Source: Balanoglossus misakiensis (lineage: Eukaryota > Animalia > Hemichordata). Taken from it: a DNA stretch of 64,000 bases. How positions within the stretch are numbered: the first letter of the stretch is position 1; every line of letters starts with the position of its first letter. Of this stretch, positions 1 through 64,000 are shown in pieces. Location: NCBI GenBank assembly GCA_040954595.2, contig CM082583.2, positions 12,934,987 through 12,998,986 of the forward strand, written 5' to 3'. Both the position numbers and the translations under genes were made by a program. The notes under the pieces were generated by a model. It searched no databases. It saw nothing but the letters and a program-made list of their open reading frames with translations, and was not told where the DNA came from.

Positions 1-160
1 TTTTTTTCAAACAGCTTATACATAAAAAGAGACTTACTTGTCTGCTTTCTAATGATAAAATTTCATTTTTTGAATACAGAAGCAAACATAGATTCCTACA
101 AAATCCAAATACAGCTGACAAAATCAGAATTTAACAAAGCTGGTGTCACATCAATCTTAC

Positions 161-3100
161 CTTCACTGTGTCATTTTTCATGATAAAATCAAGCAGTTTC
201 TGCATCTTACGTTGACAAGATGTTCCTCTGCAAAGTGAGAAATGAAACTGCTACAATGTACCATAAAATCATTCTGATTGAATAACAAGTTTCTACATGT
301 ACATGATGTTTGTATGTCTCCAATAGATCAAGAAAACATTAGAAGCCCCATTCTCCATGATATAGATTCTCTGAGACTGAAAGAGGCTCACCTTCTCATC
401 TCATAAGTTTTCTCTTTCTTCACTTCAAGTTCCTTTGTCAGGTCTTCCGTCTCTTGTTCCTTGTCATCTTCTGACGCTTCAAGGAAGGACACATCTGAGA
501 AGGGCAAGTCGTCCATCGCCATGTGCTCATCTGATTCATCTGCCAAGTCAGGGATGTTACAGTGTCAGAGGCAAAAGTGAACAGAGCAACAATGTTACAA
601 AGCTTGAATAAAGCCTTTTCAATAAAAAACTCAATTTTTAAAAATTCAGTTGACTCTGGGAACAATATTTTTTTCTCCCAGTGCTGCCTCGATCTGCCAC
701 TTACCATCTTTGAAGTAATCCAAGGAGCTGTTTATCTCCAAAGTGCCAAGACCTGTCAGAATGAAATACACGAGTGTCATCAAATCCTCTTTTCCTTGTC
801 AGTCCTTCCCTATAGTCACACATATCCAGCTAGTCAGGATCCTACACAGAAAGTTGGGCCCACAGACACAAAATGAACAGTTCAGGCCTTCAGGTAGAGT
901 TTGGGGTCAAAGGTTAAACTTACCTCTTTTTCTGAAATAGTCATCCACTTGTTGTACGCATTCTTTGAATTTATCTGAGCCTTCACTGGCCTAACCGCGA
1001 CAAGACACAAAGAAAGCGGCATGTCAGGAATACAGAGATAGCTTAGTTCAAATTTGATGTCAATCTGATTGAAACATAATTATTGTAAACTGACAGACAA
1101 AAATTTGAGAGCATTAAAATGGTATTATCTGCTTTGAAAAAGATACCTCTTCCAGTAACGGTTGAAATACATATACTTACAATCAAACTGTCTCTTTCAG
1201 GGCAGTTATAAGGTTTTAAGTTCTTAGTACTGATACCATACCTGTGTTTGAGATGAAAATATAATATGAGGGTATTACATCGTTATAAAATAGATGACTG
1301 GCAGATTTCTTCTGATAAAGGGCGACGATCGTCTTATGCTTTGGTGTTCACAATCCGTAATCAATGCTGCAATAACTTGGCCAGTTTGCAACTATGATGT
1401 GCATCAAGCAAGGCTGTATCATTGAAACCTTGTTCATGCACTTACCCTCGTTTTCTTGTTTGTGGATATCCAATAAAATAAAGTGATGCTTTATGTTTCT
1501 TTCTATGGACAGATTTGACCTGAAAAAAGGCAAGTGGCATGTTTATAAGCTTCGGTATTGTGAAGTTAGTGTCAATGAAAATTCAAGTCTTACAGAACAT
1601 GAAACTGTCACTTACAATGGCAGGCCAAGCAGGACACTTCCCAATCCTTGCCCATACAATTTCTTCTGGTTTGAAAATACATGCTGTAGGAATGGAACAC
1701 AAAAGTATCAGATTTCTGATCATGTTAATAGTTTTCAGAGAAATCAATTTTTTTTTATAAACAATGTGGCACAGTAGAATATTCCCAGTTCTTTCAGCAC
1801 ATCATGAAACATGCAGACAAAAAAGAAACCAGCTTGTGTTTCTCTCTACCTTTTTCAGGGGTTGATGTATTTAAGACATCAGGCAAGTTGTCATCATCAT
1901 CATCGTCATCACTTAATGCAGATGACTGATAATCGTCATCATCATCAATCAAGTCCCTTTCCAAGTAACTTGGAATTCCTTTTGTCCTGGTAAGAAATTA
2001 ATATAATGAAGAGGAACTTCAAATTACATGTAACAAGGTTGTGTTACTATTTGTATAACTGTGTTGCAATCAGAATCTATTGAAGTACTGCTGAAGAGGT
2101 GGACATTGGAGTCAATATGGAGCAATATGTAAGTATAAAACTAAAAAACCCCACCTGGTATCGCCTTGTGAGTTGCTGTCCATTTTGAATAAGTTTGGGC
2201 TGGGATCTACAAAACAAGAACATTGCAAAGTGTTAAATTTAATGAACATGCAAAACCTCACACGGTCATTTTAAATTACAGCAGGGATAGGAGCAGATAC
2301 CCAAGAAGTGTGACTTCAAACACAACACGAACTATACACCACCACAGATGTGGCAGGACCCAAGTGTAGTATGCATGCTGGTACTTCTACTGGAACAGAG
2401 TTACAAACAGTTTAACGAGATGACATTATAACCCCTACTGACCAATAGATAGATTATAGTCACACCTCACCTTGGTGGAGATCATTGCACGGGGACACCA
2501 TTTCCAAGCTATCCATGCTCTCATCAAATGATGGGAAAGCTGGTCTTGGATCAGCTGATCTGTTGTTTGAAGTTCTGACAGTCTTGCATTTCTTGACTTT
2601 TGATGACCTGGCATTGTCAGCGTCTGTTTTGCTTTTCCTTTTACCTTTTTGCTTTGGTTGAGTTGCTGGGTCACTTTCACTGACATGTTTCTGTTTCTTT
2701 GATACGTTCTGTTTTGCATTCCTCGGCCGCCTGCTTTTGGCCGGAACAGACTTGCTTCTTGATCTACTCTGCTGTTCATTCACACCTGCACCAGATCTCC
2801 TACCTCCCGTCTCCATAGTGACATCTCTGGTGCCATCATCCGACTTTCTTCCATCATAACCTCGCAGACTTCTCCTTCTCCGCTTTGAATCATCTTGACA
2901 ACCATCAGCCTCAAATCCATCACCTGCAGTGTCCTGATCGACATGACTGTTCACTCTGATACCAGGTTTTGTTGCGTCACTCTGATCCTCCAAACCAATT
3001 GCACACGGTACTTCACTGGTCTCAGAAGCCTGCAAAGCATTACTCTTTGGCACTGTGAGCGTTTTCTTGTCGTGGTCGAGACCATGGTCAAGTTCAAATG

Positions 3101-4280
3101 ATGTTCTTTTCCGCCCTTGTGGCAGTCTGCTTTGGCAGTCCTCGAGAAGTGCACTTTTGTCACCACCACAAATGCCCAAACTCGCCCCTATTGGTGTGGT
3201 TCCTTTGGCAGTCAGTGTTCTGGTTAAGCTTCCTTCTGGCTGATCACACATCCCTTGTGTTTCTACTCCTTTGTTTGACCACGATCTACCTCTTTGTAGT
3301 GGCATTTCTTTAACACCGTCCTCCTTTTGGGTGACACTTTGTTCTAGTGTTGGTGACTCGCTCTGTGCTTTCACACCAGCTTGGCAAGTTTCACTGGCAA
3401 TGTGTCTCCCAGATCTGGCATGATCTCTCTTCACAGCATTTCTACCCACACCCATGCACTCTTTTCCGCTATGCTCTGCATCTACACCAGGATCTGACTG
3501 AACCAGACCTGCCATCTCATCACCAGCATTGGTGTTTTCATCTGTTTTGAGCTGAGTTGTACATGTAGAATTCTGCTCGAGTTGGGCTGTCCCCTGTCCT
3601 GGCTGCTCTGTCCCTTCTCCGGTCGTTTGGTCAATACTCTGCAAGTGCCGTTGGCCTGTGCAGTCCACACTTGCATCAACCATTACTTTAGCTGAGTCGC
3701 GCGAAACACCCAAATCTTTTCCGCTTTTGTCTACTGTTTTATCATCAAATGCATTTGCCAGGTCAGTATTTCCACTGTTTGGTGCTTGTGAATTAGAGGT
3801 TTGCTCAGCAGTGTCATCGTCAATCCCCGAATTCTGATCAGCTTTGTCAGTTCCTTTGGCATCAGAAGCATTTTCGTTCGTAGCCACACATACACTGTTG
3901 GCTACCTGCTCCTCTGTATCCGAATCCGAAATATGTGAAATCAATTTGTCTTTGCTGTTGTTGTGATGATCCAATTTCTCAAGAGCTGCTCTGTCCGGTT
4001 GGGTGCCTCTCTGAATGGTACCTTTCTTGGCTCCAAAAAACATGTAACAGCCTGATCTTTCATACTTGGATGTTACCCTTTTCCGTGGGCTCCTTCGAAT
4101 AGCTTGCTCTTTGACAGGTTCATCCGACACTTCCTGCTGTCCTTGTTCAGACTGTTGTGGGCTGTTGTGAATATCGTCTGCATGGAGATCCTCATTATGA
4201 TCGGATTCTGTGGCCACTACACCAAGAGTCGGATCAGTGTTACCCTGTGCGGAATCAAGCCTTTCAACAACTTCAGACAT
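161..4280 (-). CDS. PWWP3A: PWWP3A/MUM1 (EXPAND1)-like PWWP-domain chromatin protein; multi-exon, 3' end probably beyond the left edge
   Basis: A large low-complexity exon (4280-2471, MSEVVERL...) is followed by small GT-AG exons that splice in frame: DDDDDNLPDVL (~1850-1987), FKPEEIVWARIGKCPAWPAI (~1617-1683, PWWP core as PAWP), VKSVHRKKHKASLYFIG (~1446-1519), YGISTKNLKPYNCPERDSLI (~1180-1241), KFKECVQQVDDYFRKR (~924-991), GLGTLEINSSLDYFKD (~705-751) and QRKMQKLLDFIMK (161-227). The order and residues parallel MUM1 as recalled (VWHK..PFWPAVVKSVRQRDKKASVLYIEG..SLKSLKHFDC..NQKLVEYIVK). Confidence 0.8.
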
Positions 4281-5455
4281 GGTCACATTTCATCGCTTTC
4301 AGCAGAACTGCAATAAGAATGTCTGCCCATTATAATATGCTTCAATATGAATGCAAAACCAATGCATTGACTTGAATAGTAAATGTAGTGGACCGGTGAA
4401 CCTTACTGATGCAAAGGCAACCCAAGTGCGAAGAAACCATCCTGATGAGGCATTGCTCTAGTCAGGCAGATCACCCCCTGCACTCGGGCTATTGACCTTT
4501 CAAAACAACTAAATCAAACTGTTCAAAAGTAGATGTGTACATGTAGTACTGATAAAACTAACCATTCTTGGCAAAGGTGAGCAGGTTTTTCAACACATTT
4601 TCTCAACGTGACTTATTTCAGGGATATGAATAAAAAAAATCTCCATGAACAAATATTTAGAACTTGAGTTACTGAACTCAGCTCCCAAGCTACTACATGT
4701 AGCTGCAGATCAGAAGTTCGAGGTTTTGCCTTGGTTTGTGTGTAGTACATGTATCACTAATTAAATTGATTTGCAACATAAACTGTTAAACACACCAAAT
4801 ATCCCTACGGCTCAGGACTATATCGGTTGCATACTTCCTCATAGTTGTGGGCGTATGTCACTTACTAGAAAATAATTGACGCAAAGTGATGTTTACGTTT
4901 CTTCCAGGCTCGCCAGGTTCTGAATTACACCTCATACATCTGAAGATATAACTTCCGGGTCATGGCATATTTCATTTGCTGAAATTGGATTCCCCGCGCG
5001 CGACGAACACAGAAACCAATAACAACAGTAAGGTGCCATCATAGACCATCAAGAAATGGTGTCATATATTCAAAAATGCTCTTATAAAAAAATTCATGAT
5101 TGTCAATGGGTTAAATTTTGACTGATACTTCACTGTTTCTCGTCAAAATTTATGCCCCTGCACAACTTACCTATTATCAAATGGTACATACCATGGGGTT
5201 TCCCCGCGGCCGCATCCATATAATTATAAACAGGCTGTGTCTGTATCATGTATATTACATGTATGACTTTGTGATGTGTCATCACTATTTTTGTGCCAAA
5301 CACAACAAAAGCCACATGTTGCTTCTGTGATTCGTACTTGAGTGGTTTGCTCGCCTCGCCATAAGGTCTAAATAAGTTTGAAAGCAGAGTCCTCAGTCGT
5401 GTGATACTGATAGTCTACTGTTGCAGTTCACCAAGGAAGAAGACCGTCGTAAATA

Positions 5456-8400
5456 ATGGCTGCTCCCGGCCCCTGGCCCAACGAAGAAAGCAAGTTCAGG
5501 AAGCGTACGTCCAGCTACGGGTTGCACTTGAATCTGGCAGCTGTAGACGAGGTTGAAGTGGAGGGCAAAGAATTATTCCAGGCATTTTTGACGAGTGAGA
5601 TTCGAAGGGAGGGTTTGATGGAACCAGAAATATTGACTCCATACGTGATGCCTGATGATGTCATACCCAGTGGCATACCGAACGGTGGGGACACCTCAAG
5701 TCGGTAAGTTTCGATTCGTTTGTTCTATTGTTATACTATAGTAGAGCTTGATCAGATACGTCCACAGTTTAATCTATAGCATTCTATAGATTCTGACATT
5801 TCCATATATTTCCTAGAAATTGCAATGCTTGGTTTAACATGTGCAGGTGGTTAACAGATTAAAGAGTTCAACAATCGAACAGAACTTGTCTGAACATGCT
5901 AGCCAAGGATCAGTAGTGTTTGGTATTCCCCAACTGACATTATGGGATCATGGATGTGACAAAGTGGGTCAGTGAGGATGTGAAAGTTTATTTCTTATGA
6001 TGGTACTTAGTAACAGTTGCTATGCAGTGGTGATGTCATCATCATCTACTAACGTCACATATACAGTAAAGGGTGGTGACATGATGTTGCAATATGTTGG
6101 TCCTGAGAAAAAAGTATTCATCTGTAAAATCTTGTCCCTCTTAGAATGAGGTCATCTGTAAATATATAATTAAACTGGTGAAAAATTGATCATTGATTCG
6201 AATTCTGGTCAGATAATAGTCAGTTTGCAATGTTTTGGACAGCTGCCAAGAGAAGGGACTCTGAAGTGTATTGGGCAATTTGGCCATGACCTCACCAACA
6301 GTCTAGTGTCATGGCAACCAGAAGACTTGATCATGAAACAGTGCAATCCATTGGGTTTTACCCCCAAAGAAAATGTTGTAATGGCCAGATTGCCTGATTA
6401 TTGTTGGTCACTGCAAACTGATAGTGATACAAAAATAACACTTATCCAGAATTTCAGTTGGGGATGACCCAAGGTGCACATCTATTTAAAGAAATCGTGT
6501 GTAATGACACAGCAGGTGTAAGCTTGATTCTTATGACTGTGTTGCTATTTTATATTCAAATTTGAAGCAAGTCACGGTGCCAGAATTGTCCGAGCAGTAG
6601 TCATTCAGTGCTGATCCCCTCTGACAAGAAGACAATATGTGTTTCAGTTGGCAGATGAGAAAATTAATTATGTTGTAAGCTAGTTTTGTTACTTCTGCAT
6701 CAGATTCTCACTAAATATTTCAAAGACAGTTTCCAAACATCAGAGCACTTGCACTAAAGTGCTGTTATTTGTAGAAAGGGAGAATTATTTTAAGTTTTTA
6801 ATGGTTGTATTTTGCTTATTCCACTACAGGACGCCTGTCTCGGGAGTGAATTCACCAGCCTCGGAATTCTACAACAATCCAGTGTGGGCACGGACTGGCA
6901 AAGAGCTTCGTCAACTGGCCGACACCTTCTCCACAACCAAAGAACGAGAAGAAGTCAGACAGAAAGCTAGAGGGGTGAGTTTCAGGAAGATGCATTTCAA
7001 TTTCCGACCCTCCCTGCAAGATCACTACAGTCCTTGGAAAGTTATGAAAAATCTAGAAAAAATTGCCAGTCAGAATACATTAACTGTTTTTAAAAAAAAA
7101 TATCTTTCAAAAAAGAAGTTTGACGTGAAAGGGGAGGAAAACGGAAATAACTGAATTGCCCTGTTATTGGACTTACTGGTCAATTGATTTCAAATTTGGT
7201 AGATTGCCAAGAACACCTGGGTGTACCTGACACTCATTTTCACGGTTACATCACCACCAGGGTTAGTCTGATCTCCTGGCAAAAACACCTGCTTGAAAAC
7301 CAAACAAACAAGTTCTATTTTTGGCAAATTACCTGTGTGTCACCCACGCAAACAGCAGGTCTATCCTAAGGCTAATCTAATTTAAGGCCTGTGTCACGGT
7401 GACCTAGGAAGGTAAATGTAGGGCTCCTGGAATCACAAAAAAACAAGTGTGAATGTCACTTGGCGATGATCTCATTTTGCAGTTGGAAATGTAGAAATGA
7501 TGACCATATAAGGAAATAAAATTCAGTTTCAGTATACTGGTGTGGGGACATGGCACAAAGAAAGTGAGTCATTGAATGATACTATCAGTAAGGCAGATCA
7601 TTAAAGGGTGACCAATATCAGAATTATTTCAACAATATTTATGGCATAATCTTTTGTGCAACAACATTCCCTCAGAGAAAGAAGTTGGCAAACCCCATAA
7701 ATCTTGATACTGGTACACTTCTTTCAACCTTTGCCCCAGACAGTCTGGTAAACCCCTGGCTTGTTTTGCCAAAATGTATCAGGTCAATGATACCATCTCA
7801 GACAGGTGTTGGTACAATGACAATGCAAGGCACACTGTGGTGTAAGAAATTCTTGGAAATCAACATGCACACAACAGGGTCGACAGTGCAGACAGGCAGG
7901 ATAATAGGGGCTTTCCACCGAAGTGTCCCGTCTGTTTTGAAAGTGCAGAATTAGGGTCTTTTCAAATCGTTTGCTCCAAAGAATTGAAATGCTCATTAAT
8001 TTTGACCAGTGTTGCTGACAGCTGAAAGTTGAAAGGCATTAAAATCTTTTCTTTTCTTTCCTATTTTTCAGTTATCTATGAACCAGGAATTCACATACGA
8101 CCAATTTCAAGACCTTCTTTCCACTCTGTTTTCCCGCGGGATCACAAGGGAAAGGATTGTCGTGCTGTTTTTCTTCTGCAGTGATGTGGCCATCATGATG
8201 TTGACAAGACACATGGCAGACTGGTTTCAGCGAGTTCTCCGGTGGTCGTTGCGATTCATTAGTGATAAGGTCTGCTCATGGGTGCGAGAACATGGTGGAT
8301 GGGTAGGTTGAAAATCAACATTATGTTTTTGTTGGAAGTAATTAATACTGCAGAAGATGGCTGGACATGCATTTGTTAAAATCAAGCAATGATTGCATTT

Positions 8401-8529
8401 CTGTTTGTCTCAACTTTGCAGGAGGCGGTTGTTCATGGAACATCAAGATACACAGCAGTGGCTTGCCTGGTTGTTGCAGCCGTCGTTCTTGGATGGATGT
8501 GGATGAAGAAGAGATCATCTGCAAGCTAA
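5456..8529 (+). CDS. Multi-domain Bcl-2 family protein, Bax-like (BH3-BH1-BH2-TM), 4 exons
   Basis: Exons 5456-5703, ~6830-6974 (BH3 GKELRQLADTF), ~8072-8302 (BH1-like LFSRGITRERIVVLFFF; BH2 SWVREHGGW) and 8422-8529 (tail anchor TAVACLVVAAVVLGWMWMKKR, TAA at 8527-8529). Splice sites are canonical. Confidence 0.9.
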
Positions 8530-9708
8530 GTGTGCTGCTAAATTTCTCGCAACTGTTGACAGCTATGAGTGATTTAATGATGAACCCAAATTCAAGTCTG
8601 TTGCCTTCTCTTGAGGAATTCACAATTGATATAAAATTATAAGCACGCTGCCACAAGGAGAAATACTTATTTTTTTCTAAATTTTAAAATGAAAACTTAT
8701 TAAACAGACAGTAAAACTTAGAAGTGAAGTGATAGTCAACTTAAAGAAACTTTGAATGTTAAGAAAGGCTGAATGTGATGTGATTTTCGAACTCAGTAGA
8801 CTAGCATAAATACCAAATTTTTAGTCCAAGAATTTTTTTATGTATGCTGCTGGCAGTATATTTTTTTTTGCCTAGTTTTCAGATAATTGATGTTTAAATT
8901 CTTTCTTGAATTGCTATGGATCTAGATGTTGATTGCTTCAGTTTTATTGCCAATAATTGTGAGCCAAAATTGTTGTTGAATTCCTAGAATGTAATGCATT
9001 TTTTTTACACTGCCGTGACATGGCCTGCCACCTATTGGAATTTAAAAACATATTTATGTATCCAAAGCTTTTGAATTTTGTTATAATTTATTTCTTGTGT
9101 TTTATGCAAGACTGACCAAAGTAAACCTTTTATGAGAGAGTCTTCTCAAGTCTTCATGAGTCAGCATTAGATTGCAGTTCATTGTGTTAGAATGACTGAA
9201 TTCTTTATCATGTCACATTTAACTCTTCTACTTATCAGCACTTGCTGCAATCATTTAGCCATGTGTGACAACCTCAGTAGAATGAAATCTTTAGAAATAT
9301 ATATTTAAAAGCTCTTGAATATATCAAGTTTGTATGTAGACACCAGTATTAATACTATCAGGAATTGATCTAGGAAAATAACAGAAAAATTATACTTTTC
9401 TACTGTCTATTTTTCCTTTCCTCAGAATTCAAAAATTTGTACTTTTTTGAAGTCCCCTGAAATTGTACTTAGAGACATTCCAATCGAAATCAGTGTTTTG
9501 TAGATGATTTTATACACAAGTGAATAAAGTTGCGATAAAAGTGAAGAAGTATCCTTGTGAGTTTTTGAAACATACATGTACAAATGAGACATGTTCCAAA
9601 CATGTAGGTTAATCATTTGCTGACAGTCTTCCAGTTCAAAATTCCGTACCTTTAAAATCCATAATGACATCTTATAAATATGTAAATTTCATTCCGATTT
9701 GCGCTCTA

Positions 9709-12083
9709 TCACACACTTCCCTCAAATATAAGTTCAAGGGCGGCCTGTACATCTCCACCAGTTGCCTGTAATGCCCGGATGCTCCTTTCGTCGTCGGAAA
9801 TGCCCATTTCTCGGAGTTGCTGCAGCTGAGCCTGAAACAGACAAGCAATGTAAAGGTACAATGTAAAGCTGGACAAGCACACACACAGAAACGGGGGTGA
9901 AAAAGCTTTCACGTTTTGAGAACAGCATCACACGTGAGCACTTCACTACTAGAACAGGTGGTCATTCCACTCACCTGTAGCTGTGGGGACCTCTGGGCAC
10001 TGGCAGCTTGACTCGTGCCTGGGCTTGTACCTGTGCCTGTGCCGGCCATGGCTTGGGCGATGGCTTGACTGAAGAGATCCACGGTGATTGCTCTCCTGGG
10101 TGCGGCCGTCTGGCCTGAGCTGGTCGACGCCTGGCCTGAGCTGCTGGTTGATGCCTGTGCTTGATTGCCACTGTTGCTGACCCCTGCTGTTGCTAGTGCT
10201 GCTGACAGCTGGGCTGATGTGATGGTCTGTGTGGATGTTGTCTGTTGACTTCTTCTGCGGCTGGGAGTCTGGTGGTGACAAGACATGCAAAACGCACAAG
10301 TGAAACAATGGATGTGAAGTATCATGTGACCAATACATTGAATAGAGTGATCCAATGTCAAAAAGAGTCTTCAAGATAATGGGAAAGATATCAGATTTTC
10401 AATTGGAAAGAAGCCTTTCAGTTCAAACACTTACCACATCTACTTCCATTTCATCATCAGAATCAGCAGCTGGTGGTGGAAAATTAAAAGTTGGTAAATT
10501 CACAGGAGCAACGAACATAACTGCTTTGAGAATGGAGCTGGCAAATGAAAAGACTATGACCAGTCATCACAAATACAATGACTGCATCAGACAACACTCA
10601 GAGATTGATTACCTCCTTGCTCATTTGCAGTGTCTTCGTTGACTGCAGCAGCCAGATGCAGTGCAGCTTGTCCCAGGGCTGGATGAGCTCGTACAATTCT
10701 GAAACAAAGTGCGGCAAAAATAAAACCAAAATCTACCACATTTCACTCAGCTTTCACCAATTGTTGCCAACAAAACAAACCTATTGAGTTAAATCCAATG
10801 CAGATACACAAACTTCAGCACTTATATGCTACTTACTTGTGAACCATCTTTGGATCCGCTAACTGTATTAAAAGTTCAGGATCCTGTAACATGGCTGACA
10901 TGAAAGGAAAGAAAAAGCATAAGAAGCTGAATATATTATACACTCAAAGACAAAGTACCTGTAACAAAATACACAAATGAAACAAAATATTTTTTGTCAG
11001 CTTTATCAGTGCTGTTCTGGAAGAAACTGTTCTTCAAGTTGTTGCATGTGGACCATGAAAATGCATGTAGTGCCAAGACTCACCTAGTGCTTGTGGGTCT
11101 GTCTGTAAGCATGGTGTGGCTGCTATTACATTGTCTAACATTTCTCGATTGGTTAATATCTTCAGAACCTATAACAACACGAAAATATGATCACAAATGT
11201 AAATAAAACTCAAGTGGAAGAACAAAACTATGAATATGAGAGACGATACGTCTTCACCAAGTTGAGACATATCCAGACGACATGAGAAAACCGGCAAGTC
11301 AGTATGGCAATGATTGAGAACCCGTGGGTAACCTTTGAAATTTGTCTGGTGTTTTTATGGTGAAACACAGATGCTAGCAAGGAATCAAGAATTTACATTA
11401 ATATTTCAAAAAAGAAAAAACCCAAGTATTAACTGTTATACTCACTGTAGTTCTTTGAGTGGGATTGATCAATGCTGCATGGAGGGCAGTTAGTAGCTGC
11501 TGTATAGACTCTGCGTTCATCGGTTCTGTAGAACAAAACAATTCAATGAAAAAGTGAATAAAAGTTTTTTATCCATCTTATCAAATATCATGGTAATTTC
11601 CACCACTGAATGTGATTCTTGATGTAGCAGGGGAGTTCATTCAACCATTGCATCCAAAGGATCATATGTGCCTGAGTGTACTCACCAGCTTCCATTATGC
11701 GCTCTGTTTCCTTCTTCCTAAGTGCATGAACTGTGACACCAGGTGTAATGCCGTAACTCTGCAGCGAGTTTTCGTCTCTCAGGCATCGCCCACAGTATAT
11801 CAAGTCTATAGTTATAAAATTTAATATATTCATTATAAATTCAGTCGGGACAAAACAGTAAACAATAACAGCCATCTTGATGAACCGAGTCATGCATGGT
11901 CATGATGTTCATGCCCTTATTAATAACAGAAATAAAACATTTACCAAACTCAGAAACACCCAGTGAGATTTGCTCTGCGACTATACTCTTCAAGTGATCA
12001 ACATTCTTCGAAAATTCGACACCGTCCAGTAAAACTCGTCCTGGTTTCTCGGGAAATTTCACAGACACTCTGTTTGCTGCCAT
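9709..12083 (-). CDS. UBL7: Ubiquitin-like protein 7 (UBL-UBA)
   Basis: N-terminal ubiquitin-like domain ([40 protein letters not shown]), central [11 protein letters not shown] and [14 protein letters not shown] segments typical of UBL7, and a C-terminal UBA ([34 protein letters not shown]). Multiple small GT-AG exons. Confidence 0.88.
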
Positions 12084-13350
12084 TTTGTTCTATGACCTAT
12101 GACCTAAGGTCAAACACGGCGCCCTCTAGAGAGGTCAAGCTGTAGCTGCACCTGCGCAGAACAGTTTCTTCCTCATGTTAGTACAGAGATCTTGCAGGCC
12201 GGAGTGCCGTTTTGGAGCTCTGGCTAACCCACGGAAAAGCGCTGTGGGTTAACCCTGACTGGTTAATATTGCACTCAGAACTTGAACCAAGCAGTTTTTA
12301 TGGCTGTGTATTCTGCTGGTTTGAAGTTGCTCGCCAAGTGAAAAAAAAACCAGCCCTGCGAGTACAATGTACTTTCATTGTGTGCAGATGGTGACACCTT
12401 AGTCATATCATGGATCTTTAAGTTTACGGTCCATGGTTCTTCCGACTTCACATGTCAGAATGGTGAGCTACCTTGACCGCACCGTTCGCGATGCATGTCA
12501 AGTGTAAAGGCTGGTCCTCTTGCTCATTGTTAGGCGGTGAAAACGGCGTGACTTTGGTCTTCAAGCCATCTGCAACACATACATCAAACTGAGACTTGAG
12601 CTTGATGACCCACTACAGGATTTATTGTAGTGTGGGCCTGCTTGGTCTCATACATTTCTCTCTAGTTGAAGTAGTATGCTTGTTTTATTAGTAAGGGTAT
12701 TCTGGGCGATTCATTAAATTATACTTCAGATTTATTCAAATGATGGCAAAGTTGATATTTTGTATTTTCTATCAGACAATAAATGCTCAGAATCCACTTG
12801 TATTGTGTCTGTCTGTCCACTGTAAAAACACCATTTTGGAAATCTTTGGATCGAGTGATTGATTTAGATAAAGTTCTATAATGCGTCCTTTCGCACGTTT
12901 CGAGAGGAAACTACTGCCCAGGCTACCCCTGTTATATTCCAAATACCTGTCTAATTATGTGGAGAGCCTGGCTATCATTTAGTGCAAGTGAAAGGTGCAG
13001 GTATGTACATGCATATATAAACAGCAGTGTTTTGTTTCTTACCGAGACAAGAGAAGATAAGGCAACAACCTTTCCAGCAATAAAGCTTTCTCGTCATCTT
13101 TTCACGGTTTGTCGTCTTTCTATACAAATAATGTGTTGTTTGTTTGATCGAAGCACCCCCTAGGCATATATTTATTTGTTTCATCTAATTTAAGACATTG
13201 TGAATATTGCTCAGAGTCACTTCTAATTAGTTTTTAGCAAGCCTAGGGAGCCCTTTTGCCATAATACCAATATGCAATGAAAACATACAAATTACATATT
13301 AATACACTTGCATATGATATTTACATTCTTGTCTATACGCGCACGAAAAC

Positions 13351-16300
13351 ATGGAGTGGGTTGACTCGACGACGCTGCCGTACCCTTCGAATCGCGACAC
13401 AGATGACAGCCAGAGAAACGACACGAGAAATGAGTTCCGAATTTTACTCTCCGACCTGATGAGCAACTCAAGTGTTCATGGTCTGCCAAACATTCACCGA
13501 GCTGAAAGTTTGTCCAAGAGAGTATTTTGGACGCTTTCATTTCTGGCCGCTGTCGGCCTGTTTGTAGGATTCAGCTCAGATCTGATCACCAAGTATTACG
13601 CACGCGGTGTTGACGTGGACATTGAGGTTGACTTTGAACGAGACTTGACGTTCCCGGCAGTTACAATCTGCAATATGAATCCGTTGAGGAAATCATTGCT
13701 GGATGAGAATCAAACAGAGCGTCTGCTGTCTATGATCAGACGTCCACCGATGACTGATGAGGGCGTGGCAAGCAACCTGACGAACGCAACACCTGTGAAT
13801 AACACTCGGACCAATTTGAGAAACCAGGTGAGAATTTAACACCGCGACACAAGCTATATACGGCCCATCGTTGTCACTTTCGCAATCACCAAGATTGTAA
13901 TTTAAATGGTTATTGAAAGCAAATGATGGACTGCACATTTATCTTGATGTTTGACCAGGTCACCCATACACTAAAGGGAATTGTGCAATAAAAAAGTGAT
14001 GTAATGTTTGCTTTGACTTAAAACCCCATTTAATTTCGAATTCCGTCTATCATCTCACACGAAACTGACAGCAGCGTTGATAAGCTTTGCCAGTGAAAGG
14101 GATATTAAGTGCCAATGAATGTCAATTTCGTTATTGTCACCCGTTGCGCATGCTATCAATCTGATGAATACAAAAGACTTTTATATTTATTATGTCAATA
14201 AAACATTCCGGCCGAGTAATACTAGGCAACTACTTTGTGTGGTTTTCATATTCCACTGAAAGGATTAGACGGTTGCTTTGAGGTGATTGTGTAAATATGG
14301 AATGACCAATGGTTTTATGTGTCTATAACATCTTTTAATGATACCGTTTAATTAATGTTTCAATTTGCGGGGTAAGTCATGATTAATGGAGCCCTTTCTG
14401 TTCATCCATGTCAGTGTAAGGGGGGGGGGGGGGGGGGGGTCCTGAGTGATGAATTTTGAAGGCCACAGATGTGGCCTTTCCGTCAAAGAGAACAATTACG
14501 TGTACAGGTGTATAATGTAAGAGTTTGTCCTTTCGTATCATATATGCTGGACCATCTGTGCTTGATTCTATCTTTGGCAAGGGCGGCAGTAAATAAGGGT
14601 TTGCTCGTCGTATCAGCTCGGTGACAATCACACTTTGTGTTACATTGTCTCTTGCAGGCGTTGTATTTCACCCAATGTTTGCTAATATTTGTTCGCTACT
14701 ATATTACAATACATTTTCATTAAGCGTACTCCATCGGGTGGCTGTTATGTGCATCATAATTACTGTATCTAAATGAAAGGCTGCAGTACAAAAACAAGGT
14801 ATAAAATGTAATGTAAGATCATTGCTGGCCTGTCTGTGGCCATTGACCTTCTAAAATTTACATCGAATGATACACGTCATTGACAGAATGGTTGTTAACC
14901 AAAGTCTCACAAACAACAACAACATTAGCATCTAAATACAAAACACAATTGTTCAGAAATTAGAAATACATGTACCTGCACCTTTCACTAATGTCAGTCG
15001 AAAATAGCAATAAAACATGTTTACGTATAACGATAATACATACGATGTACACATGTCCATGGCTAACTTTTGTTTTGTATCGCAAGTGCATTGTGTCATG
15101 ACGTCATCGCGCATATTTGTTCACGGCCGAGCTAGTCAGGGTTCAAGCACAGAAAGATATCTGATTGCAACATATCCAATTCCAACAACCAACAGACGCG
15201 GTCATCGAGTGATTTCAATCACTGGGACAACATCGACGGAGACTTCTACACATCTCCAACGTTGTCATGGGTGATGCAAAAACAAGTTGAAGAATACCTT
15301 GCTGACCTAACACCTGCCAATAGACAGAGGATCGGTCATCAGTTAGAAGATTTGCTTGTCAGTTGTCAATGGAATGATGTGGAATGTTCACCACGGTAAG
15401 CTATTTGGGGGAGGGGGAGGGGGAGGGGGTACGTGCACTGGCCGGGAACAATGAACCCATACAGCTCAGTATCGTCAGGTGTGTATTATACACACATTGA
15501 TTGGCTGACAAGGTAACTGTTGACCGATAATTCCTCTTTGTATGTAGTGGTGTCAACTTGACGCATCCCACGTGTACGTGACTGCACATCTATATTTATA
15601 TACGTCTGGATTGTGGAATTTTGTGTTTGTCCTGAATGGTTGTGTTCATTGTTTTCCAGAAATTTCACTCACTTTTTGAACACGATATACAGCAACTGTT
15701 ACACATTTAATGGTCAACCTCATGAGGGAGAATACCTTTCCACAAACTACCCAGGCTTTTTCTATGGTACGACATTTTTCATTATATAATTATAATTATA
15801 CAACAGTTGGTTTTCTAATTGTTTAACAGTAAACTTACAATTGATTTTCATTTCATTCATTTTTCGAATCGTTTTACGTTGAACAGCGAAGGAGATTTAG
15901 TCGTTGGTTTCTCAATCTACACGTAACAATGTTTTCACAGGTTTGACATTAGAGTTATTTATCGAACAAGACGAGTATCTGCAAGGCTTGATTGAATTTG
16001 CCGGCGTTCGGGTTACCATTCACCCGCAAGACAACGTCCCCTTCCCTGAAGATGACGGATTTAATGTTGAACCCGGAAAACTCACATCGATCGGCATAAT
16101 CATGGTAGAGTTGGGCGAGTGGAACTCTATTGACAGTGTCGACATTTCAATATACCTCCCATAGCTATAACGCACGGATTTTCAAAATGGCAATATTTTC
16201 AATTTTGAGTACAACACCTTAGTGAAGTTTATGATTACTTAAATATAAAGTACTCATGGATATTTATATCGCGCATCACAGGGGAAAGTTGTACGACTGC

Positions 16301-18367
16301 CTGATCCTTACACGGACTGCATCGAAGATGAAAGTGACAGGATGACTGTTTTTGCAGGGGGATACTCTGTGGAGGTGAGGATTATTTTCTTACAGATACC
16401 CTCCCCCTCCCCTGAAGATTTCTTTCGAGATTTCAGGCACGGCCAGTTCACCATGGCCGTGGCCCACACTCGTGTGGACATTGGCATCTTTTCATTTATA
16501 GTTAAATGTGTTTCTACACAGGCTTGTATGAAAAGCTGCTTGCTAACATACATTGCCAGTGTATGCAACTGTACGGACGGCCGATACCCTAAACCAAAAG
16601 GATACGATGACGTTGGCCATTGTCTGTATGAGAACATCGACGACCGTACGTATATTGTAAAATAAAGCATATTGTAACTGACGTTTCCTACTTGTTTCCC
16701 GGACCTGGTAATATGTTTATCTCGAATGCAAATGATTGGACCTCTTTTGGTGACATAGAACGCATTCCGATGTAGTCACGAACAGGGTCGGAAGTTGTGT
16801 CTAAAATGCAAACCGAACTTTTATTTATGAAATTATATTACAGACACTTGCAAAGCCATGGCGGACCGTCTATACCAGAACAATGGTCTGCAATGTGATT
16901 GTCCTCCCAAATGTGTGTAAGTTTACCCCGTATGCGACATTTCCGAGTTTCACAATTTCCCAATACAGAATACCCCGACTACAGAAATTTACAGGAATAC
17001 ATTTTGTATCTCGTACTTAATTGTTTATATTCCATGTCTATCAAATCAGCTATTGTTAACACGTGCATTTTCTAATAAGTCACATGATTTTGCATTCAGG
17101 TCTGTGACATACTCCAAAGAGATATCGTCAGGGTTTTGGCCATCCTTAAATTCCAGGGTAAGTGAATTTCAATGATCTACAATACACAGTGCAGATCGAT
17201 TGGATTTCACACCAATCAGCTGTACGATGACTCCAATAGTGTGATTTTGCCTTTTCTGTTGTTACAGTTGGATTAGTCTGGGCATGACGAGTTGACCAGA
17301 CAAACCACGCAAACTCAACAAAACAGAATAACACATATATTCAATTTCCGTTCTTTGCAAAATACAGGAGTTGGTTGTTGACACCTTGAAGAGCAGAAGT
17401 TCAAAGATACAACTCTTACTTGAAGAGGATGAAGGGACAGAAGAGGACCTATTGGGGTAAACCATCCATCTACACACACATGTCCAGTAGTACAACTCTT
17501 TGTCATTTTTGATATAAAACATACTCCTATAACGTAAAATGTAGATGTGTCAAAAGTTTCCGTATTATTCGCAGTACCTTGCACAGGATTTTGCTACCTA
17601 GATGAATGGTTAGAAGCTTGTGGGCCACAGTTTACAAGATTCTTCTTTCTGAATCCTCCACAGGCAGAATTTACTGAAGCTACAAATTTACTTCCAAGAT
17701 TTGAATCATCAATTCGTGACACAATCTGAGGCATACTCGGTAATAATGTTTTGCATTGCTATTTCATTGCCATGGTTGTCAGGGGTATTGTACAACGTTT
17801 AGCCTAACTAGATGATGTTGTGGATGATGATGATGATGACGATGACAGTGACGACGACGTTGATGACGATGATAATCCTTCGGGGAGCAATATAGAATAT
17901 ACGCATGCATATTTGCGTCTATAAATGTCAAACGCCATACTTGAAACCCCAGTATAACTGTCTACCCTATCAAAATCGCACAGATTGTTCACACTTCAGG
18001 CCCAGTGATCATTTGATCGATTGCACGCCACCTACCGATTTTATCTTTATATGTACAGAGCACAGACTTGTTGAGTGATATTGGTGGAAATCTTGGACTT
18101 TGGATCGGCCTGTCCGTCCTTACCGTGATGGAATTCTTGGAGTTCATTTTCGACATGTTTGCCATGTTAAAGTCGCATTGTTCGAGACAACGCCGGCCGA
18201 AGACGGACGTGGAGCAGCGGGCAACGAGTGAAAGGCGGTCGTATAGCAACAATGGTGGACAGATTCTGACGTCCGTAGAGGGCGACGTTTATTATGTTCA
18301 ACGAAGGACCGATGCTCGCGCTGATGTGTTCTCCTCACAAAACAATTTCCGGAGTTATTGGACGTAA
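13351..18367 (+). CDS. DEG/ENaC (amiloride-sensitive sodium channel family) subunit, ~11 exons
   Basis: Pre-TM1 HG motif (SSVHGLPNI), TM1, FPAVTICNMN, GHQLEDLLVSCQW (15136-15395), YSNCYTFN, GLTLELFIEQDEY..GVRVTIHPQ..PFPEDDG, Cys-rich thumb exons, WPS, NLLKLQIYFQDLN (~17664-17739), and TM2 LLSDIGGNLGLWIGLSVLT with a GxS filter. Stop at 18365-18367. Confidence 0.95.
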
Positions 18368-19721
18368 CATCAATCGGTTCATATGTTCATTTGATCTAGA
18401 AATAAAACGACGAGTAAAACACCGATGTAAACGATTATCTCGCCATAGGTCAGGAGCAACGACATCTGGCCAGCCTGACTGAACAGATCACAACTCGAAG
18501 AGGTGACAAAAACCGACTGAATATACATGCCAACAGACGTACCGCGTGATACTGTACAATTTGTCGACGGATTGTGTTTTACATATGAAAAGGTCGTCTA
18601 TTATCTAGACATATAATTAGGAAAGTGATTCATCGGTCGACGATGTTTGTACAATACAGACCAGTTCACATACCAAGAAAATTTCAAGAGACGAGGGTTC
18701 CCGAGGTCGATCAAAATGATGTCACGAATAAAATTTCAGGTCACGTCTTGTGTCTCGAGTATCTCAAGTATCACCATTACACGAACAAATTAATTACATT
18801 TTTTCAAAGATGTCCACAAACTTAAAAATACACATAACACGTTAAAATAAAAAAATGTTAGTTATTTCCAAGGCAGTAAAATATCAATCCCGTAATGATA
18901 GCTTATAAAAACAAGATACAGAAGTGATTGACAGCTAATTATTACATATGCCTCACCGATCAATATGTGTACATGAGGCTCTCTAGGATTATTTTCAACG
19001 TATTGTGCATTTTCTTATATATTAAAATTAAAAGGAATATATAATAATGAGTCAATTTTAAGTTCATCCCATTCCCATACATGACCGCCAGTTGACAGGT
19101 CCATAGATATTCTCGAATAAAAATACTTGTTCAAAGAAAAAATGGCTCCTCCAATATCAAAATCAGTTGGAAATACCAACGTTTTTAAAACCTGGTCAGT
19201 TTTTTAACAATCTTCATATTGCTTGTTTTGATGAATTATATACCATTCATTTTTAGTTTGCACTTGTATTCACGTTTGAACTGACGTTGATAATCCCGCG
19301 CCATGACAATCTGTCACGCCGTGTCACCTTCATGCATGGAAACTGATGAAGAGATCGTCGACTCCTCCCATAATTTGGACGATTGCTTTCGTCAATCTCA
19401 GCATTAGCAATCAACGTGATGATATCAGTTGAATAGCATTGTCGCTCACGAATTTCCCGACTTCACATCCCTTGCACGCGGGTTTTTGCAAACAACTCCC
19501 AAGTAGATGGTACATCAGTACCCGTTCTGGACAGGACACCAGCCATGTTCTAACGATATTATGCACCAAAACATTTCAGCTTGGCACCAAAAAGAATATA
19601 TCTGGGATCTGTAGGCGCATTTATCGACAGATTGAGTCCAAAAGTGTACAAAGGAAATGTAGTCTACATTTAACTTAGAAGGTATAGAAATCTGAACCAA
19701 GCTTACGGCTGTCCGATTTGA

Positions 19722-22700
19722 CTACGGTTCGTCGTCTGCAAAATATTCATATTTCGGTATGAATTCCACGTCTCCATAAGGATCCTCCCCGTCAGTTTCG
19801 TCGACGATTGAAATGCTTCGGCTGTATTGTTTATATTGTGGTCGGGCTGTGGAAAAGAAGAGAAAAAAGAGCAAGTCAGTCTGGGTGATTGAGATAGGTT
19901 AACTACGTCTGACTCAGCTGGTCTAGCATCGGCGTCACTGAGGACTCAGGTGTAAAGAAAAGGTGGACCAGTGGTTGCATACGGCAAAAGAGTGTGGACC
20001 GTGTTAGCGAAGAATTTGGAAGCGTGCTTAAGTCATACATGCCTGTGAATTCATCATGTACAGACTCCTCCGAAGGGAATTTGGCGAGCGGGGATATGTC
20101 CAGCGATGGAGCTTGGTGCAGACGATGCAAAGGTTTGGTTCCAATACAGACTGGCGTTTCAACGACTAAATTGCGCGTGCGTCCACCGGGGAGTACGCCT
20201 TCCACCTGCAAAAAAAGATATGCCGAAATGAGGGACAGACAGCCAGCAATGATTTAACGACACCTAATAAACGTGCCCGTTCTTACTAGAGGAAAAGTTG
20301 TGCGTTTTTCATGTACACCTCTCATGAATATCGTTGGTGGATGGTGTATCACGGCGGAAGAAAAGATGTTAGGAAATGTGCTCAATCATACCTTCACATA
20401 ATATTGTAAATCGATGAGGTCACATGCAAATAAACCACTGGCTGGGATTGGTGGAATATGTATATGGGTCTGCCATACTGGATAATTGATTAAATCGTGC
20501 CCGGTACTCGTTGATGTCGTGACGATTTCTCTTGACCTTCGGAGGTTGATGGCTTTGCCAGTCCTGGCTCCGAACGCCGTGAACTTGGCATCCTGTGTGG
20601 TAAAGATATAGTGTGTTTAGTAAACATTAAAGGAAATTTCAAATCGATTAGACATAAAACACAACTATAAATACGTCACCATACTTTTTTACCTGAATAA
20701 GATAAGTTTGTATCTTGTGGACTTTTCTGTTGCTGTTTTCCAACGTCACAGTCACAGCTATGTCATTGCCCGCTACAAAGCCTTTCCGTTGAAGGGTGAC
20801 TGACATAGTCATCGGTCGTGACAGACATCGTAGACAACCGGCAGGTTTCAGGGCTTGCGAATACACTGGAGCCTGCGGGGAGATACAAGTCAGAAAAGTT
20901 ATGACCAGATGTAAACTGACTGTGTTCTCGTGTTTAATCTTAATGATATAACAAATCAGTGCACTGCCACATAATTGAAGTGGAAAAGTACCACGGGGTC
21001 AGAAGTGTCTCATACTTATTATTGAGAAGTCACGTCTCAGAGAGAGGTCGTGAAATGTCGATCTGTGGCATGCAAAATATCATGGCCACAAGGAACGGCT
21101 ATAATAGGGTGGTCCCAGAATGATTTGATGTCGTCATTACCTTTGCATTGGGCACTTTATTTGGATCCAAGGTCGCTCCGGTCATGGTGAACACCTTCTT
21201 GGAATGCAGCTGCTTTCCGGACATGAGATCGAGGGTGGCTCTGACACAGTACCTGACATGCCCGTATTTCCCCTCGAACGAGGACGGCATGGTTTTGTCC
21301 GGCAACTTCCAGCGGAACGGGAATCGGTGAATTCCGCTGGGCAAATTCCAGCCGCCTGTTCTTTTCCTTGGATCTGTGGTGAGGTGGGAATGGGAAACGT
21401 AATCCTTATAATTAATAAATTCGGAATTTTGTAGCTAAATAATACAAGTCAAGTTTGGAATGAAACTAAAATAGGTGCTGAACATAAATTGTAAAATTGG
21501 ATCACGTGTTGTTTATCATGTGCCACATGAGAATGTCCTCCCATACAAAATATCTGTTCCGTGAGGTATATTAACGGCGACCCAGTATTCTCCATCAGTT
21601 TATATAAGCAACTGAGCTACCCACTCCAAAGCCTCATGGCCTCTTGAAAGTCATACCGAGTGTGGAAATCACTTAAACTATAACTATAAGTTATTCGAAC
21701 CTTTAGAGATGTCGTTCGTTGTGGCATTACAGTAGTTATAACCTCTTAGTCGTGATTGTCATGTCATGAATTAAAACAATAAATCAGATCAACAAAAATC
21801 GTTGATTGACAGAAGGATCTTATTTAGGAATACTATACGATTTGAACGCATAACAATCGTCGGGTATTTTTGGCTCAAGTATGACTATCTACCGCAGAAT
21901 GTTTACATTTCATCCTTGTTTCGTCACAAGGGATCCGTTCTCGATCGACCGACGGTGGTTATGTGACTTCTGCTAAAGGTAAATATAGATTTTTAATTGG
22001 TCCATTCAATTATGTAGGAATGCCAGCTGCTTGGCTTCTAATGTCCATAAGCTGATCATTTAGCAGGGATGTGGAGTTAGCATGCGTGTGTCTGTAATCC
22101 AAGGGGTCTATTCAAATATTTCTGAAATGCTGCCTTGATACATGATATCATAACTAAGGGTTCTACATTCGAGCTCGCTCCCTTAAATCGAATGAGAAGC
22201 TGTATATAATGCTACTATCTGAAATGAAGATGTCTGGGTTCATGATCATTACTTACAACGTTGAAACACTCACGCACATCTCATGATTGCAGAGTCCTTG
22301 ACATGCGATGGCACGCTCTTAGGCGAGTCTCATAATACGTGTGAAATTGGATCTCTACTGTCGTGAAGGGAATGTGTCCTAGGGGGAGATCTTACCGTTT
22401 TCCAGCAACGTCACAACGTGATCAAAGTAGACCTCTTTGGAAATGAAATTGGCGATTCTACCGTCGTATTCCTCGGACCAGTTTACCCTTGCCATTCCCA
22501 GAAATCTCGCCAGTAAACCTGAAATAATCGAGAGAAAAAAGCCAGAAGAAACTGTCAATATCTTTTCAAAGCAGGTTTATATATAATTACCAGGCCATAG
22601 TCTGTCTGTCTGTCTGTCTGTCACGTGGGCTGGGCTTTGGTGGAATAAAATATAGACAAAACCAGCAAAATACGGCAACCACTGACTAACTTAAACAGGA

Positions 22701-25531
22701 ACACCCTCTGGACCTCAGAGAAAGAGCACACACACGCACGTTGTTTGATGCATCTGACCAAATTGAACTGACATTGATATACAAACATCTGTGGCAGTGA
22801 GAGAAACTAAAGCTCCATGTGTTGACTAGAAATAGCTTGTGGGTAGTTTTTATTAGCGTCGTGAGCTCGGTGTCGGTGTCGGTGAGGTTTGCTATTTTAC
22901 GAACATCTCGTGCCATGGTATTATAATTGGGGCATTCTTGACTGCCTGGTCTTCTAATCGAATCAAGCGTAGTATATAAACAGTTCAAACGATGGCAGCT
23001 CTGTCCGCATTTAATATACACATCCTGACCTAAATCACTTCGTGCTCAGTTGATAGGCGTTTCATGACACAGTGTAAGGCAAAAAGGCCAACGTTTATTC
23101 TTTTTATGGCTTTCCATATAGATCTTGAGTTTAGGGTCGAGCGACACGGGGTCGTTTAGGTTAACACGCGTGTATGCGAGACTTGGTAAATTGGAACTTT
23201 TTCAGCTGTGTAACGGAATTCTACTTTGACAGTAGTACTCTATCTTTACTGTCTTAATTGCGACAACACATGTGGCTTGATTTTATTTGAAAACTGGTGT
23301 GGAAGTCTTAACCTCATTCCGGGTGTCGCACATGCGCATTCTCTTGCCATTGCTAACAGCAATCGCTGCCAGTGAAAGTTAACTTATGAAAATAACGCCA
23401 AAAGACAGTTATTGGACGTTAAATACTAAGGAAGACACCGGATTGATACAGACAGCACTATTGCTCAGAATGGATTTCAACATTTATGTTCTATAATCAA
23501 CCGATGCTTTTTTCTCTTACTAATATCAACTTTCAGAAAGACAAACATACGGACAGGCAAAAATAGTAAGCAAGGTCCCCACTGATATTGCCTCAATTAA
23601 TCAATAATTTCCAGGGCTCATATTTCTCTAAGGGCATATGAATATCAATTTCCTCGTATTTATTACCGACATCTCCTGGTTGAAGTTATGCAGATTATTT
23701 TAGTTTTAATTGGCTGCAAAGTGGTCAACTTTAATGAAGCACTGCATTTTGCTAAATACCGCTTTACGTAATCGTCTGTCCGCGCGCTGTAAGTGACTTC
23801 ATAATATGTCATGCACTCGTGACAATCGACGGGGCGACATGTGTACACAGGTTTTACATATATTAGGTCAGGCTTCCTTTCGGTAAAATCTGTGGACTTA
23901 TTGACCGCAAAATGCCAGAACACTGGCGCTGAAGATATTTCTGCCGCGGGAGATATGACAGTCATCACATAAAAATGTCCCGAGGCAAAGTATTATACAC
24001 ACCCCGTAGACAGTAGGTCATCGAGGGCGTTTTTCTTTTTGAGATAAGCATTCAAAAGATAAAATACGACTTTCTCTGGAGACATTTTTTTGGCCAGGTC
24101 TTGTTGTATTATCCATTGATAGCCTCTGCAAAAGCCCTGCATTTATCTCCGGGGTCAAATGCTACTGTAATACAAACATGGCCGATAACAGACACTTATC
24201 CGCGCCTGAAAAGCTGCGCGGAGTGACGCATCCCTGCCTCCTCTGGCCGCGCACAAAACAGTGATTTTTTGTGAACAGAACGTTTCATGGCTTGAACTGT
24301 TAAATTTTGTCACACGAGGCAGTTTTCCCCAAGTTCCCCGGACAGCATTGATAATTCCACTTACATTTGTATCATGCAAAGGTATTTGTATGTTTGTCTG
24401 TCACGCAGCCTGGATTAATCGAGGCATTTGTTGTACGCTGCACTGTGGCAAGGATTCCGAGTACCGTGTTAAATGACAGAGGGATGGGTAGGCCTACAAC
24501 ATTTAATTTGTGAACTAAGGGTGGGCGTATGTGAAAGCCGAATGAAAACTGCGCCAGAACCGTCGGACAAGTACTATCAGTCAAATTATGCACTAATATT
24601 CGAAATAAACGAAAGTGTTTGAAACTATTCTTATGTAACCCACGCCCCTCTCTCCATTCAAAAAACTGTTTCCATTGGTTATTTTCCATCACTAACAAGA
24701 TTTTTATTCGTCCTGCAGCATGTCGACATACATAGAATGTACAGTATATGTAGGGCGTTTCTTTGGGCCCAAGGTTGTCGCAGTATCGAGCACACTTCTG
24801 TATCAGAACGCTTCTTTCTCTGTTTACATAGACGCCGGGCTGAAGAATGTCAGAGGAGGCGAACGCGGTTGTGCGAGCGATATTATTCATGGAGTTTTTG
24901 CAACTCGGGCAAAAGTGACGATTGGTGACAAGCGGTGGCAGAAAGGCTGACCGAGTTTCACGTCGTAAAGTAGTCGCTAATTACTTGTACCAAAACACGC
25001 GGAAAGCTAATCATCGTTAAACGTTGTTTTAAATAATTCTCTATAGAGGCAGGCGAGAGCCAATTCCCAGGGGCCGTGTCCTGATGTACAAGTAAAATAA
25101 CAGTGTGTCACATAAACATCTCTTGTACAACAGGAGGGATCACAAACAGGCTCATTTGATCCCGAAATAGTGTGGGCGTTGTCTAAACGCCAACCCAGAC
25201 TAACCGGGGATTTAGGCAAACGCAGCAAAGCCACTGGCTGTTCAAATGGAAGATTTTGCAAAGCCAGCAAATTCACGGTTGCCATATTTAATGCAGTCGC
25301 ATTTCACTGCCGGCATGGTGTCCGTTCTGTATACCACTGGGGAAGAAATCCGATAGTGGTGGTATACACACATGAAAGACGGACGGAATGGACGGATATA
25401 AAAAGCCTACCTTTGCACGGGAAAGACTGCGACGATTCCACGATAACCCGGCCGGACACCTCGTCACCTGGACTGAAAACATCCCGGTTGTCGTCCAGAA
25501 GAACGCGGAACGTTTTCAAGTATGGCGGCAT
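19722..25531 (-). CDS. Alpha-arrestin (ARRDC family) paralog 1, 7 exons
   Basis: Exons ~25411-25531 (VFSPGDEVSGRVIV), ~22396-22518 (GMARVNWSE..EVYF), ~21141-21373 (GIHRFPF..PSSFEGKYGHVRY), ~20693-20872, ~20393-20593 (IPPIPAS..LIDLQYYVK), ~20044-20205 (PVCIGTKPL) and ~19722-19846 (..PYGDVEFIPKYEYFADDEP*). Confidence 0.9.
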
Positions 25532-27856
25532 TGTCAGTCAGTCGGTTCCACGGGATGAACTCGAGCGGATTCGCAGCGCAGCTTCTACGCCCTGGTGCAG
25601 TACGACCGGTGTAACATAAGCAGGCTGTTTGAGGCTGGCTTTTACGGGGATTTAGCACAACACCACTCGGAGCAATGTTTGGTATGCCGTGCCCATCAAG
25701 CTCGCTATCGGCGCTTCATCTGGGAGCAGACTACGCATGTCTGTTGACGGACAGAACACCACACGCTTGCTCAATTCAAATGAGATGTATATATGAAAAT
25801 GATTTGCATAGAAGTCTGAAATCCCGTATCACAGATGGCAAAGTGAACACTTTGGGTAGAGATTTTAGACTTTCAGTTATCCAAAATAAAATCAGAAGGC
25901 GTTTTCTCCATTTATTCACAGATTTGTCTGTGTCATAGGTTACAGCATTCGTGCACCTGTTGTACACGTGTTTGAAGAAGGGCTTGACAAATTGAACTGA
26001 CCAATCAAAACCAGACTTTCGAGACCGTTGCACGTCAGCTCAAAGAAGAAAGAAAGAAAGAATGACCAACGCCGAGGAAGCTAGAGTTACTTGGGTATGA
26101 ACATATGATGAGGTGTTCCTGAAAACTATTGAGCGATGTTGATGAATTTTGTGAATGTGAATATGACCTTCTGAAAAGATTGCCCGCTTGGTGTTTTGAG
26201 CCAAACAGCCCCACACTTTACCCGTTATCCTTGAAGCTAAAGTTACAGGGCTGTCAAACATGTAGAACTGATGGTAATTTTTATTAACAAAGGGATATTT
26301 TTATGAGAAGCGGTGAGCCAGTACTTTTTACTCTTTGTCTGTGTGTTAACAATAGAACCAGTGACCCGCAACTGTGTTGACAGGTAATCACGTTTCAACG
26401 GAAAAAAAATGAATATAGTAACGCTTCATTTGTAAAGACAAACAAGGAGTTTCCTGCCAGATGTTTAGCTCAGTTATAGATTGTCTATGTTGTCGCTTTC
26501 AGGAAAGATGTGAAAAACATAGGATTGGCGTTGATTGGTACAATTATTGGCAAATGAGGAGAGTGGTGGGTTTGGAAAACGCACGCAAGCGGAAAGAAGA
26601 TCGTGTGCTGGCGCCCTTGCTACTGGTATTCATGATATCAAGGGTGTGGCCGTCGGATAATGGTCTGTGTGGTTGCTAGGGATAAATTGCCCCTGGCAAC
26701 TACGAACATCCTAAAGGGATATACAGTATGGAACCAATTTCAACATACATGTACATGCACGACCCTTCCGAAATAGCATTCGTTATACAAAATGTACTTA
26801 CATTCTGAGAACAGGAGAGCGCGTTGGTTATGATGTGGTCTCGACCACCTCCTTCCGATCCTCTTCCTATTCATCCTCCTCCACTTCCTGAATTTTATCG
26901 GTATTGTTCCTGCTTCCAGAGAAAATAAAACCTACCCCTTTAAAATAAAACCTGCAGGCTGCAGTGTTACTACGTATCCTTTATTTCCTTGAATGCAATC
27001 GTTTCACAAATATGTTCACAATGCATCACAGAGAGCTCTCTGACAGATGCTGTCTGAAGTGCGCCACAGACGACACACTCGACAAAGTATATTTGTTTCG
27101 GTCCAGACACAAAAACCCTGTATATCTCAACGGAATAACTATACACACAAAAATGGGGCTTTAATATTAGACATGGACAGTATTCTGCCACTACACTATC
27201 GTTTCACGATTACACGATTACGGTAATTAAACAAAGACACAAATTCAAATCACTATTTTCTCTTAAAAGTTGAAGAACGTAGTCTATAGTTTATCGTCGG
27301 CCGTCCTGAGACAGAAACTTTCGGAAGACTTGTAAATGGTGATAATTTACGCACAATCACATCTTTACAGTTCATTCACTAATTTTAGGATCGCATCCCT
27401 CTAATATATAATTACTTATTATAAAAGTTGTATTGTGAGTTGCCCCTTTGTACACGAAAAGACTAATTTCCTAAACAGACAAAACAGACAATAGATAATG
27501 TCAGCAGTTGCAGTTACAATAAATAATATAAATAAATAAGCAAGTAATCTGATTATAGGGCATTTTTCATCACACCAGGCATATGATGTAGCCACAACAG
27601 GAGTACTTTGATCAACAGATTGTTGAGGAACACGCCAAAATTCATATTTGTCTCAAAAGTATACTAGCTTATAATTTAAACAGGAATAACTAGTACGTTT
27701 AAAAATCGACTTTTAAATTATTGAACGGCAGCTTATTAAATGTGTGTAGATCAATTGGAAGCAATGGCTACACAGGAAGGTTTCAACCAAGAACAAAAAA
27801 TGACATCGCAATCGACACATGAATGGAATCGTCCCCAGCAACATGCAACCCAAAGG

Positions 27857-27925
27857 TAGTCTCGGTTACCCAGACGCCTTTGCTTCTTCCGATGAGAAGC
27901 AAAGGCGTCTGGGTAACCGAGACTA
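27857..27925. mobile_element. 69-bp palindromic MITE-like element with 6-bp target-site duplication
   Basis: Perfect 31-bp inverted arms (tagtctcggttacccagacgcctttgcttct at 27857-27887 and its reverse complement at 27895-27925) around a 7-nt loop. Flanked by the direct repeat CAAAGG at 27851-27856 and 27926-27931. Confidence 0.8.
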
Positions 27926-27935
27926 CAAAGGTTGC

Positions 27936-35506
<7,571 letters not shown>

Positions 35507-38170
35507 CCTGCTCAGCAGCGTGTGAGGTACCCTCAAAAATTGAAGAAATGCTGCACATTACTCGGAGGCAGTGTTCACTGAGATCGGGCACAACACTGTG
35601 GGTTGAGTGCCATTGCTTTAAAGTTGGTCTGAGACTTCACATCACAACACAATCTTTGTGTTCGCCTTGCTTGTGGTCGGATCCGAGCGCGATCAAATGT
35701 TTATGGCACGAGAGAAAAGCGTGTTGCGAGCGTACGCTTGGCTAGTTATAATGTATATGATGACCTAGCATTCCGACGAATCAGATCGGGGGCTGGCTAT
35801 TAATGCGACGGGGGAATGGACAGGATCATACAACCAACACTCATCCGTGACCTCAATGACAGCTTGGGGGATCGCGTTTCTATTTGTGGAATCTCATTTA
35901 TTATTTTGCCATATGGTTGAAAGACCTGGGTGTCCCACAATTTGGGCCAGCGAACCATACCTAATAGAGAAACTTGCATTTTGTAACGCGTACCCACTAC
36001 GTTCAAATTTTGGGAACGGCCTAGCCGAAAGGGGCACCTGGGAAAACCGTTCTACGATAATTTATAATTAGCATCCAACGTACGGACTTTAGAACTGCCA
36101 GACACGTAACATGTATCAGCCAATGGCGTTTCGTCTTCACACAGTGAGCAGCTTCCGTCGAAATAACGTTACGCGTTATGCTGCCACCAACGACAACATT
36201 TGTTCTTTTGAGCCTAAACGTTTTTAAACACAACTAGATTTTCGGAGGGACAACAAAGTGCCACCATGAGTTCTTTAGAACGCTCAGATACGAAATTTTG
36301 CCATTTATGGACATATGTAAATATCAAATAAGATAGAAACACATCATGTACACATTTGACTAAATGCAACTTGTCTTTTTATTGTCACAGTGCTGTCTCA
36401 TGTAAGTTTTGCCAAGGGAGGAAAATAAAAAAGCGCACAGCCAAAAATCTGAGATCAAGTAGACAGTCCACTAGATAAATCAGGTAGATGGTGGCGATGC
36501 ACTTGAAATGAAGCTTTTAACTCAAAGTGGAGAGAAAGAAGTTGAAGATCAAGAGTGAATAAGAAGTATAGCTACCAAGTTTCAAGCATTTCTGATCAAG
36601 CTTTAACGAAAAGTGCCTGCAAGAGATATGTTCTAACTCTAACATCCTCCATACATGTCTAACACTGGATTCTGCAGACTTAAGTGCGGGCAAGTTTTCT
36701 GATATGCAAATAACCAAAATCAGCATGAATTTGTGTGTGATTACAGCAATAAATAGCCTTCAAAATTCATGACAGATCAAGATTTCTAATATTTGATTAT
36801 ATTCATAGTGGCAATATCTTCCTACTGGATATGCAAGCACATGATATTCTGTACATTAATGTATAATATAGAATAAAATGTGTTTTCTCAGCCATTGAAT
36901 TTGAATTCATCTATATTTAAAACATTCCTTCAAGCAGCACAAATGATTGTTGATCAGCTGGAGGGAGACAGACCCAGGAAGGAGACCAACAAATACTTTT
37001 TTTTTGGGGGGGGGGAGGGGGGAACTGCCAAAGCATGACATTCCACGATTGTACAAATTTCATCAGCATCTTTGATAACATCTTTTAGACACCAGAACAG
37101 AATATTGCTGGAGAGACACACAGAGTAAACCACAGTATGTTATTTTCAAAACATGTCGCACAGACTACGCAGACCTACAAATTTATGTACATGACTACAC
37201 ATCTGCTTTTTAAACCTGACAGACAGTGCATCCTGGGAAATCACGAGAAATGGTTCAGTACATTACGGGAGGCCAGGAATTACTTCAACGAGAACAATTT
37301 CATTCAAGATATGGATAGACTTCCATGCAGATTAGAATTTCAACTTTGACCTCAGCGATTATGCACAATTTCATGACAGTTTCTAATAAGAAGTCACAAG
37401 AAAAGTGTTTTCCCCACTAACGTATCTATACAATTCTACTTGTCTTTACATTTTATTTACAACCAATCTTGGAGTTGGATCACACCTCACAACTGCTAAC
37501 TAACCCCCCTTTTCAAGAAAGCAATCTGGTCAAGCCATTAGTACATCACTATGCACACCTTAAAGTCTTCACTGTACACGACAAGGCGGTGTACAACTGC
37601 AGCAATATGGATTAATAACTTTTACTTGGACTATCATCACTGACCTTAGTACAATTGACATCACACAAAGACATAAAACGCATGCACAAGACTTTGAATG
37701 TAGTACACTATACCATGAAGTCACGTTTTTACGAGAAATTAAAAAAAAGACTTCAGAAGCAAAGGTACTTTAATGTACATCTTAAACATCTACTATGTAA
37801 ATATGACAGAAATGATTTCGACCAGTTTTTCTCTCAATAATGCACAGTGTCTTTCCCTGTAATCTGACAAAGGATGGCATATCCCCACTGTTATAATGGG
37901 AAGACTGTACCATTTCCTCTTGCTGGGTATTCAAGGATTCGATATTTGTGCTATTGTGTGCTTTTTAAATATCAGCAAATCCATTCTCGATTTTGTTTGT
38001 ATACCAATAAATAGAAAGAAGCACATTATTCAGAGAAACTGGTGAAATGTTCATGCCAGTAAGACCTCTCCCCCCTTTATTTCTTAATGGGAATGGCCCG
38101 ACATTGTTTAGAACAATAAGGCCATACCATTGCACTGGGAGTTGAAGGGGCCTAAACATACAAGTCATAA

Positions 38171-40113
38171 TCAGGTAAAGAATATGATTTCTGGTATCTG
38201 TCCATCTTCCACCGACGTCCCATTGTTGTTGCCAGCAGCATATGTAAACTGGAACGACACTTTGCCATTGTTGGATTCTTGGATGACTTTCCTCATTCCT
38301 TTGGTTCCATAGTGAGAGTCTGGTCCCTGGAAAGAAAGAGTGAAGGAAGGTGAATTTTCCGTCCCGGAATTGCTGATCCCATCAAACTTCTCAGAGGAGG
38401 GTGTCATTTAATGAGTTCATTCTCTCTTACCTTGAGTGTGGCACAGGCTATGTAGTTGACATTTGGACTGATTTCCACTGGTTCTTTGAACATCACTCGA
38501 AAGGTTGAATCTGATCCATCACTGCTAAACCCTGTATCATTCTGTCCCAACACATTGCCTGTTTCTACATGAATGATCTGTGGGCGTAAACAAAAATACA
38601 TTGGGCAGAGAATTAAAAAATGTTCATCGCACAATTCCCAATCTTATGACTGTCGATCCAGCAAATCAACTCCAATTCAAACAAAATTCATCATCATCAT
38701 CATCATCATCATAATCATCATCAATACCTGGATATTGACTTGGTAGTCTGCAGGACCATGAATGGAACCAAACAAGCCAAAGCCTACCACAAATATCCGA
38801 CGACTGACACTAAATCTGAAAGAGATAAAGAGAAAAGACTCAGGTGAAATTAAAACAGCACAGAAAAAGGGGTACCTCGAAGTACATGTATTAATGTATA
38901 CAAAGAACAAACGAAGTATTCTACCACTCAGTGAGTGTGACACTTGCAACATTTGATCATCCACCATCATCTGTAGTGTAGGCAACTTTTCATTGGTGTC
39001 TGTTGCTTAGCAACTTAACGGCCCTCTCCAACATTTTCCTGTATTAATTGTGTAGCTGGATATTTTGGTTCTCATCATGGATGTGTAAGTGCAAAGGAAT
39101 ACACACCTGATTCTGTCACTGGTCCCACTATATCCCCACCGTGTTTCAATTTGTTGAAAACGTTGGATGTTTTGCTCCTTGCCAGTAAGACAGCATCTCG
39201 GATTGTCGGGAAATTCCACAGTTGGCTTCGGGTTCACAGTGAAATGCAGAAACAAGCTGACAACTTCTCTGTCTGTCAGAATTCCGGACTGCGCTGCCCC
39301 AGACGCAAACTCCTCGACGGACATCAGTGGGAAGCGAATCTGCGTCAGAGCTCTCCCCAACACCCTCCTCTTGTTTTCAGGTGTGGGGCTCATCTGCTGC
39401 CGGTGACATTCGGCCTCCGCCCACCGTATCACGGCGCTGAACAGTTTGCATTCCTTGATTCCAAGTGCGTCCCTTTCCAAGACAACACAGAGAGTGTCCA
39501 GGTCAATGTCTGTGAAGCCCTCAGCGCTCAGGGCTTCCGCTGTGTTTTTGTCGATGGTTTCCAGACACAGAGCAGCAAGCTGGGGTTCATCAAACAACCT
39601 GGCTTGGGTGAGGAGCATGAACGCATTGTCTGCGCTGAGATTCCTTTTGAGGAAATCGACACAAGCCGATTCCAACGCTGGTACTGCGTATTTCTTCGCA
39701 GTGTAGAGAGTGGTCATCACTGTCTCAGGTCCTATTTGTACCTCGTCCGAGTACAGAAAACGCAAAAGGGCTAAAAACGCTGCAGGCTCTACGTCTGGCA
39801 ATTCTACTTCGGCGGACTGGGTAGCCATTCCACCATTAAACATAGCATAAAACACTGCACTACCTACAGATAGAACGAATTTGTGCGCAGGTATTCGCTG
39901 CGTCTGCATCCCTTTCCCTACGATAAAATGCACGTCACTGAGAATTTCGTTGTTGAACATGAATGCAAACCGTTCTTTGACTGCCGTCTTTGTAGCCTGC
40001 CAGTTGTACGGAATTGACTGCGATGTTCCAGAGTTGGTTGGGGCAGCAATTTGCGGCGCCCGTGGTTGTTGAGCTGTGTTGATGGGATGGTTTCCTCCAA
40101 CAGCTCCAGCCAT
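38171..40113 (-). CDS. BTBD2: BTB-BACK-PHR protein, BTBD1/BTBD2 family (CUL3 adaptor)
   Basis: [47 protein letters not shown] (BTB), a BACK domain, and [57 protein letters not shown]. Exons 40113-39107, ~38815-38728, ~38578-38431 and ~38327-38171. Confidence 0.93.
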
Positions 40114-40741
40114 CTTGGGAAATTGTAGCCGCTGGTGGAGAGCTCACTCTTGGACGCTTTTCTCACCGATATACACCAGAATGTGCATCGAAGTGCACCT
40201 GGTTAGTATACCGGGATGTAGCAAATGCTATCGCTGCCCACTTACCACTCGGATCGTTGGGAAGGGCATCCAAATATAGCTATGAATAAACGACAACGCA
40301 TCTAATAACACAGACAACCGAGCCAAACCTACACAAACATCATAGCTTATTGTGGGCATGCGCCGTCAAAACGATGGGGGGAGAGACCGAGAAAATAATT
40401 AGTCTCCCGTGCGTTGACATCAACATCGTCTTGGCAGAATCTCCAATGACCGTTGTGTTTGAATGAAACTTACATTTCATATAAGAATCTCGGTTAATCA
40501 CAAAAATAAAGTTTAGTTAAAACCAATTGACATAATCGTGATGATATTCTCATCTGGCCTTGTTACGGAGAACCTGACGTTTTTATTTACATGGCCCTGT
40601 TGCCTGCGCTTGCGCAATATTTCCAGTGCAGGTCATCTTCCGGGTAACACAACTTGCACATTTGATGATCGTTGATGTTGTCCTGCTTTCGAGACAAATG
40701 TATCCATAAACCTGAAACGAAACTTAACAAAGAAAGGAAAG
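40114..40741. promoter_or_regulatory. Putative bidirectional promoter between BTBD1/2 and PARP6/8
   Basis: Head-to-head start codons ~630 bp apart. The region is CpG-richer than its flanks and has an ETS-like CTTCCGG at ~40637. Function is inferred from the arrangement only. Confidence 0.5.
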
Positions 40742-43700
40742 ATGTCCCATCGTCGCAAGAAGATGCAGGCGGATATTAAATGTGTTGAAGATGTGTGTAA
40801 CGGGGATCCGACGTGTCCATTTACCGGTGAGTAACATGCAATGTACATGTACACTCACTGTCCAACTGGTGTTGTTGGATTTTAACTTGAAAGTTAAATA
40901 CGGGTATGGGCATCACAGCTGTTCGCCGTATGTACTTCAGATCTTACAAGCTTTCTTTGGACATAAAAGTTTTTCCTGATCTGCCAATCAGATCGCCCGG
41001 AACCCGTAGAGACCGGTATCAAACAATAACATTGTGATAGACATGAAAACTGCCTGCCCAGTTTGTTATTGTTTACAAACATTTCCATGCTGTTGTCCTC
41101 TAGGTGAGTCACATGAGTAAAAGACACAATCCCACTTGGAGCAAGTGTTCAATTTGTCAGTAAACACGAATGTTAATATTCTTTGCTGTATGTTATTAAT
41201 ATTTGGATAAAACATCCCATGTTGAACATATGTGACTTAAGTCCCTTTGTATTACTAGTCAGTACTAGTCTGGAAACAATTAGTAAATTGTGTAATGGTA
41301 ATTGTGTTAGCAATGGAATCTGTAAAGCCAAGGTTAGATTATAATACAGGATCTATTGTGTGGCTAGTTTGACAAGGTCAGTGAGTCATATTGCTTGTAC
41401 TAGTGTCAACGTAGACACATCATGAAAGCTTAGGTTATGGACGAATTTCACCTGTCAAGCAGATTAATTAACATCAATTGGAAAAACAGTTTTGATGAAA
41501 CAAGGGTACCATGATTTTTCATGAATCAGACATCCCATGAATCAGACGTCTCAATGAATGGGAAATGAACAAAAAATGTACATGTGTTTTTATCATTTTT
41601 TTGTTTGCTTTTTCCTTTCTTTTTAGATTTTGAGCACGGTGAGAATACATTCAGTTTTACATATGGAAAGAGTGATGTGATATTTACATTCCACACGTCT
41701 GATGACTACCCAGGTATGTTACTCAGGTTTCTGCTTCTAATAGATCTGTACATATCCAGTCTCTGGTTTTGAGTAGAGTATCTGCATCTCTTTAAAGTTC
41801 AGATCATCTCTATGAAATAGAATACGTTTTGTAGGGATTCCATATTGTCTTTCATGAGAAATAATGACTTTAAAACAATCACTCAGTGCAGGTACATGTA
41901 ACATACACCTCTGCAGCTGAGGCAATAACCTTCACCAGATTGCAGTGTACCTGGTAGGCCTAACAGAAAACTTTACATGCCAATTAATCTGGATATATCA
42001 TAAATTTAACAGAAACACTTGATAAGGAAGAGAGTGCGGTAAATTGCCTAGCAACTGACATGTGTAATGACTATCAAATTTGTCATTAGTGATAACAGAA
42101 ATCTGATATGAAGTTTTTAAAGGTCTTGCTTGAGGGAAGACATTCTGGCTGATTGGTTCAGGTCTTACCATAGAGGGCAATGTACATTTATGTCTTGGAA
42201 GAGTGACTGTGTTCTTCAGAGAATTGACTTTTCTGTCTTCTGTTGCCATTTCAGATCATACTATGCTTTCTACCTCTAATAATCCCCACAACCCTGAAGT
42301 CAAGAACGAGAGAATACCTTTCATTTTTGCTGATATTGCTGCAGGTAAGGTTTGAACCTCTGACATGCCATAGATTTCAGCCTATCGAAAGTAAAAGTAG
42401 CACATTGATACTTTCACTGGTGCGGGAGATGCTTTATTGAGGAAGTGAAAGTATTCAATATGACCTGTGACCTAAAAGAGTGTTTGAACACCACATTATC
42501 TCACACCAATGGCACTCAGTGGAGCATATAGTCTTGTTTGTGGTTTCTGTTTCCAGAGTTGTGGAAAAAATTAGACTTGAAGGTACCAGCCACCATGATG
42601 AATGAGGAGAGTATGGACTCCAAGGAAGACATCAATAAACCTGATTATGTGACAATGGAATCTGTGGTAAGAAACAGTTTCAGTATCGTCTTAAAATTGT
42701 ACACTGTCATAAAAGCTAGAAATCAAGGTTTCTGTATGCACGGTTTTTGTTCACAGGAAAGTCATTACAGTGACTGTGTTGAAGATTTGGATGATATAGA
42801 CGATGAAGAAGATTTTGAAATCGAGGTGAGTCATCCTTTCTGCTGTACGCTAAAGTGTGAAATGAATCAACTTAAATTTACAATTTCTTGTTCTACTTCT
42901 GCCAATTTGTCAGTTGTTCTGCTTGTCAACATATAGTACTTGTAAATGTATGTAGAATATATAAACCTTTGAGAATCCATTCACAGGCATATGCTACAGA
43001 GGAAGATGAAGATGTTCACACAAATCCCGTCTTAGCTCAAGACTTAGATCAAGTCAGATTCAAGTTTGGAGAAGATGCTATCAATACAAGGTAATGGAAA
43101 TCAGTGTCTTAGATTTCAGTTTCAGATTCACTTTCGATCAAAGATGGTGGGGGGCCTCGTTTCTTTTTGCCCGGTGCCATTGTTACCTGTAAACACCCAT
43201 ACAGAACCTTACACTTGTCTGTTTTATTTTCAATCTACGTTTCAGGACGTTCGGTGCTATTGATGATATAGATGTGGAGTTGAATCTTGACGCATCGTTT
43301 CTTGATGTGAGTATGTCAGGAAACCATTTTTGCGTTTCTTGCTACGTTCAAAGTACATTGTATTGTCAAGTTTAACCCTTTCACCACCATGATTTGGTCC
43401 AAATCCATTGTGGCATGTACACAGCCTTATCTCCACAAATGTGTTCTGTTTGTCAGGATGAAATTGCGATTGCCTGGAAAGTCAACCGACGTGAGCCTAT
43501 TGTTGTCCGGTTACATTGTTCGTTGTCACGGTATCTAGATGCTACAGGTAGGTGGAGGTCCATTTTGTACTTGTACGTGTACACTACCAGTTGTATCATT
43601 TGTATGCTCTGAAAAAAATTTTAATGAATGTACTGAGTGTTATCCTCACTTGTGACGGAATCACTTTTTGCAGAACCTAAAGTAGAAGTATTCCAACCAT

Positions 43701-46700
43701 CGAATAAAGAGAAGTTTGGACTCGGTGCTCAACTCAGGAAGTAAGTCTGCAATTTGTACATACTGGTAACTCCGAAATCAAACTGTAGAACATTCCTGTA
43801 CATATTGTCTCTCCAAGTACTGAGTAGTAGAATTGGTGAATAAGATACCATTTGTCTATTCTCTCTGCTGTCCAGGATTTTAGAACAGTTTCTGTCCAGT
43901 CACTGGAAGGAACTTAGCAACGACATGGTACAAGCCAAACACAGCGCTTTGAATGGCCGGCTGAATTTCGAGACGACTCACAGCTCATCACCACCATGTA
44001 AAAAACTAAATACAGGACAGCCTGCATATACTCATAGGTAAGGGAAGAGGTGCTGATGTAAGTCTTCCAGATTTTATATCAAAGATTGAAAAAATAACCA
44101 GACTGCATAATAAGCTGATAATGGAATGTTGTGATGTGAGGTCACAGTTAATTAATCCAATGACTTCTAACCCCTCTGCTCACTCAATTGACAGTGTGTC
44201 CGTGGACGAGAGCATGATCAATAAAGTGACTGACATGGGTTTCAGTTCAGAGGTCGCACACAAAGCACTCATTGTTACAAGAAGCAATATAGACGAAGCT
44301 GTCAATCTCCTACTTAACCAACCAGAAAGGTAAAAAAACAAACTTAATATATGCATGTATTCCCCATCACATCCACCTCATTACAGTGCAAGATAGCGTT
44401 CATACTTGCATGATAAACTCTTGGATTCATAGAACGCCATTCTCAGTGTTGTGCTTAGCAGCATCTTGTTCATAAAGATTAAAATTGGATTGGATTTCTG
44501 TAAAAAAAGATTATTGAAAGAGTGCCTACTTGGATTGTTCAACAATACTTTGAAAACTGACCTTGTTTCATGTTATCTTTTCCTCAGTATTGTAGATGTT
44601 CCGATCCCTCCAGAAAACACAGTCAACAAGAAAAACAAAAGTAAAATTTTTTCCCGGCAGAGGTCAATGCCAACCAGTAGTACTAGTGCAATGTTTGTAG
44701 ATCCAAACTTTGGAGTTAACGACGAAATACACTTGCTGCCTTCATTGACACAGGTATTGTTGTATAGATTTTGGATAATTATTAGCACAGGTTGTTTAAT
44801 TATGTTTTTGTGGGATTGTGTTGAAATGCTGTTACATTTTTGTTGTAAAAGAGACTACATGAAGATGTTGGTATAACAACTCTGATTTCTTTTTCCCTTT
44901 CAGAATGGTAAAAATGCGAAAAATGTTCCAACATTAGATTACGGTTTCCTGGTTCAAGTGATGCTTTATGTCAGGAACAGAATTCCGACGCTGAACGAGT
45001 ATTGTGTTGTTTGTGATGAACCACATGTATTTCAAAATGGTGCTATGCTGAAGGTAAGCATGAGCTATTTGATGTAATACATTAGGTATATGTGAAAGGG
45101 TTCATCATAAACTGACATTTATCGTTTCATTTGTCTCCAGCCTGCTGTGTGTGCCAGGGAACTGTGTGTCTTTGCATTTCAAAACCTGGGCGTCATGCAA
45201 GATGCGGCTGATGACATCGCAACGGGAGCCGAAGTCGTCGATTTACTGGTTGCCATGGGAAACGCGGCTGTGCGCTCCATCCGGAAGGAGCTGATATTTG
45301 ATCCGTATCCGATGCTTGTGGATCCGCAGAACCCGAGGGAGTTTGCTTTCAATCCGAAGGTACGGAATCATTTAATGGAATTTATCTGATGAGCTCTTGA
45401 TTATCAAGGTTCATAAAATTGATACAGTCACCTGGTGTTACGCGTGTTACCTTATCTGTGATCTGCTATCTTGTTTGTTACACAGAAAAAGAGTTTTTCC
45501 AGAGTGACAAAAGCGTTTGACAGTTTCATCTCAGTGCGAGAAATGATGCAGATATCCAACTCTATGGAAATGAAGAAACGAATGGACAAAGAAGACCCTC
45601 TAGCACACCCATTATTTCAGTGGTGAGTACAAGTCTTGTGTTTTACAAAACAGTTTCCCTGGCAAACTATGTTACCTAATAATTTTTGCGACAATTTATT
45701 TAGTGCTCTGATGGTATCATCATATTTCTTTGTAGGATCATATCGAGTAACAGATCGCATATTGTCAAATTGCCAGAAAGCAGGGTAAGTGACTGCAGTA
45801 CATTTCTAGTGCCTTGCAATGACATTCAGTGTTAGACACTTCTTCACATGTAATGCCGATAGTGAGTTACTTGGCAGCCCAGCTCTGATTTTCAACAGAT
45901 GCTGGTCTGTGGTTCATGTGTTCCAAAGATTTGCTCACTCAATCTTCTGGGTTGCCATTTCTATTGCAGCAAATCAAATTCATGCACACGGCACATCAGT
46001 TTCTGTTGTGCAGCAGTCCCCCAGCCAAAGAAGCAGCATTCCGTGCTTTCAAAAAGGAACTGGGAAGTGTCTTTGCATTCCAGTAAGTATGCACTGTCTC
46101 TCGTCTTAGCCTTCTTTGAAATTCATGAAAGGAATTGTTCCTAAAATATTGTAACTCCTCACTTGGACCCAAGACACCCAGTACATCACACTGACTGTCT
46201 ATCTTTATCCTTTCCAGCGGATCACATATTGAAAACTGGCATTCAATCATGAGACATGGCCTCATCAACGCTTCAGGAACCAAACACCAGGTACGGGGAT
46301 TTAATCATCATCATGGAAACAGAAAAGCTGCAGTCTTTGTAACACATGTGCTCATTAGTGGATGTGGTTAATATTTTGCATCTACATGTATTTGATACAT
46401 GCTTCCGGTAAATATGAAGTATTTAATTGTAATTCATTCCAGATGCATGGCAGTGCATATGGCAAAGGCATCTATCTGAGTCCCAACGCGAGTGTCTCCT
46501 TCGGCTATTCAGGAATGGGACATGGTTATCACAGACCAGTGGGTGGCAAAAGCCAGTCGTCACATGTCCCTTCTAAGGTATGTCTTCATAGTCCGTGAGA
46601 GAAATGTTGACTTTTTGGAGTCGTCCATCATTCTAAGTGAGTCTGTTCAAGGTTTCTCAAAAGCATTTAGTTTTTAGATCATGTTCATGTAATATACCTT

Positions 46701-47291
46701 TAGTAGTGCATCATGTATATTGGTAAATATGTGAGATATGATGCAGCATCAAAAACAATAAAGAGAATAATGCTATTTTTCTTTTAATTTTCAGTCAAAG
46801 AGCAAATCATCAAGGTTTCTACAGAGTAAAAATTTGACATGTATAGCACTGTGTGAAGGTACGTCATGTTCAGAGACTCTTATTTTCATTTCTGAGTGGA
46901 AAACGAGAGAGCTTACTGTACTTGTTTTACTATAACATTTTTTTTGTCTTTTGTATTCAAACAGTCATCAATTCCAAAGAACTGCGTAAAAATGGCAATA
47001 TTTGGGTTTGTCCCAACCCTGAACATGTGTGTACCAGGTTCTTCTTTGTGTGAGTATATAATCTTTCCCTCACTGCCATTTAAGAAGACATTTTTTAATG
47101 ACATGAGTCATATCAGCAATTTGCCATTCAGCAGGTTCTTTTGACACCACTGCATCTAATTCATCTGCCGTGTTTTGTTTTTTGACAGATATGAGGATGG
47201 ACAAGTGGGAGATTCCTCAGTGGACACAACAGTCGAACGATACCAGAGGGAGATCCTTAAAGCCATTGGTAATCAAACCTTTGATAGTTGA
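40742..47291 (+). CDS. PARP8: PARP6/PARP8-family mono-ADP-ribosyltransferase, ~22 exons, with an internal UBA domain
   Basis: Starts MSHRRKKMQADIKCV. Contains EIAIAWKVNRREPIVVRLH, RIPTLNEYCVVCDEPHVF..LKPAVCARELCVFAFQNLGVM (Cys-rich region), AHPLFQWIISSNRSHIVKLP, and catalytic FAFHGSHIENWHSIMRHGL..HGSAYGKGIYLSP..CIALCEVI..GNIWVCPNPEHVCTRFFFVYEDGQVGD. The H-Y-I triad indicates a mono-ART. Stop at 47289-47291. It is probably co-orthologous to both PARP6 and PARP8. Confidence 0.93.
43372..43411 (+). mobile_element. Fragment of a short dispersed repeat (probable MITE end) in a PARP intron
   Basis: ttaaccctttcaccaccatgatttggtccaaatccattgt matches the reverse complement of 48291-48330 at 34/40 nt (counted by eye). 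Confidence 0.55.
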
Positions 47292-48251
47292 GACGTTCTC
47301 CATGTCATTGTGGTTTGAGTGTGTGCATTCTGTTATCTTCGGATATTCCAAAACGGACTTTGAACAGGAATTGTACCAGCAACATGGAACTTTTGTTGCC
47401 TAGCACTGAACATTGCCTCATGTCAGAGAGACATGTACGACCAACTCTGCGCCGAGTGTACATATACAACACCTGCGTGAGGATTTCACTGCAACCCAAC
47501 AGAGACATTTACTTCTTATACAAGCAACGCGCTGAGCACAGACTTTATGCTTGTCGCAGTTCAGGATTAAAGGACACAGTTGATTGAAAGGGTTAATCAT
47601 GTTGTAGATTTCATTCATTATCCATTGATGCATCATTTAAGCATCCATCCGCATTTGAATTGATCTTTTGAATAAAAGTGACTTCTTCAATAAAGAGGCT
47701 ACCAAATTTAAGGTCATAGGATTCCAAACACACACACACATTGCTAAATATAGTGTCACTGGCCAATAGTGTCAAAAGCCTGCATCTACTCCATTTGTTA
47801 TGGCTCTATAGTCATTTTCATTCAAAGAAAATCTACACAATTTTTTGAGCAACTCATTACTTTTCCATTTCTGTATGATTTGTAGATAAGAAGGAACTAT
47901 CCATGACACTACTGACTGTTATCTCAGAGGAGACACTGATAATTGTAAAAGAAGTAATGTTATTGAAACACGCTAGATTGATGCTTGGTGAACAAAATGT
48001 CGGTAAAAGATATAAATGCTTTACAAGTACATGTATCACACGTGGTACATACCCAATGTTAGATGTGTGTCATGTCAATATGTTTTGTCTAGATGTAGGG
48101 AGAAAATGTTCCAATATGGTCGTGGCTTCTCAGTGTAGGCATCAGTTGTAGATCATAAATACAATCTCTCATGCCACATACAGCCAGTATTTTTTTTTCA
48201 AATCCAATGCCAAGGTTGTTTTGTCATTTTCACATCAGATGTGAATAGCAT

Positions 48252-48330
48252 CCCATTTTCCTGTATAAAGGTCCAACACTGCTGTTGAAAACAATAGAGT
48301 TGGACCATACCATTGTGGTGGAAGGGTTAA
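48252..48330 (-). mobile_element. Second, longer copy of the same short dispersed repeat
   Basis: The reverse strand reads ttaacccttccaccacaatggtatggtccaactctattgttttcaacagc..., homologous to 43372-43411 with the same TTAACCCTT terminus. The left boundary is approximate. Confidence 0.55.
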
Positions 48331-49327
48331 AATCCCAGGTTAGAGGGACTCGGGTTAGAATCAGCTGTAGAGATGGATGTAGTCTTCACCTTTGCCGTCC
48401 TCCCTCTTTTACTGCTGCCCTCAATGCAGAACACAAACAGAAGAACATGAACAGCAACACCCAGCAAAGGGCAAAGGTTAAGACATGGCACCTATCTCTA
48501 CAGCCAACTGTACAATGAGGCCAATCTAACCATGCTGGTTGGATGATTTTTTCTTTAAAGACATTCGAAATTTTGGTGTGTACAAGTTTCAAGAGTGAGA
48601 AGACAAAATGTAGTGAAAGCTTTAATTGTAGACTCCTGCAGACTTTTCACAAGACTTTTAGTTGTATATTTTGTACAGCAAAGATGTTACAACTTTCCTT
48701 GTGCTTTTGTTGAAATTTTTTCATTAAAGAAATTTTTTCCATGACTTTACTTTTACTTGTGTCTATTGATTGGTGTGTGTGTGTGCATGTGATGACAATA
48801 TGACCCTATGACTCTATAAAATATGCAATATTTGAGTTAGAACAAAACAAACAGTTAGCGAGACATTTAGTGCAAATTTGTGGGATAATCAAAATACAGC
48901 TTAAACCCCCCCCCCCCCCCAATTAACCATTACATTTTCTATACCACTACATTTGTGCTTATAGACTAAGACTTATCTGCCTTTGAAAAAGTGACTCTCA
49001 CAAATTTGTAAAGTTCACTTTGAGGCACAGCTCAGGCATAACCTCTTGCTCAGTAGATATTCACCAAGAACCTTCAAAATGACTTTGCCTGCAGAGTAAG
49101 TTCCTTGTTAAAATTGTCCACATCAGATTCCTGGAAATAAAAAAGGTAAAAGGAGGAAGAATCACTTATTTGAAGACGCAGGAAGCCAAGTGTGATGTTT
49201 TAAATACTTGTGACTGAAGGGCATCTGCCAACCAGGCCTGTCCAGCACAGTCCTAACCATGTTCTCTCTGATGAACTGACTGCCTGCATAGACTGTCTAT
49301 GCTGTCTGTACTGTGCAGCTAAAATGG

Positions 49328-52249
49328 TTACAGACTGCTCACCTGTGGACTGTGAAGCATTGCCACTTTGGTCGAGTTTTCACAGCTGTTATTTTTGTCA
49401 TCATCTGAGAGGTGATACTTCATCAGTTTCACATCGTCACTTTCTGACTTCGACAGATTTTCCGAATCCTCACCGTCTGGCGCAGTTCTAACTGCAGAAT
49501 CAGGGACACAATCTGGTGATCGGGAAAGTAAGGCATCATCTTTCACTTCCAAACTTCCAGGTTCTGTTTCTCTGGGTGGTAATTTAATATTTTCCACTTC
49601 TCTCCCTTTGTGCTCTGCTATGTGTACAGCAACATCTAGGGATGGCTGGACATGTATTGTATCCTCTGCCTCAAACTCTGAGCACAGAATGTCTTCTGAC
49701 CTAACGTGATCACCACATATGTCGTCCTGAGTCGGTTCCTCATGGACGATGACATTGTGATTGCCAATCTGCACATTGGCACCAGTAATGTAAAAGTGTT
49801 GAATGATGGGTGAGTGTTGATTCTCATAAGAGGTTCCTGGCCCTGCCCCTTGTTCCTTGTTTGGTGGCAGCAAATAACCAGTAGGAAAACTTGATTTGAA
49901 GTCTTCCTCAGCCAATGACTTTTCCTTTCTTTGGTTGGGATTATCTTCCTTGCCTTTGTCACTACCGGCACACGATTCACCTGACTGTTGATCTTTCTTT
50001 CCAACTTCTCTTTTTGTGGATGGAGAAACTGTAGCAAGAGATCTTCCAGTCTCCACGGTCTGAGAATCACCCAAGTCTCCACTTTTCTTGTGGCCACCAG
50101 ACTTTGATAAATCCCCTTGTTTGGACTCTGTTTTTCCTCCAACCATTCTCAGAAGCTCTTTCAGCATATCAGCAGCTTTTTCTCTTTCATCTGGGTCTGC
50201 AAGCAGTGTTCCAATGTCAGTCTCTGCTGTCATTCTCTCTTTACTCTGTGATTGTTCGTCTCTTTCAGGAGACGTGTCAAAGGTTATACCACGACCCAGT
50301 GCACCTTGACCTTTATCTTCAAACGATGCTGATGATTGACTTGTTGGTTTACCACTGTCGACAACCTGCGACAGATGTTCTAGCTTTCCTTTCTCTTGCT
50401 CAAGATCCTTCAGTTTTGCTGATTCTCTCGCTGCTTGTCCAGTACCTACGGGTGATTGAGTGACTAACTTGATGGCTTCTCTAAAAACAATGCCAGGCAG
50501 TGAAGTGTCAAGGTTTGGTGCTGTTGTTTTGCCAGAATCAGACAAAAGCTTTAACAGCCCTGCCAGCGCTTCAGCTGTCATGGCAACAGGTGCTGTTCCC
50601 ACTTGCTGTTGTTGGTCATCAGGCTGGGAACCACTATTAGTTTTGTCTTTTGCTGTTTCATCACCATCACTTAGAGAAGACACCTTCATCTTCAAATCCA
50701 ATTCATCAATGTCTGCTTCTGCTTCCGTCAACTTCTTAGTGATTTCATCCTCGGCCTGATTTTCAAGTTCTGTTTTTCCTTCATCTTTCTTGCCTGTTTC
50801 ATTATTCTTGCCCAACTTCACTTCTTCACTCTGACCCACTTGTTCGGAATCGCTTTTGCTGCCACTGTTCACACCTTCGACTTTTAAATCATCTACCTTT
50901 TCTGTGCTGCTGTCAATGTTTGTATCTTTGTCTTTGAAATCATCAACTTGTCCTGCATGGCTGTTGCTTCCACTGTTTGCTCCTTTGACTTTTAATTCAT
51001 TCACTTTTTCTGTGTTGCTGTTCCTGACACTCTTTGTACTTTTCTTGACATTTAACTCGACCACATTTTCTTTTGATGTACTGGTATCTCCTCCTGAAAG
51101 AGCTTTCTGTTTGTTCTTACGTTTCGTTGCACTTTGCAATGCAACCGGTTGATCTGATTGACTGTTTTGCTGCACTTCAGCTGTACCTTGTCCTGTCCTT
51201 TTGAAATCTTTCTGATTCGGTCGACTTGTTTGGAGTTGTTCTGCTGTTTTTATTTTGTGTCTTTTGGTATTTGATTTTGAGTTGGTTTCTTTCGTATGCT
51301 TCTTTTGAATTTCCACACCTGTGTCAGGAACTGGATTTGTCTCGGAACCATGACCTCCCACAGTTTCACTCTCCAGTAAAGATTTCAACTCTTTCAGTCT
51401 TTTCTTCTGTCTTTCAAGATTCTTTTTCATTTCAATTTTCTCCTGGAGCCGCAAAATCTCTTGTTCCATTTCCAATTCCTTCAGCAATTGTCTTTCTTCT
51501 TGTTGCTTCTTTCTCCATTTTCCTTCTCTGCTCATCCTAAGATGTGGCGTCACAACTTTCAACAACGTTGACCGAAAATAACTACTTTCACATCCTATGT
51601 GCGATATACTCTTCAGTGCCAGTGGAATTTCCCTGTCATCTAACCCATCAACAATCGGGATGACAAAGTCTTGTTTTTCAGGATCTCCTAGTGAATCAAT
51701 CACACTGGTGTCCACACACTTCTGATGGAAATTGTTTCTCACTAAATCTTTGGACAGCCACACCAAAACGAATGAGCAACGATCAAAGGCATCCTGCAAG
51801 TTTTTGAAGATGGACTTTCCCCCTGGGAATTCATCAGGGAGACAAACTTTCAAATTCTGCTGTTCCAGGTCATTCTTTAGCAGTATCACCTTGTCTAGGT
51901 CCCTGTCACTGTAGAGAATCAGAGCATCATAAAACTCAACATATGTGCTACTACTGCTGCTGCACATTTCGTCTGAAAAATCATGTTGCATGATGTTGAT
52001 GACTTGTTCCCCGATCTGAGTATCTTCAGCCTGTGTAGGAAACAAAATGCTTTTAGAATTAGGCAAACTCTTGACAGGGTTCGCTTTCTTCTTGCCTTTG
52101 CCTTTCTTTCTGACTATCCCAGAACTCTCCTTTTCCTTAGTGGTCAAACTGACTGTGGTCTTTCCGGCCGGTGCTGGGTTGCTAGGATACGATGATGAGA
52201 GCGGCTCTGCATCTTCTTGTTCTGATGTATTCCTTGCAAACTCAGCCAT
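49328..52249 (-). CDS. TRIF/TICAM-like adaptor A: TIR - coiled coil - disordered region - RHIM (973 aa, single ORF)
   Basis: TIR at ~51540-51937 (FYDALILYSDRD..PDEFPGGKSIFKNLQDAFDRCSFVLVWLSKDL..DFVIPIV..SSYF..REGKWRKKQQE) parallels TICAM1 as recalled (FYNFVILH..LQDAIDHSAFIILLLTSNF..CVIPF..RKAMWRKEQD). An E/K/L-rich coiled coil follows. RHIM PIIQHFYITGANVQIGNHNVIV is at ~49745-49810. Confidence 0.88.
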   Translation of the reverse strand: MAEFARNTSEQEDAEPLSSSYPSNPAPAGKTTVSLTTKEKESSGIVRKKGKGKKKANPVKSLPNSKSILFPTQAEDTQIGEQVINIMQHDFSDEMCSSSSSTYVEFYDALILYSDRDLDKVILLKNDLEQQNLKVCLPDEFPGGKSIFKNLQDAFDRCSFVLVWLSKDLVRNNFHQKCVDTSVIDSLGDPEKQDFVIPIVDGLDDREIPLALKSISHIGCESSYFRSTLLKVVTPHLRMSREGKWRKKQQEERQLLKELEMEQEILRLQEKIEMKKNLERQKKRLKELKSLLESETVGGHGSETNPVPDTGVEIQKKHTKETNSKSNTKRHKIKTAEQLQTSRPNQKDFKRTGQGTAEVQQNSQSDQPVALQSATKRKNKQKALSGGDTSTSKENVVELNVKKSTKSVRNSNTEKVNELKVKGANSGSNSHAGQVDDFKDKDTNIDSSTEKVDDLKVEGVNSGSKSDSEQVGQSEEVKLGKNNETGKKDEGKTELENQAEDEITKKLTEAEADIDELDLKMKVSSLSDGDETAKDKTNSGSQPDDQQQQVGTAPVAMTAEALAGLLKLLSDSGKTTAPNLDTSLPGIVFREAIKLVTQSPVGTGQAARESAKLKDLEQEKGKLEHLSQVVDSGKPTSQSSASFEDKGQGALGRGITFDTSPERDEQSQSKERMTAETDIGTLLADPDEREKAADMLKELLRMVGGKTESKQGDLSKSGGHKKSGDLGDSQTVETGRSLATVSPSTKREVGKKDQQSGESCAGSDKGKEDNPNQRKEKSLAEEDFKSSFPTGYLLPPNKEQGAGPGTSYENQHSPIIQHFYITGANVQIGNHNVIVHEEPTQDDICGDHVRSEDILCSEFEAEDTIHVQPSLDVAVHIAEHKGREVENIKLPPRETEPGSLEVKDDALLSRSPDCVPDSAVRTAPDGEDSENLSKSESDDVKLMKYHLSDDDKNNSCENSTKVAMLHSPQVSSL

Positions 52250-52553
52250 GATTTGACTTTTTGGGTGCCTCTTTTGTCGGTGTCAGCAACTGGACATTAA
52301 CCTTATTCAGACTTGCTGTTCCAACAGGAGGAACCTCCTTGGTTAGTAAAAAGACCATGGACGTCCATGGTAAGACTGTTATGAATTCGTCTGTTTTTCT
52401 CCAATCGTGATATTTCCTCACTAAAGTATCAACCTTTCCTTATCCTGTTCGTCTCTGGTCCAAAATGCAATGATATGATTTCTTTCTTGTTGCCAGTAAT
52501 ATGTTTTTGTCGGTGTCTGCGACGACAAACAGTCGAGTTATTTTTATCACAAA

Positions 52554-52798
52554 GGGGAATCCCCGGCGTTTACGTCACTTCCGAGTTTGTGTGATGACCT
52601 TAGGTCGTGCAGGTCAACTGTAAAATTGGTCAAAGCACAGTCCCTCTGTGGTCAAAGGTCCCACCGGGTCTGAATTCGCATTCTTTCTTGACATCTTATA
52701 GAACATGTGCGATTTTCGATGTTTTATTTGTCAGAGACAATGGGAAGAAAATTGTGTGTGAACCGGAAGCACATGGACTCCATGCCTGGGGGAATCCC
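52554..52798. promoter_or_regulatory. NF-kB-type sites plus an ETS-CRE composite upstream of TIR-RHIM gene A
   Basis: GGGGAATCCCC at 52554-52564 and GGGGGAATCCC at 52788-52798. TTACGTCACTTCCG (minus strand CGGAAGTGACGTAA) at 52570-52583 and CCGGAAG at 52763-52769. All lie 300-550 bp upstream of the ATG. Confidence 0.65.
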
Positions 52799-52927
52799 AG
52801 AGAATCGCAGCGCTAAGGAGTGATTGAAAATACATGTACATTACATCCCATTCATGGAACTACATGTATTGCCCCACAGAGGAAGGCATATGACTGCATT
52901 GGTCTATATTCACATTATAAAAAAAAT

Positions 52928-53049
52928 CATTACATGCCCTAATGTGAAATTTACAGCATTAGTTGCTGCATTTGATAAGGTCACATGACATTACATGCCC
53001 TAATGTGAAATTTACAGCATTAGTTGCTGCATTTGATAAGGTCACATGA
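52928..53049. repeat. Perfect 61-bp tandem duplication
   Basis: cattacatgccctaatgtgaaatttacagcattagttgctgcatttgataaggtcacatga occurs at 52928-52988 and again at 52989-53049. Confidence 0.95.
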
Positions 53050-54093
53050 TTTCAGATGAAATAGTTCTGGTCTTAGTAAAGTTTAATTAGATGGTTGCTT
53101 AGGAAACCACTTTGTACATTATGGTTCCCTATATGCTGTAACCCTCATGGCCAGTCAGTGCTGTTCACTGTTACGGTTAATCCTCATTCTTGAGTTGCAT
53201 TCATTTTTATTAACATTCCAGCTTTAATATGTACAGATGATCATGCTTTGTGTGAATACATGAAACTGTATATTTCTCTTCATGTAAATGAATCATTTTA
53301 ATTAATTTGACAAGTCTAGAACACCATGGATTGTCATGCTCCACCGTAGGAAATGTTTCATGAAGTGCTAATTTGAAAATAAAATGGTCATAAAATGATT
53401 ACCATGTTATGCATCAAAATTTGTTCCATCCTACAGACAGTTACATGACTGACAATGAAATGCAGCCAGTGTATACATGTTCCTGAAAGCCTCTACACAG
53501 AGTTCTATTTTGATGAAAGCAGATGGAGATACTAATATACACATACATTTTTCTCTACTTCAGATAATATCTGAAAAGCTAAGCTTTACATGTAAATGAT
53601 GCCCCTATATTGTTTTTTTTTACACCTTTGATATTAAGTCTCATTTTTTAAAAAAACATCGGATGTAAAGTGTCCACACTGAGACAAGAAATTATAAAAC
53701 AATCGAAGTTTGACATTTCCGCTTTGCAGTAAGCAAGTTAGAGTGCGCTGCACTTTTAACAGCAATTTTGTTTTTCACAAAATTTCAGATTTTTTGATTA
53801 TTTGTTTATCATATCACTACACGTTAATGCCATTATTAAAAAATTTACAAATTTATCTACAATGGTGGCCGGCTAAATTGCTGAAACAATATTCTCTGGT
53901 ATGTTGTACTGATTTCTTTCAGTCTCTAAACTTCTTTTCCTCCCGCAGCTGTGCAAGTAGTCCATAGATGGCTGACCACTGGTGCTGTTTAGGTCTTTTG
54001 CTTAAAACTCGCAGTCCCTCAAAGGAGTGATTTGCTTGTGTCTGTAGATGTCATCATCAATTACCAGCACTGTGTCCTTGCTGTTAGAAAATG

Positions 54094-57000
54094 TCACATC
54101 TGAATCACTGGATGGTGCATTCTTTGGATGTTTTCTTGTTGCAATCTTTGCGCTTTTTCTCGTCTGTCACTGAAATGAAACACAGGGTAGGGATTTACCA
54201 GCCAATGGATTTGGTTAATTTGTGGATCTTTATATTCTTAAATACAAGTGAGAATTAGGAAACTTGCTTTGAACTGACCACTCACCTAAAGCTGGACTGC
54301 TCCTTGAAGAGCGTACAACTTGAGGGGAACGTCTTCCAGTTGAATCAGTCACCACTTCACCAGGAAGACGGTTGCTTCTCTGTTGTTTTTGTGCATCTTC
54401 TCTCTTACTGACCTGGAAAATATTGTTGAGAGAAAATATTTTTATTATGTTCTATGTTATTGTCTTTCCTTGATTTTCTAGTGTTTTACCCAAATTAAAG
54501 GGTATCAGCCAATACCCTGTAATTGTTCTGGGGAGACATTACAGCATTTTGTGGATAACTCTATATAAGCCTACCTGAACTTCTGTTTTCTTCTCCTTGA
54601 ATTTGTCTTTGGTTCCTGCACCTTTCTCCTCCCCAGGGTCAGTCTTTGTGTACAGCTTCATGACTTTAGTTTCCCCTTCTCCTGGTTCATATTCCACATC
54701 TCCACTTTCCAAATCTGGTGGCGCTTGATACAACTCATCGTGGTACGTCGCACCAGATCTAGTGCCAGCTCCACTTGGAGAACCGTCATGCTGAACAGAC
54801 CTGAGGCTGCGTGGACTCTTTGGTGACGTTTCTGGCAGACTCCCTTCAGGATTCACCCTTGAGGGAGTTGGGGAATTTGTCGAAGGGCCAGTCGCTTCAT
54901 TGCTGCCCGTTGCAGAAGGGGATGGAACAAACTCGATTTCAGGAACAGAATCATCCCCACCTTCATGCCGCTGATACTGCTGCTGCTGCTGGTGCAAACC
55001 TCTCACCACGTTCCCTTGTCCAATCTGCACCACGTTTGCCCCAGTAATGTAGTAGTGTTGAATGATGGGTTGGTTTTGACTCTCTGCAGACTGGCGGTTT
55101 TGATTGTGAACCAGAGCTTGTCCTCCCTTCAGTTCTTGTTGTTGGTTGCCATGTTCAAGATCATGTTCTTCCTTATTTATACATCTGCTAGTACCTTTTT
55201 TGCTGACCCCTTTCATCATCGGCTGTCTTGCCTGACCAGGCATTTCTTCGTTTACTTTTGATCTTTGCATTTTTTCCAACTGCTTCAATCTCTGCTCCTT
55301 CGCTTCCAACTCTTTTTTCAGCTGTAAAAGCCTCTCTTCTTCCTTCACGTCTCTCTTGGAATATTCCTGGCGTTCGTGTTTGCGGAACTGCCTCAGGGCT
55401 TTCTCTTCCTCCAGCGTTTTTCGCTTTGCATCAGCTGCATACTGTTTCCTCAGTTTGTCATCATCGCTGATTGGCTGCACCGCTGTCCCACCAATATTTT
55501 CAACGCCTCTTGCCAATCGCTGATCCTTCTTCCGTCTCTCTTCTTTCGCCAGGAGCTTCTCTCGTTTTGCTCTCTTCAACATCTCTTTTTCCGCGTCCCT
55601 CCTCTCCTGCTGCTCATACTCCCTGGCCGCTCGCTTGTCGGTGGCAACGGTCTTCTGCAGCTGCTTCTTGTAGTATCGGTTGCTAGGCCTCAGACAGGAC
55701 AGGCTCTTCAGCTCGCTGGGCATCTGCTTCTCTTCCACGCCGAAGGCGACCGGCACAACGTAGTCATGCTTCTCTGGGTCATCCAGCGACTCCACTAGAC
55801 TTGTGTGGATGTTCTTCTCACACCACTTGTCCTGCAAGAAATTCTCTGTCAGCACCACCACCACAAAGGAACTGTAGTTGAGAGCGTCAGCCACATTCCT
55901 GAAGACCGATTTCCCTCCAGTGAAGTCTTCTTGAAGGAGCACTTTGCGGTCCCAACCTTCCAACAGCTCAGTTAGATCGTTGACTTTATCCTTATCTAGC
56001 TTGCTGCCGAGTATGAAAGCATCGTAATATTCTACTGGTTTCGATAGGCTGTACAATTCCTTAGGAGACAATTCAACGTCTTCAAGACTGAGTGAATCCA
56101 TAGTAATACACTGCATGTCATCTACCAGACTGGGAACAGCATCTTTCTCATAATCAGTGTACGACGACGACTGCGATGGTGTTCCACTTTCTTGTCTGGT
56201 CTCAAGGGATGAAACAGTCTCTGGAGGGTTAGATTCTTTTTCTGTGTCTGTTTGCCTTTCAAGTGGAACAGCATCTTGTTCGTCGGATCCACCCATGCCG
56301 GAGAGATAACTGGACTGCTCTTGTAGGAATGTATGATCACTTTGGTTCTGTAAACTAGATATACTAGTAGCCACTACAATTCCTGAATCTGTGTCGTTGG
56401 GTTGCACTGGTACACCCAGGTCCTCAGATGTGCTTGGTATGTCTTCTTGCCTATCCGCATTCTGCACATCGCGGTTCAACTCGTCTGCTTCTTGGTCCGG
56501 GGTTTCTGAGAACACCGGCTGGTGCGTGTCCTGCATTGCCATGTCTTTCACTTTGGCATGTTGGTACTCATCATAGGAAGGGGCTGCATCAGTGACGACA
56601 TCCGACGACAAAAGACTTGGACTAGAAGATGAACTTGGAATCCTGCTTGAGTCATCGCACTCCGGGTTTTCTTCAAGCTCAATTATCGCTTCAATACTCT
56701 CCACCTCTAAGCCACTGGCCAGTCTTGCAGCCTTGCGAAAACATCTCTGCGCATTCTTTAACTCCTTTGCCACAACAGAATTTGAAATCAATTTTGTCCA
56801 GTTTTGTCTCCTGTTTATTAGAATTCCTAAAAAGAGCCAAGATAAAGCACCAACGCAGTTGTCTTCTCTCACGTCATGAAAAAGCTGAACAGACTCCTTG
56901 AAGTACTCCCGTTCTTTGTTTTCTGGAAACTCGAACTGAATGAGGTCTTTGACAATTATGAAGAGATAACAGCAATAGGCCAGTTCAAAGGTCCATTGCG

Positions 57001-57514
57001 AGAGATCCTGGAGTTGGGCTTTCTTTCCGATGCTAATTGCCTGTCGGTAACTCTCCAGGCCCAAGTCTACACTGAAGACACCTTGGCAAAGATAGCAACA
57101 AGCAACATTCAGTTCAAACACAGCACGTGCTTGACAACATAAGCACATAGCCTCCTTCGCTTTGTCAGAAGTCTCACCAACAACTTTCAAACAGTGCAAA
57201 ATGTCCTTCTGTTTATCTTGACACTGGTCTCCATAAATGTGAGCCAAGTTCAGCAAAGCATTTATGTTCTCTGAGTCAGACTTCAGAATGTCTTCAAAGA
57301 TTTCCACCGCTTCCTTGGTGCGTCCTTGAAGATAGGTCAGAACGCCTTTCAAGTGTGCCACAGCATTTCTCTTCAAAACCACAATCTTGGTTTCTGGTTC
57401 GGCTTCATTCTTCTGCAACCTGGAAAGTAATTCCTCACGTTGATCTTTGGTAAATCGGTGTATGGCTGCCAACTGTGGACATTCAAAATGCCCCAGGCCA
57501 GTAATAAACTCCAT
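54094..57514 (-). CDS. TRIF/TICAM-like adaptor B: TTC22/IFIT-like TPR - linker - TIR - coiled coil - RHIM
   Basis: Main exon 57514-54575 (980 codons, donor CAG|GTAGGC), with probable extra exons 54412-54286 and 54169-54094. N-terminus GHF..RNAVAHLKGVLTYLQG..EAVEIFEDILKSDSENINALLNLAHIY is TPR-like. TIR YYDAFILGS..EDFTGGKSVFRNVADALNYSSFVVVVLTENFLQDKWC..DYVVPV is at ~55620-56030. RHIM PIIQHYYITGANVVQIGQGNVV is at ~55004-55069. The last two exons are less certain. Confidence 0.88.
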
Positions 57515-57806
57515 GACTCAGCCTGTGTCATCTGTAATTGAGATAATTGCAGTCTTATTTGTAATTTTAGAAATAATGTTTGCAGTTTCAGAGGCATGTT
57601 CGTGTTGTGCTTGACCTTATCTATGGTAATTTACATGACAGCCGACGCCTCATATAATAATAATAATAGTCTTCGAACCAGCTCGCAAAATATGATCTCG
57701 TGTCACAAAAAGTACATTTGGGCACGGGCTCTCCTCGGGAGACCGTGATTTGGGTTCCATGACTTTTACATAATGCCTATGGGTAAACATCTCACAGGGA
57801 GTCTTT

Positions 57807-57816
57807 GGGAAAACCC
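57807..57816. promoter_or_regulatory. kB-like site upstream of TIR-RHIM gene B
   Basis: GGGAAAACCC (GGGTTTTCCC on the gene strand), ~290 bp upstream of the ATG at 57514. Confidence 0.4.
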
Positions 57817-58748
57817 ACACACGTACACACAACACGCACATCCCACACACACCAGACATCAGACAAGTCCGGAGTCCACCGTCTCGTCCACGGAAATATG
57901 CTACTTGCAATTGCACTAGTATAGGAAGACCCAACTGCGCACTTCTTTCCTTTAACCAGATAACGGCAGTAATAAAACTGTGGATTCATTCACGGTTTTC
58001 GATGACGTTACCTCAGAACGGTGTACATGTATGACATGTGTGATTAATTTATGGACAACTTACTTCCTGGATCGCGGTCGGTGATACGTTGCGACAGTCT
58101 GTTGTCGCTTGACCATCCGAGCCGCAACGAAGACGCACTGAGACTTGCAAGGAAGTTAGGGGGATTTGTGAATAATATTTTAACTACATACCTATGTTGC
58201 TTCAGTGTCAAGAAAACGGAGGAGATCCATTACCAGCAGTTGAAATATGCACAACATCAAACACGCAAAACTCAGAAGTGGTCGTTCTCTCAATGTGGGC
58301 TTAAGAGGGCGTTTTATATGAACTTTGAACTTTGGCCTGAGTTGAACTCATTTCAACATACATGTACCCCAATAAAAATTAAAATAAATCATACAATAAA
58401 CCTGTTTGTCTATATATCATTTATTTTTCTTGAAGGGCATATTCCTAATAGGAAAAAGAAACGGATACTGAGATCAGTATATATATGTAGACACAAAGCC
58501 GCCACCTCTTTTGATATAAAATGATATAAAATTTGTGCCGTAAAGAATACTTTTCTCCTCCTGAGCACTGGTCCTGCATCGATTTTCGATGGTGACGTCA
58601 GAAGAGACGATTATTATGGGTTCGAATAGTTCGAATATTCTCTCATTTGATTGTACACATTGCAGCAGGGGTGATGGAACGTCGCAGAACTCTATTTCCA
58701 CCATGTAAAACATACGGACTTCTTTTCGTTTGAACAAAAACTACCAAA

Positions 58749-59384
58749 ATGTTCTCCGTAAAGTCACTAACGCCACCATCACCTCCCGAAAAAATGGAAG
58801 TAGACGATAATGACGACACGAGTGAACTTGAAGACGAAACGATGGAACATAGTCAGCTAGACGAGATCCCGGACCATGGAGATGGCGAAGATGTTACTAT
58901 GTAAGTTCTGGTCGCGCACTTTTCAGTCTGCCTGCAGGTGCCAGTGGCCGGACGCAGACTTCATGATTGGTTACAACAGGTGTCCCTTACCTAAGTTGGA
59001 CGTAAACCCCCACATTCTCTTATGCCTAAAGCAAAGATAAAAGGAAACCCAATCGTGTAAAGTTCATACATAAACGAAGCCTATGGTCACAGACCTTCGA
59101 AAAGTCAACTTTACCCTATTTGCAACATCATAACATCCTTTCAAAATTGTGTCTGCGCGATTTCTTCCGGCGACGTCTTTAATGACTCATATTCTTCGTA
59201 TAAATTTAACATAAAATTGTGTTTAACATCCAACAGAAACCTGACCAGGAAGTTTGGTCACCATCGTCTCATGACTGACGACTATGAATTCCCATTTGAC
59301 GGCACAAACGGCGAACACGTTGAAAATGATAGCGATTCGCAAGACGAGGAACAAGACCCTAATGTAAATTGTTGCAAGAAGTAA
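58749..59384 (+). CDS. Small acidic protein of unknown function (99 aa, 2 exons), not in the ORF track
   Basis: CAAAATG start. Exon 1 is 58749-58900 with a consensus GTAAGT donor (phase 2); exon 2 is 59237-59384 after CAACAG and continues in frame. Protein: MFSVKSLTPPSPPEKMEVDDNDDTSELEDETMEHSQLDEIPDHGDGEDVTINLTRKFGHHRLMTDDYEFPFDGTNGEHVENDSDSQDEEQDPNVNCCKK*. AATAAA at ~59588 and TGACGTCA at 58593-58600. Confidence 0.6.
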
Positions 59385-60151
59385 TGCACATCGAACAGTT
59401 CTGCAGTAAACACCCGACTTGATGAATATGTAACTTCAGAACAATACGTTTACGAGTGTCGTTGGAATCACCCCTATGGAATGATGTTGTCCGTATTCCT
59501 TCAAAGCAAGGATTAGGCCCTATATATGAGAACAATTAATGGACACTTCTCCATAGAAGTATATATTTCGTATGCAGCATAAAAATTAATAAAAAGTTAT
59601 TCTTCTAAACACTGAAATATCACTCCATAGCTGTAGACTTCTAGGTCCTACTACTACATTCACACTGTCGCTTGTTCGCCTATTGTGCAGAATGAAAAAC
59701 TTGTAAAGAAGCTGTTATGGTTTATGGGGTACTGGGGTCGAAGGAATTGGTCATCACTGGGAAATATGGTTATCTGAGGTTGGAGATGGAAACAATGCAA
59801 CCAGTTTACTGTGTTTGGCAGTATATTAAACTCTATTTTGTGCTATGATAACTGTTTTGCCAGCTTCCTCTACTCTTCCTGCTACTGCTTAGGATTAGGG
59901 CAGCGCCCCCATGCGGCAATGAACGAGGCTGATGGTTGTCAAGCTCGCACGAGGATATCCCTGCTGGTACGTTTATCATCTCGTTTGGAGCCTTGGCTCA
60001 CTCGAGAACGTTGTTTCCAGCAAACCAAGGCAAAACCTCGAGCTATACTGAAGTGCAGTTAGGTGTAGTGGTGAACAGCAAGTTGCTGTGAAAATTCCTA
60101 TCACACTCACAGTCCCAAACTGCCAAATTTGGACAAAGGTCACAGGTCAAG

Positions 60152-61849
60152 ATGTCTTCCAGTGGAAATTCTGTTGAGAGCAAGGTTAGCTCAAACATGA
60201 ACCAATCAACTGTTGGACTGTCTCAAAACTTTCCCAGGGTGCTTGTTGAATTGGCAGCCAAAGAATGTTTTGAGATACTGCTTGTAGAGTTGTACAGGTG
60301 CAAGCTTTGTGGTGTCTATTCCAGCTTGGTTAGAAACGATATGATGGAACATTTCAAAGCCACACACTGCAGTCATTGGGAACATGCTCTGGAGAAATGT
60401 GAAGCCCAAACAGACAATGTGACAGGCGCTGTTTTGGCTGTAAAACCCCAATGCAGCAGGGGTGAGATTTTGCTGCAACCAGCAAGTCTGGCAAAGAGGA
60501 TGGCGGCGACTGCACCCTCATTGAAATCATGCGAGGGATTGCAAAAGGTGGAGTGTGTCACGCCAGCTGACAGCACAGAAAAGAATGCAAATACTGACGC
60601 GGCTAAGTGTCTGCAACATGCAGAGATTAATGTGACGACATCAGCAGGGAGCACTGAAGAGGTTGATGGGGAACGTTCTGATGATGATGATGATGATATT
60701 GGTGCTGCTAATAGCACGAGTCTGCACTGCAGAGAAGTGAAGACTGGACAACAAGATGCAAATAAAATGGATGTGAGGGATGATTCAGCAGTCGACAAAG
60801 AACCTCAAGTGGTTTTGGAAAGCAAGACTGTTCCAGACCCGAAAGGTCTAACGCAGACTAAAGCAGAAACTCAAGCAAGAATGTCTACAGAGACAATTAA
60901 TTCAAACAAGATTTGTGTGCAGCCACCCATACTGTGGAAGTGTTCTGCCTGTGAAATATATTTTCAAACCCGTTATTACCTATCCTTGCACAAAAAGGCA
61001 TGCCACAAACCATGCAACAAGAAGTTCAAGTGTCATTTTTGCGAGAAGATGTTCTCGTGGCCGGGTCTTGTTAGGCACAAAAGAAAGAAAGTCTGTCAGA
61101 AGCAAAAGGTGAAGAAGACATACCCATGCTCAGTCTGCCAGAAAGTCTTCAATGACTCCTCTGGCTTGAAAGATCACATGCACACACACAGTGGTATAAA
61201 GAAGTTTTTGTGCCAGTTCTGTGGCAAAAGCTACAAACATCCCAGGTCTTTGAGGATGCACTTGGTACTCCACCGAGAAAACGCTGAAATCTTCAAGTGT
61301 AACGAGTGTGATTACACGAGCAAATTCAGAAATTGTGTTGAGAAACATAAACAGACGCTGCACAGAGCTGAAGGAGTGAAATTTTACAGTTGCGAAGTGT
61401 GCGACTTCCAGACACCGTACCTGTGTAGCATTACAAAGCATCGTGAGGCAACACACTCTGAGGACAGGAATTACATGTGTGAGATATGTGGCCGGGTTTA
61501 TAAATTAGAATCTTCGCTGAAAGAGCACATGGCAAATCATGACGGTAAAGAGTTTAGGTGTGAGCAGTGTTCATACGTTGGATTGACAGTTTCTAGACTG
61601 CGTGAGCACATGAAGATACACCTGCCTGTGGAGTCACGCAAGTACGCGTGTCCTCACTGTGATTGGCGGGGACTTACAAAGGATGTACTGCGTCGTCACA
61701 TGTTCAAGCACACTGGAGAGAAACCATTTCATTGCCAAGAATGTAACACTGGTTACATAAACCGCTACGGATTCAAGAGACATCTCCGAAAACGCCACCC
61801 AGAGCAGTATGTTTCATACACACACGCCAACCATTCAGCAAAAGAATGA
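60152..61849 (+). CDS. C2H2 zinc-finger protein (565 aa; one isolated N-terminal finger plus ~10 tandem fingers)
   Basis: Repeated CxxC-x12-Hx3-4H units, e.g. YPCSVCQKVFNDSSGLKDHMHTH, and an HTGEKPF linker. Uninterrupted ORF. Confidence 0.92.
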   Translation: MSSSGNSVESKVSSNMNQSTVGLSQNFPRVLVELAAKECFEILLVELYRCKLCGVYSSLVRNDMMEHFKATHCSHWEHALEKCEAQTDNVTGAVLAVKPQCSRGEILLQPASLAKRMAATAPSLKSCEGLQKVECVTPADSTEKNANTDAAKCLQHAEINVTTSAGSTEEVDGERSDDDDDDIGAANSTSLHCREVKTGQQDANKMDVRDDSAVDKEPQVVLESKTVPDPKGLTQTKAETQARMSTETINSNKICVQPPILWKCSACEIYFQTRYYLSLHKKACHKPCNKKFKCHFCEKMFSWPGLVRHKRKKVCQKQKVKKTYPCSVCQKVFNDSSGLKDHMHTHSGIKKFLCQFCGKSYKHPRSLRMHLVLHRENAEIFKCNECDYTSKFRNCVEKHKQTLHRAEGVKFYSCEVCDFQTPYLCSITKHREATHSEDRNYMCEICGRVYKLESSLKEHMANHDGKEFRCEQCSYVGLTVSRLREHMKIHLPVESRKYACPHCDWRGLTKDVLRRHMFKHTGEKPFHCQECNTGYINRYGFKRHLRKRHPEQYVSYTHANHSAKE

Positions 61850-62665
61850 CACTCTTTGTAGTTAGTTGTCATGGGAGCGTTTTATTTCAATTTCAGAGGC
61901 AAGAATCTGACACAAGATATGTTATGAAAATGGAACTTTACAAGTTAAAATCAGACTACAATATGCACATATATACATGTAAGATTGTCTGAACAATTAT
62001 GCAAATAAAAATATTCTGATTGAAATTTGCTGTCATGTAATCTCACTCTGTACAATCATCTATATAATAATTAAATTATGTACATTAATATTTACGAAAA
62101 ATAAATTAGATTTAAAATTAATGCACACTGAATCATTTAAGAATATATTAATACATTTGCATATAATACTGTTATCTTTCAAACGTAATATCAACCAATC
62201 GAAAGAAATTATTCATAAATTAAAATGTACATGTATATCAGAAATTGTAAATTTTCAGAATGGAAGGCATAAACTTGATACGTTAAAATCATAAATTAAC
62301 AATAGTGGTGAACAAAATCTTTGGAGAACTGTGTTATTGTTAATACACTAATGTGTCAGTACTTAACACTAATATTGCAATTACAGTATTGTAGAAAGTC
62401 CTTCAATTGTGTATTACTTTTCAATCATCAAGAAATTCATCCATCTTTTAAAATACAAATCAATGTAAGTACATCATCCTTTAGTTCAAAATTCCAATCC
62501 CCAAAACATTTTAATTTTTTAAAGATTTAATTGTAAATGGTTATACTGTTGATTGTTGATGTTCCAAAAACATCATCTGTGTTTGATTGTTCAAGATTGT
62601 TTTCTCGTTATCTGCTTAAGCTGTCATCCTTATAGGGGTGGAGGATTTGAGATTGATGGACGTTG

Positions 62666-63470
62666 TCACAGCTTCAGTTTTTCAAGTTCCTGAGCAAACT
62701 TCAAGATGTCCAGCAGAGTCATTCCAAAATCAGTCTGTAGGCTTTTATAGAAGAATTCTGGAGCCTGTAAGGAAACACTTTGGATCAGTGCCAGTAATCT
62801 GCGTGGTTTCTGTAACAAATGCTTTTCTCTGATTTTTTCCTTCTGTGTATCAACGACGGTTTGTTTGTTGAATAGTGATAGCATACTAGTACTACAGAGT
62901 AGTTTCCGTCTTTGTGACAAAACTGGACAGATAGAGAAGATATGGACTTCACCTCTTTTCTTAAATTATGGAGTTGGATGAGAGTACGTCCAGTCACTTG
63001 ATTCAGTATGTCTTCACTGTACCTAAAAACCACACACCAAAATAATTGCAAACTGAATGAGTTTAAAGTGCTGATGGGCCATGTGTTGTTTGTCCTGTGT
63101 TACATGGTCTAAGAATGTCCCCCGATATAAACTGTGCAGTCAAGCAGAATCTTGCAGGGTCTCATGGAGTTAAAGAAATGGTCTATTGCCAGCATGGATT
63201 AGAACTTGTTTAACACCAGCTAGATTCCAGAAATAATATCATTACTGGGTATAATTTCAGTATATTTTTCTTCTCAGCAAAAATTAATTTTGCATTTCTA
63301 TTATTTGGCTGAAGATAACTACGATGACCACACCTGTTGATTTGACTATTTGTCAACCACTCTTTGACCTGCACAGATGTCCACTCGGTGACTTTTCCAT
63401 ACTTTGATGTGATGGGTGGCAATGGTGAAGAGCCTGTGGGAAATTCCTGTTCTCGGCTATCCGGTCGGCT
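62666..63470 (-). CDS. 3' exons of a gene ending in a SAM-like domain (5' part unresolved or beyond the right edge)
   Basis: In-frame exons ~63470-63334 (KVTEWTSVQVKEWLTNSQINR), 63022-62953 (YSEDILNQVTGRTLIQLHNLRKE) and 62764-62666 (APEFFYKSLQTDFGMTLLDILKFAQELEKLKL*). The W-T-x2-(Q/D)V-x2-WL..F/Y..V(D/T)GxxL pattern is SAM-like. Confidence 0.75.
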
Positions 63471-64000
63471 CTGCAAAGTGTCAAATAATTCTATTTTGAA
63501 ATGTCAGCTAAAAAATAAAGTTAGAACGTAAAGGTGCATCATTGTCTTCTGTATGCAAAGTTAACCACATTGACCATGGTAAGTGGAGATTGAGCCAATC
63601 ACAGACATTTTCTTGGGTGGCCATGTGAAAGAAGTATGCCACCACATGGTCATAAGCAGAATTGGACATGCCCTGTAAACCATATATGGGCATACTTCTG
63701 AATACTTCTGTGTATCAACCTTTGAAATTACCAGAAAAACTTGGTGGACTTGCATTAAACCCAGAGTCAGAGTTGTAAGGTTACAAGCTAGTAAAATCTG
63801 TCCCCTCAGATAATATCATTATGAAGAAAAAATAGAAATTTACACAGTTCTTCCTATACAGAGGTTGTGTATGTACACTTTAACATATTACAGATGAAAG
63901 AAATATGAATCCAAGCTTTTGAATGTCACAATAGGAAGACAGGAAAGGGTTCCATCATTTATACCTTGTGAGAAAACAACAGTGATTAAGAAATGCTGGT

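Follow-up and report, generated by a model that had tools for sequence, protein, structure and literature searches.

In TLR signalling, the TICAM family is represented by TRIF (TICAM1), a long protein with an IFIT-like front, a TIR domain and a RHIM, and by TRAM (TICAM2), a copy with a short front and without a RHIM, and membrane-targeting signals belong to the system. The acorn-worm genes treated here are likewise one copy with a long front beside another with a short one. TRIF's N-terminal domain has been described as IFIT-like and inhibitory (PMC5397763), while IFIT genes have been reported from jawed vertebrates only (PMC3688568). Amphioxus possesses a single TICAM lineage (bbtTICAM) in which a TICAM-type TIR without catalytic glutamate is followed by a RHIM; it activates NF-κB via RIP and its RHIM and does not induce interferon (PMC6043800). 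It has no pLxIS-type interferon output. Its VETD/ADP motif near the start and its basic C-terminus have counterparts in the acorn-worm proteins described here, which form a tandem non-chordate pair, whereas amphioxus TICAM has no folded front domain and also lacks the long charged helix and the CaaX box of one of the two.

Insect IMD carries a death domain and no TIR, and signals to NF-κB through an amyloid-type, cryptic RHIM. It is cut at LEKD/A-type sites, whereupon an IAP-binding motif is exposed (PMC6626034, PMC8738736); for the proteins studied here we predict a comparable arrangement close to the N-terminus, in which a caspase-type site precedes an IAP-binding-like motif that begins with Ala, a likeness that is a motif-level analogy. 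In reviews, TRIF homologues outside chordates are given as not known (PMC6043800; PMC9334734; PMC7075850). One study on oysters put forward an 'as yet unknown adaptor' in a TRIF pathway that is otherwise present (PMC4892480). The terms searched retrieved nothing on the question from PMC10210618 (main text and one supplement), PMC6224433, PMC8662601 and PMC13600944.

The tandem gene pair and its RHIM-like motifs

The window, i.e., the whole stretch of 64,000 nucleotides from Balanoglossus misakiensis that was analyzed, contains two neighbouring reading frames on the minus strand in the list of open reading frames, genes A and B, for which the following models were derived:

49343..52249, minus strand: exon 1 of gene A, an open reading frame with a predicted donor site at 49343; groups with Ptychodera XP_070542422/3
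49074..49130, minus strand: possible last exon of A, 18 codons, no CaaX (splice consensus only, without homology support)
54575..57514, minus strand: exon 1 of gene B, residues 1–980, an open reading frame
54286..54412, minus strand: predicted exon 2 of B, GT-AG sites, frame kept; similar on inspection to the end of the Ptychodera protein
54105..54169, minus strand: predicted last exon of B, a lysine-rich tail with a CTIQ end, i.e., a CaaX-type prenylation box

Read unspliced, gene A extends from 49328 to 52249 with its stop at 49328 and encodes 973 amino acids. Gene B is predicted to be spliced, the two further exons bringing it to 1043 amino acids in total, and its exon 1 encodes, in this order, an IFIT-like domain, a caspase/IAP-like site, a TIR domain, a charged helix, a RHIM and a TKV motif. 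BLAST of A against B yields two significant stretches: one is the TIR with the following helix (72/211 identical, E 2e-32), the other the RHIM-like segment (20/29, E 2e-8). The sequence-only reading had described adjacent same-strand TIR-RHIM paralogues sharing a TIR motif, and this agrees with both frames, with Pfam TIR_2 and with the BLAST comparison, the quoted motif being visible in an alignment in which the TIRs are 40% identical; its statement that the remainder cannot be aligned holds for BLAST, but D/AxP and TKVxxL motifs are also common to both proteins. It had mentioned neither the IFIT-like fold and the CaaX exon, nor the IMD-like caspase/IAP site, the κB sites before A and the mollusc relatives.

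The nearest relatives of A and B are acorn-worm proteins. Gene B is 44% identical to Ptychodera XP_070542427 over 996 alignment columns, the same adjacent A/B pair is apparently present in Ptychodera flava, and a word-based homologue search using A gave no matches. Judged from the sequences, the duplication is specific to acorn worms (six TIRs in one clade, 100/95) and thus separate from that of TRIF and TRAM, beside which it represents a second, independent event. The genes next to the pair are ARRDC-, BTBD1/2-, PARP6/8- and UBL7-like (Pfam domains and inspection), and their human relatives presumably lie in the 19p13/5q/15q paralogon, which we take to hold TICAM1 and TICAM2.

Behind the TIR domains, the following elements were located:

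51365..51541, minus strand: charged helix of A (composition, crude heptad test)
55250..55636, minus strand: charged helix of B, coiled coil or single alpha-helix (composition, crude heptad test)
49748..49810, minus strand: RHIM-like motif of A, VQIG core at 826
55004..55069, minus strand: RHIM-like motif of B, VQIG core at 829
49352..49381, minus strand: TKVxxL motif of A, also in Ptychodera A isoform X1
54650..54694, minus strand: conserved TKVMxLY motif of B, 14/18 and 11/18 identical in two orthologues

The extended RHIM pattern, taken as given in PMC9440496, is present in A and B, arises in 11 (A) and 10 (B) of 20,000 shuffles and has no occurrence other than these two when all six reading frames of the window are scanned. 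A RHIM-like motif thus follows the TIR as previously claimed, but it is located about 150–210 residues ahead of the C-terminus and not at it. Pfam TIR_2 lies above its cut-off in A and in B. The Pfam RHIM profile was not reached with whole A or whole B; on fragments, A obtained 12.6 bits where 20 are required, B was not listed, and a true TRIF (P0152) likewise stays below the cut-off with 15.2 bits. When a RHIM profile from 10 invertebrate sequences was run against 177,635 PDB sequences, five RIPK1 RHIM entries ranked first (E 0.04–0.15). The RHIM matches are individually weak. Among the window's B, Ptychodera and Saccoglossus, the RHIM, D/AxP and TKV motifs stand out as conserved islands, the RHIM of B being kept in the two relatives amid divergent linkers. 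A search for an acorn-worm RIPK1 with the RHIM profile returned 20 proteins, none of them named or annotated as a kinase, which is a weak negative. Equally weak is the negative from a published list of RIPK1 proteins, which includes lancelets, Lingula and Dreissena but no hemichordate and whose text states that echinoderms have none (PMC12119088).

The coiled coil reported earlier after the TIR corresponds in position to the very charged helix. A crude test of its heptads gave only 33–42% hydrophobic residues even at the most favourable positions, so that it may be a single alpha-helix. A complex prediction for the TIR-helix parts of A and B, which the earlier reading saw as a possible partner pair, was run without alignments and scored 0.03. 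An IRF read-out had also been proposed, yet its motif pLxIS is absent from A, from exon 1 of B and from Ptychodera B. The sole TRAF6-type motif in B was set aside because it overlaps the start of the TIR.

Upstream of gene A, two further elements were noted:

52554..52583, no strand assigned: palindromic κB-type site with adjacent motifs that we take to be CRE-like and ETS-like, about 305 bp before the ATG of A (consensus match only)
52789..52798, no strand assigned: second κB-type site, about 540 bp before the ATG of A

With these two sites within 550 bp upstream of A, and 13 κB-type matches within the window versus 3.2 expected, B could be the signalling adaptor and A an NF-κB-induced feedback inhibitor or decoy that enters and damps the TIR assembly. 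In amphioxus, TIRA is an NF-κB target that inhibits TICAM signalling (PMC6043800). Both Ptychodera A models lack the RHIM and the DAxP site, and in the 69-row tree described below the TIR of A has a longer branch than that of B (0.53 vs. 0.20). However, the RHIM is kept in the window's A and in the A-type protein of Glandiceps, the fact that the RHIM regions are 69% and the TIRs 40% identical fits co-assembly equally well, and inducible genes may just as well be amplifiers. We therefore regard an inhibitory A as possible, though doubtful.

The D/AxP site and the putative membrane anchors

A D/AxP motif is common to A and B ahead of the TIR:

56573..56602, minus strand: VVTD/AAPS of B, predicted caspase cut after D309 that would expose an A-x-P IAP-binding-like end (analogy to insect IMD)
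52199..52222, minus strand: EQED/AEPL of A, a weaker D/AxP site at residue 13, no hydrophobic P4 residue

The IMD-type combination of Asp and Ala-x-Pro is, at the level of sequence, clear in B and atypical in A, and we predict, by analogy, caspase cleavage and IAP BIR binding at this position. Among 34 invertebrate N-termini, which are related sequences, DAxP is the top three-letter pattern (11/34 vs. 1.21 expected, a count exceeding each of 827 shuffled maxima), and VxTD/AVP is spelled by the four patterns ranking directly behind it. DAxP occurs in none of the 53 outgroup N-termini, in six of the 23 from the mollusc clade and in one of 12 from TRIF. The site may also be an off-switch or serve release only, in which case the A-x-P end would be no IAP ligand and signalling would proceed by the RHIM alone as in amphioxus TICAM: caspase cleavage inactivates human TRIF, caspases generally prefer small residues after Asp, and the motif is missing in most vertebrate and many mollusc members. 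Yet a proline three places past the cut is unneeded for a plain caspase site, and DAxP and AVP are nevertheless enriched; moreover, the site lies 13–30 residues from the start in A-type, amphioxus and mollusc proteins, as it does in IMD, and a cut there removes no domain. A mere off-switch or release site appears rather unlikely, albeit worth keeping in mind.

The predicted last exon of B provides a polybasic CaaX box (CTIQ), and isoform X1 of the Ptychodera protein likewise has a basic tail with a CDIQ end, both of which isoform X2 lacks. This C-terminal Cys-a-a-X with upstream basic residues is a candidate prenylation signal. CaaX-like ends were found in 8/33 invertebrate family models, corresponding to roughly five independent genes, and in 0/19 vertebrate ones; they are absent from the Saccoglossus B model and from the window's A, for which scanning revealed no convincing last exon with such an end. 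The family's recurring putative anchor lies at the C-terminus (CaaX or basic tail). For A, a basic patch had been put forward as a membrane target:

52085..52111, minus strand: basic patch RKKGKGKKK of A (seen in the sequence)

The patch exists, but the A-type proteins of Ptychodera and Glandiceps have no equivalent ahead of the TIR (net charge +4 at best vs. +7). Myristoylation as in TRAM was rejected, as neither A nor B begins with MGxxxS/T; both bear a RHIM, unlike TRAM.

Affiliation of the TIR domains and the front domain of gene B

51542..51940, minus strand: TIR domain of A, TICAM type, no catalytic Glu (Pfam TIR_2)
55637..56035, minus strand: TIR domain of B, TICAM type, no catalytic Glu (Pfam TIR_2)

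For both domains TICAM2 is the best PDB match (E 1.6e-11 for B, 2.4e-5 for A) and outranks TLR2, TIRAP and MyD88; it is also the best named ESM Atlas match of the A TIR (0.90). In a 69-row tree, A and B group with amphioxus TICAM (Branchiostoma P0008, P0165 and P0166, treated as such by tree position), TRIF and TRAM in one clade (94/86), outside which TLR, ankyrin-TIR, STING-TIR and bacterial TIRs are placed; the clade also takes in mollusc TIR-RHIM proteins and one TIR-death protein from a starfish (bootstrap 88–94). The same clade was recovered from 49 rows with TIRAP added (88/84, TIRAP outside, inner branching order left open) and by FastTree on 152 rows (support 0.94), all trees having been calculated without MyD88 and SARM1. 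Together with the acorn-worm relatives, the trees uphold the earlier proposal of a duplicated TRIF/TICAM-type TIR-RHIM system in an invertebrate. Identity with the amphioxus TICAM gene was rejected, since the closest relatives of A and B come from acorn worms.

The data are compatible both with one-to-one orthology to chordate TICAM and with its absence. In the 69-row tree, the acorn-worm TIRs join the starfish TIR-death and mollusc TIRs (96/89), and this group is sister to chordate TICAM (97/89), as would be expected if A and B were a sister lineage, a TIR-RHIM paralogue serving another receptor class, and chordate TICAM had no true acorn-worm orthologue here. We consider this rather unlikely, because an AU test does not reject acorn-worm and chordate TICAM as one clade (p 0.284), the order is open in the 49-row tree, amphioxus has the same TIR-RHIM order and the D/AxP motif, and synteny, presumed as above, favours orthology.

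56660..57514, minus strand: IFIT/TTC22-like TPR domain at the N-terminus of B, residues 1–285 (predicted fold)

An AF2 model of this domain from three sequences reached a pLDDT of 87.6, while an earlier one from two sequences was poor (48). The best 12 rows of the fold comparison are all IFIT1/IFIT5, with residues 4–285 matching IFIT1 15–267 (Z 14.6, rmsd 4.5, 233 aligned), which confirms B as the TPR-bearing copy; ESM Atlas gave 0.95 for TTC22 and 0.94 for IFIT. Foldseek alone found nothing under E 0.001 with either model, and sequence searches against the PDB returned generic TPRs only. Unlike TRIF, A and B have no match to the Pfam TRIF N-terminal domain (PF17798); hhalign of the B front domain against it scored 14.6, equalled or exceeded by 6/40 shuffles, and it is not among the best 50 rows listed in either VIA-align run.

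Since the domain matches IFIT1/IFIT5 from its first to its last residue and IFITs bind RNA 5' ends (structure entry titles), B might be a one-piece sensor in which the binding of foreign RNA ends sets off TIR-RHIM assembly of the protein itself, no TLR being required. This is quite improbable: the match, at 10–14% identity, covers the front half of IFIT only, residues 15–267 of about 460, and the part beyond it closes the RNA pocket and is hence missing in B, where the front half is joined with a TIR adaptor; by charge, the domain is neutral to acidic (35 K+R vs. 41 D+E), and TTC22 scores as high as IFIT. That the TIRs are NAD-cleaving enzymes like SARM1, merely clustered by the RHIM, can practically be dismissed, for although many invertebrate and bacterial TIRs among the matches keep the catalytic glutamate, its column holds Cys in A and Asn in B, and Glu in 2/65 clade members as compared to 71/87 others. 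NADase identity was rejected on these grounds, and the TIRs are read as scaffold adaptors, not enzymes.

A possible signalling route and its ancestry

Sequence, tree and fold together give A and B TICAM-type TIRs and RHIM-like motifs, B an IFIT-like domain and the pair an origin by acorn-worm-specific duplication. The explanation that we favour, with a probability of roughly 0.6, is that A and B are non-enzymatic TICAM-family adaptors acting towards NF-κB through assembly of their TIRs, amyloid formed by their RHIMs and, possibly, IAP binding after exposure by a caspase. With TRAM and TRIF as the model, a TLR or another TIR receptor would quite likely nucleate the A/B TIR assembly. B would probably be held at the membrane by its prenylated C-terminus, with alternative last exons switching the anchoring off, and the adaptor would itself contain the anchoring function that TRIF receives from TRAM. 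Following amphioxus TICAM, we consider it reasonably probable that the clustered RHIMs would draw in a partner with a RHIM, either one another or, should it exist, a RIPK1-like protein, and thereby FADD and a caspase-8-like protease. The next step has about even prospects at best: the caspase could cut VxTD/AxP, and the new N-terminus could, as in insect IMD, bind an IAP ligase, leading via K63 chains to TAK1/IKK. More tentatively, the cut in B might also shed the IFIT-like domain, a conceivable inhibitory cap as in TRIF, and A, with its upstream κB sites, might be an inducible copy that joins and tunes the B assembly. As output, NF-κB is likely and cell death possible, whereas IRF3 activation of the pLxIS type is not expected.

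On a broader and clearly more speculative reading, the TRIF/TICAM pathway would be of bilaterian ancestry and not a chordate invention, and would go back to a membrane-anchored TIR-RHIM adaptor with an IMD-like caspase/IAP switch; the IFIT-like cap retained in B would reveal the origin of the TRIF N-terminal domain, the mollusc members would fill the place of the adaptor that is missing upstream of RIPK1 in molluscs, and in the starfish members a death domain would replace the RHIM. With the acorn-worm and mollusc candidates, MyD88-independent TIR signalling would date back to the ancestor of deuterostomes or of bilaterians, and the front domain of B would connect that of TRIF with IFIT/TTC22. 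The caspase/IAP motif would bring the TRIF and IMD branches of animal immunity under a common logic of activation; it also occurs in amphioxus TICAM, where existing assays apply. Bivalve TIR proteins were reportedly covered by Gerdol in 2017. TICAM2 is also the best solved-structure match for a relative from Haliotis.

Domain anatomy of the gene pair

Two long open frames lie on the minus strand where the sequence-only reading had proposed a tandem pair of TIR-coiled coil-RHIM genes, namely gene A (49328-52249) and gene B (starting at 57514), and the pair is real, conserved and richer in features than that reading had seen. The domain anatomy is established: both genes encode a TIR domain (Pfam TIR_2 above cut-off in each), and alignment of A with B gave 72 identical residues out of 211 over the TIR and the following helix, and 20 out of 29 over the RHIM-like segment (E = 2e-8). 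The part described as a coiled coil is helical and highly charged, but coiled-coil heptads were weak in a crude test. With two further predicted exons, B would comprise 1043 residues; in A, a strong donor site lies ahead of the apparent stop and an 18-codon candidate last exon is predicted. Inspection of the spacer between B and A revealed two copies of about 63 bases, lying side by side, at 52925-53050.

The predicted last exon of B is lysine-rich and ends in CTIQ. In Ptychodera, isoform X1 terminates in CDIQ, an end that X2 lacks, and Gigantopelta isoforms vary likewise. Among invertebrate models, 8 of 33 (about five genes) have a CaaX-like end, versus none of 19 vertebrate ones; six of 87 outgroup proteins have a cysteine at this place, and one passes the same filter. 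The N-terminal basic patch of A, for which membrane targeting had been suggested, has no match in A's relatives. Eight distinct kappaB-type sites are present in the window, two of them 305 and 540 bp upstream of the ATG of A.

A word-based search with the TIR of B retrieved, among 206 candidates, a Ptychodera flava protein as the only homologue (70% in the TIR, 44% overall). The top five of a profile search against 1.84 billion representatives consisted of one Branchiostoma protein and four from acorn worms, i.e., Ptychodera B, a Saccoglossus B-type protein, a short-front Glandiceps protein and a Ptychodera protein grouping with A. As acorn-worm proteins are closest in the searches, the window probably comes from an acorn worm, and identity with the amphioxus locus is ruled out. 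In Ptychodera, the A-type accessions XP_070542422/3 immediately precede the B-type accessions XP_070542424-7, on a contig of equal length, and the tandem pair is therefore very probably conserved there, as judged by accession order, not DNA. In Patella caerulea, locus tags indicate at least three neighboring copies of a TIR-RHIM gene of the TICAM clade.

Family placement of the TIR domains

The claim of a TRIF-type pair stood with regard to the TICAM kind but not to TRIF proper, as neither PF17798 nor the pLxIS motif was found; A and B also fail the tests of TRAM proper. Among solved structures, TRAM (TICAM2) was the best match for the TIRs of B (E = 1.6e-11), A (2.4e-5) and a Haliotis relative (4.7e-4). 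In all trees, a single clade united amphioxus TICAM, TRIF, TRAM, six acorn-worm TIRs, TIR-death proteins (one named member, Acanthaster) and a mollusc group (Gigantopelta, Haliotis, Patella, Pecten, Argopecten, Mytilus and Potamilus among the named members), several group labels being based on Pfam or inspection. The predicted grouping of A and B with TICAMs was thus recovered in trees that did not include MyD88 and SARM1, with moderate support of 0.94 (FastTree, 152 TIRs), 94/86 (69-row IQ-TREE) and 88/84 (49 rows, TIRAP added), the two smaller sets being hand-picked from the 152. We put the probability that A and B belong to the TICAM family at about 0.85.

The six acorn-worm TIRs form a clade of their own (100/95), so that the duplication into A and B is separate from that of TRIF and TRAM. 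The 69-row tree places starfish and mollusc proteins as their sister group (96/89); an AU test did not reject their grouping with chordate TICAM (p = 0.284). Of 65 clade members, 2 carry the catalytic glutamate of NADase TIRs, as against 71 of 87 others, and its position is occupied by Cys in A and Asn in B. Six mollusc TIR-RHIM proteins (P0035, P0064, P0140, P0146, P0147 and P0149) fall inside the TICAM clade, and CaaX ends occur in several of them.

Membership of A and B would challenge the stated range of the TICAM kind: in their passages on this topic, published studies give no known TRIF homologue for non-chordates (PMC6043800), let the cascade arise in chordates only (PMC9334734), treat TRIF-like TIRs as chordate (PMC7075850) and describe oysters as lacking TRIF, with an unknown adaptor that may serve instead (PMC4892480). 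Full-text searches of open papers, mostly of their main texts, brought up no TICAM described from acorn worms or molluscs, and an earlier mention of these proteins or of the caspase/IAP-like motif is possible.

RHIM and caspase/IAP-like sites

The extended RHIM pattern, following the definition passage of PMC9440496, arose 11 (A) and 10 (B) times per 20,000 shuffles. The Pfam RHIM profile matched 3 of 10 invertebrate RHIM-like segments; B was not among the three and A stayed under the cut-off, as does a true TRIF. When a profile built from these ten segments was run against the PDB, the five top-ranking entries were RIPK1 RHIMs (E = 0.04-0.15), followed by one further protein, which we take to be the viral RHIM protein M45, while RIPK3 came ninth amid unrelated acyltransferases. 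The RHIM of B is a conserved island (14/26 and 11/26 identical residues versus 10/57 and 7/57 in the preceding linker). A RHIM-like motif occurs in 24 of 40 listed invertebrate clade members, seven of these 24 having been retrieved through the RHIM itself, in none of the eight TIR-death rows and in neither Ptychodera A model. No partner kinase was named or annotated among the 20 proteins from the RHIM search, a weak negative. In the parts concerned, the published RIPK1 list includes lancelets, Lingula and Dreissena, not hemichordates, and RIPK1 is reported as lacking in echinoderms (PMC12119088), which the RHIM-less TIR-death branch fits; a survey reports many invertebrate RHIM proteins, with no TIR ones named in the passages concerned (Kajava 2014; PMC4262963).

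In the TIR-death branch of the clade, four proteins (P0014, P0018, P0047 and P0066, one from Acanthaster) lack a RHIM and carry a death domain behind the TIR. The Glandiceps protein P0006 has two tandem RHIM-like motifs and a C-terminal basic tail with CILQ. Downstream of the RHIM, a TKVxxL(Y/H) motif is strongly conserved across acorn-worm A and B proteins (54650-54694 and 49352-49381, minus strand), and lancelet and scallop proteins have acidic ETxVK motifs at similar places.

Caspase/IAP-like sites (DAxP) are predicted in B directly after the front domain (VVTD/AAPS) and in A at residue 13 (EQED/AEPL, without a hydrophobic P4). Rows in which fewer than 25 residues precede the TIR were excluded (six mollusc-clade, one TIR-death, one TRIF, 34 outgroup); in the remainder, DAxP lay ahead of the TIR in 5/6 acorn-worm proteins (0.43 expected; absent from Ptychodera A), 2/2 from amphioxus, 6/23 of the mollusc clade, 1/8 TIR-death, 1/12 TRIF, 0/6 TRAM and 0/53 outgroup proteins. 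Its absence from Ptychodera A and the missing hydrophobic P4 in A speak against the caspase/IAP reading. Of 11 proteins fetched later, close kin of the earlier set, three were dropped and six of the eight scorable ones had it. Since DAxP had been chosen after being seen, all three-letter patterns were scanned blindly in 34 invertebrate N-termini: DAxP came first (11 versus 1.21 expected, exceeding each of the 827 shuffled maxima), with TDA, VxxDA, AVP and DxVP next; the enrichment is inflated by kinship among the sequences, but the motif extends across acorn worms, lancelets, gastropods and bivalves. The lancelet TICAMs P0008 and P0165 have IVTD/AGP just downstream of the RHIM in addition to VETD/ADP near the start.

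On the likeliest reading, with all functional steps inferred from TRAM/TRIF, amphioxus TICAM or IMD, a receptor would nucleate TIR assembly, RHIM amyloid would follow, and then a caspase cut, IAP-dependent ubiquitin chains and, as output, NF-kB; A may amplify or inhibit. There is a good probability that A and B work like TICAM, and single-residue changes would give sharp tests.

Front domain of B and gene neighborhood

An AlphaFold2 model of the front domain of B from three sequences (pLDDT 87.6) ranked IFIT1 first against 48,161 chains (Z 12.1, rmsd 5.0, 211 aligned), and in a second comparison the first 12 rows were all IFIT1/IFIT5 (best Z 14.6, rmsd 4.5, 233 aligned, B residues 4-285 matched to 17-267; 12.1 for the first unrelated row), values that helical repeats easily reach. 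Independently, ESM Atlas pointed to TTC22 (0.95) and IFIT (0.94). In TRIF, the N-terminal domain is described, in the passage concerned, as IFIT-like and autoinhibitory (PMC5397763). Profile comparison of the two domains revealed no likeness, and amphioxus TICAM, unlike B, has no such front domain; common descent is therefore only possible.

The genes next to A and B have arrestin, BTB-BACK-PHR, UBA-PARP and ubiquitin-UBA domains and read, from sequence, as ARRDC, BTBD1/2, PARP6/8 and UBL7.

Other genes in the window
9700-12100, UBL7-like gene
13300-16700, DEG/ENaC gene
28000-35600, arrestin-domain gene
38100-40150, BTBD1/2-like gene
42500-48200, plus strand, PARP6/8-like gene with internal UBA domain
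60100-61850, C2H2 zinc-finger gene

Their human relatives (ARRDC, BTBD1/2, PARP6/8, UBL7) presumably lie on 19p13, 5q and 15q, the TICAM1/TICAM2 paralogon. TICAM1 is located at 19p13.3, adjoining ARRDC5, and TICAM2 at 5q22. A frame at 6684-7154 (plus strand), without a Pfam match, has by inspection a BH3-like stretch, LRQLADTF, and is possibly a BH3-only apoptosis gene.

Follow-up and report, generated by a model that had tools for sequence, protein, structure and literature searches.

The question raised by this locus is whether the protein it encodes is an immune adaptor carrying a form of the TRIF N-terminal domain or a sensor that acts without a receptor. The first-pass annotation of the window (the whole stretch of 64 kb that was analysed) had read it as a TTC22/IFIT-like TPR domain fused N-terminally to a TIR-RHIM protein, and our analysis bears this fusion out as one uninterrupted frame in which the RHIM counts as a motif match. 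The frame, an unspliced minus-strand ORF running from 57514 to its stop at 54539, encodes 991 aa and combines four parts, namely a TTC22/IFIT-type head, a TIR domain, a charged stretch and a RHIM-like motif; the peptides quoted in that annotation are aa 6-15 and aa 48-95. The protein begins Met-Glu-Phe at a position that coincides with the starts of its orthologues (a further 5' coding exon is possible), and Pfam assigns TIR_2 to aa 503-609 (E 5e-11) and a weak TPR match to aa 63-94. As to the extent of the N-terminal domain, put earlier at 56730, a helical domain is indeed present but it ends at about aa 285 (nt 56660), slightly beyond that point. The features of the gene are as follows.

54575..57514, minus strand: main coding exon, aa 1-980, delimited by donor site and phase; 44% identity to P. 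flava P0005 across 996 aligned columns
56660..57514, minus strand: N-terminal helical domain (head), aa 1-285, corresponding to the N-terminal half of TTC22/IFIT-type TPR proteins
56036..56659, minus strand: acidic linker rich in Ser and Thr, aa 286-493, probably disordered, in which the short motifs DAAPSY, DSGIVV and pre-TIR LSPxE are conserved
55595..56035, minus strand: TIR domain, likely TICAM-type, aa 494-640, with Asn at the catalytic-Glu position and a BB loop (FTGG) that lacks the customary Pro
55235..55594, minus strand: charged stretch, aa 641-760, likely coiled coil as judged from composition alone
55004..55066, minus strand: RHIM-like motif, aa 817-837, core VQIG (core at aa 829), a pattern match conserved in P0002, P0005, P0006 and P0084
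54286..54412, minus strand: predicted coding exon 2, with in-phase GT-AG sites and a tblastn match (E 1.3e-5) to the end of P. flava X1
54105..54169, minus strand: predicted last coding exon, basic stretch and CTIQ-stop, CaaX-like; by tblastn alone weak, E 0.69

The closest proteins come from acorn worms, with head identities of 53-54% (E 7e-91) for P0005 and P0084 from Ptychodera flava and 37% (E 4e-47) for P0006 from Saccoglossus kowalevskii. Part by part, identity to P0084 is highest in the TIR domain (73%), followed by the surroundings of the RHIM-like motif (56%), the head (53%) and the linker (39%). The window is therefore likely of hemichordate origin. These hemichordate orthologues (XP_070542424 and XP_070542427 in P. 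flava, LOC102802839 in S. kowalevskii), which carry "uncharacterised" annotation only, have the layout of head, TIR, charged stretch and RHIM in common with the 991-aa protein, and as predicted gene models they also share its start site. Because head, TIR and RHIM-like motif are ordered alike in Ptychodera and Saccoglossus, an artefactual fusion is improbable; an error of assembly was rejected on the same ground, the fusion being present in gene models of two other genomes. A search of 1.84 billion proteins gave 70 matches, and apart from Ptychodera and Saccoglossus none of the other 68 has this layout. Outside hemichordates, neither the 70 matches nor word-based searches contained a relative combining such a head with a TICAM-type TIR. 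Since the word-based searches recovered only P0005 or, in one that scored the best 7995 candidates, P0005 together with P0006, absence from other phyla is weak evidence.

Comparisons of sequence indicate that the TIR domain is likely of the TICAM type and a scaffold. Its best phmmer match is TICAM2 (E 1.6e-11, against 9e-8 for TLR2), and a profile of four TIR sequences finds TICAM2 at 1.3e-16 over positions 4-148 of 151, against 1.2e-10 for TLR2. The TIR of TICAM1 (TRIF) is matched over its full length but far more weakly (E 1.4e-5) than that of TICAM2. Among solved structures TRAM/TICAM2 ranks above TLR2, MyD88 and TIRAP, and the first ESM Atlas cluster with a specific protein name is TICAM2 (score 0.88), which we take as a lead only. 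In a tree of 15 TIRs, four form a clade of their own (100/99), separate from the 11 TIRs of TTC22-TPR+TIR proteins. Because these 11 lie on other branches, and the two of them that were tested are TLR1/2-like, the 991-aa gene is not a shortened member of the TTC22-TPR+TIR group; a truncated protein of that kind was rejected as a candidate, given the different clade of the TIR. At the WCxxE position the three orthologues read WCEKN, WCEKH and WCEKH, i.e. the catalytic Glu is replaced by Asn or His; according to passages of PMC11745336 it is absent from human adaptors, too. None of 4 proteins contains a pLxIS-like motif (0 matches).

A head-less paralogue (P0002), newly noted here, lies 2 kb downstream and has its TIR clade and its RHIM-like motif in common with the 991-aa protein. 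The 10-mer GGGATTCCCC occurs in 2 copies in the whole 64 kb window, both of them upstream of this paralogue.

49328..52282, minus strand: tandem paralogue P0002, 984 aa, with TIR domain likely of the TICAM type, charged stretch and RHIM-like motif, without TPR head
52554..52798, no strand assigned (.): two copies of GGGATTCCCC, matching the NF-kB consensus by sequence, upstream of paralogue P0002

On this arrangement the 991-aa protein might instead restrain its head-less neighbour, as a negative regulator or decoy that caps the neighbour's TICAM-type filaments, given that the BB-loop Pro missing here (FTGG) is kept by the neighbour (FPGG) and that the two perfect NF-kB sites belong to the neighbour, not to the 991-aa gene. 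However, a TIR and a RHIM-like motif as well conserved as these (73% and 56%) speak against a decoy, as does TRAM, which is described in passages of PMC11745336 as signalling without a Pro at the apex of its BB loop, and so to our minds a capping role is highly improbable.

Elsewhere in the window Pfam recognises PWWP, Bcl-2, ubiquitin plus UBA, ASC channel and arrestin (two or three genes), together with BTB-BACK-PHR, UBA, a weak PARP match and C2H2 fingers; the Pfam scan of the first 48.5 kb took in 149 of the 186 frames of at least 66 aa. Human TICAM1 maps to 19p13.3, near ARRDC5, BTBD2 and PWWP3A.

Downstream of its main exon the gene probably continues. A donor at 54574, followed by exons 54412-54286 and 54169-54105, gives a predicted product of 1043 aa that ends in a basic stretch and then CTIQ. 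In P. flava the last four residues of isoform X1 are CDIQ, and isoform X2 stops earlier, at the matching place; the Saccoglossus model, unlike the predicted splice form of the 991-aa gene, is without a CaaX-like end. The Cys-x-Ile-Gln end is thus common to both species, and among the 4941 frames of the 64 kb window that run to a stop, 17 have such an end. Under the CaaX rules the Gln in last place of the CTIQ tail points to farnesylation. The two predicted 3' exons, which are new here, may add a conserved, CaaX-like prenylation end. As for the RHIM-like motif, the RHIM pattern given in excerpts of PMC9440496 is matched exactly by P0002, P0005 and P0006, and the 991-aa protein deviates from it solely by Val at the last place. 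The Pfam RHIM model gives no match to the 991-aa protein and an E of 0.092, below the cut-off, for paralogue P0002.

That the head is TTC22/IFIT-like, as claimed at first pass, is upheld both by sequence and by fold. Its top three ESM Atlas clusters are TTC22 (0.95), with IFIT clusters near (0.94), and a profile of 17 TTC22-type proteins, chosen among matches to the head itself and excluding the three orthologues, gives the head 121 bits, with profile positions 39-278 (of 279) aligned. Controls on this profile give at most 35 bits for 10 generic TPR matches, at most 4.4 for 200 shuffles and -1.3 for the reversed sequence (P0036, an aberrant short form, was excluded from tree, profile and column counts, and the high scores of P0005 and P0006 on profile A2 are by construction). 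When the TTC22-type profile is run over the 70 matches, 20 score at least 78 bits and the remainder at most 38, the 20 including gar and tunicate TTC22 and 11 TPR+TIR proteins, of which those named come from hemichordates, amphioxus, echinoderms and a brachiopod. Gar TTC22 (P0015) contains the TTC22 motifs given in the first-pass annotation; homology of the head to it stops at about residue 290 of 568, the full TPR array (~570 aa) is absent, and the head falls outside the chordate TTC22 clade. With TTC22 and with invertebrate TTC22/IFIT-like TPR+TIR proteins (XP_070566814, XP_013418613, XP_035668305) the front half is homologous over ~265 residues, Asn83, Asn85, Ala159 and Trp174 being common to the head and TTC22-type proteins. 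The TPR+TIR proteins of this type retain a second TPR half and basic residues, whereas the 991-aa protein does not, and TTC22-type proteins end in a TLR1/2-like TIR of another clade, or in none, and are without a RHIM-like motif.

On the structural model, the head has the IFIT-type fold of the N-terminal half. IFIT1/5 entries occupy ranks 1-12 of 968 aligned chains for the 285-residue model, and IFIT1 residues 15-267 (of about 460) align to model residues 4-285 at 11% identity, which makes IFIT1/IFIT5 the best fold match. Compared with these, the 991-aa protein is without the C-terminal ~200 residues, has lost basic residues and has signalling parts fused on. When the head was compared with the PDB by phmmer, most of the 36 matches were designed TPRs and none was an IFIT or TRIF, and Foldseek returned nothing at E <= 0.001 for either head model. 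The first-pass interpretation as a whole is borne out in part; for its proposal that the head may retain an ancestral form of the TRIF N-terminal domain (NTD), the structural comparisons point both ways. The model of aa 1-168 overlays TRIF NTD 4C0M over 118/141 residues (model 11-166 to TRIF 7-132, rmsd 3.9), and among the best 50 listed for this model only 12 IFIT1/5 entries and TRIF reach to residue 160 or beyond at rmsd <5; a wide structural search found the same reach and rmsd only for IFIT1 and TRIF NTD 2M63. On the other hand, Z-scores for the TRIF NTD (7.9 and 9.4) lie inside the generic-TPR range and well under that of IFIT1 (13.1), and the Pfam families listed up to an E of 10 (14 and 20 of them) do not include TRIF-NTD. 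With the 285-residue model the TRIF NTD is missing among the matches listed (best 50).

That the head and the TRIF NTD are cousins, the head being the longer and less eroded of the two and both going back to an IFIT/TTC22-like protein, seems to us a serious possibility, if one just short of probable. It may instead belong to a TICAM-type adaptor whose head arose when half a TTC22-like gene was fused on in hemichordates only, with no kinship to the TRIF NTD, and serves as a module for protein binding or localisation. We regard such a separate origin as rather unlikely: it requires that an IFIT-like head was gained twice, at the same end and by the same TIR family, and the TRIF NTD overlay, which is in register from the N-terminus, speaks against it. 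Moreover, orthologues may escape single-sequence searches through long branches.

A receptor-independent sensor, in which the head binds non-self RNA or a pathogen protein and thereby drives TIR oligomers and a RHIM fibril, would be in keeping with IFIT1/5 as top structural matches, with the resemblance of invertebrate TTC22-TPR+TIR proteins to sensor-effector fusions and with 53% conservation of the head between species. The C-terminal half of IFIT proteins, however, helps to form the RNA tunnel, and the match to the head stops at IFIT1 residue 267. Lys or Arg occupies columns 130, 147, 171, 184 and 273 in 82-94% of 17 TTC22-type rows, but just 1 of the 15 corresponding cells in the three orthologues, which show Cys, His and Asp at column 108, a sixth column of this kind; ten residues beyond the conserved Trp, the Arg position is basic in 15 of 18 rows and in 0 of 3 orthologues. 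The column-273 Arg we take to be close to IFIT1 residue 255, going by the listed end-points, a gap-free assumption and the usual IFIT numbering. A second alignment moves column 184 to 187, where Saccoglossus has Arg, and basic positions of the Arg130 and Lys108 type are partly retained. We infer that these basic columns bind RNA in full-length relatives. The last head helix is acidic in two of the three orthologues, whose heads have net charges of -6, +1 and -9; like the replaced basic columns, this speaks against an RNA ligand and is compatible with a protein one. RNA is held by IFIT1/5 in a positively charged tunnel (passages of PMC8078519), and such a tunnel in complete form is absent from the head, which has no C-terminal half and has its basic columns replaced. 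With the second IFIT half missing and arginines conserved in TTC22-type relatives replaced, the RNA-sensor alternative is therefore weakened, and the receptor-independent RNA sensor suggested at first pass is not supported, since only IFIT1 15-267 is matched and each of the three orthologues has other residues in place of the family's conserved basic ones. We consider a sensor of either kind improbable; the 991-aa protein is likely to serve immunity as an adaptor and not by sensing RNA.

The adaptor reading finds its closest parallel in TRIF/TICAM1 (4C0M, 2M63), whose order of IFIT-like helical head, long disordered linker, non-catalytic TICAM-type TIR and C-terminal RHIM is paralleled here, with a RHIM-like motif in the last place. 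The TRIF head measures about 150 aa whereas the present one has 285 aa and is still TTC22-like by sequence; unlike TRIF, the 991-aa protein is without pLxIS and BB-loop Pro, and beyond the TRIF layout its TIR is followed by a charged stretch and its C-terminus is predicted to be prenylated. Likeness to TRAM/TICAM2 lies in the TIR, for which it is the best match including the long last helix, and in a likely lipid anchor. Yet TRAM is short and has neither head nor RHIM, while the 991-aa protein has a head as well as a RHIM-like motif, and TRAM is anchored by N-terminal myristoylation (excerpts of PMC11788365), in contrast to the predicted C-terminal CaaX and the Met-Glu start found here. Amphioxus bbtTICAM is an invertebrate TICAM as well, and its RHIM signals to NF-kB via RIP (passages of PMC6043800); unlike this chordate protein, the 991-aa protein is likely non-chordate.

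Taken together, we think it fairly probable that the 991-aa protein is a non-enzymatic adaptor of the TICAM/TRIF family, tethered by a prenyl group, restrained by its head and activated by a TIR partner, with a TIR that polymerises and a RHIM-like motif that recruits a RIP-type kinase. The predicted prenylated tail would tether the adaptor to a membrane, and by analogy to TRIF, TRAM and bbtTICAM its IFIT/TTC22-type head may be autoinhibitory; the TRIF NTD is thought to bind its own TIR and so to keep TRIF off (passages of PMC5397763). The switch might be an upstream TIR partner, either a TLR or the head-less neighbour P0002, that nucleates a TIR polymer; filaments are formed by the TIRs of TRIF and TRAM (PMC11745336, in part), and TLR3-clade genes exist in hemichordates (PMC6946030, in part). 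The RHIM-like motif could then bind a RIP-type kinase, as in the related systems, and since there is no pLxIS motif the output would be NF-kB or cell death rather than IRF3.

The literature covered on hemichordate TICAM and TIR proteins does not bring up TTC22, TPR or Saccoglossus in connection with this layout, and papers naming TTC22 with IFIT look like gene-list mentions. Gerdol 2017 is reportedly a survey of bivalve and metazoan TIR proteins. We found neither a pairing of TTC22 with a TIR domain nor a description of this layout in the literature searched; supplements (PMC9440496, PMC8662601), Tassia 2017 or Gerdol 2017 may list these genes.

More speculatively, TRIF may have arisen through a pre-chordate fusion of an IFIT/TTC22-type protein with a TICAM TIR. 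The acorn-worm protein would then be an intermediate, with half an IFIT as autoinhibitory cap devoid of RNA-binding arginines, a single adaptor for the jobs of TRIF (head, TIR, RHIM) and TRAM (lipid anchor), and an anchor switched by alternative splicing. This scenario we regard as possible but doubtful. The gene suggests a C-terminal lipid anchor on a TIR adaptor; we know of no description of one, outside any targeted search. If the fusion scenario is true, the TRIF layout would date back to the deuterostome ancestor, TTC22, IFIT and the TRIF NTD, families usually treated apart, would be connected, and the origin of TRIF autoinhibition would become testable.

Beside the probable TICAM-like adaptor P0001, the product of the main gene, lies a tandem paralogue, P0002, which together with candidate regulatory sites, short motifs of P0001 and flanking genes makes up the following features (window positions).

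1586-46595: interval containing PWWP, Bcl-2, RAD23-like, ASC channel, tandem arrestin-domain, BTBD1/2-like and UBA-PARP-like genes
49328-52282, minus strand: P0002 gene, a TICAM-type paralogue that lacks the head but has a TIR, a charged stretch and a RHIM-like motif
52554-52564: predicted NF-kB site 1, perfect consensus, upstream of the P0002 gene
52789-52798: predicted NF-kB site 2, perfect consensus, upstream of the P0002 gene
about 54645-54670: K[VL]M[KQ][LY]Y, aa 950-957 of P0001, near its C-terminus
about 56370-56395: DTDSGIVV, aa 374-382 of P0001 (DCDSGIVV in P. flava)
57807-57816: predicted Rel-like site (one), some 300 bases 5' to the start of the main gene
60092-61849, plus strand: C2H2 zinc-finger gene, divergent to the TICAM-like gene

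The TIR of P0002 is TRAM-like with an FPGG BB loop, and a small last exon, from which no CaaX end results, is likely at about 49130. P0002 might act as an inducible partner or as an amplifier. With P0001 and its orthologues from P. flava (P0084) and S. kowalevskii (P0006) it has K[VL]M[KQ][LY]Y in common, while the rest of their tails diverge; this motif is possibly a docking site for some partner. DTDSGIVV resembles the consensus of caspase sites or that of beta-TrCP degrons, and cleavage here, if it occurs, would separate the signalling half of P0001 from its head.

At the 5' end of the main gene, 17 bases ahead of its start (57531-57515), an ATG in another reading frame opens an overlapping 52-codon frame, which could dampen translation. 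This ATG sits directly 3' of a likely splice acceptor, and a 5' UTR donor is likely at about 58063. Small 5' exons of the C2H2 gene are likely at about 58700-59400. Several genes within 1586-46595 may recall the human 19p13/5q/15q regions, where TICAM1/2 reside.

A family of full-length proteins combining TTC22/IFIT-like TPRs with a C-terminal TLR-like TIR (P0012, P0013, P0020, P0022, P0026, P0032, P0037, P0042, P0047, P0051, P0068) has named members from hemichordates, amphioxus, echinoderms and one brachiopod. Its members retain the conserved arginines, and three of the eleven carry WCxxE, the motif holding the catalytic Glu. For direct RNA-sensing TIR receptors, these proteins would be better candidates than P0001.
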